The notes under the pieces: generated by a model | What the model saw: only the letters and a program-made list of their open reading frames with translations | Databases searched by the model: none | What the model was told of the DNA's origin: nothing | Virus record (IMG/VR): IMGVR_UViG_3300035135_002933 | Length of the DNA: 64,000 nt | Reading direction: 5' to 3' (one strand) | From: a virus | Shown: positions 1 to 64,000 of the stretch, one piece after another | How the letters are laid out: each line of letters begins with the position of its first letter | Numbering within the stretch: position 1 is the first letter of the stretch | Program-made: the position numbers and the translations under genes

Positions 1-42
1 CGTCTCAAAGGCACGTTGCCTATCTCCGGTTTTGCGCTGTAG
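1..42 (+). CDS. 3' end of an upstream gene (probably head-tail adaptor), partial
   Basis: Frame 1 reads RLKGTLPISGFAL-TAG, ending 2 nt before the next ATG. Confidence 0.4.
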   Translation, partial: RLKGTLPISGFAL

Positions 43-44
43 TC

Positions 45-449
45 ATGGCTGTCTCTGCCACCACCATCGCCAACTATGCCCCTTGGGGCAACGCCCAGCT
101 GGCGTTTGAGGTTGGCGGTTCGCAGACCAGCGTCGATCCCGACACTGGCAACACAGTGCAGACGCCTGAGGTGGTGGAATACCTCGCCGCACTCGATCTC
201 CAGGCCCCGGCTTGGGACGGTCAACCCGGCGCGGACAACTCCACCTACCGCTGCCAGGGCCGGCTCCTCAGCCCCGACCGCCTGGATCCCCGGATCACCA
301 ACGGTAGTCAAGCCGAGGCCATCATCAACGGCTACCGAGGCCGCTTCGAGCTCGTGTTCGATCTGGTCATGGACCGCGGTGCCTACCGCGATCTGCGCCA
401 GACGATCCAGGGCACGTTCCGCGTCATCGGAGGACCCGGCAATGGTTAG
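45..449 (+). CDS. putative head-closure / head-tail joining protein
   Basis: 134 aa, GC3-rich codons, located upstream of neck and tail genes. Confidence 0.55.
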   Translation: MAVSATTIANYAPWGNAQLAFEVGGSQTSVDPDTGNTVQTPEVVEYLAALDLQAPAWDGQPGADNSTYRCQGRLLSPDRLDPRITNGSQAEAIINGYRGRFELVFDLVMDRGAYRDLRQTIQGTFRVIGGPGNG

Positions 450-810
450 GCGCCCCTTCGACGCTCGGCTGAAGGCCGCTACCACGCAGGCCACCCGTCA
501 GCTCGCCACCTGGCTGGACACCCGCTTCACCGCGGAGATCTCAGCCGTGAAATGGGACTACCCCACACCACCGCAGGTGCGGGACATCGTGGACACCGGC
601 CGGCTACGCGCCAGCCAGACGCGCGTCGTCAACCCCGACGGCTCCGTGACCTTCACCTGGCCGGTCGAGTACGCCGCCCAAGTCCACGAGGGTGGAGTCG
701 CCACCACGGGCCTCCGCTTCCCCGGCCGCCCCTGGACCAAGGCCCCCCTCGAGGAGGCCCCAGCCCAGTTCGAGAGCTTCATGCGTGAAGCCCTCAGGAG
801 GCAGCAGTGA
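442..810 (+). CDS. HK97 gp10-like neck/tail completion protein
   Basis: ATG at 442 overlaps the previous stop; motif RDIVDTGRLRASQ...YAAQVHEG...RPW is typical of the gp10 family. Confidence 0.65.
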   Translation: MVRRPFDARLKAATTQATRQLATWLDTRFTAEISAVKWDYPTPPQVRDIVDTGRLRASQTRVVNPDGSVTFTWPVEYAAQVHEGGVATTGLRFPGRPWTKAPLEEAPAQFESFMREALRRQQ

Positions 811-1283
811 TGGCCATCAGCACGACCTGCCCCTCGGTGCGCGACCTGCGCACCACCATCGAGCGCTACATCCTCGATCTCTACGAGAGCGACGGAACCA
901 CGCTCAAGCCCGAGGCCTCCTGGCCCGGGTACTACTCGTTGCCCAACGGCAACCGCATCCCTGCGGTCTACGTCGTTGGTGAAGCCATGGTCCCCTCGGA
1001 CTGGGTGGTCACCGGCATCGAGTGCACGATCACGGACGTCCCCGAGATCGTTTCCCCCGGCTCCGTCGGAGCCGTGCTGTCCTTCGAGCGCTGGCCCGTT
1101 CGTTTCACGAACTTCGGCACCCGCAAGGGCACCCGCATGCCTACCACGCTGCTGGACATCAGCCGCCGGTTGGCACGCACCTTTCCCCGGGACAGTGCCA
1201 CGCACACCGCCCGGACTGAGGCCACCTACGAGGCCTTGACGGTGTCCATAACGGCCCCCGTTTTGAACCCCCCGATCCCTTAA
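807..1283 (+). CDS. putative tail terminator protein
   Basis: 158 aa, GTGA overlap, immediately before the major tail protein. Confidence 0.55.
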   Translation: MMAISTTCPSVRDLRTTIERYILDLYESDGTTLKPEASWPGYYSLPNGNRIPAVYVVGEAMVPSDWVVTGIECTITDVPEIVSPGSVGAVLSFERWPVRFTNFGTRKGTRMPTTLLDISRRLARTFPRDSATHTARTEATYEALTVSITAPVLNPPIP

Positions 1284-1295
1284 GGAGTCCCACTC

Positions 1296-2315
1296 ATGGC
1301 CGACTACGCCATCGGGCTGTCGTTTCACAAGGCTCACCGGACCCTCGTCCGAGCCGTGGACCTCACCCCGCCCTGCCGCTATTTCGCTACCCGCGACACC
1401 GCGGGTCTGGTCACCCTGCCCACGCTGGACGCCGGCTCGCAGTATGTCGAGCTGCAAGGTGTGAGCAACACCACTTTCGCCATCAACGACAACAACCAGG
1501 AGTTCCGCCTCCTGGGTGATGACGGTTGGGGTGACTCGCTGATCACAGGTTCCACGGTGCAGGCCTCTGTCACCGCGTACTTCCTGAAGCAGACCGAGAT
1601 TCCCGCTGGCCAGAACTGCCCTCAGTTCCGCGGCGACTACGAAGAAGGCTTCTCCCTCATCGAGAAAGCCCGCTACAACAAGGACTTCGAGATCTACGTC
1701 GAATTCCTTAAGGAGCTCGGCCAGGCCAACGGCACCTCGGGCAACTACATCTACGACTTCACCGGCTTCAACGCCGTGGTGATGAACTACAACGAGAACC
1801 TCACGGCCGAAGGCCTCACCGAGGTCTCCTTCGACCTGATGTCCCGAGGTCGCCCCGTGTTCGGCCGCTATGACGCCGGCGCCACTGCACTCGCCTTCGG
1901 CGGTGTTCAGTCCAGCCTGCTGTTCACCGCAGCTGCTTCTGGCGACCGCCGCTACGCCGTGGTTCCCGCAGCCAACGCGGACTCAGTTGTTGTGGGCAGC
2001 GACCTCACGGTCACCTACACCAGCGACGGCACCATCGCTCTCGCACAGCTCAGCCTGGGCCAGGCCGATGGCAGCGGTTTCCGCCTCGAGGTCGCCGACA
2101 CCGGTGCTCTCGTGCCGGCGGTTGTCACCCTGGGCGGCGCCGGAACCAATGTGGTCACCATCAACCCCACCGCCGACTTGGCTGCTGGCACCATCTACCG
2201 CCTCCGTGTGGCAGACGGCGCCATCAAGCAGGCCCTCGATGGCAGCGGCAACCCCTCTGCCTCCGGCGTGCTCTTCCCGCTGCAGGGTTTCGAGAGCCTC
2301 TTCAAGACCGCCTGA
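1296..2315 (+). CDS. major tail tube protein with C-terminal Ig-like (Big_5-type) domain
   Basis: 339 aa, AAGGAG RBS, followed by a terminator and chaperones; C-terminal VVTINPTADLAAGTIYRLRV is Ig-like. Confidence 0.8.
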   Translation: MADYAIGLSFHKAHRTLVRAVDLTPPCRYFATRDTAGLVTLPTLDAGSQYVELQGVSNTTFAINDNNQEFRLLGDDGWGDSLITGSTVQASVTAYFLKQTEIPAGQNCPQFRGDYEEGFSLIEKARYNKDFEIYVEFLKELGQANGTSGNYIYDFTGFNAVVMNYNENLTAEGLTEVSFDLMSRGRPVFGRYDAGATALAFGGVQSSLLFTAAASGDRRYAVVPAANADSVVVGSDLTVTYTSDGTIALAQLSLGQADGSGFRLEVADTGALVPAVVTLGGAGTNVVTINPTADLAAGTIYRLRVADGAIKQALDGSGNPSASGVLFPLQGFESLFKTA

Positions 2316-2344
2316 CGGTCAGACTGAGCTCGAGCCAACAACCA

Positions 2345-2366
2345 CCCCGCTTCGGCGGGGTTTTTT
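2345..2366 (+). terminator. rho-independent terminator
   Basis: CCCCGC-TTCG-GCGGGG followed by T6. Confidence 0.9.
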
Positions 2367-2375
2367 GTTATCCAC

Positions 2376-2609
2376 ATGCAACACGATCTCTTGATGGACG
2401 CCGCCCACATGGTTTTTGCGGTGAACTGCCAGGTACAAGGCGACGCCCTTCACTGCGGCGCCCTGTACTTGGAGCCCCTCGTCCCGTTCAAGTCTATACG
2501 CTTAGCGTATGAAGCTGCTAGCGTGATGGTTGAACTCCCTGACGAGCTCGTCAACCAATCCGAGCCTTTCAGGTCCTGGTCCATTGATCTACCGCTCGCA
2601 GATGTCTAA
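2376..2609 (+). CDS. hypothetical protein (77 aa)
   Basis: ORF between terminator and chaperone, 8-nt overlap with the next gene. Confidence 0.6.
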   Translation: MQHDLLMDAAHMVFAVNCQVQGDALHCGALYLEPLVPFKSIRLAYEAASVMVELPDELVNQSEPFRSWSIDLPLADV

Positions 2610-3153
2610 GTACGCGTCGCTCCTTTTTGCACCTGAGGAGTACCACGAGATCGGACCGTTTCGGTTCCCCATCTACCACGACCTGGTGCCCGGTGAAGCC
2701 AAAGGCATCGAAGCGATCAACCGCAAGCAAGCAAAATCGACGTTTCGCTCGATCAAACTTGCCCAGCGCATTGCAAAAGACAAAGGCATCAGCACGAAAG
2801 AAGCTGTAGAGCTGCTCGGCAGCACCACCGAGGACAACCAAGAGCTCCTCTATGACTACGCCGACGAGCTCGAGAACATGCAGCTCGACACGATCGGCGC
2901 CGTTGAGCAGCAGATCGAGTTCGTCACCCTCTTCATGCGCTACCGCGGCGAAGCCAAACTGCCGCGCTCGAAGGACTGGCAAAAGCTCGAGGACTGGACT
3001 ACCACCGATACCGAGGCCATCCCCACCCGGCTGATGGAGCAGATCTTCGAGCTCATCACCTGGGAGCGTGACGGCTGGCCGAGCCCGGAGGGAAACTCCC
3101 CGGAGCCCGAGGACGAGGAGCAGGAATTCAGCCCACCCCCGAGCAAGTCCTGA
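2602..3153 (+). CDS. tail assembly chaperone (lambda gpG-like)
   Basis: ATG 2602 (MSKYASLL); lies between major tail and tape measure genes; slippery heptamer near the 3' end. Confidence 0.75.
   Translation: MSKYASLLFAPEEYHEIGPFRFPIYHDLVPGEAKGIEAINRKQAKSTFRSIKLAQRIAKDKGISTKEAVELLGSTTEDNQELLYDYADELENMQLDTIGAVEQQIEFVTLFMRYRGEAKLPRSKDWQKLEDWTTTDTEAIPTRLMEQIFELITWERDGWPSPEGNSPEPEDEEQEFSPPPSKS
3090..3096 (+). other. -1 programmed frameshift slippery site G GGA AAC
   Basis: X XXY YYZ heptamer in the correct codon phase (GGA AAC = Gly-Asn); the -1 frame is open from 3090 to TAA 3584. Confidence 0.8.
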
Positions 3154-3584
3154 AGGACGCCGAGGACGTTCTCCGCGCACCCCTCGCCGACTGGGATGCC
3201 GTGTACTTCCGCGTGCGCGCATCTCCAGTAGGTGGAGACTTCACCCCGGCGAGCTTCCTCCGCACCCCGATCAGCACCATTCGCTGGCTGCTGCGGCAGA
3301 TCGACGACCACGAGCGCGGCCGGGCCAACACGCACAGTGCGAGCACCGCTCGCATGGCCGCTGTCATGGTGCAGATCGCGCACGGCTTCTCTGGCTCGAA
3401 GCGGCCGGCACCGAAGGTGCAGCCCAAGGAGTTCCTGCCGTTCCCGGATTGGAAACCGGCGTCCGCCACCGCGGACGGACCGGACGCCCCCACCAAGTTC
3501 GTCCTCACCGAGCTCGTGCGCACCCAGCGGATACCACTGCACGTCTACGCAGTGCTCGCAGCTCCAATCACCGAGCGCGCCTAA
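3090..3584 (+). CDS. tail assembly chaperone frameshift extension (gpT/GT-like)
   Basis: The -1 frame reads GKLPGARGRGAGIQPTPEQVLKDAEDVLRAPLADWDAVYF... continuous with track ORF 3201..3584. Confidence 0.75.
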   Translation, partial: GKLPGARGRGAGIQPTPEQVLKDAEDVLRAPLADWDAVYFRVRASPVGGDFTPASFLRTPISTIRWLLRQIDDHERGRANTHSASTARMAAVMVQIAHGFSGSKRPAPKVQPKEFLPFPDWKPASATADGPDAPTKFVLTELVRTQRIPLHVYAVLAAPITERA

Positions 3585-3608
3585 CATACGGACAGCGCAT
3601 AGAGCCCA

Positions 3609-6600
3609 GTGGCAGACGACTTCCGAGTACGGGTAGTAGCCGAGACTCAGGAAGCTGAGAAGCGACTGAAGCAGGTAGACGCGGCCGTAGAGAAGGTAGT
3701 AAAGCCGCGTAGGCTGAATTTAGACGTAGACGCAGTTAATAAAAACTTTGCTAATCTCAAGAAAGAGATCGAAGCAGCAAGCAATAACATTCGTACTTTC
3801 TATTCTGTTAGTAAAAAGATGCCTGTCGTAGGACAAGGTATCAAAGCCGCCGAAGAGACAGTTCAATCATTAGCCTCGGCTACAGGAAGACTCGCTACTA
3901 ACGCACCTAGAGCAACGGTAGAGCTAGCTAAATCAGCGCGAGCAGGTTCGATCATATCACGCTCTTTTGGTGCAGCTGCTTCTACAACTAATGTGTTAAT
4001 TACTAACCTAGCTAAACTAGGGTTTACCTTATTTGCTCTCAAAGAATCTGTTAATATCTTAAAGACAGCATTTGGCGGACTGTTTAGCGAGACTGTGGGG
4101 AGAGCTGCGCGATTCCAGGAAACGCTGCTCAAAACTCAGACTACGCTAGCTTCAACATCTAAGGTATTCATAAACGATAAAGAGATTACTGACCCATTAG
4201 AGAAAATTAAACGACTGCAAGGTGAAATTGAAGATCGTGTAGACAGTATTAGAATGCGGTCCATCGACCTCGCCGGGGTCACTTCTAACGAGGTCGTTGA
4301 GGTCTTCGGTATCGTGGCCTCCCAAATCAGTCAAATCGGTGGAGGGCTGAAGGAAGCCGAAGACCTCGCGATTAGTTTTTCTGCTGCCTTAGGCACCTTT
4401 GGCTTACCTCTGTACCAAGCTCAACAGGAGATTGGGTCTATCTTCCGCGGCGATGTAGGCCCTGACTCCTATTTGGCGAAGTCACTAGGCATCACTAATG
4501 CTGATATTGCGAAAGCTAAAACCGAGGCGGGTGGTCTTATTGCTTTCCTAGAGAAAAAACTAGCTGCGGCTGTTGCGGGGCAAACAATCGCAGCTAAAGG
4601 ACTTGCAGGTGTGCTATCCAACATACGAGATATTAGCGAGCTGATCAGTCAAGCTATAGGTGAGCCACTACTAGAACCTATTATTGCAGCTAGCACAGCA
4701 TTATACGATATTCTATTCGAATCTAAGGATTTATTGGGTGATGTAGGCACAGCTATAGGCAACATTTTCAAAGACATTGCTTCTCGCTTTACCCGTGCAT
4801 TTCAGTTAGATGCTAGGGGTACTATTCCTGTATTTGACGCTATTAAAAACCAAGCTCCAGCTGTATTTAACGCGCTTAAGCAGGATCTTGAAGGACTTAA
4901 TGTTTTAGTTAGTGATACCCTAACACGACTGGGCTCAGCTATACGCGAACTATTTACTAGCCTATCGGCTATGTCAGCTACTACGGTGAGAGCCTTTAGG
5001 GAGCTGTTAGATGCTTTCATTCAGCTGAAGCTCGTATCTTTAGAATCTCTCATAAGTGCTATTGCCACGCTCGCTCAAGGACTCACACCTGTTGTAGTGG
5101 GTCTTACTAAAATTCTGGAACTGTGGGCAGATATCCTTAGGCTGCCTATCGTCCAAGGACTCACACAAATAGCTGTAACTTTTGCTGTTCTCAAATCTAC
5201 AGGTTTAATAGCTATAGCCGCGATCATTACACAATTAGCTATTTGGGCTATTAGCTGGCAAGCTATTGTTACTAAAGTCAAAACTGGAGGAGCTTTTATA
5301 CAAGGTGTAATTAAATCTATCTCAGTCTCACTAGGTTCCGTTCTACTCCTGCTCGGTCAATTAACTACCGCGCTAAAAACACTACTAATTGGTCAAGGAG
5401 CTAATACACAAGTAATTAAACAACTCACAGATCTCGAAACACAACTCAATAAAGCGGGGCGCAGCTCTAAAGGTCTCGCCTATAATTTTAGGAACTTAGG
5501 TGCTGGAATAAAAACTGTATCACGTTCTTTAGGTGCTTTAGTATTGAATGTTATTAAAGCCAACGCGGTAATAATCGCTGTAACCGTAGGCATTACTTTA
5601 CTTGTGGATGCTTACGGACGCTGGAAGCGTGCACAAGAAGAAAATCGACAGGCTCTACGGGATACTCAGTTAATAAACCAATACGTAGGCCGCGTACAGT
5701 ACCTAAACAGGGAACTCACTGTAGCTGAGCAGAAACTGAAAGATGCGGCACTAGCAGCCGCAGATAAAAAGTACGACGAAGCAACTAAACGCCTCGCTGA
5801 GCTTACCGAAGAATATGCAAAACTAAATAAAGAAATAGCAAAAACTGAAAAGCCCGCCGAATCTAAGCGTCGTATCCGAGTACCTCAACCGAAGGAAGAG
5901 CTCACACTCGGTTTTGAATCCCGTCGTATGCGGCGCCGTAGGCAGCTTGAGCTAGAGATACAAGCAGAGCGCAAGAAAGAAACTGACGCGTTGGCCGTGC
6001 TCGAAAAAGAGCGTGCTAAGGAACGTGTACGCACCGAGAAAGAAAATCGCGTCAACCTCGAGCGCGAGATCACTGACCTCCGCCGCCAGCTCGATAACGA
6101 CCTCTTCCAGCAACGCCAGGCCCTTGCCCAGAAGGAAGTCGAGATCTTCCGCGCCGCCGGCGAGCTCCGCATCCAACAGATCGAGAAAGCCAACGCCAAG
6201 CTCCTCGAGGGCGAAGAAGGCGCCTCCCGCGCTGCCCTCGCGGCCCTGGACAACTACATCTCCACCCGCGAGCGCGGCGAACTCGAGATCGAAGCCGCCA
6301 AGAAGACCCTCGCCATCGAGGTCGGCAACCTCGAGAAGGCCATCATCAACTACCGCTACGACATCGAGCGCAAGATCGCAGACCTTCGCAAGAAATCCGC
6401 GGACTACGAGAAGAACGCCGCCGATGCACGTGCCCGCGCAGGTCAAGCCCCCGGCGTTAGCGCCGGCTTCCGTGTCGGCAGTACCGGCCACAGCACCGGA
6501 CCCCACCTCGACATCCGCAGCCCGACGGGCGACAAGCAGGCCGTTGTCAACGAAGCGCTAGCCATCATCAAGCACTGGCAGGGCCAGGGCGTCGAGTACA

Positions 6601-8486
6601 TCGAGCTGAGCAACGCCAAGATCGATGTCAAGAACATGGTTGACGAGGCTGCACTCCGCGGCGCGCTGCTGAAGGAACAGGCCGCCCATGCCACACGCGC
6701 TGGCGGCGGTGCCATTGACATCGCCGTGCCCGCCGGCACGTTGGTGCCTATGCCCGCCGGGACGCCCTCGTGGGGCGGCGCCGGTGGCTGGCAGGCCACC
6801 TCCCTGCAGACCGGCAACATCTTCCTGCACGGCCAGCAAGCTTCCGTTGCGAGCCCGGCCGCCGGCGCTGCACCTCCATCAGCAGCTGCCACCGGCGCCG
6901 CCTCCGAACTCCCCAACACTGCTGACGCGGCAGCCCGCTACGCCGAGGCCGTCCGCAGCCTGGCTGGCGCCATGGAGCGCCTGCGTTCGCTGCAAGCTGC
7001 TATCACCGAAGCCAAGACCGCGGAAGCCTTCGAGCGCATCGCCAAGGCGGTATTCCCGCAAGTGGCGATCGAGCAGTACCAAGACCAGCTGGCGCAGCTG
7101 CAGTTCACCTACAACGCGGTCTCGACCAACGCCGCGGCTGCATTCGACCCCGAGCGCACCGCGCTCGAAGCACAACGGCTCGCGCAGATTGCGATTTCCA
7201 ACCGTGAGCTAAGCGAGATCAAAGCTGGCATCGCAGCACGCGACAACCTCTCCGAGAGCGAACGCAAACGCGCGATGGATAGCGTATTGCAGCAGCATAA
7301 AAAGTATCTTGCCGACCTCGAACGTATTGACAAGCTGAAGCGAAACATTCTCGCAACAGAGCAAATCACAAACTTCATCCAGCAAAGTGCCCTCCGAGCA
7401 CGGGATATCGAGCAAGAAATCGAGGCGCTCCAACTGCGCAATCGCCTACAGGCGGAAGGCGTAGCCCCTGAGTTGATCCAGGCCGAGCTCAGCAAGCTCG
7501 AAATCCAGCGCGAGATGAATCGTCTGCTGGAGCAAGCCAATGGTGATCTCAGTAAGCAGGCCTCCATCCGAGCTGCTGCAGCAAAACAAGCCGCCGCCGT
7601 CGACGCCCTCGCCCGTGCCCAAACCGAGCCCGGCACACGCATCCGCAGCTTCATTGGCGAGGCCGAGCGCAGCCTCAAGGACTACGAAGGCATGGCCATC
7701 CGCGTCTCACAGAGCGTGGGCGACGCGCTCGGGAACTCTCTTGCGAACGGCATCACCGGCTTGATCGAGGGTACGACTACCGCAAAAGAGGTGTTTGCGA
7801 ACTTCCTGAAGGATGTCGGTCAAATCCTGCTGAGAGAAGGCACCAAGATGATTGCCACCTATGTTGCAATTGGAATCGCAAAGATATTTGCGGGATTGGC
7901 AAGTGACAATTCACAAAATATGGCGACGCAGGGTATTAACGAAAAAACATTAGCCCCAATGCGCCAATATCCGGTTCTTGAGGGTCCTGGGTTTACGCCT
8001 TCAGCAAAGGGCGCCTACTTCTCCAACGGCATTGCCGCCTTCGCCAACGGCGGCATGTTCACCAACTCCGTCGTCTCCTCGCCCACCCTCTTCCAGTTCG
8101 CTGACGGCGGCATCACCCGCGCGGGCCTGATGGGCGAGGCCGGCCCTGAAGCGATCATGCCCTTGGAGCGCGGCGTAGACGGGAAGCTGGGCGTCAAGGC
8201 AAAGCTTGATGGGGCGATGACTCGCTACCGTCGCCCGCCGGGGGCCGAGGGCGCTGCTGAGGCCGGTGGTATCGAGTCGACTACCTCTGGCGGTGGTGTT
8301 GCCACTGCTGCCCCCATCGACGTGCGCTACAGCGTGGAGCGGATCAACTCTGTTGATTACGTCACCGCTGATCAGTTCCAGCGCGGTATGGCACAAGCGG
8401 CAAATCAAGGCGCTAAACAAGGTGAGCAGCTGGCCATGCGCAGGTTGCAGCAGTCCGCGTCAACACGTAACAGGCTCGGCATCTGA
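3609..8486 (+). CDS. tape measure protein with internal M23-like peptidase segment
   Basis: 1625 aa, helical Ala/Leu/Glu-rich; C-terminal AFANGG...GLMGEAGPEAIMPL motif of lambda-like TMPs. Confidence 0.9.
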   Translation: MADDFRVRVVAETQEAEKRLKQVDAAVEKVVKPRRLNLDVDAVNKNFANLKKEIEAASNNIRTFYSVSKKMPVVGQGIKAAEETVQSLASATGRLATNAPRATVELAKSARAGSIISRSFGAAASTTNVLITNLAKLGFTLFALKESVNILKTAFGGLFSETVGRAARFQETLLKTQTTLASTSKVFINDKEITDPLEKIKRLQGEIEDRVDSIRMRSIDLAGVTSNEVVEVFGIVASQISQIGGGLKEAEDLAISFSAALGTFGLPLYQAQQEIGSIFRGDVGPDSYLAKSLGITNADIAKAKTEAGGLIAFLEKKLAAAVAGQTIAAKGLAGVLSNIRDISELISQAIGEPLLEPIIAASTALYDILFESKDLLGDVGTAIGNIFKDIASRFTRAFQLDARGTIPVFDAIKNQAPAVFNALKQDLEGLNVLVSDTLTRLGSAIRELFTSLSAMSATTVRAFRELLDAFIQLKLVSLESLISAIATLAQGLTPVVVGLTKILELWADILRLPIVQGLTQIAVTFAVLKSTGLIAIAAIITQLAIWAISWQAIVTKVKTGGAFIQGVIKSISVSLGSVLLLLGQLTTALKTLLIGQGANTQVIKQLTDLETQLNKAGRSSKGLAYNFRNLGAGIKTVSRSLGALVLNVIKANAVIIAVTVGITLLVDAYGRWKRAQEENRQALRDTQLINQYVGRVQYLNRELTVAEQKLKDAALAAADKKYDEATKRLAELTEEYAKLNKEIAKTEKPAESKRRIRVPQPKEELTLGFESRRMRRRRQLELEIQAERKKETDALAVLEKERAKERVRTEKENRVNLEREITDLRRQLDNDLFQQRQALAQKEVEIFRAAGELRIQQIEKANAKLLEGEEGASRAALAALDNYISTRERGELEIEAAKKTLAIEVGNLEKAIINYRYDIERKIADLRKKSADYEKNAADARARAGQAPGVSAGFRVGSTGHSTGPHLDIRSPTGDKQAVVNEALAIIKHWQGQGVEYIELSNAKIDVKNMVDEAALRGALLKEQAAHATRAGGGAIDIAVPAGTLVPMPAGTPSWGGAGGWQATSLQTGNIFLHGQQASVASPAAGAAPPSAAATGAASELPNTADAAARYAEAVRSLAGAMERLRSLQAAITEAKTAEAFERIAKAVFPQVAIEQYQDQLAQLQFTYNAVSTNAAAAFDPERTALEAQRLAQIAISNRELSEIKAGIAARDNLSESERKRAMDSVLQQHKKYLADLERIDKLKRNILATEQITNFIQQSALRARDIEQEIEALQLRNRLQAEGVAPELIQAELSKLEIQREMNRLLEQANGDLSKQASIRAAAAKQAAAVDALARAQTEPGTRIRSFIGEAERSLKDYEGMAIRVSQSVGDALGNSLANGITGLIEGTTTAKEVFANFLKDVGQILLREGTKMIATYVAIGIAKIFAGLASDNSQNMATQGINEKTLAPMRQYPVLEGPGFTPSAKGAYFSNGIAAFANGGMFTNSVVSSPTLFQFADGGITRAGLMGEAGPEAIMPLERGVDGKLGVKAKLDGAMTRYRRPPGAEGAAEAGGIESTTSGGGVATAAPIDVRYSVERINSVDYVTADQFQRGMAQAANQGAKQGEQLAMRRLQQSASTRNRLGI

Positions 8487-8974
8487 TGGACACGACCTAC
8501 TCGTTAGCGAACTACCTCAACATCCGCTCGCCAAGCGGCGGCACCATCTATCGCTTCCAAAACTTCTACATCGGTGAAGACGCCTACTTCGCCAACACTG
8601 ACACCGGCGTAGTCAATACGTTCGGCTTCTTGCCATTCGGTTTTAGCGGTGTCACTGTGACCAAAGCAGCTGACAACGAGCCGGCAACATTGGTTTTTCC
8701 CAATAACGCACTTACGCGCAGCTGGATTGAAACTGCGGTGCGCGAATACTGGACATGCAATGTCCGCACGGTGCTGGTCAATCCAGACGACAAGATGGAT
8801 TACCGCCTGTTGTCGCGGTACTTTTCGCAAATCGTCGGCGCCCGCTGGGATTCGCAAAGCGTACAGCTAGAGCTGGCGTCAGTGCTTGATGCTGTTGGTG
8901 TTGACCTCCCGCGCAAGCGCTTTACCCAGCAACTTGTCGGCAGCTTGCCAGTTACTGCAAACGTGCGCTTTTGA
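8486..8974 (+). CDS. minor tail tip protein (gpL-like position)
   Basis: 162 aa, TGATG coupling after the TMP. Confidence 0.55.
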   Translation: MDTTYSLANYLNIRSPSGGTIYRFQNFYIGEDAYFANTDTGVVNTFGFLPFGFSGVTVTKAADNEPATLVFPNNALTRSWIETAVREYWTCNVRTVLVNPDDKMDYRLLSRYFSQIVGARWDSQSVQLELASVLDAVGVDLPRKRFTQQLVGSLPVTANVRF

Positions 8975-9336
8975 TGTTTGACCTAATTGGGATGCCGTAC
9001 AAACTTGGTGCGCACCCAAGTAGCGGCAAAACCGACTGCATCCAGCTGGTTTATGAGGTGCGTAGACGCTTGGGGCTGAGTTGCCCGCCGATGCAGCAAG
9101 CCTGGTACAACGGATCGCGGGTCAAGATATTGCGTGCATTGCTGACTTGGGGCGCCGAGACCTATGCTCCTCTGTACGATGGTGATGTGGCGCTTGCGTC
9201 GCAAAGCACTTGGGCTTTTGGTGTCGTATGGCAAGCCGGCATTCTGCGTATCAGCAAGCTATCTCAGGCGGTCGCATGGTCCCCTATCGACAGCCATTCG
9301 ACCCACTGCCGTTACTTCCGTGGGAAAAGCAGCTGA
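8971..9336 (+). CDS. NlpC/P60-like tail tip assembly protein (gpK-like)
   Basis: LIGMPYKLGA...TDCIQLVYEVRRRLG matches the NlpC/P60 DC motif. Confidence 0.65.
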   Translation: MMFDLIGMPYKLGAHPSSGKTDCIQLVYEVRRRLGLSCPPMQQAWYNGSRVKILRALLTWGAETYAPLYDGDVALASQSTWAFGVVWQAGILRISKLSQAVAWSPIDSHSTHCRYFRGKSS

Positions 9337-12300
9337 TTGCTGCCATCGACTGCACAGAAGAAGAATATCGCCTGTTTGTGCGTGAGTTGTATCGTAGGGC
9401 CGCTGTAAGACCCGCTCAATACGCGCATATTCCTGACGTACAGAATTTCCCCGATCCGTTTGTAACGTCTCTGGTTGTAAGCCTTGTCGTCGGCGCTCTA
9501 TCTACCGCCGCTTCGTACCTGCTAGCACCAAAGCCTGCGCAACCATCGGCGCCAGACGAGGCAAAACTGCGCAGACTACGCAGCATCCGAGGGCAGCAAA
9601 ATTTTGCTCCGACTTTTGGTTTCAGCAGCCAGCAGCAACTGGCTTCATACGGCACGCCGGTCCCGATTGTCTTCACCAAGCAGCAGCTGGTCACCGACGA
9701 TTTAGGCGAAACCTACTACTCAGGCGGCATCTTGATTTCGCCGTTGCTGGTGTGGAGCCGCATCAAAAGCTTCGGCAGTCATCAAGTGATCGAGCTGCAG
9801 ATGGTGGCTGGTCAAGCGCCGATGGAACGTGCTGATACTGCCGGCATCTTCCTTGGCAACAACACGCTTGACGCAATCCATGACGAAAGTTATCAGTTTT
9901 ATTACACGGGCGGCTTTGACGAAAATACCAGCAGCAGGCTGACCGGACGCAATAAGCGATATGGCAACCTTGCGCAGCCGCCTGTCACTGGCGCATACGA
10001 GGACGCATTCTTTTGCCCAACACGCCTAGGCGGTGGTCGCCCTGGTTTTTCGCATGCTTACACGCCATCTTCAAATACGCGATTTGGTGTCTACGGTGCC
10101 ACGCCAAATGGCACGCCTTATCGGCTCAATTGGGAGGTAATTAGCGTAACAAAACTGGAAGGCAAAGAACGCGACGATGCGCGTGAAGAGGCGGCCAAGC
10201 AATATCGAATTGTTGCGCAAGCGGACATGGAATCAGTGCTTGGCGGCGAAGATTTGAATAAGCCATACAACAGCGGAATGCCTGGTGTTGGCAGAAACTA
10301 CGCGCGGCATGTTGGCGTCATTGAGCACAACGGTTACAGGGTGCCATCTCCCGATACTGAACAAGGAACTGGTACACGGATTCGCACTGTTAACAAAGGC
10401 GACATTATTCGTATTGTTGTCGGTTATGGTCGACAAGACCGTAAACCTACATGGTCACAAGACAAAGTTACGCGCGGCGCCAATATCAATACAGAAGATG
10501 TGCGCAGCACAACCGACAATGAAAACGTCACCTACGATTCTCGCTTCAAGCTTGGCGCATATTTCCTGATCGGCCGTTGCCTGTTCCGCGTTATCAGCCG
10601 CAGTGATTTTATCTATGAGCCTGGCATCACTGGGCACGTTGATGTAGCGCTGGAGTGCATCGAAACTTGGAGCCGTATCGAAAATAAGATCGGTATTGTT
10701 GGATTGAACAAGATCGAGCGAACGGATTACCTCGCAGGACCGGATATCTCAGAAGCGTTTTTCCCGATCTGCCAAGTTGAGCTGGCAAATATCGTCAACA
10801 ACAAAGATTGCGATGTAACCGAGCTTGGTATCAAGTCTAATGTTTGGCTGCGGTTTGACGGTATCTGCAACTTTAACGCAGTGCCAAATCCTGAGACGCT
10901 AATCCGCAAAAACCAGAAAAAGATCCAGTTATCAACGCCATACCGCAACACCTACGGCACGCGGACATCGTACTTCTTGTTGTATGCACGCCCAGCGAAT
11001 GAGAATCCAGATGGATCAGCGCGTTGGGAGTTTCTCAAGATGTTTTGCGTCAAAGGCAGCTCACCTGTTAATCAGTACAATTTTATTCGCGTGTTCCACC
11101 CCAAACGCGAACGCTACGAATTTCGCATCCGGCCGATCACGTCTGGCGAGCAGGTTTATACAAGCGACCCGAATGCTGAGGTTTGGCAGCTGGATGCAAC
11201 TGCGCCTTACAGCGAAACGAGCATAGATACTGAGTACGGCACATTTCTCGTCGGAGCAAAATTTAGAACTATCATCAACAACTCGGCTTGGTCGCTGAGG
11301 GAAATGATTGACCGCCCAAGCCGTTTCGGTCAAGCAACGACCGTAACAATCAGCGGCAAGGGCGAAGAGCCTAGAAGCGTCAGCTATCAAGGCTTGGTCG
11401 AATATGGCACTAATAACTACGCGAACAATTTTAAGGAAAGCAACGTATGGTCTATCAAGGCTGGGTTGGATCCCTTTTACAACAACCTGGGCGAAGGCGC
11501 GACCCATAAATTTCAGATCACCTATACCGACGCTGGGCAAGGCATTAGCGGAAACCGTGAAGTTGTGCTGGAAATAAAACTAAAGTCTTACAAGCAAAGC
11601 CGAGCGCAGGCTACTGATGGACGCAATCTTTGGTGGCGCGTGGTCCGTGTTGAGGTTATTAGCGGTTCGGGTAACTGGGCTGATGGCAATGTGTTCCGCA
11701 AGCAAAACTTCTTTGATGGTTTTGGCAATAACTGGCAAGCTATTTTTCGCGTAGACGGAATCAAGGAAAGCACCATTTCAATCCCCACTACAATTGGCCG
11801 CAAGTTTGAGGAGTATCCAGGCATTGCTGAGGTGTCGCACTACGGCGACTTGATTAAGCGCTCTTGCGACGATGGTCCAGAGCACGAAATCGTATACGTC
11901 AATGAATCGCTAGAGGAAAGCATTATTCCGCAGTATGAAAACTTGGCAATGGCGGGCTTGAAGCTTAAGTCTGGCTTCAATATCAACAACGTCGATCAGC
12001 TGCACCTCTACATCAAAAATGGCGTGGAAATTGAGCTGCTTACAGATGGAGGCACTGGCCCCAGCAACCTGTTCACAGATCTTGCCTACTACCTGCTGAC
12101 CAACAGCGACATTGGCGTTGGTGGCATCATTTCATCTGAGCTGATCGACCGCGAACAGCTTGCTGCAACTGGTCGTTACTTGCGGGCGAATGGTTTGTGG
12201 TTTGATGACGTGATCAGCGAGGGCATCAACGTTCGCTCTTACTTGGCCAGCAAAGCGCCGTCGATGCTATGCAACCTATCCAGCAAAAATGGCATCTTTT

Positions 12301-13082
12301 CAATCGAGCCGGCATTGCCGATCAATGGCAACAACGTCATCGACGGCACCATTGCCGTACCGATCAAAGCCATCTTCACCGACGGCAACATCATTGAAGA
12401 CAGTTTCAGCTTGGATTACCTCGGGCTAGAAGAGCGCAAAATGTTCCAAGCTGTCATCCTTTACCGCAAGGAACGCCAGAATGAGTTTCCAGAAGATCGC
12501 ACGATCACTGTGCGCTACAAAGAGGACATTAGCAAACCATTTGAAGAGTTCGAGATGTCGCATGTGACATCAACAAACCATGCGATTAAAATTGCCAAGT
12601 ATTTCCTGTCATTGCGCAAGCATGTGACGCATTCCATCACGTTCAAGACACTGCCAGATGGTAATGCACTGCAACCTGGCGACTGGATTAAGGTCGCAAC
12701 AGCAAGCAATCCGTACAACCCTGTTGCCAATGGTGTCGTCAAAGACGATGGCACTGTTATCAGCACCGAACCTTTGACCGCTGGGTCGTACTCGGTGTTC
12801 TACTGGGATCGCAGCAGCAGCACTATTGATGAAGGCACACTCGATATTGCGGCTGATGGCACAGCATCAAACCTGCGCGGTACCATCTTCTCCGTTAAGA
12901 GCAGCACCGAATCGAACTACATGAATGTGTACCAAATCGAAGCGCTGGACATTGATCAAGATGGCATTGTTGGCATCAAAGCCACTGAGTTCCCGGTGGA
13001 CAGCAACGGCCGCAGTATCATTGCTCAAGACGTAACACCGCGTTCTGGTCAGTTTGACGTGATCGCCGACGTGCTCGACTGA
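9276..13082 (+). CDS. central tail fibre / tail tip hub protein (gpI+gpJ-like)
   Basis: About 1270 aa; FGFSSQQQLASYGTPVPIVF and C-terminal ETSH/AIKIAKYFL...ITFKT...LQPGDWIKV features of J-like proteins; start uncertain. Confidence 0.75.
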   Translation: MVPYRQPFDPLPLLPWEKQLIAAIDCTEEEYRLFVRELYRRAAVRPAQYAHIPDVQNFPDPFVTSLVVSLVVGALSTAASYLLAPKPAQPSAPDEAKLRRLRSIRGQQNFAPTFGFSSQQQLASYGTPVPIVFTKQQLVTDDLGETYYSGGILISPLLVWSRIKSFGSHQVIELQMVAGQAPMERADTAGIFLGNNTLDAIHDESYQFYYTGGFDENTSSRLTGRNKRYGNLAQPPVTGAYEDAFFCPTRLGGGRPGFSHAYTPSSNTRFGVYGATPNGTPYRLNWEVISVTKLEGKERDDAREEAAKQYRIVAQADMESVLGGEDLNKPYNSGMPGVGRNYARHVGVIEHNGYRVPSPDTEQGTGTRIRTVNKGDIIRIVVGYGRQDRKPTWSQDKVTRGANINTEDVRSTTDNENVTYDSRFKLGAYFLIGRCLFRVISRSDFIYEPGITGHVDVALECIETWSRIENKIGIVGLNKIERTDYLAGPDISEAFFPICQVELANIVNNKDCDVTELGIKSNVWLRFDGICNFNAVPNPETLIRKNQKKIQLSTPYRNTYGTRTSYFLLYARPANENPDGSARWEFLKMFCVKGSSPVNQYNFIRVFHPKRERYEFRIRPITSGEQVYTSDPNAEVWQLDATAPYSETSIDTEYGTFLVGAKFRTIINNSAWSLREMIDRPSRFGQATTVTISGKGEEPRSVSYQGLVEYGTNNYANNFKESNVWSIKAGLDPFYNNLGEGATHKFQITYTDAGQGISGNREVVLEIKLKSYKQSRAQATDGRNLWWRVVRVEVISGSGNWADGNVFRKQNFFDGFGNNWQAIFRVDGIKESTISIPTTIGRKFEEYPGIAEVSHYGDLIKRSCDDGPEHEIVYVNESLEESIIPQYENLAMAGLKLKSGFNINNVDQLHLYIKNGVEIELLTDGGTGPSNLFTDLAYYLLTNSDIGVGGIISSELIDREQLAATGRYLRANGLWFDDVISEGINVRSYLASKAPSMLCNLSSKNGIFSIEPALPINGNNVIDGTIAVPIKAIFTDGNIIEDSFSLDYLGLEERKMFQAVILYRKERQNEFPEDRTITVRYKEDISKPFEEFEMSHVTSTNHAIKIAKYFLSLRKHVTHSITFKTLPDGNALQPGDWIKVATASNPYNPVANGVVKDDGTVISTEPLTAGSYSVFYWDRSSSTIDEGTLDIAADGTASNLRGTIFSVKSSTESNYMNVYQIEALDIDQDGIVGIKATEFPVDSNGRSIIAQDVTPRSGQFDVIADVLD

Positions 13083-13456
13083 TGGCCTTTCCTTCCTACG
13101 CCCCAAGCAGCCGCAGCTTCAGCGCTGGCGATTACGCCTACAAGACCTTCCAGTCGCAAAGCGGCAAAGAGGTGCGCATCCTATACGGCGACAAGCGCAC
13201 CGGCATGACGCTGGATCTCGGCTACAGCAATATCTCTGACACCAAAGCCGACGACTTCATTGCTCATTACGACGAAGTAAAGGGCGGCTTCACGGCGTTC
13301 ACGTTGCCTGCTGCGTTCCGCACGGGTTGGGGCGGTAACACAGCAGCTATCGACGCAGCAACCGGCAACCAATGGCGCTACAGCGACCCGCCGACGATCA
13401 CATCTGTGCGACCTGGTATCAGTAGCGTTACAGTGAGACTGGTGGGCGTGCTCTGA
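13082..13456 (+). CDS. minor tail protein (gpM/distal-tail-like)
   Basis: 124 aa; SGKEVRILYG...LDLGYSNI...FIAHYDEVKGGFTAF pattern. Confidence 0.55.
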   Translation: MAFPSYAPSSRSFSAGDYAYKTFQSQSGKEVRILYGDKRTGMTLDLGYSNISDTKADDFIAHYDEVKGGFTAFTLPAAFRTGWGGNTAAIDAATGNQWRYSDPPTITSVRPGISSVTVRLVGVL

Positions 13457-13881
13457 TGGCCAAGGTTTACACGGGCCGCGATGGCCGCCTTCTAATTGAC
13501 GGCATCGAGCAGATCAAGGTCACCAACTGGCAGTTGACCGGCAGCCTTGAGATGCTGGAAACCACCAGCCTCGGTGAGTCGCAGCGCACCTATACGCCTG
13601 GCGTGCAGGAATTTAGTGGTAGCGCCACGCTGCTGTATTACAACGATGGCACTGGCCGCAATGATGCAGCGCTTGCACTGAAAAAGGTGCTGCGCATTAG
13701 TGGCGTCACCGAGGGCGACACTGTAGACATGCGCTTGCGGTTGGTTGAAGGCAGCGCTAATCATGACGTGCGGCTCACCACCTATATCACAAACGTCAGC
13801 TTTGGCGCCAGTGTTGGTGAAGTCAGCTCTGCGCAGATCAGCTTCCAAGGCACCGGAGCACCGACCGAGGTGACGATCTGA
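13456..13881 (+). CDS. tail-tube-fold protein
   Basis: TGRDGRLLIDG...VTNWQL...LETTSLGESQRTYTPGVQEFSGSA resembles tail tube proteins. Confidence 0.6.
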   Translation: MAKVYTGRDGRLLIDGIEQIKVTNWQLTGSLEMLETTSLGESQRTYTPGVQEFSGSATLLYYNDGTGRNDAALALKKVLRISGVTEGDTVDMRLRLVEGSANHDVRLTTYITNVSFGASVGEVSSAQISFQGTGAPTEVTI

Positions 13882-14777
13882 TGGGCGTTTATCTCGGCAA
13901 TATCGGCAATGTTGAAATCGCTAGGCGTTCTATCGAGGACGGTTTAGCAAGCATTGTCAACCCATCTGATGTCAACGCAAGCCGCAATCGGTTTAGCTTT
14001 GATTTTGATGAAGGTTGTTTAATCAGTGGCGACTTTGTTGAGATCTCTAGTACAGATGGCACAACGCTTGATTTTGTTAGCGCAAGCGGCTGGAGCGATA
14101 ACACCGTCTACGAAAGCGGCAACTGGTTTATTTTTATTGATGAGCTAGGTGGTATCCGGCTTTACGACAATTTCGATGACAGCCTAGAAGGCAGCACCGC
14201 TGGCTTGGTGCCACTCGCTGCAATCGCACGCGACATACCAATTTTCGTCAAAGTACAAGATCGCGGCGGGCGCTTACTCGCTCGCGTCATTGACTACGAA
14301 CTAAATACAAACCGAGAAATCGTAGACATTACAGCACTCAGCGACCGCTACCGCAAGCAATACAGCAGCCTCATCACAGGCTCTGGCCAAATTACCGCGC
14401 AGTGGGATTACGTCAACGAGGCCGGTCAGGAACCAGTGCATTACTTGATGCAGCTGGTATTGCGCACTGAAATAGGCTCTGGCTTGCATATCAAGCTGTA
14501 TGTCAAAAGTGCAAATACTGATGCGTCTGGCGGACCATTTGCTGCAAGTCAACTCAACGACTCCCTGTGGTGGGAGTTCGATGCACTGATCACTAACAGC
14601 GCCACCAGTTTTGCGCCAGGCGACATTATCGTTTCAACGATTGATTTTGTTGCCACTGGTTCGATTAAGCTTAGAGCGCGAACGACAATCCCAAGCCGCT
14701 TGCTGCAAGAGGCTGGTGATCCAATTCTGCTGGAGCAAGGTGGTTACCTACTACTCGAAGGCGAGGACGCCGTCTAA
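13881..14777 (+). CDS. tail-tube-fold/structural protein
   Basis: 298 aa; C-terminal half has YELNTNREIVDITALSDRYRKQYSSLITGSGQI, a tube-like motif. Confidence 0.55.
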   Translation: MGVYLGNIGNVEIARRSIEDGLASIVNPSDVNASRNRFSFDFDEGCLISGDFVEISSTDGTTLDFVSASGWSDNTVYESGNWFIFIDELGGIRLYDNFDDSLEGSTAGLVPLAAIARDIPIFVKVQDRGGRLLARVIDYELNTNREIVDITALSDRYRKQYSSLITGSGQITAQWDYVNEAGQEPVHYLMQLVLRTEIGSGLHIKLYVKSANTDASGGPFAASQLNDSLWWEFDALITNSATSFAPGDIIVSTIDFVATGSIKLRARTTIPSRLLQEAGDPILLEQGGYLLLEGEDAV

Positions 14778-14804
14778 GATGGTTGCAATGAGGTAGCACG
14801 CACA

Positions 14805-17375
14805 ATGGCCGACCTGCGGATCAGCGAACTACAAACGCTTGCAGGCGCCAACCTTGCAGCGGGCGACTACATGCCGTTGGCGGATGTCAGCGCTAGCGAG
14901 TCGCGCAAAATCACCGTTACCGATTTTCTTGGCAATGCCGTAACGCTGCTGGCGGATGACACCATCCCAAGCGGCAAGATTCTTTTCGGTAATAACACCA
15001 TCCCCGGTGCATCACTTGAAAATGCGTCCGTAACAGCAACGCAACTTGCCGCTGGCGCTGTCACTGCCGCCAAGCTTGCTGATTTTTCGTCGGTTGATTT
15101 TGTTTCATCGCTACCGGCTACTGGCGCATTTCGCGGTCAACTTGCACTGGATACGATCACGCTTGCTGTCTACTGCTGGAATGGCAGCCAATGGCAAGCA
15201 ATCAAAGCCGCTGGTTCCGTCAACACGATCATCGGGGGAACGACCGGCATCATCAACATCACCGTTTCGCAAACGGATGATACGGTCACAATCGATACGA
15301 CATTAGATGACACCACTGCAGCGGCACAATTTCTTGCTGGTCCTACCGGCAGCGGTGGATCGGTTACTTACCGCGTCATTGCGGCAGCAGATTTGCCGAC
15401 CGCGAGCACTACAGCAAAAGGCGCAGTCAGTGTCAACGGTAATGGCTTGACACTATCCGGCGATCAGCTGCAAATCGACAACACCGTCACGCCAAACACG
15501 GCTCAGTTTTATCTTGTCGAATACGATGCCAATGGCCTTGTAACCGGCGGCCGCGCAATTACCGGCGCTGATCTGCCGCCTGCGCAAGTTGGTGTTATCG
15601 GCGCTGTTTCGCCCGGCACTGGTCTATCGGTCAACACTAACGGTGAACTGAATCACACCAATGCTGTTGACATTGGCACTTACACAAAAGTCACGGTTGA
15701 TGCGCAAGGTCATGTAACAGCTGGCGACGTACTTGCGGCAAGTGATGTTCCAAGTCTTGACGCATCAAAGATTGATTCTGGTCAATTCACAAGTGATCGC
15801 TACGGCGATAACAGTGTAACCGGCGTCAAGCTTGCCAATTCGTCTGTTACGCAAATTGGTGGCGCTGACAGCACTGCTGGTGTTGTCACCTTCCCAACCG
15901 CTGAATTTACTGGGCAGTATTTCTTCGATGCAATCAATGGTGATCTATATCTATGGGACGGCAACGCATGGCAGCCGATCACAATCACGGCTGGCGAAAT
16001 TATTTATGCCGGCACTTTTGACGCCTCTGCTGGCTCCGGCGTTGGACAGGTTGCATCGGTAACGACTGCAGGGCAAGCCATCGGTTTAACAGTTGGTAGC
16101 GCATTGCCAGCAGCAAGCGAAACCAACAATCGTTACTACTTGGTGGTGAGTGTTGGCGGCACCATCACAAGCGGTAATGCGCCTAATGTTGCGCTTGCTG
16201 CGCCGGACATGATCCTGTCCAACGGCAGCAGCTGGGAAGAAATCGACGTTTCAACGTCAGTAACTGGTGCCACGCAGGCAAGCAACATCACAGTTACACC
16301 TGCTGGTGGAGTGCAATCCACCAACGTACAAGCCGCACTCGAAGAGCTTGATACAGAAAAGATTGGCGCAGCTGGCGCCACGATCACTGGTGAGCTGCTT
16401 ATTGGCACCACTGGTGCATTGGCATTTGAAGGCAGCTCTGCTGATGCGTATGAAACATATCTTGCAGTAGTCAACCCCACTGCAGATCGCACGATTACAT
16501 TCCCGGATCGCAGCGGCACGGTCATCACAACCGGAGACACTGGCACGGTTACTAATGCAATGCTGGCCGGCAGTATTGCATTTAGCAAGCTTGCAACAGT
16601 TAACAGCGGCAATGTACTGGTAGGAAATGCCAGTAATGTTGCTGCGTCGGTTGCAATCAGTGGTGACATCACGCTTAGCAGTGCCGGTGTTGTTGATATT
16701 TCTGCTGGCGCAATCGTCAACGCTGACATTAACGCAAGTGCCGCAATCGCCTTCAGCAAGCTTGCCGCATTGAACAGTGGCGCAATCCTGCTTGGTAATG
16801 CCAGCAACGTAGCCACTGCTGTGACACTAACGGGTGATGTCACCATCAGCAACGCAGGTGTAACCAGCATTGCGAGTGGTGTCATCGTTAATGCTGACAT
16901 CAACGCCAGTGCCGAAATTGCCGTCAGCAAACTTGCTGATGGTGCAGCCCGTCAGTTGCTTCAGACCGATGCAGCTGGAACCGGGGTTGAATGGACGAGC
17001 AATGTTGACATCCCCGGCACGTTGGATGTCACAGGTGTTGGTACGTTTGATGCCGCTACTCGCGGTGCCATCAGTGCTCTGACGGATGGCACGACAATCA
17101 CACCTGATTTTGCAGTCGCCAACCATTTCAGCGTTACGCTTGGCGGCAATCGCACCTTGGCTAACCCCACTAATTTGGTGGCGGGGCAATCTGGCGTGAT
17201 CTTTGTGACACAGGATGGCTCCGGTTCACGTACCTTAAGCTATGGCAGCTATTGGGAGTTCTCAACCGGCAGCGCACCTACGCTGACCACAACTGCTGGC
17301 GCTGTGGATGCGCTGGTATATGTTGTGCGCTCCAGCACTTCAATTTTTGCTTCCCTTCTCGCTGACGTTCAATGA
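14805..17375 (+). CDS. long tail fibre protein
   Basis: 856 aa, Gly/Ala/Thr-rich; repeats such as YTKVTVDAQGHVTAG and IVNADINASA. Confidence 0.8.
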   Translation: MADLRISELQTLAGANLAAGDYMPLADVSASESRKITVTDFLGNAVTLLADDTIPSGKILFGNNTIPGASLENASVTATQLAAGAVTAAKLADFSSVDFVSSLPATGAFRGQLALDTITLAVYCWNGSQWQAIKAAGSVNTIIGGTTGIINITVSQTDDTVTIDTTLDDTTAAAQFLAGPTGSGGSVTYRVIAAADLPTASTTAKGAVSVNGNGLTLSGDQLQIDNTVTPNTAQFYLVEYDANGLVTGGRAITGADLPPAQVGVIGAVSPGTGLSVNTNGELNHTNAVDIGTYTKVTVDAQGHVTAGDVLAASDVPSLDASKIDSGQFTSDRYGDNSVTGVKLANSSVTQIGGADSTAGVVTFPTAEFTGQYFFDAINGDLYLWDGNAWQPITITAGEIIYAGTFDASAGSGVGQVASVTTAGQAIGLTVGSALPAASETNNRYYLVVSVGGTITSGNAPNVALAAPDMILSNGSSWEEIDVSTSVTGATQASNITVTPAGGVQSTNVQAALEELDTEKIGAAGATITGELLIGTTGALAFEGSSADAYETYLAVVNPTADRTITFPDRSGTVITTGDTGTVTNAMLAGSIAFSKLATVNSGNVLVGNASNVAASVAISGDITLSSAGVVDISAGAIVNADINASAAIAFSKLAALNSGAILLGNASNVATAVTLTGDVTISNAGVTSIASGVIVNADINASAEIAVSKLADGAARQLLQTDAAGTGVEWTSNVDIPGTLDVTGVGTFDAATRGAISALTDGTTITPDFAVANHFSVTLGGNRTLANPTNLVAGQSGVIFVTQDGSGSRTLSYGSYWEFSTGSAPTLTTTAGAVDALVYVVRSSTSIFASLLADVQ

Positions 17376-18016
17376 TTCCCGGTAGTGCTGCTCCACTTTT
17401 GCTTCCTGTCGCAGCTGGCGCAGGGCAGCTGGCTATTGGCCAAGCGTACCAAGGCGGTTACTACGCAGGCACCATCACTTACGGAACGGAAGCCTGGCTT
17501 GGCATTGGCGGCGAACAGTACAATTTGATTGTTGCGCCTAAGGCAAGCGGCGAAGCGTCTACCACATTGCAGTACAAGACAACATTGACATGCGAAGGTA
17601 CTAGATCGGCGCAAACTGCGCCCGCCTCAGAATGGGATGGCTATTACAACACCTATACATCTGCGGCTGGCGGCAGCGGAGTCCATCCAGCTATCAACTA
17701 TTGCGAAGGTTTGTCAATTGGCGGATACGCGGATTGGTATCTTGGATCTACTGAAGAGCTAAAAGTTGCCTTTGGAAATCTTAAGCAGTTATCAAATTGG
17801 CAGTCCGGCGGCGCGGAAGAATTTACAACGGGAACTGCAGTGTTAATGAGCAACACTGTGAGTAATATTTCGATTTATTGGACATCTACCGGCACTGGCT
17901 GCGAAGATGGAGGATCAGCTGCTTCTGCATCAGCATTTTACAATGGAGGTATTATCGCGGGCTATAACTATACAGACAGGATGTTTGTTCGCGCCATCCG
18001 GCGCGTACTCGTCTAA
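17372..18016 (+). CDS. DUF1566/Lcl (C-type lectin-fold) tail-associated protein
   Basis: AINYCEGLSIGGYADWYL-x-STEEL...YWTST...FVRAIRR. Confidence 0.7.
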   Translation: MIPGSAAPLLLPVAAGAGQLAIGQAYQGGYYAGTITYGTEAWLGIGGEQYNLIVAPKASGEASTTLQYKTTLTCEGTRSAQTAPASEWDGYYNTYTSAAGGSGVHPAINYCEGLSIGGYADWYLGSTEELKVAFGNLKQLSNWQSGGAEEFTTGTAVLMSNTVSNISIYWTSTGTGCEDGGSAASASAFYNGGIIAGYNYTDRMFVRAIRRVLV

Positions 18017-18031
18017 CGCCTAGGAAGCACC

Positions 18032-18496
18032 ATGTTCAAGTACATCAGCGATGGCACCATCCTCCCCGAGGGCGTGCCCTTTACTGACCGCGATGGCATC
18101 AAGCGACCCGGCAACTGGCTGGATCGCGCGTTGCCATGGGAGCTGGAAGCCGCTGGTATTGCCAAATACCCTGATCCGCCAGCGCTTGACTATCGCTTTG
18201 CCACCGGCTACGACGCTGATGGCAATGTGATCTGGCGGCCATTTGATGAAGTCCAGCCAGCGCTAGAGCACGAAACAAGGGTCAAAGCCAATATGCTGCT
18301 GGCGCCAACTGACTGGATGGTGATCCGCGAAGCGGATAATGGTGTTGCTATGGATCCCGCCTTGAAAGCATGGCGTCAATCAGTGCGCGTTGCGTGCGGA
18401 CAGAAGCTGGCGCAAATTGCATTGCGCACAACGACTGAACAGCTGGCCATTTACGCAGAAAGTGATGCTTACAAGACTTGGCCAAGCCTAGACTGA
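18032..18496 (+). CDS. tail fibre assembly/chaperone-like protein
   Basis: LLAPTDWMVIREADNG...WRQSVR motif. Confidence 0.6.
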   Translation: MFKYISDGTILPEGVPFTDRDGIKRPGNWLDRALPWELEAAGIAKYPDPPALDYRFATGYDADGNVIWRPFDEVQPALEHETRVKANMLLAPTDWMVIREADNGVAMDPALKAWRQSVRVACGQKLAQIALRTTTEQLAIYAESDAYKTWPSLD

Positions 18497-18514
18497 CCGT
18501 ATCGCCGCGCCGCC

Positions 18515-19099
18515 ATGATCTACCCCGCCACACACGACATCACGATCCTGCAAAATGCAACGTGGAGCGGGACGTTTAGGGCAACGCAGAACCGCAAGGA
18601 GCTGACCAGCGTCAGCATTGACGCTGGGACGCCGACGTTCAACTGCACCTGTCACGGCTTCAGCGCTGGCGACAAGGTGGTATTCACCGGCGGCACATCG
18701 GTATTATGCGGGTTGACGCTCAATACGGTGTATTACGTCATCGCAGCTGGCTTGACCACCGATGCGTTCCAGGTCAGTGCCACCAGTGGCGGCAGCAGCA
18801 TCAGCGTCAGCGGCAGCGCAACCGGCACGTTCTATGTGGCAGAACCGCTGAATCTGTCCGGCTACACGGTTGACGCAGACATGAAGGGTTTGACGGATCT
18901 TGTGCAGGTGGCCACGTTCACCCCGGCCTTGACTGATGCAGCCAACGGCGAGTTCACATTGACCATGACGCCTACCACATCTGCTGGTATTGACGCAGGC
19001 CGCTATGGCTGGGATGTATCGCTGACTAGTTCTGCAGGCGCCCGTTACTATTGGCTTACGGGTGTCGCTACCGTCCAGACCACCTATTCGCGGAACTGA
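18515..19099 (+). CDS. structural protein, BppU-N-like with an inserted beta domain
   Basis: YPATHDITILQNATW...PLNLSGYTVDADMK...GRYGWDVSL. Confidence 0.55.
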   Translation: MIYPATHDITILQNATWSGTFRATQNRKELTSVSIDAGTPTFNCTCHGFSAGDKVVFTGGTSVLCGLTLNTVYYVIAAGLTTDAFQVSATSGGSSISVSGSATGTFYVAEPLNLSGYTVDADMKGLTDLVQVATFTPALTDAANGEFTLTMTPTTSAGIDAGRYGWDVSLTSSAGARYYWLTGVATVQTTYSRN

Positions 19100-19102
19100 G
19101 TC

Positions 19103-19981
19103 ATGGCTGACGTGCAGATTGCTGTCATTGATCAGCAGAATACCGAGGTGACAGTTGCTGTACCCGGCATTCAAGGCATCCAAGGGCAAACGGGGGATGT
19201 CGCTGTAGCGCAGGACGGTACAGCTGCACTTCCCGGTATCCGCTTCGAGAACGACACCAATACCGGCATCTACCGCCCCGGCGCAGACCAACTAGCCCTA
19301 TCGACCAGTGGTACTGGGCGGTTGTTTGTTGATGCGAGTGGCCGCGTTGGAATTGGCAGCTCTACAGTTGGCACCGCGTATATAGCGACGCTTACTGGCA
19401 ATGGCAGCACTATAGTTGGAGGTTTGCAGCTTAACACTAACGCAAACATTACGTATTTCGGTGCAGTTGGAGCAACATCCGCAGACATTGAGCTATGGAA
19501 TGTCGCGAATGGCTTTGCACGATTTGCCACCAACAACACCGAGCGCCTGCGCATCACAGCCGAGGGCAAAGTGGGCGTGGGGACATCGACCCCATTGAAA
19601 GAGCTTCAAATCAATGCAACTACTCCGACTATTCGTTTAGAAGAAAACGGCACTGGCGCAAAACGTCTTGAACTCTCCGTGAATGCTGCAGCAGAAGCAA
19701 GAATTTTTGCAGGACAATCTGCGTCTCAACTATTACTTGGAACAGCCGACCTTGAACGCCTGCGCATCACAGCCGATGGCCGGCTCTTAATTGGTACTAG
19801 CTCAGATAGTGGTGGTGCGCTGCTTCAGGTCAACGGAGATCGAATTAGAGTTGCAACTGCTAAGACACCAGTATCTGCAACCGCTACCGGCACCGCTGGC
19901 GAGATCTGCTGGGACGCCAGTTACATCTACGTTTGCACTGCCACCAATACTTGGAAACGAGCCGCGCTGTCTACTTGGTGA
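19103..19981 (+). CDS. tail fibre/spike protein
   Basis: Repeated ERLRIT-x-GKVG(I/V)GT triple beta-helix motifs; C-terminal GTAGEICWDASYIYVCTATNTWKR. Confidence 0.75.
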   Translation: MADVQIAVIDQQNTEVTVAVPGIQGIQGQTGDVAVAQDGTAALPGIRFENDTNTGIYRPGADQLALSTSGTGRLFVDASGRVGIGSSTVGTAYIATLTGNGSTIVGGLQLNTNANITYFGAVGATSADIELWNVANGFARFATNNTERLRITAEGKVGVGTSTPLKELQINATTPTIRLEENGTGAKRLELSVNAAAEARIFAGQSASQLLLGTADLERLRITADGRLLIGTSSDSGGALLQVNGDRIRVATAKTPVSATATGTAGEICWDASYIYVCTATNTWKRAALSTW

Positions 19982-20071
19982 CAGTCGTAGGCTCCTTCAC
20001 TACTAGGTGGGCAACCGGCCTACTCAACAGGTTGCAACCCTACTAACGTGCTACTGAACACGGCTTCTACC

Positions 20072-20383
20072 ATGGCCACCACATTCACCTGGGGCATCAA
20101 CACGCTGGAGCGCGAAACCGCTGACGGCTTCGTCTTCACCGCCCACTACACCGTGGATGCCAACGACGGCACCTACTCCAGCGGCGCCTATGGCAGCGTT
20201 GGTTTTGAGCGCCCGGACAACCTGATCCCCTACGGCGACCTAACCAAAGACGTAGTGATCGGCTGGGTTAAAGAGGCACTCGGCGGCCAGGAAAAGGTTG
20301 CTGAGATCGAGGCCGCCCTTCAAGAGCAGCTGAACCAGCAGCACGCACCTACCAAGGCTTCAGGTCTGCCATGGGCTGGCTGA
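20072..20383 (+). CDS. conserved phage tail-associated hypothetical protein
   Basis: MATTFTWGINTLERETADGFVFTAHY...LTKDVVIGWVK, a family common in cyanophage tail regions. Confidence 0.65.
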   Translation: MATTFTWGINTLERETADGFVFTAHYTVDANDGTYSSGAYGSVGFERPDNLIPYGDLTKDVVIGWVKEALGGQEKVAEIEAALQEQLNQQHAPTKASGLPWAG

Positions 20384-20478
20384 TCACAGGAGTGGCACTA
20401 GTGCTAGCCGTTGCCATCCTTGGTGTAATGGTGTGGCAGTGGCGCCACACTTCTGATTGGCAGGATCGCTATTGGTAA
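20371..20478 (+). CDS. small membrane peptide (35 aa)
   Basis: MGWLITGVALVLAVAILGVMVWQWRHTSDWQDRYW; below the ORF-track length cut-off. Confidence 0.45.
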   Translation: MGWLITGVALVLAVAILGVMVWQWRHTSDWQDRYW

Positions 20479-20481
20479 GCC

Positions 20482-20613
20482 ATGGCAGTACGCGCTAAAA
20501 CCGGCACCGGCAAAATCGAAATTATCCCTAAGCGCAAGAAAACGTGCCAAGGGGACGGACAACACAGCCGCCCCCGCGGCACGCGCAAGCTTCGTCGCGG
20601 GCAGGGTCGCTAA
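20482..20613 (+). CDS. small basic protein (43 aa)
   Basis: MAVRAKTGTGKIEIIPKRKKTCQGDGQHSRPRGTRKLRRGQGR. Confidence 0.55.
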   Translation: MAVRAKTGTGKIEIIPKRKKTCQGDGQHSRPRGTRKLRRGQGR

Positions 20614-20664
20614 CCCGAGAACGACCCCTCGCTACTCTGAACAAGTAGCTCTACCCGCCCACTC

Positions 20665-20907
20665 GTGATTGAAATCGCTGCTGCCGCGGTAGGCGCCTCC
20701 CTCACCATCGGTGCCATGGGTATCGGCAGCGTCTTCAGCCGTTCTCGAGATGGGCGCGACACGGTAATCAGACTTACAACCGCCGTCGAGGCCGTTGCCG
20801 CCCGCCTGGAAGAAATTCACGTCGACATCAAAGAAGACCGGCGTCAGACCTACGGCCTACTCAGCGACCTCGACCGCCGTGTCACCACGCTCGAGGCTCG
20901 GCAATGA
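20665..20907 (+). CDS. membrane protein, holin/antiholin-like
   Basis: N-terminal hydrophobic helix plus coiled-coil tail. Confidence 0.5.
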   Translation: MIEIAAAAVGASLTIGAMGIGSVFSRSRDGRDTVIRLTTAVEAVAARLEEIHVDIKEDRRQTYGLLSDLDRRVTTLEARQ

Positions 20908-21152
20908 ACCACCCCGCCGTGACAGCCCTGGTTCTCCGCCTCCTGGTCGGCTGCTACGGCTACATGCTCGTGATGGCATCCGCCGGTGTCGCCGCCTGCG
21001 AACTACGCAAACCCGGCGAATGCGGTTCCTCCTGGACCCAGGCCTTCACCGTCGCGGGTGGCGCCGCCTCCACCATGTGGGCCTACATCACCGACTCACC
21101 CAACACCCCGAGCTCGGGTACACGCCGGCGTAATGACCCACCTACCCGCTGA
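20904..21152 (+). CDS. small two-TM membrane protein (possible holin)
   Basis: Two hydrophobic segments; ATGA overlap. Confidence 0.45.
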   Translation: MNHPAVTALVLRLLVGCYGYMLVMASAGVAACELRKPGECGSSWTQAFTVAGGAASTMWAYITDSPNTPSSGTRRRNDPPTR

Positions 21153-21465
21153 TCTCATGTCTTTCCGCACCCTGATCGACGCCGCCATCGCATTCCTTGT
21201 CATGGGCATCACCGAGGCCGTCATCAAGCCCCTGGCCACCGCTGCAATCGAGCGCCCCCTCAAGCGCGCTTTGCCCTACATCTACGAGCGCCTCGACGAC
21301 GAGATGCCAACCCTGCTGCGCACAGCCGACCCTGAAGCTATGACCACCGAGATCGCCTCGACCATCGCCCAAGCCACCGGAAACCCTGCCACGGCGCGTC
21401 AGATCGACCAGGTGGTCGCGCTCTACAGTCCTATCAAGGCCGCACTCCGCAACGCCACGAGGTGA
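21133..21465 (+). CDS. hypothetical protein with N-terminal hydrophobic helix
   Basis: GC3-biased ORF; start 21133 or 21157. Confidence 0.5.
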   Translation: MTHLPADLMSFRTLIDAAIAFLVMGITEAVIKPLATAAIERPLKRALPYIYERLDDEMPTLLRTADPEAMTTEIASTIAQATGNPATARQIDQVVALYSPIKAALRNATR

Positions 21466-21468
21466 TCG

Positions 21469-21810
21469 ATGTCTGTACAACCTGGCAGGTACAACATCAC
21501 CGACATGCAGCGGCGAGCCGACTACGACTTGCAGCTGCAGTTCAAGGATAGCAACGGTAATCCCGTTGATCTTACTAACTGGACTGTCTATGCACAAGTA
21601 TGGAATAAAGAACGCACTACAAAATATGCTGATTGGACCATCACTTACACAAATCGCATCATCGGGTCTGTTTCGCTCGCAGTGACTGACACCCAAACCG
21701 AAACTTTCCCCGATGAATGCTGGTGGGACGTTCTACTAGAAAACCCCGCAGGCCTACGTAATTATTGGCTCGAGGGCGCTATCTACATCAGCGAGGGCTA
21801 CACCGCATGA
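21469..21810 (+). CDS. BppU-N-like structural protein
   Basis: ADYDLQLQFKDSNGNPVDLTNWTVYAQV...WWDVLL. Confidence 0.6.
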   Translation: MSVQPGRYNITDMQRRADYDLQLQFKDSNGNPVDLTNWTVYAQVWNKERTTKYADWTITYTNRIIGSVSLAVTDTQTETFPDECWWDVLLENPAGLRNYWLEGAIYISEGYTA

Positions 21811-22784
21811 CAAGCGTTGCCGTTACCACACAGCAAGCGACGGTCTCGGTGACCACTGCCGCTGGCGTCACGGTTGTACCGACCACGCAGACCGCTGCAG
21901 TGGTCGTGCAGGCTGGTGTTGTTGCTCCGGGCGGCATTGCGCGAGACATCCTCGAAAAGGTCAGCGGTGCTGACTATCACACACGATGGACAAGCGCACC
22001 GGAGCTGGATGCACTCAGCTTTGACCTGACGGCTGGCATCACGCCTGTGCCGGGCCAGCTGGCGTGGAACGTCGATGAGGGTACGGTAGCGCTCGGCAAG
22101 GGCGGCATCAGTAACTACCTCGGCGAAGAGACCGTGGTGCTGTGTCGTAATGCGAGCAACACGGTTGCGATCCCACAGGGCACTGCAGTGATGTTCGCCG
22201 GCACGCTTGGCGCTAGCGGCAGGCTAAAAGTGGCGCCGATGATCGCCGACGGCAGCTTGCCCGGCTATGTGTTCTTTGGTGTGACTGCAGAAGCGATTGC
22301 CGGCAGCGGTGATGGCTATGTGTCAGTGTTCGGCAAGATCAAAGGTATTGATACAAGCCTCTATGCAGAAAGCACAATTCTGTGGTGTGATCCTGCAGTA
22401 CCGGGTGGATTCACTGCAACAGAACCCGCAGCACCGAACCTGAAGCTAGCTGTTGCAGCGGTAATCAGCAGCAAAAACAACGGCACGATCTTTGTTCGCT
22501 GGGATACCGGCCGCAGGTTACGGGATCTGCATGATGTTGAAGCGAATGGCGCCACGGTCGACGGTGACGTGCTCACCTATGTCGCCGCCAACAACCGCTG
22601 GGAAGCAAAAGCGCCAACCGGAGGCGGTGGCGGTGCTAGCGGCGTGATCCTCGAATCCAAGCAAGTGATCTCCCAGAACTACACACTCACCGCTGGCAGC
22701 AACGGCATCTCGCAAGGGCCTGTCACGATCGCCAGTGGCTACACTGTGACCATACCGGCCGGTGCTATTTGGGGGATCCTGTAA
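21807..22784 (+). CDS. virion structural / fibre-associated protein
   Basis: ATGA overlap at 21807; beta-rich; C-terminal QNYTLTAGSNGISQGPVTIASG motif. Confidence 0.6.
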   Translation: MTSVAVTTQQATVSVTTAAGVTVVPTTQTAAVVVQAGVVAPGGIARDILEKVSGADYHTRWTSAPELDALSFDLTAGITPVPGQLAWNVDEGTVALGKGGISNYLGEETVVLCRNASNTVAIPQGTAVMFAGTLGASGRLKVAPMIADGSLPGYVFFGVTAEAIAGSGDGYVSVFGKIKGIDTSLYAESTILWCDPAVPGGFTATEPAAPNLKLAVAAVISSKNNGTIFVRWDTGRRLRDLHDVEANGATVDGDVLTYVAANNRWEAKAPTGGGGGASGVILESKQVISQNYTLTAGSNGISQGPVTIASGYTVTIPAGAIWGIL

Positions 22785-23606
22785 GTGGCATTTGGCAGGC
22801 TGAAAGTTGATGAACTAGAGACCTCAACGCAGGTCGTTAATGTTGACGCATTGGCGTCTGGTGGTGTCAGCGATGGCGACAAGGGCGACATCACCGTTAG
22901 CGGTAGTGGCACCGTCTGGACAATTGATGACGGCGCTGTTGACACCGCTGCACTGGGTGGTGACATCACCGCTGCAGGCAAAGCGCTGCTGGATGATGCT
23001 GACGCAGCGGCGCAGCGCACGACGTTGGGAGCTGAGGCCGCTGGCACTGCAGCGAGTGCCATCAGCGCCCACGAAGCCGCCGCTGATCCGCATCCGGGTT
23101 ATGCGCTGGAGAGCAGTCTCGGTGGCGCTGCTCTGCTGAATGTCGGCACCACGGCTGGCACGGTGGCTGCTGGTGATGACAGCCGGTTCACCACTGATCT
23201 GAGCTACACCGCATCCACGCGGATACTGGCGAGCTCTACCGGCGCTGATGCAACGCTGCCGCTGTTCACCACAACTGCTGCAGGCTTGACCCCGGCTACC
23301 AGTTATGCGGCAATCACCTACTCCGCCACGGTCAATCTGGACCTTGCTGCACTTGACGGTCAATATCGCACGATCAGCCTCACTGGCGATCTGACGCTCA
23401 CCACCAGCAACCGAGCTACGGGAAGAACAGTGGTGATTCGCATCATCGCTGATGCGTCACAGCGAACGCTTACGTTCCCGACTGATTGGAAGTTTCTTGG
23501 CACCAAGCCAGCAAACATCGCTGCATCAAAGACTGGCGTATTGAGCCTTACTTTCTTCGGCACTGCTGATTCTGATTGCGTCGCCGCATGGGGGGTGCAG
23601 GGATGA
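22785..23606 (+). CDS. fibre-like structural protein
   Basis: VSDGDKGDITVSG, HEAAADPHPGY, NVGTTAGTVAAGDD fibre motifs. Confidence 0.65.
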   Translation: MAFGRLKVDELETSTQVVNVDALASGGVSDGDKGDITVSGSGTVWTIDDGAVDTAALGGDITAAGKALLDDADAAAQRTTLGAEAAGTAASAISAHEAAADPHPGYALESSLGGAALLNVGTTAGTVAAGDDSRFTTDLSYTASTRILASSTGADATLPLFTTTAAGLTPATSYAAITYSATVNLDLAALDGQYRTISLTGDLTLTTSNRATGRTVVIRIIADASQRTLTFPTDWKFLGTKPANIAASKTGVLSLTFFGTADSDCVAAWGVQG

Positions 23607-24175
23607 TGGTTAATCTCGTTCGACTGAAAGAAGGGGCTGTGATCTGGCCCTACTCACTGGGGCAGCTCAGGCTTGATGAGCCATCGCAGTCGTTTTCGTG
23701 GTCGCCGAGTGATGCAGAGCTGGCCCACTACGGCGTGCATCGAGTGGAGCCCAGCGAAGCGCCTACTGCAGATCCTGCGGTGGAGAAGGTGATCCAGGCG
23801 CAGCCGGTCGAGATCAACGGCGCATGGACACAGCAATGGGAGCTGGTTCCATTGTCTCCTGAGGAGCAGGCCGCCTATCACGCTGCTACGCACCCGGCCC
23901 GCTGGATTGAGTTTGGCCAAGTGGTGCAGGCAGAGCCAAGGATCAACGCACTGCTGGGCAAGGCGTTGGTGGATGCACCGGCTCTGGCGATGGCCTTGAG
24001 CGTTGGCCTGGGCAAAGCTGCTGATGGCGACAGCAGGATCTTCCTTGCTGCTTGGAACTCGGCGCTCGGACTTGGCCTGATCAACGATGAGCTGATCACG
24101 CTGATGCAGGGTGCAGCTCAAGCGCACGACCTACCTGCTGACTTCATCGCCGGCCTGGCTGGAGGTGCGATGTGA
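23603..24175 (+). CDS. tail fibre assembly-like hypothetical protein
   Basis: WPYSLGQLRLDEPSQSF...PVEINGAWTQQWE. Confidence 0.55.
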   Translation: MMVNLVRLKEGAVIWPYSLGQLRLDEPSQSFSWSPSDAELAHYGVHRVEPSEAPTADPAVEKVIQAQPVEINGAWTQQWELVPLSPEEQAAYHAATHPARWIEFGQVVQAEPRINALLGKALVDAPALAMALSVGLGKAADGDSRIFLAAWNSALGLGLINDELITLMQGAAQAHDLPADFIAGLAGGAM

Positions 24176-24909
24176 ATCTGCTGTTGAGTGATCCGGCGTT
24201 TCTAGCGGCAAGCGGTGGCGTTAGCGGTCCTACTGACCCTTACTTCAGCAACGTCTCCCTGTTGCTGCATGGTGATGGCACTAACGGCAGCACTACAATT
24301 GTTGATAGCAGTAGCAATAATTTCAGCCTTACCGCAAACAACGGTGCTCAGATTTCCACGGCACAGGCACAATTCGGCCCATCCAGTATTGAGTTCCTAA
24401 GCACCACCAACACTGGACTGTCAGTGCCGTCTAATAATGTTTTTCAGTTTGGAACTGGCGACTGGACAGTAGAGGCTTGGATTTACCAGAGAACTTTAGC
24501 CCAGTATTCAACTTTGTTTGAAGTTGGGAATCACATCAATTCAGATGGCTTTGTGATTCTAACTGGTAGCGACTCCAGTAATGGCTTAAGTGTCTATTCC
24601 AATGCTTTTTTTAAGGCGCCCACCAGAGGGACAATGATTACCAACCAGTGGCAGTTTGTAACAGTATCAAGGTCTGGCAACGCTTTATATTTTTCCGTAG
24701 GCGGGGTCATTGATACTCCTGTGACATTTGTCAGAGATTTAACATCAACTGCAACCGTGTCAGTAGCTTATCCCTACGGGTTTGTCCCGCTTGCCAATAA
24801 CAACAGTTATCGCTTTAATGGCTACATCGACGACCTCCGCATCACCAAAGGCATAGCCCGCTACACCAGTAATTTCACCCCACCGACTGCGCCGTTCCCT
24901 AATTCATGA
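24172..24909 (+). CDS. concanavalin A-like/LamG lectin domain protein
   Basis: VSLLLHGDG...FGTGDWTVEAWIY...FNGYIDDLRITKGIARY. Confidence 0.8.
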   Translation: MNLLLSDPAFLAASGGVSGPTDPYFSNVSLLLHGDGTNGSTTIVDSSSNNFSLTANNGAQISTAQAQFGPSSIEFLSTTNTGLSVPSNNVFQFGTGDWTVEAWIYQRTLAQYSTLFEVGNHINSDGFVILTGSDSSNGLSVYSNAFFKAPTRGTMITNQWQFVTVSRSGNALYFSVGGVIDTPVTFVRDLTSTATVSVAYPYGFVPLANNNSYRFNGYIDDLRITKGIARYTSNFTPPTAPFPNS

Positions 24910-24961
24910 CCCTCGCCACCTCGCTACGCGCCACTGCATCAAAGCTGATGGCGATTATCTA

Positions 24962-26116
24962 TCAGTAGGTCCATGAGCGGCTTGGCCTGACACCTGCCCC
25001 AGGCACAAAACCCCCTCCAGCCGTATCAAGGTGAATGAATCCCCGAGGACGACCGTCTCCTAATCCCCCGCGCCAACGCACACGAATCCACTGGTAAAAG
25101 CTATCCAGGCTACTGCTCACCGGGTAGATGTCGAAGGCCTCACCCGTAACATGCCTCGAGTTCCGTACCCCGCCGACCTGTCTGTTCACAGGTTCAGGAC
25201 GGTAAAAAGACGTCACCCCCAGAGGCCTACCCCAAGCCTCGCGGATCCTCTGGAACTCGGCTGCCGTGCGTAGCAGCCGCAGCCGCACCGAAGCGCCTTC
25301 CGGCGGAATCCGGCGCCTGTCGAACTGCAGCATCTCGCCCACCGACAGGTTCGGCGTCACCAGGCAGCTGAAATCACCCCAGTCGACCTCAGTGGACATC
25401 CCGGGTGCATCCGCGGTCACCTTGCGCCAGTGTGGCTCGTAGATGAACCACGTCCCTGCGCCGGCCGCGAGCTCCACACGCGCATGCGCATCTGCGGCGC
25501 GCTCCTCGTAGCCCACCACGGCGTAGTCCTTCCCGGCAACGCAGAGCACCTTCTCCTTCTCCCCGAGCGCGGTCGACTGCACTCGCTCCTTCTTGAGCCA
25601 GGTAGCCTGCACCGCCTCGATCCGGTAGAGAATCGGCTTGGGGTTGGCCTTCACGACCGGCTTCGCCTGCGCCTCCAACGCCGCAGGAGCATGCTGTTCA
25701 ACCAGGCGCATGAGCTTATGTGCATACTCAGGATCCGTGGCATAGCCTTGCTTCACGAGCTCGTTCGCCGCAGCTTCCAGCGTTGGAGCCCGATCCACAC
25801 CCTCGTATTGATCCCAGTCCTTGTACCAGCGGGTCACCAGGTAGCGCACGCATGCCCCGAGGTTGGGGAAGTCGAGGAACGTCGCGTCGATGGTGATCCA
25901 CTTGCCATCGACGAACTCACGCGTCTCATGCGTCTTGCCCTGAGACCCCGAGCTCTTCAGCCCGAAGTAGTTGTGCTTACCGCTCGTGTGCTTCCCGTGC
26001 CCCGACTCCAGCGCCCATTGAGCTGCGACGAGTGCGTACCACTTCGCTCCAGCATCCTTAGCAGCTGCCTCCAGACCCACCCAGGTGTTGGGATATTGCC
26101 GAGCTCGAGGGGCCAT
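24962..26116 (-). CDS. endolysin: N-terminal glucosaminidase + C-terminal M15A-type peptidase
   Basis: AQWALESGHG..NYFGLK..GYATDPEY (GH73-like); SFYR..VNRQVGG..NSRH..GEAFD..FIHLD (M15). Confidence 0.85.
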   Translation of the reverse strand: MAPRARQYPNTWVGLEAAAKDAGAKWYALVAAQWALESGHGKHTSGKHNYFGLKSSGSQGKTHETREFVDGKWITIDATFLDFPNLGACVRYLVTRWYKDWDQYEGVDRAPTLEAAANELVKQGYATDPEYAHKLMRLVEQHAPAALEAQAKPVVKANPKPILYRIEAVQATWLKKERVQSTALGEKEKVLCVAGKDYAVVGYEERAADAHARVELAAGAGTWFIYEPHWRKVTADAPGMSTEVDWGDFSCLVTPNLSVGEMLQFDRRRIPPEGASVRLRLLRTAAEFQRIREAWGRPLGVTSFYRPEPVNRQVGGVRNSRHVTGEAFDIYPVSSSLDSFYQWIRVRWRGGLGDGRPRGFIHLDTAGGGFVPGAGVRPSRSWTY

Positions 26117-26167
26117 AAGCACTATGTGTATGACCCATACTAGCTATGCCTGAATCAGGTTGACATC

Positions 26168-26320
26168 ATGAAAACAAACGAAGAACGCATGAATGAGTGG
26201 TATAGAAAACTCTGGGGGGATTGGGCTGCCTCGTGGGTCGACATCCCTGAAGAGGATTTTGAAAAGCTACTAGCCCGGCCTAGACGCGAGATAAAGCGCA
26301 AAGCAAAAAGATCACAATAA
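26168..26320 (+). CDS. hypothetical protein (50 aa)
   Basis: MKTNEERMNEWYRKLWGDW...; fills the gap between endolysin and the next gene. Confidence 0.35.
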   Translation: MKTNEERMNEWYRKLWGDWAASWVDIPEEDFEKLLARPRREIKRKAKRSQ

Positions 26321-26326
26321 TGCGCT

Positions 26327-26548
26327 TCAACTTCGACGCACCTGCTTCCAATAGCGCTCCTCCGCTTTGGTCTCCCAGGCCTTGTACTGCGCCAGCCGCC
26401 CCGACGCCCGAGCTCGGCGCTTGCGCAAGTTCCACTCATGAAAGAAACGGGCATCCCCCACCAGCCGGCGAAGGAGCCCGTTTGGCAAACGTTCAGCGAT
26501 GCGCTGCAGCTGAGCCAACAAAGCTGCCCGCTCTTCGCCCGACTGCAT
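26327..26548 (-). CDS. hypothetical protein (73 aa)
   Basis: Start overlaps the AbrB stop. Confidence 0.5.
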   Translation of the reverse strand: MQSGEERAALLAQLQRIAERLPNGLLRRLVGDARFFHEWNLRKRRARASGRLAQYKAWETKAEERYWKQVRRS

Positions 26549-26919
26549 CAGGCCGCGAGTGCGCGGCCACCCTTAGCAGGCGCCACCTGCTTCGGCACCA
26601 AGCGGATCGAGTCGTCCTCGATGACGATATCGAGCTCGTCACCCGGCTCCAACCCAAACTCAGCCGCGTAGGTCTTACCGACCAGGATGATGCCGTTCTT
26701 GTGCACCGAGGTCGCATAGCGCGCAATTTTGCCCGTTTGCTTGGGTTTAGCCAGGTCCACACCCTTAGCAGCCAACAACGCGTTGGCCAGCTGCAGCGCG
26801 AGAACGCGCTCCTTACCTTCAGCTGAGGTCTTCACATACCCAGTTGCACACGCCAGTTCCGAGCGGTTCATCTCGGGGTGCTCTTTGACAAAAGTCAGCA
26901 GTTCGTTGCCCGTAAGCAT
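26548..26919 (-). CDS. abrB: cyanobacterial-type AbrB-like transcription regulator
   Basis: LTGNELL..VK...ELACATGY and RYATSVHKNGIILVGKTYAAEFGLEPGDELDI match cyAbrB. Confidence 0.8.
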   Translation of the reverse strand: MLTGNELLTFVKEHPEMNRSELACATGYVKTSAEGKERVLALQLANALLAAKGVDLAKPKQTGKIARYATSVHKNGIILVGKTYAAEFGLEPGDELDIVIEDDSIRLVPKQVAPAKGGRALAA

Positions 26920-26958
26920 GGGGTAAAAGCAATACCTATCAAATGTAGCACGCAGTTA

Positions 26959-29895
26959 CTACTTTGCGTCGGCCCAGGTAGCACCATATGACGCTTCCGC
27001 GATAATAGGCACCTTGTGGCACACAACGCCTCCCGCAGCCTCCATCAATGCCGTAAGTAGAGCAGCCCACTGCTCAACCACAGCTTCTCTCACCTCGAGA
27101 ACGATCTCGTCGTGCACCATGGCGATCAAGAACGCCTCATCCACCGGTGCACCCACGATCTTTTGCCAGATCATAGCCAACGCGATTTTGGCAATATCTC
27201 CTGCCGTGCCTTGTACCTGCGTGTTGATCCGTGTCGTGAATTTGTCATTGAATCCGATTAGCCGCCTGCGGCGCCCATATCGCGTAAACACACAACGTGT
27301 GGTCTTGTTACCTTCCTGTGTCTGCCACGCATACAGCTCAGGGTACGCTTCACGGAACCCTTTAACGAGCTCGGTAGCTTCATCAAGCTCCATATCTACA
27401 CCGTACTGAGCAACAGCTTGCTTGCGTAATGTAGCTGCTCCTGCCCCATATAGGAGCCCAAAGTTACACAATTTGGCCGAAGTTCGCTCACTTTTTGTAA
27501 TCGTAGCCGCATCCTTACCAGTAATCAAAGCCGCAGTCTCCGTGTGCAGATCTCGTCCCGCCTTATACGCCTCCAACATGCGCGACTCTCCCGAGAGCTC
27601 AGCTGCCACCCGCAGTTCCACCTGCGAGAAGTCCGCCACAACGAGCGCATAACCCCCCCGAGCCCGGAATAGCTGCCTGAACTCCGCTTCACGAGGCACT
27701 TGCTGAAGGTTCGGACCAGAGCAGTTGTGCACACAAAGCTCTTCGGCGATAAAGTTATGCGTATCCTCGATCTCTAAATCGTACACTTCGGCTTCGCCGG
27801 CAGGCATAACCAGTAAAACGCGGTGATTAGTACGTAATATACCGTAAGCTAGCATTAAATCATTTAGCTTACGTGTACCTATACCTAAAAGCTTAGCCGT
27901 ATGCTCTATAGTACGTCCTTCACTATAAGCTAGTTCGATCGCACGTTTGTTTAAGTAAATACCATTAGCACTGTAGCGACGCGTGAGTGCCTTAAGATCT
28001 AAGCCAGCTAGTTTACACTTGCGTTTGTACACGTCGAAATCCATTGGTATGTACGTTAAGCGTCCCCCAGCTTCAGCTAACCAGCGGAGAAGTGTAAACT
28101 TAGATACGTGCTTCCACTGTGCGTTGTCGGCTCCTATGAACTTACCCGTACGAGCAGCGGCACTCTTACGGATCGACTCTTCGGTAAATAACCAGTTCGG
28201 ACGCCTAGATGCCGCGTGATGCCGCAAATGCTCAATCTGTGGCATAACCTCAAGATTAGTTAAGCAGTTATTAGTTTTGTCGTGATCTTTGTGATGAATA
28301 TGCCACTCGTACCCCGGCTTACCGAAATATGATTCTTTAATAATAATAAGCTGCTCTGTACTAGAGCCATAGTTACGCCAGTAAAGCCGAGGACGCTCAC
28401 TTTTGGTCGAACGGCGTAGATGCCAGATCTGCTCATTCGGCAACAATGACTGAGCTTCTACCCACCCACGGTCTGTTCTAATGCGGTGATCGGGTGTGCA
28501 GATCAAAGAACCGTACTGAGGGTCTTGATGGCCTTTAGCTTCCCAATCAACGCAGACTACGGGGCGTTTACCGTTACACCACTTATTGACCACGCGTTTA
28601 ATAACAGGTGCACCATTGGCATCTAGAGAATAAACGTAGTCACCCACCTTCACGTTTTCTATAGCTATAGCACCATTAGGCGCGAGAATTCGCTGCCCTT
28701 TGGCTATACAGCTGAGCCGCCCAGTCTCTGTGCCCATCTGCCTGTAGTTCGCATGAATCCTCCCATCCGGCCCTAACGAATCCAGCAGCTTCTCGATATG
28801 TGACACCCGCGTGACCGCATTCTTCCACTCCAAATACAGCGCCACGAGCTCGTACTCGTTCTTCAGAAACGCCAGCAAGTTCTGGTCCAGACTCGGTAAC
28901 CCCTTCTCGTTCGGGGACAACAGAATCCCTGCCTGCTCAAACCGCTCCGCCATCTGCTGCGGCGAGCGCGGATTGAACCCCTTGTATCGCTTGGTGCCTA
29001 GCCGAATCGAGCCCGAGTCCTTCTCCCGTGTGTTCACCGTCCCATCTGGGTCTCGCGGCAACCACACCCCTCGATCATCCGGGTGCTCCTGTTTGATCGC
29101 CTGATCCAGCTCCTCAAGGAAGCGCGTCTTAAGCGTCTCAGCATGGTCGTGCAATGAGACCTGCAGCTTCGCCGCAGCTACTGCGTCAAACCCAAACCCG
29201 TTCCACTGCATCCGCGCGATGGGCCGCAACGCGTTCATCTCGAGATCGAACACGTCCAACAACGTCACCGAGCGCGTGAGCGCCTCCCCACGCAGCGCCT
29301 CCATAAGCAGCGGCGCCAGCCTCGGAAGGCACACCGCGTCCCGCGCGGCGTACTGCACCATCTCCGGCGTGATCTCACCTGCCCAGTTCGCCTTCTGCAG
29401 CTCCTTAGGCATCGGCACCTTGAGCACCCGGTTCACGATGCTCCCGAGGTCGTTCTTGGCCCCTGTGCCATTGTTGATCACCTTGGCGGCGATCATCGTG
29501 TCGAAGATCGACCCCCCGAGCTCGAGGCCCTCCCCTTTGAGGAAGTTGAGGTCGAATGCTGCGTTCTGCAGCACCTTCTTACGCCGGCCCTCCAGCAGAG
29601 CGCGCAGCTGCATGAGCCCAGGAGCCTCCCACGGCACCTGCCGCACACCCTCGGTGCGCCACCCGTCCAGGTCCACAATCAAGGCGTAGTCGCGAACCGC
29701 GACTTGAATGAGACGCACCTGATTCACCAATGGATCGAGGCCGGTGGTCTCTGTATCCACCCCCAGGGGGCACTCGCTCTCAGCGAGCTCGGCCACGCGC
29801 CGCTTCAGTAACGAGCTCGACTGCGGACCTTGTATGAAGTCGAAATCAACATCTTCTAAAGCTTTTTGGTGGGCGAGTGTGGCATCCGAAGGCAT
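26959..29895 (-). CDS. polA: family A DNA polymerase (3'-5' exo + pol) interrupted by an intein
   Basis: GVDTETTG exo I, QNAAFDLNFL exo II, YAARD exo III; ADFSQVELR motif A, AKLCNFGLLYG motif B, VHDEIV motif C. Confidence 0.95.
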   Translation of the reverse strand: MPSDATLAHQKALEDVDFDFIQGPQSSSLLKRRVAELAESECPLGVDTETTGLDPLVNQVRLIQVAVRDYALIVDLDGWRTEGVRQVPWEAPGLMQLRALLEGRRKKVLQNAAFDLNFLKGEGLELGGSIFDTMIAAKVINNGTGAKNDLGSIVNRVLKVPMPKELQKANWAGEITPEMVQYAARDAVCLPRLAPLLMEALRGEALTRSVTLLDVFDLEMNALRPIARMQWNGFGFDAVAAAKLQVSLHDHAETLKTRFLEELDQAIKQEHPDDRGVWLPRDPDGTVNTREKDSGSIRLGTKRYKGFNPRSPQQMAERFEQAGILLSPNEKGLPSLDQNLLAFLKNEYELVALYLEWKNAVTRVSHIEKLLDSLGPDGRIHANYRQMGTETGRLSCIAKGQRILAPNGAIAIENVKVGDYVYSLDANGAPVIKRVVNKWCNGKRPVVCVDWEAKGHQDPQYGSLICTPDHRIRTDRGWVEAQSLLPNEQIWHLRRSTKSERPRLYWRNYGSSTEQLIIIKESYFGKPGYEWHIHHKDHDKTNNCLTNLEVMPQIEHLRHHAASRRPNWLFTEESIRKSAAARTGKFIGADNAQWKHVSKFTLLRWLAEAGGRLTYIPMDFDVYKRKCKLAGLDLKALTRRYSANGIYLNKRAIELAYSEGRTIEHTAKLLGIGTRKLNDLMLAYGILRTNHRVLLVMPAGEAEVYDLEIEDTHNFIAEELCVHNCSGPNLQQVPREAEFRQLFRARGGYALVVADFSQVELRVAAELSGESRMLEAYKAGRDLHTETAALITGKDAATITKSERTSAKLCNFGLLYGAGAATLRKQAVAQYGVDMELDEATELVKGFREAYPELYAWQTQEGNKTTRCVFTRYGRRRRLIGFNDKFTTRINTQVQGTAGDIAKIALAMIWQKIVGAPVDEAFLIAMVHDEIVLEVREAVVEQWAALLTALMEAAGGVVCHKVPIIAEASYGATWADAK
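27724..28710 (-). mobile_element. 329 aa intein with an HNH endonuclease
   Basis: TGRLS|CIAKGQRI...VYDLEIEDTHNFIAEELCVHN|CSGPNLQQ; internal HHKDHDKTNNCLTNL; AT-richer than the exteins. Confidence 0.93.
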
Positions 29896-29918
29896 AATCA
29901 GTTAAATGCGGTGTTCCG

Positions 29919-30107
29919 ATGGACGAGCTTTCTTTAGGTTTTGCCCAAGAAGCAGCACTTAGGCAAATTGATGAGTGCACCAGCGTAGCAGAGCTCAAAG
30001 CTTTAGCCAAGCAACTTATGAAGTCGCATTTTGAAACTCGCAGCTTTATCGCACAGCTGCTACTGCACCCACCTAAAGCGTTCCAGGCACCCGAGAACGG
30101 GGTGTGA
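29919..30107 (+). CDS. hypothetical protein (62 aa)
   Basis: Helical ORF opposite in orientation to its neighbours. Confidence 0.55.
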   Translation: MDELSLGFAQEAALRQIDECTSVAELKALAKQLMKSHFETRSFIAQLLLHPPKAFQAPENGV

Positions 30108-30132
30108 CCCCGCCTCGGGCGTGTAAACGCTT

Positions 30133-32895
30133 TTACGCGCCGGCATCCCAGCCGTCACGCTCCCAATCTCCATAGTACTGCGTAGAGAGGGGGGTCCCTT
30201 TAATGCCCGAGGCTGTGTCGTTAATTACGACCTCTTCCTCCGAAACCGTTGTGCTGGAGAGGGTTTCGCTGTCGGGAATTTGCGACAACTGTCGCTGAGC
30301 GGGTTCGGTGTCGTTAATTCGCGGTCCCTCAGAGGGGGTAGTTTTCCCCAGGTTTTCCACAGGTGGCGATGTCTCACGCGTCTCATCTGCGACTGGCTCG
30401 TCGGAGGAGGCTTCCGAGCTCGGAATTAACGACACATCGGCCTCAGGGGAGGGGTTGTCGTTAATTCTGTCGCAAATTAAATCGCTTGCGCCAGAACGGT
30501 TCTCGAAGAAAACAGGTGTTTTAACGACACTCCGACCCTCGTATATGGGGGGTTTGACCCTGTAGCCAGCTGCAGGGCGCCCCTTTCCCTGTTTCGGCTG
30601 TCTCAACACCACCTCCTCCACGAGGCCGGCCACCACCCACCGCCGGACCCACCGCTCCACCGAGCGAAGGCTCACACACGTCCCCGGCCCTCGCCGCCCA
30701 CTCAGCCGCGCGTTCAGGGCGTAGCGCAGGTCCTTGGCCGTCATCGGCTCCTCAGCCTCCTTGAGGATCCCGAGAACGAGTGTCCGCGGGGTCTCATCCC
30801 CCTGCCCACCGTTATCCCGCGTCACCGTCGGCGTGAGGTCCTCAATGCTCAGCGCCTCCTCGATGTCCTCACGCACCAGGAAGCGGTCACCACCCCGCAT
30901 GCCCCGGCTCTTGTCGATCTCGAGGATGAGTGCGTTGTCGCCGTACTCCCTACGCTCCTCGTCGGTGAGCTCCTTCAGCTCCCAGGTCTCGTGCACCGCG
31001 TTCCGCAGCGTGTCCGTCCCGCGGAACTTGGTCCCATCCTTCGTGTTGTGGTGGATCCACAGGAACGTCGTCGCCGGGAACGCCGTCCCGTTCTCCCGCG
31101 CCAGCCGGTAGAGCGTGTTGGCGTACTCCTTCTCGTACTCCTTGGCGGCGATCATCATGCTCACCGAGGTCAACGAGTCGACCACCACGAGCACGGGCTT
31201 GATCTCCTCCAGCCAGCGCACGAGCACCCGGTACTGACTCTGCTGCCACTGCGGCTTGAATTTCATCCAACGGTCGGCCCCACTGGAGTCGATCCCCTGC
31301 TGATCGAAGTACTCGGCGTAATCCGTCATCGACATATCGTTGCCGATGAACAACACGTTCCCCGAGGCCGTGGGCTCCACCGTCAGCCCCCGCACCTTCA
31401 TCGGCAGCTTCTGCCCGACGATCTTGGAGATCAGCACCGCAAGCCGCGTCTTGCCCATGCCGCCCCGTGCGTGCAGCATCACCGAGGACGGCTTCGACAG
31501 GAAGTCCGGGATCAGATAGTCCCGATCGCCCCGCACCTTCTCTTGCCACTGCGGATCAGCCTCCACCTGCTCCTGGTGCAGCAGGTAGCGCTCGAGGGCG
31601 GCCTCCACCTGCGGCCCTGACTTGTAGACGTGCGTCAGCCCTGCATCCCGCACCAGTTCCATCAGGTGGTAGTGCGCAAGCTCCGCGTTGTCGTAGCCAT
31701 TGACGATCTTCTCCACCGACGTGAAAAAGTCGTCCCCACTCAGCCGCTTCAGCGGCGCATCCTTGATGGTGACCTCCGTGGCCGTGGCGCACGCCGGGTA
31801 GTCGTACCCGAGCTCACCAGCGATCTCAGCCACGTAGGCCTCCAGATCCGGCCCAGTCGGCCTCCCGGCGTGCATGTCCTTTGTGCGCACCTTGTGCACG
31901 AAATCGAGAACGTCTCCCCCGACCCCGCACGCCTTGCAGTCCCAGCAGCCCGTCTCTGTGGCGTACTGGAACGTCGTCCCACTGCGGCCCCCATGCCAGG
32001 GGCAGCCACTCATGCGCTGCGGGTTCTCCCCGCCACGGTCCCGCCAGCCGTACTGATCAAACACCTCGTGCTTGAACACCAGATCCGCCAGCCGAGGCCG
32101 CAGCCGAGCCTGCACTTCCTCTTTGAAGAACCACCCGCGGATCTGCCGCGATGGCACCGCGGTCTGCCCCCCGAGCTCGTCAAGCACCTCCCGCTGCTGA
32201 GCCTCTGACAGCCACTGCACCGGCTTCCGGTGCGCCCGCAGCACGTCCAGCACCCACGCAGGCGCCATGGCCACCTGGCCCTCGTTGTAGTTGAGGAATC
32301 GGTAGGGCAGCTTTGTCTCCGGGTGCGGCGAGCCTGGCACCACGCTCTGGCAGGCGTTGAAGCGCAGCACCACTTCCTGGTACTCGCCATCGCCGTTTGT
32401 CACCACCTCACCGCCGGCGCCGCGGTTGGTGTCTCCTTGACCCAGGTGCCAATCACCGGTGTCGGTGCGCAGGATCAGCGTCTTGACGTGCTCGAGCTGC
32501 TCCACCAGGTACTTAGGCACCCGATAGAGGATCTGCCGACGCCCCGGCTTGCCCGACGTCCACGACATCGTGCGCTCTTCGCCATAGGGCTCGTAGCCCT
32601 CCCCGGCCACCCCGCGGTAGCGGTCGTCCGCCTCCGCCCCATCGATATCGAGAGCGATCAAGCCCCCCGAGAACGAACCGGTGACCACACCCAGGCCCAC
32701 GTAGTCCTGCCGCAGCTGGTAGGCCGTCATGCACTCGACCCTCGAGAGCGGCTTGGTGGTCCACTCTTTGATGTAGGTCGCTTTGCCTGCTACAGGCACG
32801 AACGTCCAATCACTAGGAAAGACGTCGCGACGCAGCAGCTCAATGGCTCGCCCTTCTAAGAAGTTCGCGCCATCGTTTTGGGACTTGTTGTCCAT
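30133..32895 (-). CDS. primase-polymerase / Zn-binding / RepA-type (AAA_25) helicase fusion
   Basis: GLGVVTG..GGLIALDIDG (Prim-Pol), CPWH..WDCKACG Zn finger, Walker A ARGGMGKT, Walker B VVVDS; likely ATG 32895. Confidence 0.88.
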   Translation of the reverse strand: MDNKSQNDGANFLEGRAIELLRRDVFPSDWTFVPVAGKATYIKEWTTKPLSRVECMTAYQLRQDYVGLGVVTGSFSGGLIALDIDGAEADDRYRGVAGEGYEPYGEERTMSWTSGKPGRRQILYRVPKYLVEQLEHVKTLILRTDTGDWHLGQGDTNRGAGGEVVTNGDGEYQEVVLRFNACQSVVPGSPHPETKLPYRFLNYNEGQVAMAPAWVLDVLRAHRKPVQWLSEAQQREVLDELGGQTAVPSRQIRGWFFKEEVQARLRPRLADLVFKHEVFDQYGWRDRGGENPQRMSGCPWHGGRSGTTFQYATETGCWDCKACGVGGDVLDFVHKVRTKDMHAGRPTGPDLEAYVAEIAGELGYDYPACATATEVTIKDAPLKRLSGDDFFTSVEKIVNGYDNAELAHYHLMELVRDAGLTHVYKSGPQVEAALERYLLHQEQVEADPQWQEKVRGDRDYLIPDFLSKPSSVMLHARGGMGKTRLAVLISKIVGQKLPMKVRGLTVEPTASGNVLFIGNDMSMTDYAEYFDQQGIDSSGADRWMKFKPQWQQSQYRVLVRWLEEIKPVLVVVDSLTSVSMMIAAKEYEKEYANTLYRLARENGTAFPATTFLWIHHNTKDGTKFRGTDTLRNAVHETWELKELTDEERREYGDNALILEIDKSRGMRGGDRFLVREDIEEALSIEDLTPTVTRDNGGQGDETPRTLVLGILKEAEEPMTAKDLRYALNARLSGRRGPGTCVSLRSVERWVRRWVVAGLVEEVVLRQPKQGKGRPAAGYRVKPPIYEGRSVVKTPVFFENRSGASDLICDRINDNPSPEADVSLIPSSEASSDEPVADETRETSPPVENLGKTTPSEGPRINDTEPAQRQLSQIPDSETLSSTTVSEEEVVINDTASGIKGTPLSTQYYGDWERDGWDAGA

Positions 32896-32925
32896 TAGGA
32901 TTGTCAGCAGTAATGAAGGACATCG

Positions 32926-32952
32926 CCCCCTGCCACCCGCAGGGGGTTTTTT
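32926..32952 (+). terminator. GC hairpin + T6 in the primase leader
   Basis: CCCCCTGC-CACCC-GCAGGGGG-TTTTTT. Confidence 0.55.
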
Positions 32953-32965
32953 GTGTCCGCATATC

Positions 32966-33080
32966 ACCGTACCCAGCGCGGTGGGGCCTAGCAAGAAATG
33001 CAAGCGAGTCTCAGGAGACTCACGGTTTGCTGCGTAAACCCTCGCAAAGGGTTGACAAGCTCTCGCCTACCCCCTACGGT
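32966..33080. promoter_or_regulatory. divergent sigma-70-like promoters with a central GAGWCTCA operator pair
   Basis: Leftward TTGCTA(32994-32989)-17-TACGGT; rightward TTGACA(33052-57)-17-TACGGT(33075-80); GAGTCTCA/GAGACTCA at 33006-33023. Confidence 0.7.
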
Positions 33081-33138
33081 CTCCAGCAGAGACACGCATT
33101 CCGCAACGTCTCTTGCACTTCATCCTGTTTCACACCTC

Positions 33139-33678
33139 ATGGCCGACTTCCTTTCACCTCAGGCAATCGAGGAGATCTCCAAGGAGACCAGTGGCTCCGG
33201 CCGCTACCTGAACCCCAGCAAGATCACCGAGGAAACCCGAGTCCGGTTCTTCGGCTCCGGCATCACCGGCTTCGAAGGCTGGACCACCGAGAACAAGCCT
33301 CTCCGCTGGGAGTCCCGTCCCGACGAACTGCCGGCCAACATTCGTATCCGCGAAGGCAGCAGCCCGATCAAGCGCTTCATCGCCGGCCTGGTCTACGACT
33401 ATGCCTCGGATGACTTCAAGATCCTGCAGATCACCCAGAAGACGCTGATGGATCAGCTCTTCAAGTTCATCGCCGACGAGGACTACGGCCAGCCCAGCGG
33501 CTACGACATCAAGATCAGCAAGACCGGTGAGGGCATGAAGACCGAGTACAGCCTCGTTGCCGCCCCACCCAAGGCTGTGAAGCCCGAGCTCGATGCTCGC
33601 TACGAGGAGATCGCCGCGACGCTCGACCTCACCCGCATGTACGACGGCGAAGACCCGTTCGGCGACTCCAAAGCCTGA
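33139..33678 (+). CDS. putative single-stranded DNA-binding protein
   Basis: OB-fold-like pattern (KILQITQKT...GYDIKISKTGEGMKTEYS), acidic C-terminus DGEDPF, replication context. Confidence 0.6.
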   Translation: MADFLSPQAIEEISKETSGSGRYLNPSKITEETRVRFFGSGITGFEGWTTENKPLRWESRPDELPANIRIREGSSPIKRFIAGLVYDYASDDFKILQITQKTLMDQLFKFIADEDYGQPSGYDIKISKTGEGMKTEYSLVAAPPKAVKPELDARYEEIAATLDLTRMYDGEDPFGDSKA

Positions 33679-33687
33679 TCTGTACAC

Positions 33688-33710
33688 GGGGGCTTCGGCC
33701 CCCTTTCTTT
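33688..33710 (+). terminator. rho-independent terminator
   Basis: GGGGGC-TTCG-GCCCCC-TTTCTTT. Confidence 0.8.
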
Positions 33711-33719
33711 GGCACATCC

Positions 33720-33953
33720 ATGGACACAACGAAACTGCTCGGGCGCAACATCCGGTATCACCTCTTCCGCACGCAGTACACCTTGCGCGACGTCGCCGAG
33801 TCCGCCGGTATCTCCTCCTACTCCCTGGGCCGCATGGCGTCAGGCAAGACCAAGCTGATCGACCCCAACGTTCTCACCGATCTCATGCGCGTCTTCAAAT
33901 GCGACGCCAACGCGCTGCTCATGCCAATCGAGGGCGTCCCCTATGACAACTGA
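33720..33953 (+). CDS. Cro/C1-type HTH DNA-binding protein
   Basis: TLRDVAESAGISSYSLGRMASGK...LMRVFKCDANAL. Confidence 0.8.
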   Translation: MDTTKLLGRNIRYHLFRTQYTLRDVAESAGISSYSLGRMASGKTKLIDPNVLTDLMRVFKCDANALLMPIEGVPYDN

Positions 33954-34626
33954 ACAGCGCATTCGAGGCCTACCCAAGTACGAACCCATCCGCTCACACG
34001 CCAACGGAGAGCGCAGCTACAGCACCCCTCTCGGCAGTTGCCAGTCTGTGACCACCATCCTCAGCGCCACCCGCGACAACAGCGGCCTCGAAGACTGGCG
34101 CGAGTCTGTTGGTCACGCCCGCGCTGATGCCATCTGCAACCTGGCGTCCTTCCGAGGCACCCGGCACCACGAGAACGTTGAGCAATACCTCCTCGACGGC
34201 ACCGAGCCCGGCTTCGACTTCCTGAACACGCCCTACTGGAAGAGCACGCGCAGCTTCCTCGATCGCGTGGACAAGCCACTGGTCATGGAAGGCGCGGTGT
34301 ACCACCCGCTTCGCTACGCCGGCACCTTCGACTGCATCGCCTACCTCGACGACGACGGAACCCAGCCATCGCTGTTGGACTGGAAGACCGCAGACAAAGT
34401 GCGCAACGCCGTCAAGATGTACGAGTACTCAATCCAAGTTGCTGCGTACGTCGCCGCTGCCAACTATGTCTACAGCGCGCAAGGCTTAAACATTCAGCGC
34501 GCACTCATTGTCGTAGCCATTCCCGACGAGCCCCCTCAGATCGAGGAGCTCACCCCAAAGCAGCTCTCGCAGTACTTCAAGCACTTCGAGGCGCGCGTAA
34601 AGCGGTTTACCCGGGCACGCGGATGA
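33943..34626 (+). CDS. PD-(D/E)xK exonuclease (Cas4/RecB-like)
   Basis: RGTRHHE...YAGTFDCI...LLDWKT...QVAAY. Confidence 0.85.
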   Translation: MTTEQRIRGLPKYEPIRSHANGERSYSTPLGSCQSVTTILSATRDNSGLEDWRESVGHARADAICNLASFRGTRHHENVEQYLLDGTEPGFDFLNTPYWKSTRSFLDRVDKPLVMEGAVYHPLRYAGTFDCIAYLDDDGTQPSLLDWKTADKVRNAVKMYEYSIQVAAYVAAANYVYSAQGLNIQRALIVVAIPDEPPQIEELTPKQLSQYFKHFEARVKRFTRARG

Positions 34627-35021
34627 CAGACACCCACCCCTTCATCAACCTGCTCAGTGGCGCCATCGGCGGTGCCGCCGTCGTGCAGAACGCCACCCAC
34701 CAGGCCTTAATCGAGTCCGTCACCGACATCGACGCCGGCCTCACCGCTGAGATTCACGATTACTTCTGCAAAGAGCTCGGCCTGGACTTTGAAGGCATCG
34801 CATACAACGCACTTACAGCGATGTACGTGAAGCTCACACTGGAAGACATCAAAGAAGCAAGCATCACTACCGTTGCGCGCATTCTTTGGTACAGGCTCGG
34901 CTCTCCCGACCTCAACGGAGCCAAACCACCGCCTATTTACGTACAAACCGCTGCCGTTCTCTACAACTGGCTGCTGGACGTCTTAGATCCCGATTTCGAA
35001 CCTCCTCTTTCACAGAACTGA
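34623..35021 (+). CDS. hypothetical protein
   Basis: Coupled ORF (ATGA). Confidence 0.55.
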   Translation: MTDTHPFINLLSGAIGGAAVVQNATHQALIESVTDIDAGLTAEIHDYFCKELGLDFEGIAYNALTAMYVKLTLEDIKEASITTVARILWYRLGSPDLNGAKPPPIYVQTAAVLYNWLLDVLDPDFEPPLSQN

Positions 35022-35023
35022 CC

Positions 35024-35629
35024 ATGCTCATCGCGCTTTACTCCCCCGCCCCTCAGTGCGGTAAGTCCACCATCGCCGACCACCTCATCACCGAGCACGG
35101 CTTCACGCACCTCAGCTTCGCTGAGCCCCTCAAAGAGATGATCAACACGCTCCTGGAGAACTTCGGCTACACCCCGCAGGACGCGCATCACATGACGCAC
35201 GTCTTCAAGGAGGCCCCCCTCCCCGAGCTCGGCACCGGCCTCACAGCCCGCCACCTGCTGCGCACCCTAGGCACCGAATGGGGCCGCGACTGCCTGCAGT
35301 CCGACATCTGGCTGCGCTGCTGGATCTCGCGCTACCAGCGCCTCCAGCTCACCGGCATCGAGCGCGTGGTCGTCGACGACATGCGCTTCCTCAACGAGGC
35401 ACTGCTGATGCAACGTCACGACGCACAGCTTTGGAAGGTGGAGCGCCCCGGCGCCACCCCCGGCGAAGTGCACCGCTCCGAGGGCGACCTCAACCACCTG
35501 AAATCGTTCTCCGACCCCGCGAATGACTACTCTCTGGCCTTTCACTCAATCTTCAACAACAACGGCACAGTAGAAGATTTACTGCGCGCGGTGGATGATA
35601 CTCTAACTGTGCTGCATGCCCTTGCTTAA
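35024..35629 (+). CDS. deoxynucleoside monophosphate kinase
   Basis: P-loop APQCGKST, SFAEPLK, LRTLGTEWGR, DDMRFLNE. Confidence 0.88.
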   Translation: MLIALYSPAPQCGKSTIADHLITEHGFTHLSFAEPLKEMINTLLENFGYTPQDAHHMTHVFKEAPLPELGTGLTARHLLRTLGTEWGRDCLQSDIWLRCWISRYQRLQLTGIERVVVDDMRFLNEALLMQRHDAQLWKVERPGATPGEVHRSEGDLNHLKSFSDPANDYSLAFHSIFNNNGTVEDLLRAVDDTLTVLHALA

Positions 35630-35633
35630 CACT

Positions 35634-35834
35634 ATGGACATTCAGCAACTGAGCGTAGTGCTGCCGCAGTACGTGCGGCTCACGCAATCCTCTGGTGAAA
35701 CCATCAGGCGCAGTCCACTCACCCGCCAATACAGCGACCGCTATTTCACCATTGCGCGGCAGCACGGACTACGCCACGCCCAGGCCTGGCTGCTGGGCTC
35801 CCTCGTTACCGACCTCCACAGCACCCCCACCTGA
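35634..35834 (+). CDS. hypothetical protein
   Basis: Short ORF between kinase and sigma factor. Confidence 0.5.
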   Translation: MDIQQLSVVLPQYVRLTQSSGETIRRSPLTRQYSDRYFTIARQHGLRHAQAWLLGSLVTDLHSTPT

Positions 35835-35846
35835 TCCACACCGAGC

Positions 35847-36737
35847 ATGTCGGACATCATCTCCCAGTACCTCAACGACATTGCTCGGTATCCCATCCTT
35901 TCCCGGGAAGCACAGCTGCGGCATGCCTACCGCATCCAGGCCTGGTACAACTACACCCCACCCGGCGCCACCGAGCCCGATCGCACCCAGGCCCCCGAGC
36001 GCGTCGCTCGCCTCGGCAAACGCTCCCTCGACATCATGGTGCGCACCAACCTGCGCCTCGTGGTGCACCTGGCCAAGCGCTACCAGAACCGCGGCCTCGA
36101 GCTGAGCGACCTCATCCAGGAGGGTTCCCTCGGACTGATCCGCGGCATCGAGCTCTTCGATCCCACCCGCGGCTACGCCTTCAGCACGTACTCGTACTGG
36201 TGGATCCGCCAGTCGATCTGCCGGGCGATCTACAACACGGCCCGCACAATCCGGCTGCCGGTGAACGTGCAGGACACCTCCACGAAAGTTCGCCGCTTCA
36301 CCCAGCAGTTCCTGGCCGATCACAACCGCAATCCGACCCTCCCTGAGATCGCAGCCGAGTTCGATCTCACCCTCGAGCGGCTCAACGACATCCTCAGCAG
36401 TTGCGTGCTCACGGACTGTCTGTCAATGGATAGCCTGTGCCAGCTCACGGACACCTCGCTCTCGGAGATCCTCACGACATCCAACCCCACCAGCTCCGAA
36501 TCTCCCGAGCTCGCCACCCTCGCCACCGAGCGCGATGACCTCCTGCAAAAAGCACTCACACAGCTCGATGAACGCGAGCGCCGGGTGATCACCGTCCTGC
36601 ATTTCGAGGGCGGCAACACCACACAGCTGGCCTCCGAGTTCGATGTATCGCGCCACACCGTGTCAACGCTGCACAAGAAAGCGCTCAATAAACTGCGGCG
36701 CAGCCTTGTGTACAGCTGGGAAGCATTTGAGGGGTGA
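35847..36737 (+). CDS. RNA polymerase sigma-70 family factor (group 2/RpoD-like)
   Basis: Region 1.2 QYLNDIARYPIL; region 2 NLRLVVHLAKRYQNRG..DLIQEG..FDPTRGYAFSTYSYWWIRQ; regions 3 and 4 present. Confidence 0.93.
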   Translation: MSDIISQYLNDIARYPILSREAQLRHAYRIQAWYNYTPPGATEPDRTQAPERVARLGKRSLDIMVRTNLRLVVHLAKRYQNRGLELSDLIQEGSLGLIRGIELFDPTRGYAFSTYSYWWIRQSICRAIYNTARTIRLPVNVQDTSTKVRRFTQQFLADHNRNPTLPEIAAEFDLTLERLNDILSSCVLTDCLSMDSLCQLTDTSLSEILTTSNPTSSESPELATLATERDDLLQKALTQLDERERRVITVLHFEGGNTTQLASEFDVSRHTVSTLHKKALNKLRRSLVYSWEAFEG

Positions 36738-36740
36738 GGC

Positions 36741-37376
36741 TTACCAGATAGGCACTTCTTCTACTTCTACACCTTCTATAGCGAAAGCTAACGTACCCGA
36801 TTGTTTACAGATTCGCACACGTTGATACAGTGTAAAGTAATTTAGATCTAGTTCGGTGCACAAGCTACGCATATTGTACAGTGCGCCGTTGTAACGATAC
36901 ATAGTATGAGTAACGTTACCTATAACAGTTTCTTTTTCTTTTAATGCTTTTGATGTAGCTTGCTTTAAGCTTGCGCTAATTTTAGGTTTACTAGACTTTC
37001 TAGGTTTAGCTACTCCTTTTTCGTCGCGTCCGTTATCATCTGCCCATCCCAGAATTAAGTCTCCTGTATCGGTGTGCCTTACGACCATATGACCTGGGTC
37101 CTGCCCGTACTTTAAGTAGTAAACAATACGATGCGTATAGAAAAGTCCATGATCATACACAGTTACTAACCATTTAGCTCCAGACTTACTACCTGCGGGT
37201 TTCCCAGCTTTGGCCACACCTCTGTTCACTTTCCACACGAGACCGGAAGGTGAGCTGTCAGATACCTCGAACAGCTCCCTAACCACCGGGGGGATAGGAC
37301 GTGGACTGCCCTGTGCGTTGAGGGCGTAGGGAACATCCGTCAGTGGCAGGCACAGTTGGTAGGTCTGTGAGGGCAT
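36741..37376 (-). CDS. HNH homing-endonuclease-like protein, possibly degenerate
   Basis: SGLVWK...THRIVYYLKYG..PGHMVVRH; shortened HNH loop; C-terminal YNG..LCTELDLNYFTLYQR; AT-rich. Confidence 0.6.
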   Translation of the reverse strand: MPSQTYQLCLPLTDVPYALNAQGSPRPIPPVVRELFEVSDSSPSGLVWKVNRGVAKAGKPAGSKSGAKWLVTVYDHGLFYTHRIVYYLKYGQDPGHMVVRHTDTGDLILGWADDNGRDEKGVAKPRKSSKPKISASLKQATSKALKEKETVIGNVTHTMYRYNGALYNMRSLCTELDLNYFTLYQRVRICKQSGTLAFAIEGVEVEEVPIW

Positions 37377-37472
37377 CGGAGGCTGTCGGAATCTCCTCAA
37401 TATACCCCCTAGTAAATTTCACATATATTAAAAAATCTCTAGCCAGTAATATGTCGCGCTAGATGTACCCCC

Positions 37473-37551
37473 GTCTCACCGCGACGCAAGGCGAGACTCA
37501 GGGTGAGACTCACTGAGACTCACAGCCCTGCAATGAGACTCAAGAGACTCA
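37473..37551. repeat. cluster of GAGACTCA octamers
   Basis: Five direct copies starting 37493, 37505, 37515, 37535, 37544, plus inverted GTCTCA at 37473. Confidence 0.9.
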
Positions 37552-37561
37552 GCCAAGACGC

Positions 37562-37590
37562 TTGACCTTTGCGCCAGGCTGTGCCAGACT
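37562..37590 (+). promoter_or_regulatory. candidate promoter P1
   Basis: TTGACC-17-CAGACT preceded by TG. Confidence 0.45.
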
Positions 37591-37657
37591 GAGCTCACGC
37601 GCGCACATCATGCGCGTTTCCGTCTTGCGTGGCAACCTGCCGACTCGTGCGGCTGGC

Positions 37658-37688
37658 TTGACGCAATCCGCGGAACCCGTGATAGGGT
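37658..37688 (+). promoter_or_regulatory. candidate promoter P2
   Basis: TTGACG-19-TAGGGT with extended TG; same layout as P3. Confidence 0.55.
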
Positions 37689-37693
37689 TGGTT

Positions 37694-37836
37694 CACAACC
37701 GAAGGGCCCCGGGGAGCGCTGCTCCCGCGGACGGCGCTCCGGTTGTGCCTGCACCTGGACAACCGAGCACCTTTGCCCTTACGGGCTGCGGCTTTGCTGC
37801 GCCCGTAGGTATGGGACGCGGCCATCGCGTGATGGC
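37694..37836 (+). ncRNA. candidate structured RNA segment 1 (hairpin, boxA-like motif, hairpins)
   Basis: CACAACCG/CGGTTGTG, TACGGGC/GCCCGTA, GCCATC/GATGGC stems; GCACCTGGACAACCGA at 37751. Confidence 0.45.
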
Positions 37837-37921
37837 GCAACTGAGCCGATGGCAGGCTGTGACGTTGCGGTTTCCCCCGGACCCTTTATGGGAATTCCGG
37901 AACGATCGAACCCCTAGGGGG

Positions 37922-37952
37922 TTGACAGATCGAGCGGCAGGCGTGCTAGGGT
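37922..37952 (+). promoter_or_regulatory. candidate promoter P3
   Basis: TTGACA-19-TAGGGT with extended TG. Confidence 0.6.
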
Positions 37953-37959
37953 CAGGGCA

Positions 37960-38154
37960 TGCCCGGAGCGATCCGGGCAGAACCTAGGAAACCGAATAGG
38001 ACTAGTGGCGCGGGCAGAGCCCGGCCAGCCGGCGCGGCCGATGGTAGGCGTGGTGTGACAGACCACGCCGAAACGTAGGCGATTCGTGTCAGGTGAACCG
38101 TGCGGATGGCACAAGGCAGAGATGCTGCGTGCGTGGATGCTCCCTAGTCCTTTT
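37960..38154 (+). ncRNA. candidate structured RNA segment 2 (about 195 nt)
   Basis: TGCCCGGA-GCGA-TCCGGGCA hairpin; boxA-like 37980-95; GGACTAG/CTAGTCC long-range stem; GGCGTGGT/ACCACGCC; ends in TTTT. Confidence 0.55.
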
Positions 38155-38161
38155 GGTAGTT

Positions 38162-38759
38162 GCGCAGTTGCAATAGGACTGCGCGAACCTTGATAACAGA
38201 ATAGTTGTGAGATTTGCCCTCTTCATGCCAGCTAACTTGCTCTGGTTGTAGGAAGCCCGCGAGGGGCTGCTGTAGGCATTCTGTGCCTACATTGCGGCGG
38301 TTCGACGTCCTATGTTTGCAATGGCAAATCTTCTCTATTCCGCACGCATAGTGCGCATAGCTTCCGCGTATAGGATTACTGCCGGTAAGGTTGCCGGGTG
38401 TGACAGTATCCCTATTCGTATTGCGTAAGACGTGATCTAACGGGCCATGCTCGCCGAATTAAGTAGGCCTTGGCTATACTTTATCGTTCGATAACTGTAG
38501 GGACTTCAGGTGCCCTACTACGACGGCAAGGTATAGCCAAGACGAAGTTAAGCACCCTGTAATCACGTTCTAACTGTGGCCTTTCTCCTGGGTTACTCAT
38601 ACCCGGCAGACGCGCGGCGCCTCCCGCGCGTTAGAAGTTTGCTCAAGGCTTTGCGCCTGGTCTGTATGGGATAGTGCTTCGAGCACTACATTCAGACCCG
38701 CGTACAAACCATCTCCCCCAAACATTCCCCCAGGCGCACTGCGTCCGGGGGTTGTTTGG
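38162..38759 (+). ncRNA. candidate large ornate ncRNA (about 600 nt)
   Basis: More than 10 nested perfect 6-11 bp stems and possible pseudoknots (see findings); no credible ORF. Confidence 0.65.
38185..38200 (+). promoter_or_regulatory. rrn-type boxA-like antitermination motif after a boxB-like hairpin
   Basis: GCGCAGT/ACTGCGC hairpin followed by GAACCTTGATAACAGA; sister copies at 37751 and 37980. Confidence 0.65.
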
Positions 38760-38800
38760 CTGAGGTGCTTTGCATCTCGTGTCCTCAAGCTGTAACCAGC

Positions 38801-39019
38801 ATGCGTTTCAATTCCCGCCGGGCTGATGTCCCTGGCTACCTCGAGTTCCTCTGGGTTGAGAAAGATCTCCCCGAGGGCGTCAACCCCCAGGCCATCGCCC
38901 TCATCACCGACACCGCCGACGGCCGTTTCCACGGCATGTACGGCCTGGTCACTGTGGCCGGCCCCACCGTTTCCGCAGTCAAGGCAGAGCTCTGCCGTCT
39001 GATCGAGGCCGGCCAATGA
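38801..39019 (+). CDS. hypothetical early protein
   Basis: ATG 38801, GC3-biased; ATGA-coupled to the next gene. Confidence 0.55.
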   Translation: MRFNSRRADVPGYLEFLWVEKDLPEGVNPQAIALITDTADGRFHGMYGLVTVAGPTVSAVKAELCRLIEAGQ

Positions 39020-39378
39020 GCTACTCCCACCGCAGTGCCTGGCACGCCTTCCTTGTGACGGAAGGTCACGGCCCCGGCACCCGTCTCAGCAACGACTTGC
39101 TGGACCGCATCCGTCAGGACTGGTATGCCTTCCGCGAACAGGCGGAAGCCATGGGCTTCGATGCCGTAGAGCACCGTGCCACAACCATCGACTCATCCGA
39201 GGGCGATGAGTGGGACTATGCCGCCCATGACTTCATCCTCACCCGGAACCACCATGGTGCCGGCTTCTGGGATGGCGACTGGCACGCCCCCTGGGGCGAC
39301 CGCCTGACTGCGTTAGCCCACACCTTCCCCCAACTTGAGAGCTATCTCGATGACGACGACATCCTCTGCCTCTACTGA
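39016..39378 (+). CDS. conserved phage hypothetical protein
   Basis: HDFILTRNHHGAGFWDGDW motif. Confidence 0.6.
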   Translation: MSYSHRSAWHAFLVTEGHGPGTRLSNDLLDRIRQDWYAFREQAEAMGFDAVEHRATTIDSSEGDEWDYAAHDFILTRNHHGAGFWDGDWHAPWGDRLTALAHTFPQLESYLDDDDILCLY

Positions 39379-39527
39379 CGCCCGCTACGCCAAATCCCTC
39401 GAAGTCTGGCGCCTGCTGTTCGAAGCCGAACAGCTCATCATCGGCGACGCTGACTACAGCGCGGCCGCACCGCACCTGTCCAATGTGCTGGACTTCGTTT
39501 CTACACTCCAAACCCGTCTCGAATCCC

Positions 39528-39686
39528 ATGAGTAAAGAACAACGCCGCGTCGACACGATCAACCGCCTACTTCCCCGCCTATCCGGTGATGCAGCGGAGC
39601 GCCTGCTCCGAGAGCGGCGCACCTTACTGCGGTTGATCCACAACATCCCGCAGCAGATACAGCTGCCCCTTGATTGGCAGCCCTGA
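39528..39686 (+). CDS. hypothetical protein
   Basis: MSKEQRRVDTINRLL... Confidence 0.4.
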   Translation: MSKEQRRVDTINRLLPRLSGDAAERLLRERRTLLRLIHNIPQQIQLPLDWQP

Positions 39687-39765
39687 TGTTCCCCCAGAGC
39701 CCTTCCCTTCTATGGGTGGGCTCTCTGGGCGCATCGCGCCTTCTGTTCTCTAGCTGTGATTCAGC

Positions 39766-40491
39766 ATGCGTAACAAAGCTCCGCGCGGCTTCGTCGTCGA
39801 CCGCGGCATCTCGCCCATCGACGGGCAACCGTATGTCGCCATCGCGACACTCCGCAGCACCAACGCCAAGACCGGCGACATGGTGCAGGTGTTCATCCTG
39901 CGGCCCGACATCGCGCCGCTCGCCGCCATCGTTTCCGGCGATGACCGCACGATCTGCGGCGACTGCCCCCACCGCCGCCGCTGGGACGCCGCACTGCAGC
40001 GCTACGTCCGCAGCTGCTACGTCGACGTCGGCAAGTCCGTCGGCGCAGTCTGGCGCGCTTTCCAGCGGGGTAGCTACCCCGAGTACGACGCTCACACTCA
40101 CGCCCGCTACATCCGCGGCCGTCGCATCCGCTGGGGCGCCTACGGCGATCCTGCGATCCTCCACGAGGCCGTCGTGCGTGACCTCACCGCCGTGGCTGAC
40201 GGCCACACCGGCTACACCCACCAGTGGCGGCACGGCTTCGCCGCGTGGGCACGCGGGTTCTTCCAGGCATCGTGCGACAGCTTCGCCGACTACCTCGCCG
40301 CCTCCGAGAGCGGCTGGCGCACCTTCGCCGTCGTCCCGCAGGGCGCCGCACCGTACGCCGGCAAGCTCTGCCCCGCCACGGCGGAGGGTTCTGAGGCCAC
40401 CTGCCTCACCTGCCGCCTCTGCGACGGTGCCAAGCAAGACGTACACGTCGTCGCCCACGGCATCGGTGCCGCCTACGTGGAGGCCGCCTGA
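39766..40491 (+). CDS. Gp88-like Cys-rich (radical-SAM-related) protein
   Basis: STNAKTG, CGDCPH..CYV, RWGAYGD, GYTHQW, C-terminal CP..TCLTCRLC. Confidence 0.7.
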   Translation: MRNKAPRGFVVDRGISPIDGQPYVAIATLRSTNAKTGDMVQVFILRPDIAPLAAIVSGDDRTICGDCPHRRRWDAALQRYVRSCYVDVGKSVGAVWRAFQRGSYPEYDAHTHARYIRGRRIRWGAYGDPAILHEAVVRDLTAVADGHTGYTHQWRHGFAAWARGFFQASCDSFADYLAASESGWRTFAVVPQGAAPYAGKLCPATAEGSEATCLTCRLCDGAKQDVHVVAHGIGAAYVEAA

Positions 40492-40599
40492 TGACCCGCT
40501 ATCACCTGCTCGGCCTGCTGCTCGGCTTCACCGCCGCGGCAGCGGCCATCACCCACGGCTACCAACACCCCACGAGCACCCTGCCCCCTACGCCCGGCT

Positions 40600-40809
40600 A
40601 TGAACAGCTCCGCCCCTGACCCACGCCCGCTCTCCCCGGCTGACCCACCGCCACTGCCTCCACCGGTGCGCGTCTGGCACTTCCTGTCGGAGTGCCACGA
40701 GCACGAGCACTGGACCGAATGCCCCGACGAAGCGGAGGCCCTCTACTCCGAGTACGGCCTCCGCGGCACCTCGTACGAAGTCATCTGCACCCTGGAGCCC
40801 GCGCACTAA
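40600..40809 (+). CDS. hypothetical protein
   Basis: Short GC3-biased ORF. Confidence 0.4.
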   Translation: MNSSAPDPRPLSPADPPPLPPPVRVWHFLSECHEHEHWTECPDEAEALYSEYGLRGTSYEVICTLEPAH

Positions 40810-40851
40810 CGCGTGATCTTCTGCTACATTCTTTGCGTTCCCCACTCTTTC

Positions 40852-41184
40852 ATGCGTAACACCCGCTCCTACTCCCCCAACGGCGCCATCGGGCGCCGCC
40901 TGTCCACTGCCCACCGCGTGCAGCTGGAGCTCCAGCGCCTCACCGGTGAGCTCACCGCCCACCGCCAATGGATCTGCGAGCGCATGCAGCGCCTCGACCT
41001 CGACCGCATCGAGCACGGCGACCTCGTCGTCACCCGCAAGGTGCGCCACCGCTGGACCTACACCCCCGAGACCGAGGCCGCCATGGAGGCCCTCCGCAAG
41101 GTGCAACTCCGCGAGCAGGCCGAAGGCCTGGCGGTGGACAGCCCCACGGTCTACGTCGCCCTCACCACAAACGTGCAGCACTGA
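40852..41184 (+). CDS. hypothetical protein
   Basis: ATG 40852; coiled-coil followed by VTRKVRHRWTYTPE. Confidence 0.55.
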   Translation: MRNTRSYSPNGAIGRRLSTAHRVQLELQRLTGELTAHRQWICERMQRLDLDRIEHGDLVVTRKVRHRWTYTPETEAAMEALRKVQLREQAEGLAVDSPTVYVALTTNVQH

Positions 41185-41384
41185 TGTACACCACCCTCAC
41201 CCGCGAACAGCTGTACTACACCTTCGCCTCCATGGCCCGCCACGGCGGTGGCTTCTGCGCCGCCCTGGCACAGGCGTGGATGCTTGCCGACCCCACCAAC
41301 AAGCGCCGCATCGAGGACGCATTCCCCCACCTACTCGAGGACTTCGGTCCCGGCTCCCGTTACTACAGCGAGGTCTCCCTCTGA
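41184..41384 (+). CDS. conserved phage hypothetical protein
   Basis: MARHGGGFCAALAQAWMLADPTNKRRIEDAFP. Confidence 0.6.
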   Translation: MYTTLTREQLYYTFASMARHGGGFCAALAQAWMLADPTNKRRIEDAFPHLLEDFGPGSRYYSEVSL

Positions 41385-41644
41385 TGCCCGACCCCACCGT
41401 CTTCCCCACCGTCCACCTGAACGGCACTGGCCGCAAGACCCTCTCCGAGGGCTATCAGTCGGCGTACAGCAAACTCATCGAATTTCGCAATGCTTTCCGC
41501 TCGATTGAGTTTAACGCGAGAGATTACTACGTCCAGAGCAACACTGCTTTCGCAGAAGCTCAAACCGAGCGCGACATCATGGAGCACAAGATCGGAGCCC
41601 TGATGCAGTACCTCGAAGCCCACCTCATCCACCTAGGCGAATGA
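41384..41644 (+). CDS. conserved phage hypothetical protein
   Basis: PTVHLNGT...FNARDYYVQ. Confidence 0.6.
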   Translation: MPDPTVFPTVHLNGTGRKTLSEGYQSAYSKLIEFRNAFRSIEFNARDYYVQSNTAFAEAQTERDIMEHKIGALMQYLEAHLIHLGE

Positions 41645-41848
41645 CTGAGTCCGCTTATTATTGGGCCATCGTTGGTCGCATCCCCTTTGACGACGAGGAC
41701 ACCGTTTATTGCACTGGCATACCTATCACCCAATCGGAAGCCATTGATAACTTTCGCCAGTCAATGGCGGAAGACAATCCCGACGCATACCGCGCGCACG
41801 GCGTGATCATTACGGCCGTCCTGCGCTCCACCAAATGCATCGACCTCC

Positions 41849-42121
41849 ATGACCGACCCCGCCTTCAACCTCGCTCAACTTGAGCGACACCCCAACTGGT
41901 ACGACCATCTCGGTGCCGTCGAGGCCGCTATGGCCGAAGAGGACCGGATCAACCGCCTCCGCTGGCAGGCCGGCTGGACCGCCGACGAAGGCGGCTGGTA
42001 CGCCCCCTGCGGCACCCCCGAGTCCGACTGGGAACTCGAGGGCTACCCCCTCCCGGAGGACCCAGACTTCCCGGAGTGGGCTGCCGCCTTCTACCACTAC
42101 GACGCACTCGACGCCGCGTAG
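41849..42121 (+). CDS. hypothetical acidic protein
   Basis: 90 aa, GC3-biased. Confidence 0.5.
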   Translation: MTDPAFNLAQLERHPNWYDHLGAVEAAMAEEDRINRLRWQAGWTADEGGWYAPCGTPESDWELEGYPLPEDPDFPEWAAAFYHYDALDAA

Positions 42122-42161
42122 CGGCGCGGAGCACATCCCCAACCCCCCTTCACTTCGCATC

Positions 42162-43241
42162 ATGCGCAATCACACTCACGCCACCGTCTCCCAGGCCTAC
42201 GCCTCCAACGGCATCGGCCCCATGGTCTACGGCAAATACCGCGAGCACGGCTACGCCGTGAACCCGCTCACCGCCCAGGTCGGAACCTTCGTCCCCGAGC
42301 GCGCCTCTGCCTCCGAGGCCTTCGAGATCGCCGGCCTCAACTGGACCGCCGAGCGCCGCCCCGTCACCTTCATGGGTGCCGACGGCCCGATCACCTCCCG
42401 CGACCACATCGCCATCGTCCGCAGCGACAACGACGGCCTGCTCGGTATCCACGGCACCGGCTACACCCCGGTGCAGAACACCGCGCTGGTGAACCTCCTG
42501 GACTACCTCCGCGAGGACATCAAGCTCGAAACCGTCCTCTCTATCCGCCAGGGCCGTCGCGTCTACGCCACGGCCTCAATCGACACCGAGGACGAAGTCG
42601 TCCCCGGCGACCGCGTCCGCCGCTACCTGCACCTGTTCAACTCCCACGACGGGAGCAGCGGCTTCGGCGTGTTCTTCAGCGACGTGCGCCTGATCTGCGC
42701 CAACCAGCTGCACTACCTGACCGGCAAGGCCGCTGGCAACGCCGTAGCGAAAGGCACCGGCCTGCGCCGCAAGCACACCAGCAGCGTCACGGCATTCGCC
42801 GAGCAGCTCCCGCAGCTGATCGACATCGAGCGCCGCACCTTCGCCCAGTCCATGAGCGAACTGCGCGACCTCACCGGCATCCAGCTCACCTCCGAGCTTG
42901 CCCGCCGCGTGTTCGAGACCACCTACGCCGACAAGCTGGCCACCCCCATCAAGGACCGCCAGTCCGGTGCCCAGCGCCCCCGCACCATCGCCGACCTCCC
43001 CGAGGTCGACCGCATCCGCGGCCACTTCGGCGGCGACACCGGCCTGGGCATCCGCGAGATCCCCGGCGTGGCTGGCACGCTCTACGGCCTGTTCAACGCC
43101 ATCACCCAGGCCGAGACCCACGACACCGGTCGTGCGAAGGACGAAACCGAGCGCGCCCGAGCCCGCCTGGAGAGCCTCTGGGGCGGCACCGCCGCCAAGC
43201 GCATCGAGCGCGCCCGCGAGGCCTGCCTCGCCCTGGTCTGA
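42162..43241 (+). CDS. DUF932 family protein
   Basis: AFEIAGLNW...YTPVQN...YLHLFNSHDGS...RLICANQL...GTLYGLFNAITQ. Confidence 0.85.
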   Translation: MRNHTHATVSQAYASNGIGPMVYGKYREHGYAVNPLTAQVGTFVPERASASEAFEIAGLNWTAERRPVTFMGADGPITSRDHIAIVRSDNDGLLGIHGTGYTPVQNTALVNLLDYLREDIKLETVLSIRQGRRVYATASIDTEDEVVPGDRVRRYLHLFNSHDGSSGFGVFFSDVRLICANQLHYLTGKAAGNAVAKGTGLRRKHTSSVTAFAEQLPQLIDIERRTFAQSMSELRDLTGIQLTSELARRVFETTYADKLATPIKDRQSGAQRPRTIADLPEVDRIRGHFGGDTGLGIREIPGVAGTLYGLFNAITQAETHDTGRAKDETERARARLESLWGGTAAKRIERAREACLALV

Positions 43242-43328
43242 CCGCCAGACTGAAGAAGCCGGTGTGCTGCGCCCCTCGCCCACACCCCGGCCCCGCACTG
43301 CTCCTCACGGCCCGGCCGTAGCTTCCGC

Positions 43329-43511
43329 ATGGATGCACCTGCGTTTGCGTACTACGACCTGCGCAACGTCATCACCGGCGTTGCGCTCTACCGCACCTAT
43401 GCCACCGCCCACGAGATTCTGCAAGCCAATGCACGACTCAAAGAGTGCGGCATGCCCAGCCGCTACTACCCCACGGACTACCAAGCGCCTCTGTTACACG
43501 ATCCGCGCTGA
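43329..43511 (+). CDS. hypothetical protein
   Basis: 60 aa ORF. Confidence 0.45.
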   Translation: MDAPAFAYYDLRNVITGVALYRTYATAHEILQANARLKECGMPSRYYPTDYQAPLLHDPR

Positions 43512-43676
43512 GGGCGGCTTCTTGGCCGCCTCCCACGCCGTCGACGGCCCTCCTATTGTCACCTGCGCGGATCCCGCGCAAGCCACCCGCTTCGTCGACA
43601 TCACCACCGCCGGCCGCCGCGCTGCTGCCCTGCAGCAACTCGGCTGGCGCGACCTCCGTATCACCGCCATCTACCT

Positions 43677-44072
43677 GTGACCAAACCCCTGCCTGAAAGT
43701 CGCTACCGCGAGCTGCGTGCCCGCGCCGAGGCCCACTACGCCCGCCAGGGCTTCGTCAAGTGGGCCGACCTCGGCTGGGAACTCGGCGTTACCCGCCAGC
43801 GCGTCCTCCAGATGATCCAGACCGCCGTCGAGCGCGGCCACCTCACCGAGGCCGACGTCGAGCGCTACCGCAGCGAATCCTCCCGCCGCGCTGCCTCCCG
43901 CACCAACGAGAAGGCCCGGCGCCAGCTGGACAAGCTCAAGCTGCGCATCGCCCTCACCCCCGAGAACTTCGAGTGGCTCGAGAGCACCATGGGCGGCGCC
44001 GCCTCCGGCACCACCCGCAGCGACCTGATCAACACCGCCATCACCCAGTACCGCAAGCACACCCATGCCTGA
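43677..44072 (+). CDS. putative DNA-binding protein (HTH + RHH-like C-terminus)
   Basis: WADLGWELGVTRQRVLQMI; LRIALTPENFEWL..RSDLINTAI. Confidence 0.55.
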   Translation: MTKPLPESRYRELRARAEAHYARQGFVKWADLGWELGVTRQRVLQMIQTAVERGHLTEADVERYRSESSRRAASRTNEKARRQLDKLKLRIALTPENFEWLESTMGGAASGTTRSDLINTAITQYRKHTHA

Positions 44073-44247
44073 CAACCGCAACAGCTTCTGGAACACCGTG
44101 GCGCGCTATTGCGCCGAGCTCGCCCCTGTCGTGGGGCCGATCGTCGCGGCGGCCGGTGATGTCGCTGCCGCCATTGAACGCGCAGACACCGCGGCGTTGC
44201 CCCCGGCACAGCGACGTGCGCTGCCCGTACGCTCCGAGAGCGACTGA
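44065..44247 (+). CDS. hypothetical protein
   Basis: Coupled short ORF. Confidence 0.45.
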   Translation: MPDNRNSFWNTVARYCAELAPVVGPIVAAAGDVAAAIERADTAALPPAQRRALPVRSESD

Positions 44248-44258
44248 GCTCAAGCCCA

Positions 44259-44510
44259 TTGCGTTCCCACATCGACCCCCTCACGCTCCCTGACGACCGG
44301 TTCCTCGAGCGCGCCCACACCATGTGCGCGAGCAAGGTGCCTCACGTCAACCGCCAGTCCGCCACTGCGCACCTCCGCCGTGGCGGCTATTCCGGCACGC
44401 CTTACGCCTGCCCGCTCTGTGGCAACTGGCACACGACTACGTACAACAAAGCGCAAGCAAAGCAGTTCGCAAGAAGGCTATCGCGCTTGTTACGTAGTAA
44501 CATGCCCTAA
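44259..44510 (+). CDS. hypothetical Zn-binding protein
   Basis: CASK..H..YACPLCGNWHTT. Confidence 0.55.
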   Translation: MRSHIDPLTLPDDRFLERAHTMCASKVPHVNRQSATAHLRRGGYSGTPYACPLCGNWHTTTYNKAQAKQFARRLSRLLRSNMP

Positions 44511-44563
44511 GCTGTGCGACAGCGCACAGTCAAATCACAACAAACAAAAACACTTGTACTATC

Positions 44564-45022
44564 ATGTTCACTGCTGATCAGATCCAAGAAATTAAGCGGT
44601 TAATTAGAACACAGCTACACACAAAGTTCACCGATGATCAAATCCAAGATATTAGAAGTCTAATAAACGAAGAGCTAGACAGAAGAGCTGCGCTACACGA
44701 AGACTCAGTGACAGATGATGATGAAACACCTATACGTGAGTATCACACGCTCAGCGACTTGCGCTGCGCTATACTCGGTAACATAGACTGGTTAAAACTA
44801 AAACTCAGTACTGAAGTATTTCACATAAATGTAGTGCGCCACTATGTACTACAGTTAATCGAACCAACCCCACAAGATCTAAAGATTGATTCAAATGGAC
44901 AGACTAAAATAGAACATCAAATTAACAATGTGCTTAAGCCCAGTAAAACCTGCTGGACTGAAAGTCCCTTTGAATCCGTACCAGGTATGCGAGGCACTTA
45001 CAGATTCAAGCAAACTCCCTAG
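44564..45022 (+). CDS. AT-rich hypothetical protein, C-terminal Mrr-N-like winged helix
   Basis: DLKIDSNGQTKIEHQINNVL...RGTYRF; composition differs from the flanks. Confidence 0.45.
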   Translation: MFTADQIQEIKRLIRTQLHTKFTDDQIQDIRSLINEELDRRAALHEDSVTDDDETPIREYHTLSDLRCAILGNIDWLKLKLSTEVFHINVVRHYVLQLIEPTPQDLKIDSNGQTKIEHQINNVLKPSKTCWTESPFESVPGMRGTYRFKQTP

Positions 45023-45061
45023 GATAGTATGTAATTTCTCGTCTTTGTACACATGACCCAC

Positions 45062-45226
45062 ATGATTGACCCCATCCGCGAACAACGCCGCGACGACTAC
45101 CTGCAGTGGCTCTACGCCCGCAGTGGCCGCACCTGCGGCACCTACACCGGCCTCTACCAACAACGCCAGGCCGAGCTCCTCGAGGCCGACATGCAGCACG
45201 CGCAGCAAGCCCAGGCGAACACATGA
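45062..45226 (+). CDS. hypothetical protein (54 aa)
   Basis: MIDPIREQRRDDYLQWLYARSGRTCGTYTGLYQ. Confidence 0.55.
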   Translation: MIDPIREQRRDDYLQWLYARSGRTCGTYTGLYQQRQAELLEADMQHAQQAQANT

Positions 45227-45513
45227 ACTATCACGCCCTCTGCGAGGAGCTCACCGACCGCCTCTCCGAGCACGTCCCTGCCAGCGACCCCCTGCTCCGC
45301 CACGCCCGGCACATCCTTGCCACCCGCGTAGGCCGCCCCTTCGACCGTGGCGAAGGCAACCCCGCCCACGTCCTCACGCCGGATGACGTCCGGCTGATGC
45401 GCCGCCTGCGCATGGAAGGCCTCAGCTACGGCCAACTCTCCATCCGCTTTGGCATCAGCAAGCGCCAGGTGTTCCGCATCTGTGTCCGCGAGCAGTGGGC
45501 CTGGATCGACTAA
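45223..45513 (+). CDS. HTH DNA-binding protein
   Basis: LTPDDVRLMRRL..EGLSYGQLSIRFGISKRQVFRI. Confidence 0.65.
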   Translation: MNYHALCEELTDRLSEHVPASDPLLRHARHILATRVGRPFDRGEGNPAHVLTPDDVRLMRRLRMEGLSYGQLSIRFGISKRQVFRICVREQWAWID

Positions 45514-45577
45514 CCCGAGCGCGGCCTACCGGCAGCCGCACCCAATGCCGGCTTTATACGCTACACGCATAACTGCA

Positions 45578-45784
45578 ATGACAGAACGTTACTTGGTTTT
45601 CCAGATCGGTTGCATCGAGTGCGGCGTGTCCTCCTATCCCATCAAAACCTGCACCACACTCGAAGACGCCAAAAGCACAGCTGCAGCACACCCTAGCACC
45701 TGGGACACCGAGGGCGGAGACGGCTACGTCACCATCATCGATCTTCAAGAGTGCAAAACAGTAGATGGGATTCACTGCAAATGA
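45578..45784 (+). CDS. hypothetical protein
   Basis: MTERYLVFQIGCIECGV. Confidence 0.5.
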   Translation: MTERYLVFQIGCIECGVSSYPIKTCTTLEDAKSTAAAHPSTWDTEGGDGYVTIIDLQECKTVDGIHCK

Positions 45785-45868
45785 CCCCCTCCCACCTCGC
45801 CAACATCTGCGTCGCGATCATCGTTTCCTGGGCTTTCGTAGCCGTCTACCACTCCATGCACCCCACCT

Positions 45869-46045
45869 ATGACAACACCACGCATCACCTTCACCGTCCC
45901 CAAGCCGATCCACGAGAAGCTGACCGAGCTCGCACTTCTCACTGACACCAGCACTTCTGGCCTGGTGAACCGCGCCGTACGCGAGTGGCTCGAGCAGAAC
46001 TACGAGTCCCACCTAGCGTTCTATTGCAGTCGCCCATCTCGCTGA
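45869..46045 (+). CDS. ribbon-helix-helix (CopG-like) protein, 58 aa
   Basis: RITFTVPKPIHEKLTELA..TSTSGLVNRAVREWL; below the track cut-off. Confidence 0.7.
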   Translation: MTTPRITFTVPKPIHEKLTELALLTDTSTSGLVNRAVREWLEQNYESHLAFYCSRPSR

Positions 46046-46048
46046 GCC

Positions 46049-46219
46049 ATGAAGCCCTCCGAAGTGATCAGCCGCACTGACCGCGACGGCGGTTTCATCG
46101 AAACCCTGCAACCCGAGCGCGGTGAGCTCTTCTACCGCAGCTGTGCTCACGGCTACTGCCGTTATAGTAGTGATCTATGGCAAGCAGAGCTGTATTTAGA
46201 TCAGCTTGTCAAGCCGTAA
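46049..46219 (+). CDS. hypothetical protein (56 aa)
   Basis: MKPSEVISRTDRDGGFIETL..FYRSCAHGYCRYSSDLWQA. Confidence 0.55.
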   Translation: MKPSEVISRTDRDGGFIETLQPERGELFYRSCAHGYCRYSSDLWQAELYLDQLVKP

Positions 46220-46241
46220 TTAACACGCATTCCTCTATTAC

Positions 46242-46502
46242 ATGCCCGAAATCACCTCAACACCGTTTTATCGCTCTTATCTACTCAACGGCCGCCTCGT
46301 CTACCTAGACAAGCTTTCCGAACTCACTGACAACGAACTTAACCTACTCAACATCGAAACACTCGCCGCACTCAACGAAGCCCGTCACGAGTACGACGGC
46401 CTCGAGAGCAAGAACTCCGAGGACGCCGGCCCTGTCTTCCGCCGCCTGAAGATCGCTGGCTACTTCCAAGCCGCGATCAAGCTGGAACTGGAGCAGAGCT
46501 AA
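46242..46502 (+). CDS. hypothetical protein
   Basis: 86 aa helical ORF. Confidence 0.55.
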   Translation: MPEITSTPFYRSYLLNGRLVYLDKLSELTDNELNLLNIETLAALNEARHEYDGLESKNSEDAGPVFRRLKIAGYFQAAIKLELEQS

Positions 46503-46726
46503 TGACTGAACATCCAATCTCACCCCTGAATGGTCCGATGACCCAACCACCTGTAACCGAACAATTCTGCGGCAACTGCCGCTATTGGCGCGACTTAACC
46601 TGTCGGCGATTTGCACCGCAGCCGCAAAAGGCACACGTTCTTGGCCTTGCAATTGAGTGGCCCTGCACTGACCCAACCGACTGGTGCGGCGAGTGGGTGG
46701 CGCGTGACGAGGTGCGCCGTGGCTGA
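46502..46726 (+). CDS. small Cys-rich protein
   Basis: CGNCRYW..CRRFAP..WP..DWCGEW. Confidence 0.6.
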   Translation: MTEHPISPLNGPMTQPPVTEQFCGNCRYWRDLTCRRFAPQPQKAHVLGLAIEWPCTDPTDWCGEWVARDEVRRG

Positions 46727-46763
46727 GCTTTCATCTCCGGCAGTACACCTCACCCATCCACCA

Positions 46764-47066
46764 ATGGAAACCATCACTATTAACGGCGTGGAATACGCCC
46801 CTGTTAATTCCCGTCCCGCCGGCAATCGAGCTGTGATCGTCGTTGATCGCGGCTGGATCTTTGCCGGTGATGTCACCCGCGAAAACGGCCGCATCTACCT
46901 CAGCCGTGCCGTGTGGGTGTTTCGCTGGGAGTCCTGCGGATTCTCGCGGGTCATCGAAGATCCCAGCACCAGCAATGTAGACATCCGCCCAATGGCTGAT
47001 GTTGACATCCCTGAGGGCGCAGAGATTTTCTGCGTTCCTGTTCCGTCTGATTGGGGGCTGAAGTAA
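46764..47066 (+). CDS. Sm-like-fold hypothetical protein
   Basis: AVIVVDRGWIFAGDV..IYLSRAVWVFRW. Confidence 0.6.
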   Translation: METITINGVEYAPVNSRPAGNRAVIVVDRGWIFAGDVTRENGRIYLSRAVWVFRWESCGFSRVIEDPSTSNVDIRPMADVDIPEGAEIFCVPVPSDWGLK

Positions 47067-47290
47067 TGCCTATTCCAGTCGGCAATGGCTATGGCTATGG
47101 CTACGGCTACGGCTCCGGCTACGGCTACGGCGACGGCAATGGCTATGGCAATGGCTATGGCAATGGCAATGGCTATGGCAATGGCTATGGCTATGGCTAT
47201 GGCAATGGCTATGGCTATGGCTATGGCAATGGCAATGGCAATGGCAATGGCAGCGACACACCCTCACCCCATCGACTTAGAAGGCCATGA
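47066..47290 (+). CDS. Gly-Tyr/Gly-Asn repeat protein
   Basis: TAATG coupling; (GY/GN)n encoded by GGCTAT/GGCAAT hexamers. Confidence 0.55.
   Translation: MPIPVGNGYGYGYGYGSGYGYGDGNGYGNGYGNGNGYGNGYGYGYGNGYGYGYGNGNGNGNGSDTPSPHRLRRP
47081..47251. repeat. GGCWAT hexamer tandem repeat (about 28 units)
   Basis: Directly visible in the sequence. Confidence 0.95.
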
Positions 47291-47901
47291 CTGACTTCAA
47301 ACCCGTCCCACTCAACACGCTTGAAAATCGCCTTGGTGATGCCCTTGGCCTTGCCATTGCCATGATTCGCAAGCCCGAGACCATTGACAATAGGGCCATG
47401 GCCCAGATCGAAGCACCATTTAAGGAATGGTGTGATGCTCTCGTTGATGGAGGTCTACCCATGACTAAACACCCAATCACCCCGCCGCCTGAGCTGATAA
47501 TTCAGTCGTGCCAGGAAGAAGGCATCGATATAGACCTTCCATGCTGGTTTCAGCGTGTCTGCACAAAACTCGCCCAATGGGGCTACGAACAACGCGGCGC
47601 CGTCAATGAAGCCGAGCTGCAGAAAGCTCGCGACGAGGAGCTGGAGGCGTGCTGTGATGCGATCTACGAGCGCGAAGGTCAGCCACTTTGCGGTGGCACT
47701 GCTGAATGGCTCCGTACCACCAGATGGCTCCGCACCGCCAGGCGCCCCAAGCCCAAGAGCTTAAGCGAGTCGGCGCTGGAGACACTGGAGAAGGTTTCCA
47801 AGGACCCATACCCATGCACGCACCAAGACGACGCTGACTGGGATACCATCCGCCGCGCCTTGAAGCGCCTACAGGAGCTGGAGGGGCAAGCTGATGGCTA
47901 A
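47287..47901 (+). CDS. hypothetical protein (apparent fusion; C-terminal half paralogous to 48081..48479)
   Basis: Internal MTKHPITPPP; shared WGYEQRG..AELQKARDEELE-x-CC. Confidence 0.55.
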   Translation: MTDFKPVPLNTLENRLGDALGLAIAMIRKPETIDNRAMAQIEAPFKEWCDALVDGGLPMTKHPITPPPELIIQSCQEEGIDIDLPCWFQRVCTKLAQWGYEQRGAVNEAELQKARDEELEACCDAIYEREGQPLCGGTAEWLRTTRWLRTARRPKPKSLSESALETLEKVSKDPYPCTHQDDADWDTIRRALKRLQELEGQADG

Positions 47902-48088
47902 GACAACGTGGGTCATCCTGAAACAACCCTGGTTTCCGGGTGTCATAAGCCACCAAACCGCTCACATGGTGGGCTTCAGCTCCAAGAAAGAAGCCCAACG
48001 AGAATGTGACCGGCTGAAGAAAGATCCAGCCACACCCTTTACACCCTCAGCAAAGCAACTGTATTCACCCCATACAACCCATGACTGA
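47894..48088 (+). CDS. hypothetical protein
   Basis: Overlapping coupled ORF. Confidence 0.45.
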   Translation: MAKTTWVILKQPWFPGVISHQTAHMVGFSSKKEAQRECDRLKKDPATPFTPSAKQLYSPHTTHD

Positions 48089-48479
48089 CAACAACCACCC
48101 AATCACCCCACCGCAATGGCAAGTCGATGCCTGGCGCAAACAGGCGTTGGCTATGAGCGCTGATGTCGATCTGGTTCTCTTGGAGGTCGCCCGCTGGGGC
48201 TACGAACAACGCGGAGCTGACATTGAAGCCGAGCTACAAAAAGCTCGGGACGAGGAGCTGGAGGTGTGCTGCGAGTGGCTGGCATACGAGTTGCGTCACA
48301 AGGGGCAGTCACTTCAGTGGGCTGATGACCTCCGCACTGCCCGCCGCCCCAAGCCGCCGAGCTTGAAGGAGCAGGCGCTGGAGCAACTTAAAAGCCTTGA
48401 AGTAGCCTTTTTAGTCTCACATGGTGGCCACGCAATAACCGAAAGCATCCGCCGCGCTCTTGAATCCCTGCCTGATTAG
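48081..48479 (+). CDS. hypothetical protein (paralogue family)
   Basis: HPITPP..WGYEQRG..LRTARRPKPPSLKEQAL. Confidence 0.6.
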   Translation: MTDNNHPITPPQWQVDAWRKQALAMSADVDLVLLEVARWGYEQRGADIEAELQKARDEELEVCCEWLAYELRHKGQSLQWADDLRTARRPKPPSLKEQALEQLKSLEVAFLVSHGGHAITESIRRALESLPD

Positions 48480-48484
48480 TCACT

Positions 48485-48796
48485 ATGCCACGCAAAACTT
48501 ACGAGAGGCGTTGTCCTGATTGTGATTCATCAGATGTCAAAGTCAACGAAAGCCGATTTATGGCAATCGACGACACAAACAACAATGATCCACGCCGCAC
48601 GTTTGCGCATCTCCTCCCGCTAACTGATTACACCAGGCGGCGGCGGATGTGCAACGCCTGCGGGCATAGATTCACAACCGTTGAGATCAACCAGGAAGAC
48701 ATTGAGGCTATCGCACTGGAAGTAGAGCATTTGCGTGAACAGGTCAGCCGGCACAAAAGCGCAATGCAAGTGTTGCTTGATTCTCTGCGTTCTTAG
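48485..48796 (+). CDS. NrdR-like Zn-ribbon protein (no ATP cone)
   Basis: CPDC..VKVNESR..TRRRRMCNACGHRFTTVE. Confidence 0.7.
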   Translation: MPRKTYERRCPDCDSSDVKVNESRFMAIDDTNNNDPRRTFAHLLPLTDYTRRRRMCNACGHRFTTVEINQEDIEAIALEVEHLREQVSRHKSAMQVLLDSLRS

Positions 48797-48814
48797 TCTA
48801 CTTCACTAACCACC

Positions 48815-49381
48815 ATGACCAAATACAAACAACTGTGCGCTGATCTAGTTGCCTGGGCCGAAAAGACCAGTGCTCATTACTACTCTGAACCTGGAGTCCT
48901 AATACGCGCCCGCGCCGAACTGACCGAGCCCGAGCCGGAGCCGCCAACAGATGAGGAGATCATGGCGCTGATGCCGCAGCAGATGCACGAAGACTTGGCC
49001 GCTGCTGCGCGAGCCTTGGCTGAACAAGCAGGTACTGACAGCACCCGAGCCAAGGGTGTGATGCGCATCATCCTCAACCGCCACGTTGTAGATCACGCCC
49101 GCGCCATCCTTGCCCGCTGGGGCAACCATCCGGCCAATCCAGATACTTCCCCGCAGCCGATTCCGGTAAGCGAGCGCATGCCAATGGATGAGGATTGCAA
49201 TAAGGAGGGCATGTGCTGGTGGTGGCACCCAGGCCATCCCGAATCCGGCTACTCAGAAGGCTGGATGCAACGCCCCCGACAGTGGGGCTATGTCCGTTTC
49301 CGCTACGTCTCTGACGATGCCTTGGTTTGCACCCACTGGCTCCCCGCCCACGCCCTGCCGCTGCCAACAACCCATGACTGA
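48815..49381 (+). CDS. hypothetical protein
   Basis: C-terminal PIPVSERMP..THWLPAHALP. Confidence 0.55.
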   Translation: MTKYKQLCADLVAWAEKTSAHYYSEPGVLIRARAELTEPEPEPPTDEEIMALMPQQMHEDLAAAARALAEQAGTDSTRAKGVMRIILNRHVVDHARAILARWGNHPANPDTSPQPIPVSERMPMDEDCNKEGMCWWWHPGHPESGYSEGWMQRPRQWGYVRFRYVSDDALVCTHWLPAHALPLPTTHD

Positions 49382-49562
49382 ACTTTCACCCGCTGCTCAG
49401 GCTGTGCTGGATGCCTTCCGCACAAGCCACGCAGGACCGGGATGCCTTGCCGCCGCCCTGCGTGCTGCTGTGGCCTGCACAAAAGACTGTCCTGTCCGTG
49501 ACGTGTGGCAGTGCGATGCGGATGAGCTTCTCGCCATCGCCGACGAACTTGAAGCCCAGTAG
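49374..49562 (+). CDS. hypothetical protein
   Basis: MTELSPAAQAVLDAF..LAAALRA..ELLAIADELE. Confidence 0.55.
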   Translation: MTELSPAAQAVLDAFRTSHAGPGCLAAALRAAVACTKDCPVRDVWQCDADELLAIADELEAQ

Positions 49563-49579
49563 TCCATCCCGCTACACCC

Positions 49580-49918
49580 ATGACTGACCGTGAAACAGAC
49601 CAACTGATGAATGAAGCAATTAACAAACTCGCCAAACAGCGAATGGCGAATCATTCCGAGCTAGATCTTTGTTGGTGGCAAAAGGCCGCTCTTGCAAAAG
49701 TTCAGCAAAAAGCGGCAGCAATCTTTAATGCTTACTGCACACTTGCTGATCTGCGCAATCGCTCGGTCAGCGACTCCGAGATGCTGGCAGCAGCCTTGCG
49801 TGAAACAATCAACCAATGCCAAGACGGTCAAGGCATGATTTCAGCACCTGAGCTTTTGCGCATAGCAACTGAACTGGATGTTGCCGAAGATGACATTGAC
49901 TTGTTCCAAGCCCAGTAG
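49580..49918 (+). CDS. hypothetical protein (C-terminal half resembles 49374..49562)
   Basis: AAAIFNAY..LAAALRE..ELLRIATEL. Confidence 0.5.
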   Translation: MTDRETDQLMNEAINKLAKQRMANHSELDLCWWQKAALAKVQQKAAAIFNAYCTLADLRNRSVSDSEMLAAALRETINQCQDGQGMISAPELLRIATELDVAEDDIDLFQAQ

Positions 49919-49936
49919 ACCATCCCAATTCTCACC

Positions 49937-50137
49937 ATGACTGAGTACACCTTCGTCGTTACACGCCTGTCCAGAAAAGAGTGGACCGTCACGACTAGAT
50001 CAAATTCGCTTGCCGAAGCCGAGGCGCAGGTTCTTCTTAAGTCCAGGTTCGAAGGACCGCCCCCTGGCGCAGTCGAGACCGCTCTTGATTACGACGCCAC
50101 TCAAACGGATTGCATCCCTGCTCACCTTTCCGAGTAG
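49937..50137 (+). CDS. hypothetical protein
   Basis: 66 aa. Confidence 0.45.
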   Translation: MTEYTFVVTRLSRKEWTVTTRSNSLAEAEAQVLLKSRFEGPPPGAVETALDYDATQTDCIPAHLSE

Positions 50138-50158
50138 AAACATCTACCACTGCTATCA

Positions 50159-50341
50159 ATGACTATCGACGACGCCAAAGCTCACAGGGTCAACCTCGAG
50201 CGCACCCTCACCGAAGCCCTCGAGCGCTTCAACACCGAGACCGGCCTACAGGTCACCGACGTGGACGTGGTCTCCACGCAGGGCCTCGGCTGCCCGCCCC
50301 ACTACCACGTCTCCGTACAGGTCATCCTCCCCTCGTACTAA
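50159..50341 (+). CDS. hypothetical protein
   Basis: 60 aa, GC3-biased. Confidence 0.5.
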   Translation: MTIDDAKAHRVNLERTLTEALERFNTETGLQVTDVDVVSTQGLGCPPHYHVSVQVILPSY

Positions 50342-50343
50342 CC

Positions 50344-50511
50344 ATGTTCCGCGTCATCATCCACACCACCCCCGACGGCTACTACCGCTGGGAGCTCCAC
50401 GACGGCCCCGACGGTGCCTTTACCGGGGCCGGTACCGCCCCTCTCCTCGAGCGCTGCTACGAAGACATCCTTCGCGCCCGCCGCTCCATCGCCGAATCCC
50501 TCACTGCGTGA
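50344..50511 (+). CDS. hypothetical protein
   Basis: MFRVIIHTTPDGYYRWELHDGPDG. Confidence 0.5.
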   Translation: MFRVIIHTTPDGYYRWELHDGPDGAFTGAGTAPLLERCYEDILRARRSIAESLTA

Positions 50512-50996
50512 CAGTCCCCTGCCCCGAGTGCGGCAGCACCCGCACCCGCACCATCCGCACCCGCGTCCTGCGCAACGGCACCCGTCTCCGCCGCCACGAG
50601 TGCCGTAACTGCGTTCACCGCTGGAGCACCACAACCGGCCCCATCCCCGAGCGCCTCCCGCGCAAACCACCCACGCGGGTTTACAACCGCCTCAGCCTCA
50701 CCGAGAACGACGTCATCACCATCCTCGAATCCCCCGAGCGTGACGCCGACCTCGCCACCCGCTACGGCTGCAGCCGCCAGTCCATCGTCAACATCCGCCT
50801 CGGCCGCACCCTGGCCCACGTCCGCCCGGACATCCCGCGCCGCCGCTCTCAACGTGCTCCGCTTCCCGCGGACGCGCCCTTATGCACATCCTGCATGCAC
50901 TGGTCCGGCACAGACTGCGGTTTCGGCTTCCCCGAGGCCGTCACCGAACCCACCTTCGCCCTCGAGTGCTCTCAGCACCGGCGCATAACGTCATAA
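50508..50996 (+). CDS. NrdR-like Zn ribbon + HTH + Cys cluster protein
   Basis: CPECGS..RLRRHECRNCVHRWST; ADLATRYGCSRQSIVNIRLG; CTSCMHW..CGFG. Confidence 0.65.
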   Translation: MTVPCPECGSTRTRTIRTRVLRNGTRLRRHECRNCVHRWSTTTGPIPERLPRKPPTRVYNRLSLTENDVITILESPERDADLATRYGCSRQSIVNIRLGRTLAHVRPDIPRRRSQRAPLPADAPLCTSCMHWSGTDCGFGFPEAVTEPTFALECSQHRRITS

Positions 50997-51007
50997 CACT
51001 ACCGTCA

Positions 51008-51613
51008 ATGCTCCTCTCAGACACCCAGATCACCCGCCTGGCCACCGAGGCCGGCATGATCACCCCCTTCATCCCCGAGCTCGTCCGCGAGGTCGACGAC
51101 CACCGCGTGCTCAGCTTCGGCCTTTCCAGCTATGGTTACGACCTGCGCCTGAGTCCGCGCGAGTTCTACACGTTCCAGCCGCTGCGCGACGGTGACAGCG
51201 ATCACGCTGTCGTGGTGGACCCGAAACGCTTCAACCAGGCGCACCTGGCGCCGGCGCCACTCCATCACTCCCCCGAGGGTGATAGTTACTTCGTGCTGCC
51301 TGCACACAGCTATGGCCTGGGCGTTGCGTTAGAGAACCTGGCGCTGCCGCGGAACGTAACAGCGCTGTTCATAGGCAAGAGCACTTACGCCCGCTGCGGT
51401 GTAATTGCCAACCTCACACCCGGTGAAGCCGGCTGGCACGGCCATTTAACACTCGAGTTCAGCAACAGCTCCAGTGCTCCCTGCCGCATCTACACCAACG
51501 AAGGCATCGTCCAAGCTTTGTTCTTTGAAGGCACCGCCTGCTCCACTTGCTACCAGACCCGCGCTGGCAAGTATCAGGACCAACCCGAGCGCGTCATCAC
51601 CGCTCGCATCTGA
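51008..51613 (+). CDS. dcd: dCTP deaminase
   Basis: LSFGLSSYGYDLRL, GKSTYARCG, EAGWHGHLTLEFSN, IYTNEGIVQ, GKYQDQ. Confidence 0.95.
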   Translation: MLLSDTQITRLATEAGMITPFIPELVREVDDHRVLSFGLSSYGYDLRLSPREFYTFQPLRDGDSDHAVVVDPKRFNQAHLAPAPLHHSPEGDSYFVLPAHSYGLGVALENLALPRNVTALFIGKSTYARCGVIANLTPGEAGWHGHLTLEFSNSSSAPCRIYTNEGIVQALFFEGTACSTCYQTRAGKYQDQPERVITARI

Positions 51614-51645
51614 GCCCTACCCTTGGGTCGGAGCTGAAGCGTTTG

Positions 51646-51672
51646 AGCCGGGGGTGGTGTCCCGGCTTTTTT
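51646..51672 (+). terminator. rho-independent terminator closing the early operon
   Basis: AGCCGGG-N8-CCCGGCT followed by a T run. Confidence 0.8.
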
Positions 51673-51741
51673 GTGCTTGCGCCGCCCGCTACACTGCGGT
51701 ACAGACCGGTAACAATCCGTCTGCACCCGTAAGCTAAAACC

Positions 51742-52218
51742 ATGATTGCTCGCAACCCCAACATTGTTGATGGCCTGCGAGAGCGTGAACGTCTTGCAGC
51801 TGACCTCCTTGCCCGCGGTAAGACGTGCCGCGAAGTCGCAAGAGCTCTAGGTATTGCAGAGAAGACTCTCTACAACTGGCGTAAACGTCCTGCAGTACAA
51901 CGCGCGATCTACAACATGCAGCAAGAGCTGATCGACAGTAACGAGTCGCGGCACGTCGCTTTGATGCCTGAAGCCATCGCGACTCTTACAGAGATCATGA
52001 ACGACCCTAATGCAAGAGCTTCTGACCGCATTGCTGCTTCTCGCGCCCTGCTGAACGGCGCCGCCGCATACCAGGAGCGCAAGCTGCTCGAGCGCACCGT
52101 GTCAGACCTCGAATCCCAGATCTACGGCGTGCTCGAACTCAAAGCCGACACGCCCGAAACACCAGTCAGCGACACCGATCTCCTCAAGAGCGCCAATCCC
52201 GAGGACGCCACTGACTGA
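51742..52218 (+). CDS. terS: terminase small subunit
   Basis: N-terminal HTH (REVARALGIAEKTLYNW), helical oligomerisation region, coupled to terL. Confidence 0.75.
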   Translation: MIARNPNIVDGLRERERLAADLLARGKTCREVARALGIAEKTLYNWRKRPAVQRAIYNMQQELIDSNESRHVALMPEAIATLTEIMNDPNARASDRIAASRALLNGAAAYQERKLLERTVSDLESQIYGVLELKADTPETPVSDTDLLKSANPEDATD

Positions 52219-53699
52219 TGACCGCGTCCATCTCCCAGCTCCAACGCCGCGTCGACAAGCTCCGCGTCGAGCTCGCCAAGCGCAAGGCACGCTCCGCCAA
52301 CTACAACCCGGCGGTGGCCCCCACGCAGCTCCCCGGCGTAGATGACTGGCCGTCGTTCGCACGACGCACCTGGATCCGCACGTCCGGCACGGTCGCCCCG
52401 TTCGTGCCGTACCCCTACCAAGAAGCGCTCGTGCGATCGATCAACGAGCACCCGAACACGATCATCAACAAGTCGCGCCAGATGGGCGCCTCGGAGACGG
52501 TCTGCTCCTACCTCCTATGCCGTGCGCTGACCGAGCGCGGCTTCGCAGCCGTGATCTTCTCCAAGACCCAGCAGGACGCCTCTGAGCTCGGCCGCCGCGT
52601 GCGCGCCATGGCCAACAGCATCGAGGGCGAGTCGATCCGCTACCTGACGGACAGCAACACACAGATCGCCATCGAGGGCCGCGGCACGCTCTACTTCCTG
52701 CCGGCCTCACCGCGTGCAGCGCGAGGCATCCCCAGCTGCTCAGTCCTGTTCATGGACGAGGGTGCGTTCCTCGACGGAGCTGCCGAGATCTACCGCGGCG
52801 CCATGCCCACGCTCTCCATGGTGGGCGAAGACGCCAAGGTGATCGTCACCTCCACCCCAGACACCGAGCTCGACTGGTTCGGCCAGCTCTGGCACCAGGG
52901 CACCCCGGCCGACTGGTACGACTACGTGCGCCGCCGCGACATCGATGGCCTCAACGCCATGCTCGCGCAGATCGGAGACTCCTGGAACCGCGTCGCGATC
53001 CATTACTCGCAGCACCCGGTCTACAGCCGCGACCCCGACTGGGCGCAGCGCACCCGCGAATCCCGCCGCATGACGCAGGCCGCCTGGGATTCCGAGTACG
53101 AACTCGCCTTCGGTGCCACCGACACCCAGATCTACCCCTCCGCCCTGGTGCAGCGCGCGGCGCGCGGCCACCTGCGCGAGTGCGGCACCATCCACCGCAC
53201 CTACGTCATCGGCATCGACCCCAACGCCGGCGGCAACGACTACTTCGTGGCCCTGGTCCTCGACATCACGCAGAAGCCCTACGAGGTCGTCGGCCTCTAC
53301 CGCGAAAACGGCAAGAGCACCGACTACAGCCTGCGGCACGTACGCACGCTCATTGAGGACTACGCCCCTGACCGCGTGATCGTGGAGAAGCAGGCCATGG
53401 GCTCCGTCATCGCCGAAGCCCTACAGAACGTGCTGCCGAACTACGCCATCGAGCTGTTCAGCACCAGCCGCCCGAGCAAGACGGTGGCCACCGACCGAAT
53501 TTTGTATCTGCTCGAGCGCGACGAGCTGATCTTCCCGCCCGGCCCGATCGCTGACGAGCTCCGCGCCTTCCAGCAGAAGGACAGCGGCCAGCGCGAAGCC
53601 GCAAGCGGCGCTCACGACGACACTGTTATGGCGTTGTCCTTCGCTTGCTCACTGATTCCAGAGACGCCGGCGCTCGCCAGCTTCTTCGACAACATTTAG
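52218..53699 (+). CDS. terL: terminase large subunit
   Basis: KSRQMGASE Walker A, LFMDEGAF Walker B, IGIDPNAGG and HDDTVMA nuclease motifs. Confidence 0.93.
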   Translation: MTASISQLQRRVDKLRVELAKRKARSANYNPAVAPTQLPGVDDWPSFARRTWIRTSGTVAPFVPYPYQEALVRSINEHPNTIINKSRQMGASETVCSYLLCRALTERGFAAVIFSKTQQDASELGRRVRAMANSIEGESIRYLTDSNTQIAIEGRGTLYFLPASPRAARGIPSCSVLFMDEGAFLDGAAEIYRGAMPTLSMVGEDAKVIVTSTPDTELDWFGQLWHQGTPADWYDYVRRRDIDGLNAMLAQIGDSWNRVAIHYSQHPVYSRDPDWAQRTRESRRMTQAAWDSEYELAFGATDTQIYPSALVQRAARGHLRECGTIHRTYVIGIDPNAGGNDYFVALVLDITQKPYEVVGLYRENGKSTDYSLRHVRTLIEDYAPDRVIVEKQAMGSVIAEALQNVLPNYAIELFSTSRPSKTVATDRILYLLERDELIFPPGPIADELRAFQQKDSGQREAASGAHDDTVMALSFACSLIPETPALASFFDNI

Positions 53700-54019
53700 G
53701 CAGCAGCGCTCCAGGCCTGTTCCAACCAGCCGAGAATCGCAGCCTCCCGCCGCGGGCACCACCAGCTCTGTTGCCGGAACCAGCTCAGCCAGTCCAGCGT
53801 GCTGCCCTTCGCGCGGTTACATGCTGCGCAACAGCAGATCAGATTTGTTCGGTCCGTCCGTCCTCCCCGAGAACGGGGCCTGACGTGGTCCAGCGTGTCC
53901 CCTGGCCGGCCGCAATAAGCGCAAAGGCACCCCCAGCTATTGAGGATGCCTTGGCGAAATTGCTGTTTGGCTTGCCGTTTGGTCAGGAGACGTGTGCCAT
54001 CGATCCTGTGATCGACCAT
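53696..54019 (-). CDS. HNH endonuclease (McrA-like)
   Basis: CAYCG..TLDHVRPRSRGG..NLICCCAACNRAKG. Confidence 0.88.
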   Translation of the reverse strand: MVDHRIDGTRLLTKRQAKQQFRQGILNSWGCLCAYCGRPGDTLDHVRPRSRGGRTDRTNLICCCAACNRAKGSTLDWLSWFRQQSWWCPRREAAILGWLEQAWSAAA

Positions 54020-54070
54020 GCCCCAAAGGCGGCTACCCCAGGGTAAGGAGCGCACCCGCGCGGAAACGCA

Positions 54071-54150
54071 CAAACACGTTACCAGATACAAAAGTACGTT
54101 ACCAGATACTCAAACACGTTACCAGATACGCAAACACGTTACCAGATGCA
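54071..54150. repeat. four tandem 20-bp direct repeats
   Basis: CAAACACGTTACCAGATAC-like unit x4, invariant core ACGTTACCAGAT. Confidence 0.95.
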
Positions 54151-54232
54151 GTTGCACGAGTTGCTAGCTACCTATGATCTCGCGCCAGTACAGCTAGTCT
54201 GCTCACAGCGCACCCCTCGCGTCGGTAGCAAC

Positions 54233-56059
54233 ATGGCAGCAACTCATACTGATAACACCCGGAACGACGGCGCCTTAGTAAATATGCTCACGGGTCTAGG
54301 CGTACCCGCAAAAGACAAAACAACATCAACACAGGTCCGCTCTAACACACTGCTCACCGAGGCCGAACTAGAAGCCCTGTACACCAGCGGCATACCACGA
54401 CGGTACGTCGACGCTATTGCTGACACGATCCTGTCCCACCAAGCCACCATCAAGCTCGGTGGCGACGAAGCGGCTGACAACGCCGACCTGATTGCCGAGT
54501 TCGACCAGTTCCTCCAGGCCACCCAGTTCCACCTGGCCTTCTCCGAAGTCATCAAACTGCAGCGCCTCTATGGCGGTGCCGGCCTGGTGCTGCTCATTGA
54601 CGATGGTGGCGAGCCACAGGACCCCGTCGATCTCAACCGCATCCGCGGCGTTCGGGGCTACATCCCCCTCTCCCGCCACGAGCTGATCCCCGAGGACGTC
54701 TCCATCACCGACTACTCGCGCCCCACGCACTACCGGATCACCACCAGTCAGCGCATCACCCCCGAGCAGGGCAGCAGCTACGTCAACATCCTGGTCCACC
54801 ACACGCGTGTCGCCCGCTTCGACGGCCTCTACCTGCCCTGGAACCTGCGCTCCCGCAACACCGGTTGGGGTCAGTCCGTCCTCCAGCTGATCTGGGAGTC
54901 CTTCAAGCGTTACGAGACCGCCATGTCCGGCCTGGAGTCGATGACCTCCGACGCGGACCTGTTCGTGCACAAGATGCCCGGCCTGTTCAACCGCATCTCT
55001 TCCGGCAACGAGGCCGATCTGCGCAAACGCCTGGAGGCCAACAGCCTCAGCCGCAGCGTCTACGGCGGAATGATCGTGGACAAGGAAGAGGAGGTGAGCT
55101 TCCTCAACCGAGCACTGAGCAACATTGCCACGGCATCCGATCCTTTCGTCAAGGATCTGCAGGCTGCCACCGGCTGGCCCGCCTCCATCCTCATGGGCGA
55201 CAGCCCCGGCGGCCTCGGCAAAGAAGGCCGCTTCGAAGAACGCGTCTGGGCCTCACTGGTCCAGCAGTGGCAGGAGGTCTACTGCCGCACTGCGGTGACC
55301 GAGATCTTCACGTACGTCCTCGCCTCGCGCGAAGGACCAACCCGTGGCCGTGTTCCCGAGTCCTGGTCGGTGCACTTCCCCTCGGTGTTCACCGCCACCG
55401 ACAAGGAGCGCGCCGAACTGCACCAGCTCAAGGCGGCCTCCGACGCGCAGTACATCCAGCTGGGTGTGCTCAACCCCCTCGAAGTGCGCGACTCCCGCTT
55501 CGGCAGCACCGAGTACTCGATCGACACCAAGCTCAACGAGGCGGTGACCCAGCAGCTGATCGCCACCACCGACGCGCAGTTCCAGTCGCAGATGGCAGGG
55601 TACGACGCGCAGATGCAAGCGATGCAGCAGCCGCCGGCTGCGCCGGCGCAGGAAGGTGCAGCACCCGAGGGCGATAACGCCGCAGCACCGGCCGCCGAAG
55701 GCGAATCCGCCGACTTCCAGTTCGACTCGGCCGAAGGCCTGCGCATCCGCGTCACCCACCGCCGCGGCGACAGCGTCGCCGGACCCCTCGTCGGTCCCGA
55801 CGGCCAGCGCATCGACAGCAGCGCCGCCGCGCCGATCCTGATCATCGGCCCGCATCGCACCCGAGCACGCAAGCTCTACCGAGCGCGATTCGCTCTCGAC
55901 AGCGCCATCACCGACGGCCCCTACACCACCGGCTTCAACTCACTCCGCGCCGCCAAAACTGCTGTGCAGCAGTTCTTCCCCGGTCAGAATGTGGCAGGGC
56001 TTTCACCAGTGCCCGACGCCGAGGCCGACGCCTTTCGCGCCTACAACGAGGGGTACTGA
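54233..56059 (+). CDS. portal protein (DUF1073 type) with C-terminal extension
   Basis: QRLYGGAGLVL, RVARFDG, GWGQSVLQ, AAATGWP..LMGDSPGGL; after terL, before MuF. Confidence 0.9.
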   Translation: MAATHTDNTRNDGALVNMLTGLGVPAKDKTTSTQVRSNTLLTEAELEALYTSGIPRRYVDAIADTILSHQATIKLGGDEAADNADLIAEFDQFLQATQFHLAFSEVIKLQRLYGGAGLVLLIDDGGEPQDPVDLNRIRGVRGYIPLSRHELIPEDVSITDYSRPTHYRITTSQRITPEQGSSYVNILVHHTRVARFDGLYLPWNLRSRNTGWGQSVLQLIWESFKRYETAMSGLESMTSDADLFVHKMPGLFNRISSGNEADLRKRLEANSLSRSVYGGMIVDKEEEVSFLNRALSNIATASDPFVKDLQAATGWPASILMGDSPGGLGKEGRFEERVWASLVQQWQEVYCRTAVTEIFTYVLASREGPTRGRVPESWSVHFPSVFTATDKERAELHQLKAASDAQYIQLGVLNPLEVRDSRFGSTEYSIDTKLNEAVTQQLIATTDAQFQSQMAGYDAQMQAMQQPPAAPAQEGAAPEGDNAAAPAAEGESADFQFDSAEGLRIRVTHRRGDSVAGPLVGPDGQRIDSSAAAPILIIGPHRTRARKLYRARFALDSAITDGPYTTGFNSLRAAKTAVQQFFPGQNVAGLSPVPDAEADAFRAYNEGY

Positions 56060-56062
56060 TCA

Positions 56063-59000
56063 GTGACGCAGCCCAACATCACTCCTGAAGGCTTCCGCAC
56101 CGCGGCCTACCTGGCGACACGGCAGCGCATCGACGCCGCACGCAGCCGCAGTGGCAAGACTTTGAAGCGGGTTACGTGCAACCCGCCCAACGTGCAATGC
56201 GGTGGCCGGTGCATCCCGCCGAACTGGGATTGCCGCCTGAAGGGCCAAGGCGCCGACCCGCAGTTGCGCGCGGTGCAGACCGACCCCGTGGGGGGCCTGG
56301 CCAACATCGAGCGTGGCGTCAAGCGCATCGCCAAGGGTGTCACCAAGGGCAGCTTCTCCGAGATCGAGGGAGGCAAGCGCGCCATCGTCCGCGGCGTGGT
56401 GAAGGCCACCCCAGGTGACATCCAGCGCAAGAAAGAGCTCGCCGCGAAGCTCGAACGCCAAGGTGCACGTATTGCAGTAGGTCTTGCTGTGGTCGGTTCA
56501 GGCCTGGGAATCCATAGCTTGCTGATGAAGCGCAATACGTTGGGCTATAGAGATGGAGTAGGTGCAAATATCAATAATGCAGTGCGTCTAGGTGTTAATA
56601 AAGTTCTCGATGCTACCCCTATAATTAAAACAGAGCGAGAGCGTAAACGCGCAAGAGCTCAAGCCGGGGTAGAAGCTGCACTTATGCGGCAAACGAATCC
56701 AGTGTCTAAGCAGTTGACGAATCAGCTAGCTAGGACAGGGGTTTCTGCGGCAGATGAAGATAGCCGGTCCAATTTAATCAATAACTTAAACAAAGTCTAT
56801 AACAACCCTGAGCTTTCAGGCCCTCAGTCTGACTTTAATGAGTGGAATAGAGCCCATCAACGTGCTTTTTGGTCTACTACACGTAAAGAGATAGGCGTAG
56901 GACTCGCTACAGGTGAACGCGGCAGTATATTTGCGCGCCCTGCTACTGACGAATTTCTAACACGTCAATTTAATTTGCAAGGTGATGACACCCTAACACC
57001 TGCAGCAATTAAAGATGCAATTTCACGTAATCTAGAAACGTACAAAGAAGATTTAGTTAATCTAGCGCAGCAACAAGGCTTTCAACTACAGACTGTAGCT
57101 GGTGGTAAGCGTGTTATAGCTAAAAACGATCGGCGTCAGTTCATCAAAGGAGTAGTGCAGTCAAGTCTCCCAAAAGGGCAAGCCAACGATGCTGTGCGTT
57201 CTGCTTTCACTAAACACTTAGAGCAGACTCTATCCAAAAACCCAGCGACACTCGCCGGAGAAATATATCGTGACACGTATAGAGGGTTTGACGATTTTTA
57301 CAAAACAAAAGCTACTACTATCCGCGCGGCTACTGCTGAACCATTTCTCAGTCAGCCACTCCGCCAAGCTGGAGCAACAGAGACCTTACTAGACGCTAAT
57401 CAATCCAGGGCTGCTTTTATTTCTGGCAAGCGAACCGCAGGTCCCCTCCACGCGGAACTGGTGCTAAGGCAGCATCATGCCGAGGTAGTACGCCGAGCCC
57501 CTGGCGCCCGTTTCGAGGTCTCGGACAGGGTTGCAGTGCAGGCGATCGAGGAGCTGACAGGCAACACGGTCAGTCCACGAGAGGCCTTCCGTCTCCTGAA
57601 CAACGAGCACGGTTTCTCCGGCATCCGGCGTGTAGGCGGTGCTGTGGAACCCCGCCGCCCCGGCCGCAGAGCTCAAGTGGAGCTTTCTGATCTGGCACGG
57701 CAGCTACGTGAGGCTGCCCGAGCCCGTGGCGAGGAGATGAGCATGGAGGCTTCTATCAGAGCGGCGAAGGCCGAGCTCGCTCGCCGCCAGCGCGGTGACG
57801 CCCTACCCCCCGGTCTGCTGCGCACCGCCACCTACCTGGCCGTGCGTGCCGACCTCCGCGGTGAGGGCAAGCCCTGCGGGGCGAGCCACATCCCGAAGGC
57901 GCATGAGTGCCGCATCGGTGCCGGAGGTAAGGCTGCTCCCGAGAGCGAATCCACCAAGCCCAGCGGCCGCGGCAAGAAGCTCGCCCTCGCCGCCGGTGGA
58001 GCGGCCCTTCTCGCCGGCGGCGCCCTGGCTTACAAGAACCGGAAGCCCATCGCCGCGGCTGCCGGCGCACTCAACACTGAGCGCAAAGCTCAAACCGAGC
58101 GCGTTGTCGCTGAGCTCAGCAAGAACACGATCAAGACGCTGTCGCGGGATGACGTCGACGCCGGTATCGCAAAGCTACCTAAGAAGTTCCAGGAGCCTGT
58201 GAGGCAACTCGTGGGTGATGCCAAGGTCAGTGCGGCCCACCTCGCGCTAAAGACTAAAGGCGGGCAGATTACATCAGTCGATGTAGATAACAACTTCAGT
58301 AACTGGAAGATGCCCGATGGCACACTACTTAGCACGGGCTCAGTCAAGGATACACTTGTTATCTACAACACCAAACCACAAGCCAGCATCGGCGGCGCAC
58401 AAACATTCGCGACTCAGTTCCGTGTAGACGGCGAGTTCGACGCTAAGTCTGTTTCCGCTTCGCGCAATGCCACAAGCGTGGTTTCTACTGTCAAGAAAAT
58501 GTTCCAATCCCAAATGGAACAGATCCCTGACAACTCAATTATCACAGCTATCCCCTACGCGAACGATAAGAAAGGGCGTCAGCGTCGCGCTATCTACCAG
58601 CGCTATGGCTTCCGTCAAGCCTCGGCCTCTGACGAACGGCTCTTCGCCATGAAGACCAAAGGCAAGTTCACCAAGATGAAGGATTCTCATCTTGAGCAGA
58701 TCGCCGACTTTATCCGCAACGACACCAAGCTCGATAAGGAGGACAGCCGCCTGGGAAAGCCCTGTGGAGCCTCGCATATCCCGAAAGCCCATAAGTGCAG
58801 AAAAGGAGCAGGAGCTATTGAAAGGGAGGAGCGTAAACTATATGAAAAAAGCACAACTAAAGCTGAAAGAGCATATGTAGAAAAACATGGCATGCCTAAA
58901 GACACACTGAGTGTCGTAGAAGCCCAGCTAGAATTAGAGAAAGCATCTAAGCAGAAAGCGCAACAGCCAACCAAAAGCAACAAAGCAGCCAAAATTGCTA

Positions 59001-59926
59001 TCGGCGTAGGTGTAACTGCCGTTGGTGCACTAGCTGTCACCGCAGCTTTAGACGCCCACCGCTTTCTAAAGCCCCGTGATCTCCCTGCGCCAGCTTCGTT
59101 CAAATCGGTAGTACAAACACAACGCAAACAAGCTGGTACTAAGCTCACGTCAGGCGAAGCACTAGGACGTCACTACGACTCAGAAGTAAGCGCCGGTCGC
59201 CTTAAAGCAGGTGACGTTGTCTACACCGTCCAAAACATCCGTGGTGATGCTTCCAGCGGCCGCCACTTCGCTGTCTACCTAGGCAAAGCAGGCGATAACC
59301 ATCAATTCCTGGAGATGACCCGAGTAGCGGGTGACCTTAACCGTGGACAAGCGATGCTCACCGAGTTCGGTGCCACCGCTGGGCGCCCCGCCTACGCCGC
59401 GGTGTACGCAAAAGCACCCAGGATGAAGCAAGACAAACAAATATCAGTAAACGAAATCAAAAACAGAGCTTATTCTCTCATGGGTAGTAGTATGCAATAT
59501 CACCAGCTCGATAGCAATTGCGAGACGTTTGCTCGCATGATCGCTGCAGGTAATCCTCGTTCTAAACAAATAGACAAGCTCTCACTACTAACCAAGGGTA
59601 TCTATCGTGGCCTAGACAAGTACCTGGACGAAGATCGTCCAGTTAATCTGCCTACAGTTAGAGAGCAAGCTCGCATACTCGACTACAAGCAGCGCATTGC
59701 TGAAGGCGACCGCGCAGCACGTCAAGAGCTCAAAGCTTTTACAACTCTCATCTCAAAGCGTAAGCAACGAAACGACGCTGTAGAAGATTTATTTACAGAT
59801 CTTCCTTCTCCTAGCGAACTACTACGCGACTCTAAGTCTGAGATAGAAGACGCTACTAGAATAAAACTATACCTGATGTTACTCTTAACCCAAAGCCGCA
59901 CGTTGATGAAACATGCAACTCCTTGA
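56063..59926 (+). CDS. modular head-associated polyprotein A (3 knuckle-TM-domain cassettes; GNAT-like and LRAT-like domains)
   Basis: CGGRCIPPNWDCR; KPCGASHIPKAH(E/K)CR x2; RHFAVYLG..NCETF. Confidence 0.7.
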   Translation: MTQPNITPEGFRTAAYLATRQRIDAARSRSGKTLKRVTCNPPNVQCGGRCIPPNWDCRLKGQGADPQLRAVQTDPVGGLANIERGVKRIAKGVTKGSFSEIEGGKRAIVRGVVKATPGDIQRKKELAAKLERQGARIAVGLAVVGSGLGIHSLLMKRNTLGYRDGVGANINNAVRLGVNKVLDATPIIKTERERKRARAQAGVEAALMRQTNPVSKQLTNQLARTGVSAADEDSRSNLINNLNKVYNNPELSGPQSDFNEWNRAHQRAFWSTTRKEIGVGLATGERGSIFARPATDEFLTRQFNLQGDDTLTPAAIKDAISRNLETYKEDLVNLAQQQGFQLQTVAGGKRVIAKNDRRQFIKGVVQSSLPKGQANDAVRSAFTKHLEQTLSKNPATLAGEIYRDTYRGFDDFYKTKATTIRAATAEPFLSQPLRQAGATETLLDANQSRAAFISGKRTAGPLHAELVLRQHHAEVVRRAPGARFEVSDRVAVQAIEELTGNTVSPREAFRLLNNEHGFSGIRRVGGAVEPRRPGRRAQVELSDLARQLREAARARGEEMSMEASIRAAKAELARRQRGDALPPGLLRTATYLAVRADLRGEGKPCGASHIPKAHECRIGAGGKAAPESESTKPSGRGKKLALAAGGAALLAGGALAYKNRKPIAAAAGALNTERKAQTERVVAELSKNTIKTLSRDDVDAGIAKLPKKFQEPVRQLVGDAKVSAAHLALKTKGGQITSVDVDNNFSNWKMPDGTLLSTGSVKDTLVIYNTKPQASIGGAQTFATQFRVDGEFDAKSVSASRNATSVVSTVKKMFQSQMEQIPDNSIITAIPYANDKKGRQRRAIYQRYGFRQASASDERLFAMKTKGKFTKMKDSHLEQIADFIRNDTKLDKEDSRLGKPCGASHIPKAHKCRKGAGAIEREERKLYEKSTTKAERAYVEKHGMPKDTLSVVEAQLELEKASKQKAQQPTKSNKAAKIAIGVGVTAVGALAVTAALDAHRFLKPRDLPAPASFKSVVQTQRKQAGTKLTSGEALGRHYDSEVSAGRLKAGDVVYTVQNIRGDASSGRHFAVYLGKAGDNHQFLEMTRVAGDLNRGQAMLTEFGATAGRPAYAAVYAKAPRMKQDKQISVNEIKNRAYSLMGSSMQYHQLDSNCETFARMIAAGNPRSKQIDKLSLLTKGIYRGLDKYLDEDRPVNLPTVREQARILDYKQRIAEGDRAARQELKAFTTLISKRKQRNDAVEDLFTDLPSPSELLRDSKSEIEDATRIKLYLMLLLTQSRTLMKHATP

Positions 59927-60782
59927 GCGCTACAACAACGCCCTCCGGCGCACCGAGGACGTCACCATCACCCAGCTCAACCGCATCCTCGATCGCAGCT
60001 TCAACCGCCTGATCCGCCGCACCCGGGTGCACATGCGCGCCGGCGCCCCGGCCGTGGACCGCAACATGGCCCTCCTCCAGGAGTTCCGCCAGCTGATCCC
60101 GGCGTTCAACCCCCAGCGCACCGACGCCTACGACCGCGTGCTGCGCTCCCTCTTCCGCAGCGCCCAGGGCAACGGCCTCACCGTCGCAGACGAGATGCTC
60201 TATGAGCTTGACCCGACACGTCAGCGCATCGACGTCTCTATTCCGATCGAAGCCACGGTCGCCGCGGCCGCCCAGGCCAAGGGCTACCTGCGGCGCCACG
60301 GCGAGACCTTCGCCACCACCGCCACCGAGCTCGTTGCTCAGGGCGTGGCCGAAGGCCGCCCCACTGACGCCATCACCAACGACCTGCGCCTCCGCCTCGG
60401 CGTCGTGAAGTCCCGCGCGGATGTCATCGCTAGGACGGAGAGCCTTCGTGCTTACAACACCGCGAGCAATCAGTATTACGCAGCTAACGGTATTGACTTA
60501 GTTTTAAGATATGCAACGGCAGACGATAGGACCTGCCCTATCTGCAACGCTCGCGCAGGGCGTATTTACAAACGAAGTGAAGTTCAAGCAACAATTCACC
60601 CGCGTTGCCGATGTTATCTCGCCCCTTGGGATTCCGACTTAGCTGCTATGTCCCCCGAGTACGCTGCACTACCTCAACGCCACCGCGAAGAAGTCTCCCG
60701 AGTACGAACAGTCGGCCCCGCCGACCTCAACAAGGCCGGTGTCTTCGAGCAAATCGCACCACAGCCCATCGATTCTCCGTAG
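59913..60782 (+). CDS. head morphogenesis protein (SPP1 gp7 / MuF family)
   Basis: RADVIARTE..DDRTCPIC..HPRCRC. Confidence 0.92.
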   Translation: MQLLERYNNALRRTEDVTITQLNRILDRSFNRLIRRTRVHMRAGAPAVDRNMALLQEFRQLIPAFNPQRTDAYDRVLRSLFRSAQGNGLTVADEMLYELDPTRQRIDVSIPIEATVAAAAQAKGYLRRHGETFATTATELVAQGVAEGRPTDAITNDLRLRLGVVKSRADVIARTESLRAYNTASNQYYAANGIDLVLRYATADDRTCPICNARAGRIYKRSEVQATIHPRCRCYLAPWDSDLAAMSPEYAALPQRHREEVSRVRTVGPADLNKAGVFEQIAPQPIDSP

Positions 60783-60827
60783 CACAACACAGCTACTCTG
60801 TGTGAAGCACAGTCCAGGGCTCATACC

Positions 60828-61730
60828 ATGCCTGCCACCGCCCGCCGCCCCAAATCCGAGGCCTACGAGAAGGGCATCCGCGAAGGCAAGGCCATGGCTG
60901 CCCGCTCGCGCAGTGCTGCATCCCCCGAGAGCGAAGAAGAGGAGGAGCTCGAGATGGATATGGATCCCGGGCACTCCCGCAAGCGCAGCGCCAAAGGTGC
61001 CAAGCACACCAAGCCGGCCGCCGACGGCTACGGCATGAAGAAGCCCATGGACGCCGAGTGCGGCTGCGGCGGCAAGAAGGGCGGCAAGTGCGACGGCAAC
61101 TGCGGCTCCATGCGCAAGCGCAGTGACTCCCTCACCCCGCAGGAGTACCTGACCGCCTGCGACCTCGGCATCCAGGGCCGCAGCACCAGCTATATCCGAG
61201 CGCGGCTCGACACCGCGGAAGCCCGCGCCGACCTGAAGTGTGGAAAGGGTTCGATCTCCGAGGGCGAGAAGTGCACCAAGGGTGCTGCGCAGAGGGTGCA
61301 GCCGAAGAAACCAGGGCGTGTACGCACGATCGCGTCAGCCGGTGCAGTTCTCGGCGGTTTGGCAGTGAATGCTGGTGCCACCGGCTACGGCCTTGCTAAG
61401 ACCTTCAGTGGTGACTTGGCCGGCGCTGGTCGCGCTTTTCAGGTTGCCGGCGCAGGTCAAGCGCTGTCTGGTGTAGGCGCACGTGGACTGGGTTTGAAAA
61501 AGGAGAGCCGGAAGCTCCTGGCCAATGCAGCACTCACTGCAGGCGCCGGAACCTACCTCCGTGAGCAACAGACTGGTGAGCTTGCCCGCGGACTGCGCAA
61601 GGGCCGCATGGCTATGCGAGCTAATCGGTTGAACCGACGCCGAGCATCATTAGAAAGGAGTTTCCGCAAACCGTCTGCTAAGCGTCCTCCTCGCCGCGAC
61701 TCCATCTGGGCGGAGGGCTTCGATTCATGA
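60828..61730 (+). CDS. head-associated protein B with Cys-rich segment and knuckle-TM cassette
   Basis: CGCGGKKGGKCDGNCG; RADLKCGKGSISEGEKC; ends RRDSIWAEGFDS. Confidence 0.65.
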   Translation: MPATARRPKSEAYEKGIREGKAMAARSRSAASPESEEEEELEMDMDPGHSRKRSAKGAKHTKPAADGYGMKKPMDAECGCGGKKGGKCDGNCGSMRKRSDSLTPQEYLTACDLGIQGRSTSYIRARLDTAEARADLKCGKGSISEGEKCTKGAAQRVQPKKPGRVRTIASAGAVLGGLAVNAGATGYGLAKTFSGDLAGAGRAFQVAGAGQALSGVGARGLGLKKESRKLLANAALTAGAGTYLREQQTGELARGLRKGRMAMRANRLNRRRASLERSFRKPSAKRPPRRDSIWAEGFDS

Positions 61731-64000
61731 CGCTAACTCCAGCAACCCTACGCCTTGACCTCAAATGTGGCAAAGGTGCGATTTCTGAGGGCGAAAAGTG
61801 CCACGTAGGACCTGCAACCAAAGTGCAAGATAAACCCGCTGTATCGAAAACAGAACACAAAGGACTAACAGGTAAGCAAAAAGCACAAGTTGCAGGGCTA
61901 GCTGCGTATGCGGCGCTTGGCGCCGCCACGCTATATCAGATGAAGAATATACGTAAAGCTTACAGTGAAAAATTCGATCCCGCGCAACGGTATAAACCAT
62001 TCGAGAGAACACTGGGAGATCCCAGCGACGTGCTTAATAACATCACTCGCTCTGACAAACAGGCTGGCCCTTCTCTATTTGGTGACGTAAGCTTCGGTAA
62101 ATACAAAGATAAGGATGTAGTAGTTAAAAGCTTTGGGAAGAAAGGATCTGCAGGGAGTATGGCGATACGAATGATGGAAATGCAGAAAGTCATATCAGAA
62201 GATACAGCAGACGCGCTTATTAGAGGCCAGAAAGCGCTTCAAGTAAACGAAGTTCAAGGTGCTTTCCTCGCTGGCCAACACGGAATCGGCCCCAAGGTTG
62301 TCGCAGCAGGTAACGGCACACGCCGCACCCTGCTTGGTCCCGAACGTGAAAACGTACTTGTCACCGAAGTCGCCAAGGGTCGCCCCCTTTCCAGTCAGGA
62401 CGCACTTATGCGCCAAGGCCCTAAACTACAGGCGCAACTGCAACAGAACCCAGGAGCTGCAATTAAAAAGATTGCTGCGCTCCGATGGCGCGGCTTTACC
62501 AAAGGCACCGAAATAAGTTCAGTCAACAAAGATCGCATCATCCGCAACATGGGGAAGATGCACACTATGGGCATGTCCCACAACGACTTGCATCCAGGGA
62601 ACATCTTCATCAGTAAGGAAGGCGCACAATTCATTGACTTTGGCACCTCTTCCCGCGGCGGAGCTTCCGTCGCCTCCGAGTTCGTCCGCCTGATGAACCC
62701 CCCTCGAACCGGTCTGCAGCAAGTCGGTGGCATGGGTTACAACCTGCGCAGCATGGATCCGCAGGGCTACAAGGCTGCCGAAGTTCGCATCCGCCAGGTG
62801 ATTGGGAAACGCGTAGGTAAACTCACTTCTGCTGATATTCAAAAAGCACTCTCCAAAAGCAAGAACAAAGACACGCTCGAATCCAATCTGCAGCGCATCG
62901 TCGATGATTTTTATCTGCAGTACGAAAGGCGCTCTCGTACTGACGCTCTGACCCCCGCTTCCATCCGCACCGACGCCACACGCAGCAAGCCTTGTGGCGC
63001 CAGCCACATCCCCGCCAGCCACACCTGTCACAAAAAAGGTTCTTCCACCGCCCGTAAAGCCATTGCTGTAGGTCTCGGTGTTACTGCTTTGGGTGCAGGA
63101 GCCTATGCCTTATCTCGGCAAAAGCGACGCAACCAAGCTGCTGTACAAAGGTCAGCGCGCCCCTCGGCATCCCGTGGTCAGCCTTCACCGCAGTCCACAA
63201 CGCCTGCCCCACAAACTACTTCGACTGCTCCCGTTAGGGCAAAGATAAATACGACGGAATTGACCAAAAAACAGAAAGCTCAAACAACCAGTACAAAGCA
63301 GGCTGCACCCCGAGAGCGGCCTCAATCAACTTTTGCTGCATTCAAAAAGCATGCGCTTCAAACAGAAGATGCTAAACCTATTTTGTGGGACAAAAAGAAT
63401 AATTTTTTGATTGCAGAAAATAGAGTAGGCACAAAATATGGATATACTCTCACGCCCGAAGGAATGTGGGTCAGCCTAAAAGTAGGCGGAGTAAGTGACG
63501 AAGTAGACTTTCAGATGCGAGCCTATAACAATAAAGTACCTACTCAGCTATCAGAAGAAAGCGCCAAAGCGACATTTAACAGACTTAGCAAAATGTTTCT
63601 TGAAGCCACCAAAGACAAGAAACCTGATACATTTCTTTGGACCCAAACAGCACGCGAACGTGATATGCAAACTTCGCGTAGTGCACAACTAGGAACAAAT
63701 ACACTTACCCTAGGTAAAGACCCTGAAAATGCACGGACAAAATTCTATAAAGCTTTGGGCTTTGAATTTGATCCAGAATCAGGTGAAGTAGGACGTACTC
63801 TCGGCGATGTTCGCACTTATTTATCCACAAGCAACCGTAACCGTCTTACCCGAGGCGACTCCACTCGGGTTGTGGTCCTAACTCCAACCTCTATCCGCAC
63901 CGACGCCGCCCGCAGCAAGCCTTGTGGTGCCAGCCACATCCCCGCCAACCACACCTGCCACAAACGTGGCGGCGGCCCGACCCCCAAGAGAGTCGCCCTT
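61727..64000 (+). CDS. modular polyprotein C (kinase-like and GNAT-like cassettes), runs off the window end
   Basis: ATGA overlap; 758 codons without a stop (absent from the ORF track); MTLTPATLRLDLKCGKGAISEGEKC; HNDLHPGN..DFG; RTDA-xx-SKPCGASHIP x2. Confidence 0.8.
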   Translation, partial: MTLTPATLRLDLKCGKGAISEGEKCHVGPATKVQDKPAVSKTEHKGLTGKQKAQVAGLAAYAALGAATLYQMKNIRKAYSEKFDPAQRYKPFERTLGDPSDVLNNITRSDKQAGPSLFGDVSFGKYKDKDVVVKSFGKKGSAGSMAIRMMEMQKVISEDTADALIRGQKALQVNEVQGAFLAGQHGIGPKVVAAGNGTRRTLLGPERENVLVTEVAKGRPLSSQDALMRQGPKLQAQLQQNPGAAIKKIAALRWRGFTKGTEISSVNKDRIIRNMGKMHTMGMSHNDLHPGNIFISKEGAQFIDFGTSSRGGASVASEFVRLMNPPRTGLQQVGGMGYNLRSMDPQGYKAAEVRIRQVIGKRVGKLTSADIQKALSKSKNKDTLESNLQRIVDDFYLQYERRSRTDALTPASIRTDATRSKPCGASHIPASHTCHKKGSSTARKAIAVGLGVTALGAGAYALSRQKRRNQAAVQRSARPSASRGQPSPQSTTPAPQTTSTAPVRAKINTTELTKKQKAQTTSTKQAAPRERPQSTFAAFKKHALQTEDAKPILWDKKNNFLIAENRVGTKYGYTLTPEGMWVSLKVGGVSDEVDFQMRAYNNKVPTQLSEESAKATFNRLSKMFLEATKDKKPDTFLWTQTARERDMQTSRSAQLGTNTLTLGKDPENARTKFYKALGFEFDPESGEVGRTLGDVRTYLSTSNRNRLTRGDSTRVVVLTPTSIRTDAARSKPCGASHIPANHTCHKRGGGPTPKRVAL
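62963..63964. repeat. 72-bp dispersed direct repeat (62963-63034 and 63893-63964)
   Basis: 67/72 identical; encodes IRTDA(T/A)RSKPCGASHIPA(S/N)HTCHK. Confidence 0.9.

Follow-up and report, generated by a model that had tools for sequence, protein, structure and literature searches.

Three boxA-like motifs, each placed directly behind a hairpin, occur in a noncoding stretch of a probable cyanophage, and we put at about 60% the probability that they are working copies of the host rrn boxA, recruiting NusB-S10 to make an rrn-type polymerase for the two structured RNAs (RNA1 and RNA2) encoded there. The phage probably borrows in this way the machinery with which its host transcribes and folds rRNA. 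In the window (the whole stretch of DNA analyzed, 64,000 nt), a pattern taken from real host sites only (GMACCTDGAMAAY, with at most one mismatch) is present at exactly three sites, motifs 1 to 3, and their clustering on one strand within 450 nt is far beyond chance.

The phage is of the tailed type, with genes for a family A DNA polymerase with an intein, a primase-helicase, a sigma-70-type sigma factor, a large terminase, and a portal protein. The portal protein is nearest to that of Synechococcus phage S-CBS4 (38% identity) and next to that of Aphanizomenon phage CL131; the nearest sigma factors are those of Synechococcus siphoviruses. The DNA runs containing the window are wetland, lagoon, estuary, pond, and freshwater metagenomes. 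The source would be an uncultured freshwater cyanophage, presumably with a picocyanobacterial host. All three motifs are housed in 37400-38800, a 1.4-kb stretch without credible open reading frames (ORFs). It is bordered on the left by the sigma gene and, on the minus strand, by an HNH endonuclease gene, and on the right by a long series of plus-strand genes from 38801. A 141-aa ORF at 37562-37987 starts at a TTG inside the -35 box of the promoter-like site P1 and was treated as spurious; neither this ORF nor four others of the region have a match in PHROG. Searches of GenBank phages with the region (blastn) gave no match. In Rfam, nothing reached gathering scores over the whole window, and nothing credible appeared at E ≤10 for 37400-38900 or at E ≤5 for four related loci. 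The region also holds other repeated elements that look like protein sites (GAGACTCA repeats). The elements that matter for the argument are the following:

37562-37590, + strand: P1, promoter-like by its sequence (TTGACC-N17-CAGACT), within a block conserved in nearly all relatives
37658-37688, + strand: P2, extended -10 promoter-like by its sequence (TTGACG-N19-TGaTAGGGT), with the same layout in locus L003 before the homologue of motif 1
37694-37747, + strand: 5′ hairpin of module A in a boxB-like position (-39.8 kcal/mol, z -3.1), ending 3 nt before motif 1
37751-37766, + strand: boxA-like motif 1, leader type, GCACCTGGACAACCGA, with its core GCACCTGGACAAC at 37751-37763
37922-37952, + strand: P3, extended -10 promoter-like (TTGACA-N19-TGcTAGGGT), with a -35 block, GGTTGACAGATC, invariant in the window, L007, and L004
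37960-37979, + strand: 5′ hairpin TGCCCGGA-GCGA-TCCGGGCA in a boxB-like position (-18 kcal/mol, z -3.9), 0 nt before motif 2
37980-37999, + strand: boxA-like motif 2 with a D4-like GAATAG, first boxA of the cassette, with the 16-mer GAACCTAGGAAACCGA at 37980-37995
37980-38160, + strand: RNA1, a rod-like structured RNA of ~180 nt, closed by a leader-trailer helix (37991-38005 with 38144-38157)
38160-38184, + strand: hairpin GCGCAGT/ACTGCGC (-17.6 kcal/mol, z -3.4), 0 nt before motif 3
38185-38204, + strand: boxA-like motif 3 with a D4-like GAATAG, spacer type, second boxA of the cassette, with the 16-mer GAACCTTGATAACAGA at 38185-38200
38199-38700, + strand: RNA2, a structured noncoding RNA of ~0.5 kb after the second boxA, with no Rfam match
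38705-38772, + strand: long hairpin upstream of the first rightward gene, in its 5′ UTR (ATG at 38801; -47 kcal/mol, z -5.0)
51645-51678, + strand: strong intrinsic-terminator-like site closing a rightward block of 12.8 kb (9-bp stem with six GC pairs, then TTTTGTGCTT)

The original prediction was of three 16-mers, each 0-3 nt past a strong hairpin, and all three are indeed there on the + strand, with gaps of 3, 0, and 0 nt. The degenerate consensus offered with it is circular as a statistic, and the host-derived pattern was used instead; motif 2 differs from that pattern at position 9. Chance would give 1.2 sites in the whole window (both strands, 128 kb), and eight of 100 shuffles reach three. 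By that count the resemblance could be functionless, having arisen by chance or been left behind passively from captured host rrn DNA. The count does not consider position, and for three same-strand sites within 450 nt of the sole long noncoding stretch, each here behind a hairpin, the number expected by arithmetic is ~0.004. Two further points speak against a functionless resemblance, the conservation of the motif while its flanks diverge and the absence of rrn homology around it, and together with the enrichment described below they leave it extremely unlikely.

In cyanobacteria, the elements of the 16S-23S spacer include boxA, GAACCTTGAAAA, and D4, CTGCATA (PMC8461337; nomenclature of Iteman et al. 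2000 as used there). A scan of 185,579 species genomes with a boxA-D4 pattern brought up rrn loci of cyanobacteria. The site in the spacer (ITS) of picocyanobacteria is GAACCTTGACAACTGCATAG (Synechococcus CS-1330, UW140, Prochlorococcus). Motif 3 agrees with it at 17 of 20 positions, D4 included (12 of 13 over the core), and a copy in a related phage (L007:4453) at 19 of 20. There is also a leader-type boxA upstream of 16S, which reads GCACCTGGACAAC in CS-1330, GAACCTGGACAAT in UW140, GCACCTAGAAAAT in Prochlorococcus, and GAACCTAGAAAAC in Trichodesmium. The core of motif 1 is that of the CS-1330 leader (13/13), and motif 2 agrees with the Trichodesmium leader boxA at 12 of 13 positions. The same positions are variable in the leaders of UW140, Prochlorococcus, and Trichodesmium and in the phage copies. 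The exact 13-mer of motif 1 is found in 34 of the 121 genomes of the family of Synechococcus CS-1330, mostly with one to three copies each; among six such sites fetched from those genomes, four are rrn leaders, 400-500 nt before 16S. In the host, leaders and spacers likewise present a hairpin and then boxA, and in the phage, as in the rrn operon, the leader-type boxA comes first and the spacer-type last. The claimed likeness to a cyanobacterial rrn boxA behind a hairpin is thus borne out for the spacer type and for the leader type alike, and the alignments support the motifs as genuine look-alikes of the rrn boxA of the presumed host lineage. Similarity to host rrn DNA does not extend beyond ~22 nt; with no rrn similarity outside the motif, a captured fragment of the host operon is ruled out.

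P2 and P3 share an extended -10 layout; in L003, similarly, TTGACC-N19-TGcTAGGTT precedes the copy of motif 1. Motif 1 follows P2 at ~65 nt, and motif 2 follows P3 at ~30 nt. A simple sigma-70 scan calls neither site. Both are best described as promoter-like, that is, predicted promoters with putative transcription starts. If they are real promoters, each transcript would start with a hairpin and boxA would be its first single-stranded sequence. Motif 3, as anticipated, has no promoter of its own and comes after the closing helix of RNA1 and a hairpin.

The relatives consist of 99 IMG/VR loci, obtained in searches with the first conserved rightward gene and the sigma factor. Conserved in most of them are 37466-37660 (repeats and P1) and 38698-38800 (the 5′-UTR hairpin), the latter block 83-91% identical in most relatives, with boxA or without. 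The intervening 0.75-1.0 kb is swapped wholesale. The motif is kept in the two homologues of module A, L003 and L060, and also in L004, L007, and L009; in L003 and L060, motif 1 is fully conserved and the sequence of the preceding hairpin altered, the hairpin itself being kept in L060. Most close relatives of the phage are without the motif, and in 21 distinct ones that have the same flanking blocks and early genes there is no boxA-like site (other RNAs are found there). The boxA pattern is also absent from the four cultured cyanosiphoviruses S-CBS4, CL131, S-CBS3, and KBS-S-2A. Because those 21 relatives do without the motif, boxA is tied to particular RNA cassettes and not generally required by the early operon.

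In these cassettes, the order is a promoter-like site, a hairpin, the first boxA, RNA1 (150-205 nt), a trailer pairing with the first boxA, the second boxA, and RNA2 (~0.5 kb). Eight such units are available (the window, L004, L007, L221, L252, L255, L300, and L301), and four of the last five have no detectable protein similarity to the window. The hairpin before the first boxA is present in all eight units with differing sequences, and in seven of them no other part of the cassette is as well conserved as the second boxA. The RNA2 signatures GTAGGAAGCCCG.GAGGG and GCCGAA...AGTAGGCC are common to the window, L004, L221, L300, and L301, and occur only behind boxA pairs. For RNA1, the signature GATGGTAGG...GTAGGC is no commoner in 401 cyanobacterial genomes than a reversed control, so that no host homologue was found by it. 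Two internal loops of RNA1 are reminiscent of the bacterial 5S loop E, an impression without support from Rfam models.

The leader-trailer pairing was assessed in the eight units with 30 nt from the start of the first boxA against the 48 nt before the second. The mean duplex is -30.0 kcal/mol with the own trailer and -18.9 kcal/mol with the trailers of other units; in five units the own trailer gives the best duplex, and in two the second best. Of the eight duplexes, that of the window is the least stable, at -22.2 kcal/mol, a value that 11 of 300 shuffles attain, and pairing with the trailer is limited there to the 3′ half of motif 2 and the next bases. Compensatory changes are seen at boxA positions 2, 7, and 14: Position 2 pairs as A-U in six units and C-G in two, and position 7 as U-A, C-G, or A-U. 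RNAalifold independently recovers the same helices from the eight sequences. Over the eight units, 85% of the cells are paired (26%-41% with the partners slid), 17 pairs are changed on both sides, and none of 500 shuffles is as high. Pairing and covariation thus give an rRNA-like leader-trailer stem in seven of the eight units. The cassette is therefore a scaled-down rrn operon.

The host offers a model for such a stem. In Prochlorococcus, the reverse complement of boxA-D4 occurs directly 3′ of 23S; the host, too, thus has boxA-D4 on the 5′ side of a leader-trailer stem around 23S, and the phage use is copied from it. The motifs could, then, be a signal for processing and folding only, a copied pre-rRNA stem from which RNase III, Mini-III, or another maturation nuclease of the host would release RNA1 and RNA2, with the Nus factors uninvolved. 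The pairing of the first boxA with its trailer, with compensatory changes, fits this reading, as does the 23S stem of the host; in addition, the first helix of RNA2 has as its 5′ strand the D4-like GAATAG that belongs to the second boxA. A helix alone, however, needs no fixed sequence, and yet the core is kept across contigs that share no proteins. Motif 1 and the other motif cores, moreover, are unpaired in MFE folds, and for the 13-nt cores of motifs 1-3 the downstream complement is no better than for shuffled cores (123-282 of 300 shuffles as good). The second boxA copies of L007, L221, and L300 and the single-copy leader of L248 likewise have no better complement downstream than chance would give; for the single-copy leader of L224, it is slightly above chance (40/300 shuffles). 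In the window, just the 3′ half of motif 2 is paired. Copies without a downstream complement that are nevertheless the most conserved part of their unit fit recognition as a single-stranded sequence, and the conservation of boxA probably reflects more than a helix strand. A role in processing with the Nus factors left out keeps a small but real chance in our view; the processing itself is compatible with the recruitment of NusB-S10 and not exclusive of it.

At the DNA level, the motif could be a -35-like box, or an operator recognized by a regulator of the phage or of the host, in several copies within the regulatory region. Copies in relatives read GAACCTTGACAA, which contains TTGACA, as do many copies, and the region has the other repeated elements mentioned above. 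As a -35 box, the second boxA was rejected, since the sequences of the eight units, as read, show no consistent -10 element at 16-19 nt past it. All copies are on the same strand, downstream of promoter-like sites; their variable positions covary with an RNA partner; and the match reaches into the host D4, which is an RNA feature. An element acting as DNA is, with these properties, very unlikely.

The recruitment of NusB-S10 by boxA in the RNA would proceed as follows. The tandem phage promoters P2 and P3 would give transcripts in which a 5′ hairpin comes first and the motif is the first unpaired sequence past it, and boxA in the nascent RNA would be bound by the host NusB and S10 (NusE). NusB-S10 is described in PMC3177189 as reading boxA as a single-stranded sequence, and in the rrn operons of B. 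subtilis a 5′-terminal hairpin is followed directly by a boxA bound by NusB (PMC13753749). No experimental work on NusB/S10-boxA in cyanobacteria was found in the literature searched. With NusA and NusG, NusB-S10 would turn the host RNA polymerase into an rrn-type elongation complex, fast, resistant to pauses and terminators, and able to chaperone RNA folding. Such a complex would make the two untranslated structured RNAs, RNA1 (~180 nt) and RNA2 (~0.5 kb). In the related cassettes, the first boxA doubles as the 5′ side of the leader-trailer helix around RNA1, a part that boxA-D4 plays for the host 23S rRNA; the boxA-bearing 5′ strand would be handed to its trailer for correct folding and processing, and the helix may be a natural processing site of the RNase III type.

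Antitermination in the E. coli manner is the least certain part of this reading. Cyanobacteria are without Rho (PMC12642595), and no strong intrinsic terminator was found between the motifs and 51645. For these two reasons, fast elongation, suppression of pauses and of intrinsic termination, folding, and processing are likelier functions than classical antitermination; for the rrn complex, such roles are discussed in PMC10250234 and PMC13753749. Carry-over of the complex, with read-through into the rightward genes, is possible.

The use of the host boxA by phages is a textbook matter for lambda and is documented for T7, in each case in E. coli and for the purpose of escaping Rho. New here are the host group, the boxA dialect, and the double-boxA leader-trailer architecture around undescribed RNAs; the borrowing of boxA is itself already known from T7 and lambda. 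No literature linking boxA with cyanophages was found. In T7, boxA lies downstream of the early promoters A0-A3 and its mutation gives a phenotype (Savalia et al. 2010, as described in PMC3709561). T7 resembles the present phage in that a lytic phage sets a host-type boxA behind early promoters of the host polymerase. The T7 boxA precedes protein-coding early genes, whereas here there are three copies, two of them bracketing a structured RNA, and the host and the boxA dialect are different.

In lambda nutL and nutR, boxA and a hairpin on the nascent RNA recruit the Nus factors (PMC2800207). The association of boxA with a hairpin is thus common to both, but in lambda boxA precedes boxB, the loop of which is bound by the N protein, whereas here the hairpin comes first and its sequence is unconserved. 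A nut site of the lambda type was rejected: The hairpin stands before boxA, its sequence varies between units, and no Nus-type family turned up when the larger rightward ORFs were searched against Pfam and PHROG (short N-like peptides would be missed in this way).

The antitermination complex of the E. coli rrn operons (boxB-boxA-boxC; NusA, NusB, NusE, NusG, SuhB, and S4) is similar in its hairpin-then-boxA order, its tandem promoters, and its untranslated structured product. It is similar also in the proposed cotranscriptional folding of a leader-trailer helix (PMC10250234, PMC13753749). The E. coli boxA, UGCUCUUUAACA, differs from that of the phage; the likely host of the phage is without Rho, and the phage case is known from sequence. 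Shared with the cyanobacterial rrn operon are a core that is identical or at most one base off, a hairpin directly upstream, a D4-like tail, the succession of leader type and spacer type, and a structured RNA enclosed by a long-range helix whose 5′ strand is boxA. Unlike in that operon, the RNAs enclosed in the phage (0.15-0.2 kb and ~0.5 kb) bear no relation to rRNA, tRNAs are missing, the promoters belong to the phage, and the flanks have no homology.

A boxA of cyanobacterial dialect is here tied to noncoding RNAs in phages of Rho-less hosts. If functional, the cassette would be a compact natural test bed for the roles of Nus-boxA beyond antitermination (speed, cotranscriptional long-range folding, and the coupling to processing). 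As the dialect matches the rrn leader of one picocyanobacterial family, it is also a possible marker for host prediction. A bolder and rather improbable extension would have the cassette as a mobile miniature rRNA operon shared by unrelated phages, with RNAs made, folded, and trimmed by the ribosome-biogenesis machinery of the host (the Nus complex and RNase III) and acting themselves, for example, as decoys or scaffolds for ribosomal proteins or assembly factors, a role suggested by the loop E-like internal loops of RNA1; it would also show a role of boxA in a Rho-less bacterium.

In IMG/VR as a whole, the boxA-D4 pattern occurs in at least 116 stretches against 12 for the reversed pattern, an enrichment of at least 10-fold that would not be expected of a functionless resemblance; L221, L252, L255, L300, and L301 are among these matches. 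Signatures of rRNA are present in none of the 116 matches listed, which speaks against assembly chimeras with host DNA. The G+C content of the matches listed ranges from 20% to 65%. A sigma-70-type promoter match is found at most 130 nt upstream in 23 of the 102 distinct matches listed, compared with 9.1% when positions in the same loci are drawn at random (p = 4e-5). The enrichment suggests that many phages of many hosts place an rrn-type boxA in their early leaders.

The RNA pair is a recurrent and undescribed one that is present in environmental RNA libraries. Contigs of four metatranscriptome libraries (from four studies), 90%-95% alike, span 37976-38774, and one library also has 37681-37804. 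They hint at expression of the region, DNA being possibly present in the libraries and the contigs giving neither ends nor strand. No contigs were seen over 38874-39400 and 37400-37530 in the four runs, gaps in contig cover not being evidence. Past 38774, the contigs continue with letters unlike the window. Their likeness to the window starts at motif 2, and the preceding hairpin differs (GCCGG-AAGGG-CTGGC). At 38194, a boxA position with two host variants, A and C, they carry one or the other.

Nucleotides 37660–38700 of the window, between the two conserved blocks (37466–37660 and 38698–38800), are, by comparison with the related IMG/VR loci L020, L022, L005, L026 and L040, a swap site for varied cassettes, each a promoter plus a structured RNA. 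In most relatives, other RNAs occupy the site, without boxA; one such RNA is a long hairpin whose loop reads CTAGGCCTCAGGCCA. A long, highly stable hairpin (38705–38772; −47 kcal/mol, z −5.0) shortly before the first rightward gene retains 83%–91% identity in most relatives, irrespective of the RNA cassette before it. Further features of the window are:

36741–37400, minus strand: HNH endonuclease gene (phrog_99), separating the sigma gene from the regulatory region
38030–38080: RNA1 units
51645–51678: strong hairpin and T run resembling a terminator, where the 12.8-kb rightward block ends

The HNH gene appears to have been inserted, because the distance from the end of the sigma gene to the conserved block is about 70 nt in L020 and L022 vs. 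729 nt in the window. The hairpin at 51645–51678 lies 3′ of a dCTP deaminase-like gene and 5′ of two genes, one encoding a small HTH protein and the other the large terminase.

RNA2 (about 0.5 kb; 38199–38700) has short signatures, GTAGGAAGCCCG.GAGGG and GCCGAA...AGTAGGCC, in common with L221, L300 and L301 (IMG/VR loci from the boxA-D4 pattern scan, D4 being the element after boxA) and with the related locus L004; GTTAGTTACA repeats are a further signature, present in relatives. These signatures occur in contigs without proteins in common with the window phage, and in every case RNA2 stands behind a boxA pair. No Rfam family was found for RNA2. In RNA1, the unit GCCGATGGTAGG-hairpin-GAA(G/A)(T/C)GTAGGC occurs once or twice (also in L301, at 13760–13860, and in L300, L252 and L255), with a second form, GATGGCAGGC-hairpin-GAACGTGAGCGG, in relatives. 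The units resemble loop E of bacterial 5S rRNA (GAUGGUA/GAGAGUA) in appearance; they do not match the Rfam 5S model, and in 401 cyanobacterial genomes the RNA1 signature occurs at chance frequency.

In Prochlorococcus (L108, 7747–7765), and also in L138, L141 and L167, the reverse complement of boxA-D4 is found about 3 kb 3′ of the spacer boxA, directly after 23S and before 5S, so boxA belongs to the 23S leader–trailer stem in Prochlorococcus. The boxA dialect GAACCTTGA(A/G)AACCGGATA also extends beyond cyanobacteria, since such sites lie 117–223 nt 5′ of 16S in genomes of Actinomycetes, Coriobacteriia-type bacteria and Bacillota (L105, L131, L134, L145, L177 and other genome_contigs loci).

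The boxA-D4 matches in IMG/VR probably include phages of several phyla. In a different phage group (IMG/VR loci L224, L233, L241, L248 and L254), arrays of CACTGTTTGAGTT-type repeats are followed by a structured leader with ACAGTGAGCGGAGC at its end, then by one boxA-D4 and a folded RNA of ∼150 nt immediately 5′ of a protein gene.

Follow-up and report, generated by a model that had tools for sequence, protein, structure and literature searches.

The locus examined here raises the question of what kind of element fills positions 38162-38759 of a viral DNA, a stretch that falls within a 1.4-kb gap (37400-38800) containing no ORFs. The window, by which we mean the entire 64,000-nt stretch that was analyzed, comprises most of a tailed phage genome of ~66 kb. 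Upstream of the gap are a phage sigma-70-family gene (35847-36737) and, on the minus strand, an HNH homing-endonuclease gene of low GC content (~40%; 36741-37400), and downstream are small rightward early genes, the first of which has its ATG at 38802. The GC content is ~52% at the flagged region versus 60-70% in its surroundings. The nearest matches to the sigma factor are in the Synechococcus siphophages S-CBS1 and S-CBS3, those to the large terminase are in Cylindrospermopsis and Nodularia phages, and DNA of the phage was found in metagenomes of wetland, lagoon, estuary, pond, and freshwater origin. The original prediction had described the stretch as a candidate ornate ncRNA of about 600 nt, belonging either to a known class such as GOLLD or ROOL or to a new one.

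The folding claims of that prediction hold. All nine of the stems it listed are perfect reverse complements at their coordinates, and perfect inverted repeats of 8 nt with a span of up to 160 nt number 10 in the 598-nt stretch, compared to a mean of 1.1 and a maximum of 8 in 500 shuffles. The minimum free energy of the + strand is -249.7 kcal/mol (z -7.48), far from the background of the window, where 300-nt pieces over the whole 64 kb have a mean z of -0.69 and a standard deviation of 1.37. The minus strand of the stretch scores z -4.87. Excess structure also extends past the flagged edges: five consecutive 300-nt pieces spanning 37501-39000 have z values between -2 and -5.9, and positions 37958-38780 fold with z -6.86.

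The statement that there is no credible ORF is likewise borne out. That the region encodes one or more small proteins is scarcely credible; the five + strand ORFs of 30-45 aa would be the candidates, the longest having 45 aa, but none of them is kept in homologues, which break them by frame-breaking indels, lost starts, and early stops, and conservation tracks helices rather than codons. The small ORFs were rejected on this ground.

Searches against known RNAs gave no match to an established class. A cmscan search of the whole window against Rfam at gathering thresholds returned zero hits, and a permissive scan of 37300-39100 returned only four hits at chance level (E 2-9). Specifically, the Rfam models of GOLLD, ROOL, HEARO, OLE, raiA, group I/II introns, RNase P, 6S, and tmRNA did not match, and ARAGORN found neither a tRNA nor a tmRNA. 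By blastn there was no match among 50,697 deposited phage records. An exact 21-mer from an invariant core of the RNA (described below) was absent from 185,579 prokaryote genomes, which thus gave no sign of a copy in a prophage or a host. Membership in GOLLD or ROOL, whose structures have been determined by cryo-EM (PMC12286853), thus finds no covariance-model match. The cyanophage RNA resembles these two classes in being a large, intricately folded ncRNA of a kind that is often phage-borne and whose function is unknown, and differs from them in lacking any match to their models. GOLLD and ROOL are not known to occur with boxA modules or as early leaders. The RNA is a new structured family in cyanophages, and the prediction of a large, conserved, structured phage ncRNA ahead of the rightward early genes stands, with no Rfam match.

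True homologues were collected through exact-word searches with conserved blocks, which yielded contigs L100 (equal to L103 and L104), L102/L107, L105, L106, and L108; the distant full-length copies L084 and L087 were added by covariance models. In small alignments, RNAalifold counted compensatory changes in 13 of 76, 16 of 78, and 9 of 45 pairs. With model-based alignments, which draw on a sample of 8-10 related phage contigs and lean towards structure, 24 of 76 pairs are compensatory in 37952-38210 (model R1, alignment A8) and 32 of 78 pairs change on both sides in 38160-38470, values that none of 500 shuffles reached in either case. About 96% of cells in these alignments are paired, and controls with slid partners gave only 0-6 compensatory pairs. 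Covariation among these homologous contigs is strong. Among the best-supported elements are the closing helices GAATAG/CTATTC and AGATTTGCC/GGCAAATCT, where 14 of 16 pairs are compensatory. Compensatory changes also preserve the TGTAGGCA hairpin, the hairpin at 38366-38419, and the terminal CCAAACA/TGTTTGG helix.

The same helices reveal which strand is functional. Many conserved G-U pairs occur on the + strand, and when these helices are considered on the minus strand, pairing drops by 7-12 points. This asymmetry points to a + strand RNA and argues against a DNA cruciform. An element whose inverted repeats function as DNA (for instance an origin of replication, a site for packaging, or a hot spot of recombination) would suit a locus that forms a mosaic junction between conserved blocks and adjoins both a homing-endonuclease insertion and phased repeats, but G-U pairs of the + strand correspond to C-A mismatches on its complement, and the region carries host RNA signals (boxA) and is present in RNA libraries. 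We consider this explanation very unlikely, and a DNA cruciform or origin was rejected because of the strand asymmetry. The flagged stretch is confirmed as a real, conserved, and strongly folded + strand ncRNA region.

The homologues are mosaics in which blocks of 80-100% identity (37910-38196, 38357-38436, 38455-38610, and 38701-38777) alternate with replaced or deleted hairpins or whole domains. The replaced parts are domain II (38199-38340) and the hairpins at 38610-38698, and the order of modules is constant across eight contigs. Read in the 5' to 3' direction on the + strand, the first of the recognizable parts of the gap are five phased GAGACTCA repeats (37493-37551) that lie within the left block (37466-37635) kept by all relatives. 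These copies have a phasing of ~10 bp and sit just upstream of the first promoter-like element, and single copies are also found at 33015 and 3642; a regulator encoded by the phage probably binds to these repeats.

Three promoter-like elements can be read from the sequence, although a simple consensus scan called none of them. The putative P1 (37562-37594; TTGACC, 17 nt, CAGACT) lies in the block conserved in all relatives and is followed by a hairpin at 37599-37616. The putative P2 (37658-37688) combines TTGACG with an extended -10, TGaTAGGGT, that is kept in L100. The putative P3 (37922-37952) combines TTGACA with the extended -10 GTGCTAGGGT and is kept in six homologues while the next hairpin varies; transcription from it would start near 37958. 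The conserved TTGAC and extended -10 (TGnTAnnnT), uncalled by the consensus scan, are found 40-65 nt upstream of the first and second of three boxA-like sequences (37751 and 37980). A separate promoter is lacking for the third (38185), which is located ~230 nt beyond P3.

A search with the boxA motif ACC[T/A]NG[A/G]NAA[C/A] found matches on the + strand at 37753, 37982, and 38187, which is three within 440 nt, and only once elsewhere on the + strand in 64 kb. Each of the three boxA sequences has a hairpin 0-3 nt upstream, and two of these hairpins covary extensively. The first module (37694-37766) consists of a long boxB-like hairpin (37694-37747) followed by the leader-type boxA GCACCTGGACAACCGA (37751-37766), and it is kept in L100, L106, L107, and L108. 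The second (37961-37993) has a boxB-like hairpin with a GNRA loop (37961-37978) and the boxA variant GAACCTAGGAAACC (37980-37993); the stems of this hairpin are wholly different in sequence among homologues yet always pair, and they carry loops of GCGA, GGAA, or GAGA. In the third (38160-38197), which marks the start of the flagged stretch, a covarying boxB-like hairpin (38160-38186) abuts GAACCTTGATAAC (38185-38197), a boxA of the type found in the internal transcribed spacer (ITS) of rRNA operons. Covariation of the boxA-associated hairpins includes the replacement of GCCCGGA/TCCGGGC by CCGATCC/GGGTCGG or CCAGCC/GGCTGG.

Comparison with the host indicates where these signals may come from. 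The reverse complement of a published "antitermination box A" primer for the picocyanobacterial 16S-23S spacer is GAACCTTGACAACTGCATAG (PMC9769826). Relative to the picocyanobacterial ITS boxA (GAACCTTGACAAC...), the GAACCTTGATAAC of the window matches at 11 of 12 nt (38185-38196), and L100, L107, L108, and L087 carry GAACCTTGACAA exactly, a match of 12 of 12. Furthermore, the rrn leader of Vulcanococcus limneticus contains exactly the 16-mer found at 37751-37766, and in 18 rrn loci of picocyanobacteria the leader-type motif ACCTGGACAAC precedes the spacer boxA by 2.35-2.59 kb. As in the phage, boxA in the leader and the ITS of the host comes directly 3' of a hairpin, which often has a GNRA loop. 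A sensitive blastn comparison of the RNA with 80 of 120 picocyanobacterial rrn loci recovered only the boxA 16-mer and one 19-mer at chance level, and on this basis an rRNA fragment or an antisense RNA to rrn was rejected.

Downstream of both the second and the third boxA is GAATAG, whose pairing over a long range, as the 5' side of a helix, closes domain I and domain II, respectively. Domain I (37994-38154) is closed by GAATAGGACTAG/CTAGTCCTTTT and includes a 48-nt core (38096-38143) that is invariant in seven sequences. The distant copies L084 and L087 retain the hairpin-boxA-GAATAG arrangement around a different domain I. Domain II (38199-38340) has the GAATAG/CTATTC and AGATTTGCC/GGCAAATCT closing helices and three hairpins inside, and L100, L107, and L084 have other sequence in its place. 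Like the rrn operon of the host, the phage locus proceeds from promoter(s), which in the phage are putative, to hairpin to boxA; its leader-type boxA is identical over 16 nt, its spacer-type boxA agrees at 11-12 of 12 positions, the two occur in the order of the host operon, and its boxA sequences at 37980 and 38185 each precede a long-range helix enclosing folded RNA. Unlike the operon, the phage encloses domains of 140-160 nt without similarity to rRNA, has an extra putative promoter and a third boxA, and runs into protein-coding early genes.

Farther downstream are a small hairpin (38341-38355) and a conserved hairpin module (38366-38419), common to L084, L100, L105, L106, and L108; two helices of this region (38341-38419) have seven compensatory pairs. 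Domain III (38430-38568), in which an ACGTGAT/ATCACGT closing helix surrounds CTTGGCTATAC/GTATAGCCAAG and two inner hairpins, is less well conserved and is partly deleted in L100, and a T-A to C-G change occurs at 38477/38533 among variants in RNA contigs. The next hairpin (38585-38609) is kept in all six full-length homologues, and its 7-nt loop, TACTCAT, is identical in each of them while the neighboring hairpins are variable. Two variable hairpins follow (38610-38631 and 38659-38698, together 38610-38698); they are present in L106, the second also in L015, and missing from L100 and L108. In L106 and L015, GGTCTG/CAGACC is replaced by GCCGGT/ACCGGC. A pseudoknot suggested between 38652-38659 and 38731-38738 was rejected as unsupported by homologues, since its 5' arm is absent in L100 and L108 and noncomplementary in L106 and L015.

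The 3' end of the stretch is formed by a terminator-like, GC-rich hairpin (38718-38759) with A-rich and U-rich flanking arms. Its stem has 9-10 bp with one mismatch and is followed by TTGTTTGG, and a terminator scan did not call it. The hairpin is fully paired in all 10 relatives compared, including those lacking the rest of the RNA cassette, and has three compensatory pairs. The part that follows (38762-38804) consists of a small hairpin (38762-38778) and of AGCTGTAACCAGCATG, a gene-start motif that includes the start codon (ATG, 38802) of the first early ORF. This motif, behind another strong hairpin, recurs before the ATG at 39766. Because the terminal hairpin is common to all relatives and the motif is reused at 39766, the last 100 nt are a generic gene-start unit that lies outside the ornate RNA proper.

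As for this motif in the window at large, AGCTGTRA..AGCATG has two matches (38788-38803 and 39752-39768) versus 0.01 expected. The second match ends another structured stretch (39379-39780; z -5.1), and a 300-nt piece at 39601 has the most extreme z in the window (-6.5). Together with the end of the leader, 39379-39780 suggests that a cassette of hairpin plus gene start is repeated in the early operon.

The variable 3' portion bears on the idea that the region is a string of independent regulatory hairpins, such as attenuators, RNase E/III sites, or stabilizers, that have no joint architecture or single function. The hairpins at 38610-38631 and 38659-38698 and domain II come and go among homologues, and the last 100 nt are a generic unit repeated ahead of another gene, as this idea would predict. 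Nevertheless, long-range closing helices of 6-14 bp that span 130-160 nt covary, module order is fixed in eight contigs, and the hairpin-boxA-helix unit is repeated. We judge a collection of unconnected hairpins to be unlikely.

Sequences of the region are present in RNA libraries. Words of 37922-38778 occur in 17 RNA-seq runs from at least seven studies, and in four metatranscriptomes (four studies) contigs of relatives, 85-95% identical, span approximately 37922-38778. One of these RNA contigs is 938 nt and another is 1030 nt, and several extend 55-120 nt past the 38718-38759 hairpin. Contig depth on the L100 cassette exceeds that of the flanking genes in X19 (22 vs 2-7) and X22 (86 vs 7-20) and is similar to that of the flanks in X20 and X24; assembled contigs cannot rank expression or give ends, strand, or processing, and in X20 the whole phage locus is evenly covered, so DNA carry-over is possible. 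The contigs are evidence of presence in RNA libraries and not proof of a discrete RNA.

These observations alter the boundaries originally drawn. The 5' edge was too tight, because conserved structure and promoter-like elements begin ~200-500 nt upstream, and on the 3' side 38701-38801 proves to be the element common to all relatives. Nor does a self-contained RNA of 600 nt agree with the data: the flagged stretch begins at a hairpin and host-type boxA (38160-38197) and continues domain I and upstream modules that start from ~37658, and RNA-library contigs cross the 3' hairpin towards the first gene. Given the boxA modules, domain I upstream, and the contigs that run past the hairpin, the stretch reads better as part of an antiterminated leader. 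We therefore favor, as probable but with real reservations, the interpretation that 38162-38759 is the 3' two-thirds of an untranslated early leader that resembles an rRNA operon and is antiterminated via host Nus factors, in a phage whose hosts are freshwater or estuarine picocyanobacteria. The leader would best be read as ~0.8 kb long from P3 and up to ~1.2 kb from P1. Its apparent layout, with tandem promoters, hairpins, and boxA sequences of leader type, variant, and spacer type in succession, would be that of the host rRNA operon. By analogy, the second and third boxA may run into their domain-closing helices much as processing stems close 16S and 23S rRNA.

Established functions of boxA in rrn operons and in phages, for example T7 (PMC3709561), suggest a mechanism for such a leader. 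The boxA RNAs would recruit host NusB/NusE(S10) together with NusA and NusG as they emerge, and the Nus-loaded RNA polymerase would become fast and resistant to termination. An antiterminated polymerase could then complete the long untranslated RNA, aid the formation of its long-range helices, and continue past the terminator-like hairpin (38718-38759) to transcribe the early genes. The data show a covarying + strand structure free of ORFs, boxA sequences identical to those of the host, conservation by modules, and presence in RNA libraries; that the promoters are used, that Nus factors are recruited, that the hairpin is read through, and that the domains have roles beyond those of a leader is inferred. 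Since Rho is absent from cyanobacteria (PMC12642595), the usual reason for placing boxA on an untranslated RNA would not apply, and boxA would instead have to act on intrinsic terminators, on pausing, or on the folding of the RNA. Such a leader leaves unaccounted for both the 48-nt invariant core with 600-800 nt of ornate covarying folds and the existence of close relatives, such as L001, that lack the cassette.

The left block (37466-37635) is conserved in more than 30 related contigs, and most relatives found via the sigma factor (L001-L099) have in common with the window only the flanks 37466-37635 and 38701-39019. In L001, the DNA of the sigma gene is 87% identical, yet both the HNH gene and the RNA cassette are missing. 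The middles of cassette-less relatives are 610-860 nt long, unrelated to that of the window, and devoid of boxA, and they have z values of -1 to -3.9, near background, compared to -7.6 for the window. Because unrelated middles are found between the same conserved flanks, the locus is a swap site for alternative leaders. The middles in L001-L092 (e.g., L001:2136-2935) fall into at least four unrelated families that are ORF-poor and have promoter-like TTGAC boxes and little excess structure.

In view of what a leader leaves unexplained, an alternative is a large RNA that stands by itself and acts in trans, like GOLLD and ROOL in a broad sense, and for which boxA would serve only synthesis, as it does for rRNA and CRISPR arrays. 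Termination at 38759, or cleavage of the long closing helices by RNase III, would set such an RNA free, and it might then be a scaffold, an assembly, or a decoy to which ribosomal or Nus proteins bind. The 48-nt invariant core and the conserved loops exceed the needs of helices, folded domains swap as modules within fixed closing helices, and a terminator-like hairpin stands at the 3' end. Contig depth above that of flanking genes in two of four RNA runs and the same design in unrelated coliphages (see below) are also in keeping with this possibility. It is nonetheless doubtful in our view, as RNA contigs extend beyond the 38718-38759 hairpin and close relatives do without the cassette.

Other phage systems place an antiterminated leader in context. 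In T7, a functional boxA is found downstream of A1-A3, the early promoters used by the host polymerase (PMC3709561), and both the T7 early region and lambda nut resemble the cyanophage locus in having host-type boxA just behind early promoters for host RNA polymerase. Their sites, however, are tens of nucleotides long, and lambda also requires the N protein, whereas the cyanophage has three modules, ~800 nt of covarying structure, and a host that lacks Rho. A closer counterpart is phiEco32 (Kuravirus), which has an ORF-free early stretch of 1.9 kb with four copies of the boxA CGCTCTTTAA on the same strand as the genes; downstream of the last copy, a stretch of 833 nt folds with z -6.7. In phiEco32, too, the boxA of the phage's own host precedes a large folded RNA, so that the architecture is shared, but the phage group, the host, and the boxA sequence differ and there is no homology in sequence or structure. 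When model R1 was run on phiEco32 positions 68000-77554 with filters off, the best score was 5.2 bits, and homology between the two RNAs was rejected. The cyanophage and phiEco32 leaders look analogous and convergent. HK022 put and the Bacillus EAR element are cis-acting antiterminator RNAs of 65-120 nt that act without boxA. They are comparable as structured RNAs located just behind promoters that could make polymerase resistant to terminators.

The coliphage parallel invites a bolder proposal, which we regard as improbable: that the transcript is a "pseudo-rRNA," guarded by boxA, whose domains would be excised at long closing helices like 16S and 23S rRNA and would act in trans, for instance by soaking up ribosomal proteins, Nus proteins, or host factors, having arisen independently in the phiEco32 group of coliphages and in cyanophages. 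Were this so, giant phage RNAs made by antitermination would constitute a general class.

Our search of the literature found no report of a cyanophage with rRNA-type antitermination signals and nothing like this RNA. The virus has copied both the leader-type and the spacer-type boxA of the host rrn operon in host order, such that noncoding sequence alone indicates the host, a picocyanobacterium. The locus opens Nus-factor antitermination to experimental tests in a phylum without Rho, and, with a new family of ~0.8 kb, it enlarges the small set of large structured RNAs described in phages. When the phiEco32-type leaders are considered as well, it suggests that phages repeatedly place a large folded RNA behind host rRNA signals.

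Three further observations concern the organization of these genomes. In L105 (1-787, minus strand), a block homologous to the terminal hairpin region (38701-38777) is located upstream of the P3/domain I block, which could reflect either circular permutation of this contig or a tandem arrangement of the units. The HNH homing-endonuclease gene (36741-37460) is an insertion, as the sigma gene joins the conserved block at 37466 directly in the nearest relative, L001. Elsewhere in the window, an intein that includes an HNH endonuclease domain splits the gene for a family A DNA polymerase (26959-29895); the Pfam matches are Intein_splicing, Hint_2, and HNH_3.

Follow-up and report, generated by a model that had tools for sequence, protein, structure and literature searches.

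The 64,000-nt window, which is the entire stretch of DNA analyzed (IMG/VR record IMGVR_UViG_3300035135_002933), contains three genes around MuF, namely g1287, g300, and g758+, which belong to the head region of the genome of an uncultured freshwater phage. The head genes are arranged in the order of TerL, portal, g1287, MuF, g300, g758+, DUF2213 protein, cement, and capsid protein. A search of the adjacent sequence for a DUF2213-type gene, suggested in the initial annotation, located the gene downstream of the three genes on the source contig. The portal protein (54146..56059, +) matched PF06381 at 1.3e-53, and the MuF (SPP1 gp7-type) minor head protein (59913..60782, +) matched PF04233 at 1.4e-13 (residues 139-236) and phrog_115 at 4.7e-23. 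MuF is a free-standing protein of 289 aa, and no further domain or fused toxin was found in a Pfam search of the window protein. No integrase was found among the ten window ORFs scanned (76-33003).

Seven C-G-x3-I-x5-C motifs were identified, starting at 56198, 57875, and 58763 in g1287, 61239 in g300, and 61766, 62993, and 63923 in g758+, and there was no other six-frame match in the window. When the residues of the three window proteins were shuffled (n=20,000), one motif was hit in 15 shuffles and two or more in none. Every motif in the window is preceded by an R-x-D site, such as RGD at 57791, RAD at 57845, RND at 58715, RTD at 62936 and 62966, RGD at 63851, and RTD at 63896. Downstream of each of the six assessable copies lies a hydrophobic 18-mer rich in Gly/Ala (Kyte-Doolittle 1.25-2.10); the seventh copy extends beyond the window. 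These results bear out the initial annotation, which had proposed at least seven copies of an R-x-D, knuckle, and helix module in the three genes: the motifs lie within a few nucleotides of the positions proposed there, and the R-x-D sites are located where claimed.

A cassette comprises a leader of 8-11 residues with R-x-D at its end, a Cys...Cys hairpin of 12 residues, a basic linker, a single Gly/Ala-rich hydrophobic helix, and a payload domain. The hairpin is probably a small, sometimes degenerate metal knuckle, because its third and fourth ligands are variable (His or Cys). The forms with four ligands are the four-Cys form (C-x6-C-G-x2-C-I-x5-C) and the C-H-H-C form (CGASHIPKAHEC), and the CGKGSISEGEKC subtype has just two possible metal ligands. 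The AF2 models have a low pLDDT in this part (30-40 for the module in one cassette and just 56-70 for the hairpin in another) and establish no fold for the module. The module profile matched no PDB sequence at E<=10 and no Pfam family, apart from a stray LDL-receptor-A match in two of 15 members. Among 251 unique modules from 79 IMG/VR loci, 238 had R-x-D in the 22 aa preceding Cys1, compared with 5% for background windows, and a hydrophobic helix was found within 100 aa after 231 of 273 modules (85%), against five of 569 background windows. The module profile recovered 458 protein clusters (E<=1e-3), most proteins bearing 2-6 copies with nearly all of their Cys residues inside the modules. 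Judged from these searches, the module defines a large family without prior description.

The 1287-aa product of g1287 (56063..59926, +; an ORF with an identical gene call on the source contig) bears three modules. Its first cassette, termed family 0 (56063..57826, +), contains a leader with RID at 56126, a four-Cys knuckle (C-x6-CGGRCIPPNWDC; 56177-56233), and the helix at 56471-56524. The body of this cassette is conserved, all-alpha, and found in 70 loci. Its AF2 model (mean pLDDT 81) matched no known fold when compared with PDB, BFVD, and AFDB clusters, and the body is predicted to be a new helical protein. At the junction with the second cassette (57791..57910, +), RGD-A at 57791, the spacer LPPGLLRTATYLAV, and RAD at 57845 lead into the C-H-H-C knuckle at 57875-57910. 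The helix of cassette 2 (57980..58033, +) has a Kyte-Doolittle value of 1.69 and a Gly+Ala content of 67%. The body of cassette 2 (58262..58714, +; family 5, in 36 loci), corresponding to residues 146-296 of the AF2 model of the cassette at 57827-58714, matched AAC(2')-Ia (5us1_J; VIA Z 9.5, rmsd 3.0 A, 121 aligned), and among the VIA matches listed, almost all were GNAT acetyltransferases. Although Pfam sequence models stayed below threshold, the modeled body has a GNAT fold and is a predicted acetyltransferase. Cassette 3 (58715..59923, +; family 3) begins at RND 58715 and contains the knuckle at 58763-58798, the helix at 58994-59047, and an LRAT/NlpC-like domain (PF04970, 3.9e-6, 27.6 bits, over the cutoff of 24.3) with His at 59264 and Cys at 59516 in the motifs HFAVY and NCETF. 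Altogether, g1287 combines two or more disparate domains in a single protein, namely the helical family 0 body, a GNAT fold, and an LRAT/NlpC domain.

Downstream of MuF, g300 (60828..61730, +) is a conserved neighbor whose N-terminal part belongs to a family found in 62 loci. This part is acidic and Cys-rich and is followed by RSD-S-LTP (61119), RLD, and RAD, the knuckle at 61239-61274, the helix at 61326-61379, and the C-terminal tail RRDSIWAEGF at 61692-61721. The first cassette of g758+ (61727..62944, +; family 2) starts with the leader MTLTPATLRLD and possesses the knuckle at 61766-61801, the helix at 61889-61942, and a protein-kinase-like domain. This domain retains the motifs VVVK (62117), HNDLHPGN (62579), and IDFG (62633); its Pfam and NCBIfam matches were sub-threshold only, and homologues of the cassette carry the JGI name Ser/Thr kinase. 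The second cassette (62936..63874, +) opens with the junction RTD-A-LTPASI-RTD, followed by the knuckle at 62993-63028, the helix at 63059-63112, and a body that, from its hhalign match to the family 5 profile (96.5%), is predicted to be a second GNAT-like one. Thus, g758+ pairs a kinase-like with a GNAT-like domain in one polypeptide. The junction to a third cassette (63851..64000, +) comprises RGD-S, LTPTSIRTD, and the knuckle at 63923-63958, and on the source contig the gene continues past the window end, as far as about 65002. The kinase-like, LRAT-like, and two GNAT-like domains that had been named from the sequence are therefore all upheld.

In about 70 IMG/VR loci, we found the shared order of TerL, portal, a large module protein, MuF, and module proteins. 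The module motif was found in one MAG contig only among 185,579 genomes. The carriers are a group of freshwater/brackish cyanophage-like phages with a common head-gene set (PF06381 portal, DUF2213 protein, and PF09950 capsid protein). The cassettes of the window occur in relatives either as separate genes starting exactly at the leader or in other fusions, and we thus regard the cassettes as autonomous units. Dozens of different free-standing proteins begin with the leader M-[TASV]-LTP-x-[ST]-[LIV]-R-x-D, their start typically lying 13 aa before Cys1. The free-standing genes after MuF mostly end in a tail, RRDS(I/V)(W/Y)AxGF, and of 109 occurrences of this motif, 105 lie no more than 15 aa from the C-terminus. 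Polymorphism was overstated in the initial annotation and turned out to be moderate. Six core cassette families recur in 36-70 loci each, and the content of cassettes differs between close relatives. The second cassette of g758+ (62945-63874) was a singleton in the clustering and the sole unique window cassette among the loci compared, and none of the relatives' contigs covered 63029-63686 in runs X3 and X4. The payloads of relatives add J-domains (DnaJ), an ADP-ribosyltransferase (ADPrib_exo_Tox), and LPD1 (1.5e-11, in a protein of relative L072 that bears the module); no LPD domain was found in the window proteins. One relative's cassette had a weak ATLF-like match (E 0.005, below cutoff). 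The repertoire of payloads in the window and relatives looks effector-like.

The same module was detected in the cultured cyanophage vB_AphaS-CL131. CL131 and PaV-LD, likewise a cultured cyanophage, share the head-gene set, namely the DUF2213 protein, PF09950 capsid protein, and PF06381 portal, with the window phage, and the R-x-D plus C-x6-CGxxCIx5C (or CGESHIPKKFKC) knuckle is found in gp044, gp045, gp047, and gp048 of CL131 and ORF061R, 065R, 078R-081R, and 085R of PaV-LD, all of them uncharacterized and known just as virion or hypothetical proteins. In CL131, gp048 is a five-module chain (59.8 bits), the other three proteins bear one module each, and the same Gly/Ala hydrophobic helix follows the modules. 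No tblastn match of the window proteins to the two genomes was found, the likeness being limited to the module, and none of the CL131 module proteins ends in the RRDS..GF tail. All four proteins, whose module was given no description by the authors, were detected by LC-MS/MS of CsCl-purified CL131 virions (PMC6293099 Table S5). ORF048 yielded 175 PSMs with 54.6% coverage across 1811 aa, and ORF045, ORF047, and ORF044 yielded 123, 24, and 9 PSMs, respectively, compared with 86 for the capsid protein ORF040 (PMC6293099 Table S5); gp048 and gp045 thus outnumber the capsid protein in spectra. As proteins with the same module are found in purified virions, packaging is supported, and the window module proteins are very likely virion components (capsid or tail lumen) by homology of the module. 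It is highly improbable that they are late-expressed, unpackaged membrane proteins merely placed among head genes and serving, for example, to exclude superinfecting phages, to time lysis, or to take over the host. A hydrophobic helix is indeed unusual in capsid contents, but about 70 loci keep them at the same place between portal, MuF, and scaffold gene, the CL131 proteins show high spectral counts in purified virions, and two PaV-LD members with R-x-D plus the four-Cys knuckle, ORF081R and ORF085R, are annotated as virion proteins.

Four head proteins also have a conserved R-x-D close to the N-terminus, at a distance of 6-19 residues. These are the capsid protein (IRND in 19 of 19; residues 6-8; the initial annotation had suggested looking for such sites in the capsid precursor), the DUF2213 protein (SRYDF), the portal, and the phrog_1645 virion protein. 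A conserved near-N-terminal R-x-D was absent from the terminase, MuF, cement, neck, and tail proteins, and the same distribution was seen in CL131 and PaV-LD. In the N-terminal region of the window portal protein, the motif is TRND-GALVN; FRNDGALVN is kept in relatives and doubled in some. The RNDGALVN motif may belong to the fold of the portal rather than mark a cut site. Fused cassettes are joined by the consensus R-x-D-[SA]-L-[TP]-P, two or more R-x-D being present in 112 of 139 junctions, and the residue after the first R-x-D corresponds to the start residue of the free-standing genes. We favor, with some confidence, the reading that the module proteins are virion-carried modular proteins. 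Their conserved termini would direct their loading into the particle, as the capsid-targeting sequence does in T4, and a head protease, for which the DUF2213 protein is a candidate, would trim them and separate fused cassettes after R-x-D. The products would exit the particle together with DNA at infection, and the hydrophobic helix would anchor the payload enzymes at the site of entry, in the cytoplasmic membrane of the host. Such enzymes would be a kinase, acetyltransferases, and an LRAT/NlpC-type hydrolase here, and J-domains and an ADP-ribosyltransferase elsewhere. Because proteins with the shared leader tag are abundant in purified CL131 particles, the tag probably marks enzymes packed into the particle and delivered to the host. 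Of the virion effector cargo proposed in the initial annotation, packaging and the effector-like payloads are supported by the data above, while R-x-D cleavage, knuckle-based loading, and membrane insertion are what we infer.

Polyvalent proteins likewise unite several unrelated enzymatic domains in a single chain whose gene lies among virion genes, and they were proposed to be injected with DNA (Iyer, Burroughs, Anand, de Souza, Aravind 2017; PMC5512222). It is possible, albeit somewhat doubtful, that the module proteins are polyvalent proteins left uncut, acting as whole polypeptides in virion and host, with R-x-D, hairpin, and helix serving as a repeated structural or anchoring linker. The mix of kinase, GNAT, peptidase-like, ART, and LPD1 domains fits the published polyvalent repertoire, the coverage of gp048 across its length is compatible with an intact protein, and DUF2213 may not be a protease; the DUF2213 protein Pa193 gp24 was described as a putative scaffolding protein (PMC11456595). 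On the other hand, genes of relatives are bounded precisely at the residue that follows the first R-x-D, the leader length is nearly fixed in free-standing proteins, and four other head proteins have the same R-x-D near their N-termini. Processing of polyvalent proteins was proposed to proceed via zincin-like metallopeptidase domains, the hub of the described examples, and the window proteins have no such Pfam match. The module family differs further in that its cassettes can also stand alone, as genes whose products have conserved terminal tags, and neither a cysteine motif nor a transmembrane segment or linker module is mentioned for the polyvalent proteins (PMC5512222).

The prevalence of the helix, found after 85% of the modules, also fits structural ejection or conduit proteins, in which Gly/Ala helices form an envelope channel for DNA and enzyme domains are accessory, in the manner of T7 gp14-16, P22 ejection proteins, or tape-measure proteins, with LRAT/NlpC serving, for example, in wall or lipid remodeling. 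The CL131 module genes have the neck genes on one side and the tape-measure gene on the other, with no MuF adjacent, the annotation of gp047 notes similarity to a tape-measure domain protein, and the module proteins are very abundant in virions. Besides, small members such as L004:11179-11679 comprise just the leader, knuckle, helix, Gly/Asn-rich region, and tail with no enzyme. We nevertheless regard this role as unlikely, since kinase, GNAT, J-domain, and ADP-ribosyltransferase payloads have cytoplasmic targets and variable cassette content among close relatives is unusual for an essential conduit. A conduit overlaps, and is compatible, with the delivery of protease-processed cargo favored above.

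In T4, the capsid-targeting sequence ends in a prohead-protease site. The T4 proteins IPI-III and Alt are diverse, fast-changing packaged proteins with one short conserved N-terminal encapsidation sequence (PMC3012670), and the module leader matches this type of short shared N-terminal peptide by analogy, not homology. The T4 cargo is unrelated in sequence to the module family, its site is L/I-x-E, cut by gp21, and it possesses no Cys hairpin, hydrophobic helix, C-terminal tail, or fusion into chains. The initial annotation had regarded the system as undescribed; this holds for the module, but the idea of packaged effectors is itself not new, as polyvalent proteins and the T4 capsid-targeting sequence had already been described. 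The ejection proteins of the giant phages SPN3US and phiKZ include many that are also head-internal, trimmed by the prohead protease at one short consensus common to capsid proteins, and ejected into the host (PMC7411985, PMC10052503). Nevertheless, they depend on another protease family and site (S/A/G-x-E) and possess no leader-knuckle-helix module, and their cleavages were experimentally shown, whereas we only infer that in the module family. In MuF polymorphic toxins, variable effector domains are likewise tied to phage MuF (Jamet et al. 2017; PMC5576092). The stand-alone MuF of the window, with no C-terminal toxin domain, sets the system apart from this kind: in MuF polymorphic toxins, found in temperate phages with a cognate immunity gene after the toxin, the effector is fused to the MuF C-terminus, whereas in the window MuF is free and the cargo is self-tagged.

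The knuckle motif C-G-x3-I-x5-C occurred seven times in the window (nt 56198, 57875, 58763, 61239, 61766, 62993, and 63923), and no further copy was found elsewhere in any frame of the window. An R-x-D site lay upstream of every copy, and a Gly/Ala-rich hydrophobic 18-mer (Kyte-Doolittle 1.25-2.10) followed 6 of the 6 assessable copies; the initial annotation had described such a repeated R-x-D/knuckle/helix module around the MuF gene, and these counts bear it out. When the residues of the three module proteins were shuffled (n = 20,000), one match arose in 15 shuffles and two or more in none. Eight of the nine cysteines of the g1287 protein and all six of the g758 protein fell inside the motifs, the ninth of g1287 being the catalytic cysteine of an LRAT domain. 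We conclude that the repeated module is real, as is the build of cassettes, in which each module is followed by its own payload body.

The phage contig (approximately 69 kb, mostly covered by the window) was obtained from a wetland metagenome, and the same or related DNA was also found in aquaculture, pond, estuary, and freshwater samples. The genes around the modules are arranged in the order of a small terminase-like HTH protein, the large terminase, an antisense HNH gene, the portal (PF06381), g1287 (56063..59926), MuF (PF04233), g300 (60828..61730), and g758+ (from 61727), the last extending to about position 65002 on the source contig. Further downstream on the source contig are a 100-aa gene, an HTH gene, and the genes for the DUF2213/Pa193_gp24 protein, a cement protein, and the PF09950 major capsid protein. 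The relative L004, an IMG/VR locus, was used as a stand-in for the rest of g758+ and for the DUF2213 and capsid genes of this phage; a metagenome scan for this part yielded no relative. The closest cultured portal was that of Synechococcus phage S-CBS4 (38% identity), and no module was found in the first 22.6 kb of S-CBS4. The antisense gene that separates the large terminase from the portal (53696-54091, minus strand) is a 131-aa ORF bearing, in its translation, the HNH-like motif DH..P..GG..N..CN..K.

The module family is widespread and unpublished. A profile of 15 modules searched against 1.84 billion proteins hit 458 clusters (50% identity) at E<=1e-3; at the stricter E<=1e-10 there were 99. 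The module itself matched no family, sequence, or model in Pfam, PDB sequences, NCBIfam, or PHROGs, in agreement with the initial annotation, which had not recognized the module as a described system. Most of the matched clusters contained 2-6 copies and 0.5-0.9% Cys overall; the matches P0002, P0009, and P0052 were rejected as Cys-rich repeat proteins (6-8% Cys). A scan of genome contigs hit only one 2.4-kb MAG contig. Neither tblastn against 50,697 GenBank phages, with g1287, g758, and a small cargo protein as queries, nor blastn gave a match, which we regard as a failure of sensitivity, because the module is present in the cultured cyanophages vB_AphaS-CL131 (CL131) and PaV-LD and was detected there only by motif/HMM scans. 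A pattern scan of IMG/VR yielded 79 loci, of which about 70 shared the order TerL, portal, a family 0 protein (2-3 modules), MuF, a g300-like protein, and one to five more module proteins. Among these loci, R-x-D was located within 22 aa upstream of the first Cys in 238 of 251 unique modules, as opposed to 5% of background windows, the residue following Asp being mostly Leu, Ala, or Phe; a hydrophobic helix lay within 100 aa downstream in 231 of 273 modules versus 5 of 569 background windows.

The cassettes are autonomous units. L004 (78% identity) possesses the same cassettes with other gene borders: MALTPATLRLDLK-CG... is the start of two genes in L004, and another starts with MTITRNDVFIG...C-x6-CGNACIPKDHKC. 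Module genes that stand alone in these loci share the start M-[TASV]-LTP-x-[ST]-[LIV]-R-x-D, which usually lies 13 residues ahead of the first Cys. At the other end, the strict tail RRDS(I/V)(W/Y)AxGF closes 76 of 133 complete post-MuF module proteins, with degenerate versions on more, and none of the 59 pre-MuF family 0 proteins; the window's g300 protein ends with PPRRDSIWAEGFDS. In 105 of 109 occurrences, the tail motif was within 15 aa of a C-terminus, and two distinct internal cases were detected in module ORFs, one of which has the next R-x-D and knuckle within seven residues. Short ORFs of about 60-120 aa with the same RDS(I/V)WA.GF tail and no knuckle were found at L018:9065-9358, L042:14280-14582, L073:11048-11413, and L083:6678-6905, and therefore the tail can stand alone. 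At least two R-x-D sites were present in 112 of 139 unique fused junctions, with the consensus R-x-D-[SA]-L-[TP]-P ... R-x-D-[LAF] ... knuckle. Thus, in the 'doubled R-x-D' of the initial annotation, one site closes a cassette and the other belongs to the leader of the cassette that follows. The residue after the first junction R-x-D is the counterpart of residue 2 in the free-standing proteins; without Met, these proteins would share an N-terminus with the product of cutting after R-x-D, as a processing site would predict. Two cassette-skipping joints (61721 to 62945 and 58001 to 61756) were seen on single low-depth metagenome contigs with short sides and are no more than a hint. A cassette that contains DUF5872 and is rich in Cys at its C-terminus (family 4; 42 copies, L004:13078-14358 and homologues) forms the end of the last post-MuF module protein in L004 and several other loci, and terminates in ...CSGKxSRRD-x-LTPGK or ...SRRS, a leader start cut off by the stop codon.

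The compared loci contained 39 families of cassette bodies, of which six were common (36-70 loci each) and many were singletons; the polymorphism claimed in the initial annotation is real but moderate in extent. The first body of g1287 (family 0; 56063-57826) was confidently modeled as all-alpha (pLDDT 81), and the model found no fold match in PDB, BFVD, or AFDB clusters at E<=0.001, a protein atlas search giving nothing usable. The second (family 5; 57827-58714) adopts a GNAT fold in its model (Z 9.5, rmsd 3.0 A, 121 residues aligned to AAC(2')-Ia), with tRNA-acetylating toxins and AcrVA5 among the other fold matches. g1287 also bears an LRAT/NlpC-type domain (family 3), and g758+ a kinase-like body with VVVK, HNDLHPGN, and IDFG motifs (family 2). 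The cassette at 62945-63874, unique among the compared loci, is a second, distant GNAT-like candidate (hhalign 96.5%, in part from the shared module). Relatives additionally carry DnaJ J-domains (five different cassette representatives), ADP-ribosyltransferase, LPD1, and DUF5872. Contigs of relatives in other samples span the junctions and MuF, but in two runs (X3 and X4) they did not cover the unique payload. Cassette bodies have a G+C content of 42-53% versus 63-70% in the core head genes. Within the window, G+C is 43-45% inside the family 0 body (56550-57300) versus 64-72% in the portal end (55500-56400) and the junction module (57600-58050).

The proposal that the module proteins are virion cargo is supported by their homology to CL131 proteins found in purified particles. 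CL131 gp048 (1811 aa, 59.8 bits) carries R-x-D, knuckle, and Gly/Ala helix five times, and gp047, gp044, and gp045 once each; in CsCl-purified CL131 virions, ORF048, ORF045, ORF047, and ORF044 gave 175, 123, 24, and 9 spectra, respectively, and the capsid protein 86 (PMC6293099 Table S5). In PaV-LD, R-x-D and a four-Cys knuckle were found in seven late proteins, two of which are annotated as virion proteins, and the DUF2213, PF09950, and PF06381 head-gene set is common to both cultured phages. The module genes of CL131 adjoin the tape-measure gene, and thus both the capsid interior and the tail lumen are possible locations. The CL131 portal gp012 (L087:3801-7982; 1393 aa, about 800 aa above the usual length) was also detected in virions (107 PSMs), and no knuckle motif was found in its extension.

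A conserved R-x-D was also present near the N-terminus of four further head proteins in this clade, namely the capsid protein (MTTEIRND..., 19 of 19), the DUF2213-scaffold protein (METSVSRYDF, invariant), the portal (..FRNDGALVN, duplicated in several relatives), and the phrog_1645 virion protein (..YVR[GN]D). No such motif was found in the first 20 residues of the L004 terminase, MuF, cement, neck, and tail proteins. The pattern recurs in the capsid and DUF2213 proteins of CL131 and PaV-LD, the site in the CL131 capsid protein being RMD. Both a DUF2213-type gene and R-x-D in the capsid precursor, to which the initial annotation had pointed, were found, the former on the source contig and the latter as IRND in 19 of 19 capsid proteins of the clade. 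The doubled portal motif (FRND-x4/5-RNDGALVN; L059:4429-6267, L069:4429-6267, L047:833-2695, L053:1740-3632, L079:225-2093, and L080:485-2368) parallels the double R-x-D seen where cargo cassettes are joined. The DUF2213 protein also contains R-x-D-S nearer its other end, some 45 aa before the C-terminus and directly behind an acidic linker. PHROGs names this family 'head maturation protease', while the Pa193 cryo-EM paper describes gp24 as a putative scaffolding protein; because of these conflicting labels, we treat the protease activity as putative. A complex prediction of the DUF2213-scaffold protein with the cargo C-terminal tail scored 0.00 and gives no verdict. Overall, the circumstantial evidence is consistent with cleavage at R-x-D, to which we assign slightly less than an even chance.

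Three forms of the knuckle differ in their possible ligands: C-x6-C-G-x2-C-I-x5-C offers four Cys, C-G-A-S-H-I-P-x2-H-x-C offers Cys, His, His, and Cys, and C-G-K-G-S-I-S-E-G-E-K-C offers two Cys only. Position +4 is His or Cys in about 41% of modules. In the AF2 model of family 0, the four-Cys knuckle forms a short beta-hairpin (strands 44-46 and 49-51, pLDDT 56-70), whereas the knuckle and helix of family 5 were modeled at pLDDT 30-40. These data fit best with a putative small metal knuckle that is degenerate in some modules, or with a hairpin that depends on a partner.

Packaged effectors let a phage act on its host ahead of any phage gene expression, and to our knowledge few loading signals have been recognized (the T4 targeting sequence, MuF fusion, and P1 Dar). 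Packing via the knuckle and insertion into the host membrane, both suggested by the initial annotation, may be steps of one scheme, which we consider rather unlikely as a whole: leader, knuckle, and helix would together act as a delivery tag of general use that is gated by a protease. In this scheme, a head protease of the DUF2213 type would cut after the Asp of R-x-D, maturing the capsid protein, portal, and scaffold, and would free single enzymes from the cassette chains; the Cys hairpin would load the enzymes into the particle, and the Gly/Ala helix would insert each enzyme, once ejected, into the inner membrane of the host next to the incoming DNA. If true, this would add a third, self-contained route for exchangeable phage effectors to the two provided by MuF fusion and by the T4 targeting sequence. 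The general strategy is already known from polyvalent proteins (PMC5512222, which mentions no cysteine motif or membrane segment), the T4 targeting sequence (PMC3012670), MuF toxins (PMC5576092), and the protease-trimmed ejection proteins of giant phages (PMC7411985). The tag is short and can be recognized from sequence, and it is widespread among uncultured phages of fresh and estuarine waters (458 protein clusters), where it is attached to kinases, acetyltransferases, J-domains, an ADP-ribosyltransferase, and many unknown domains. It therefore permits direct listing of proteins that cyanophage-like viruses may inject as effectors, and it suggests a candidate cleavage specificity for the uncharacterized DUF2213 head protein. 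Both ideas are testable now in a cultured system for which mass-spectrometry data already exist, namely CL131 and possibly PaV-LD.

Elsewhere in the window, two very large plus-strand ORFs without a Pfam match (3609-8486 and 9210-13082; 1625 and 1290 aa) probably encode the tape-measure and a distal tail protein. They follow a 339-aa protein (1296-2315) whose Ig-like (Big_5) match is weak and falls just under the cutoff. On the minus strand (26959-29895), an intein with Hint_2 and Intein_splicing matches and an HNH_3 endonuclease splits the family A DNA polymerase.
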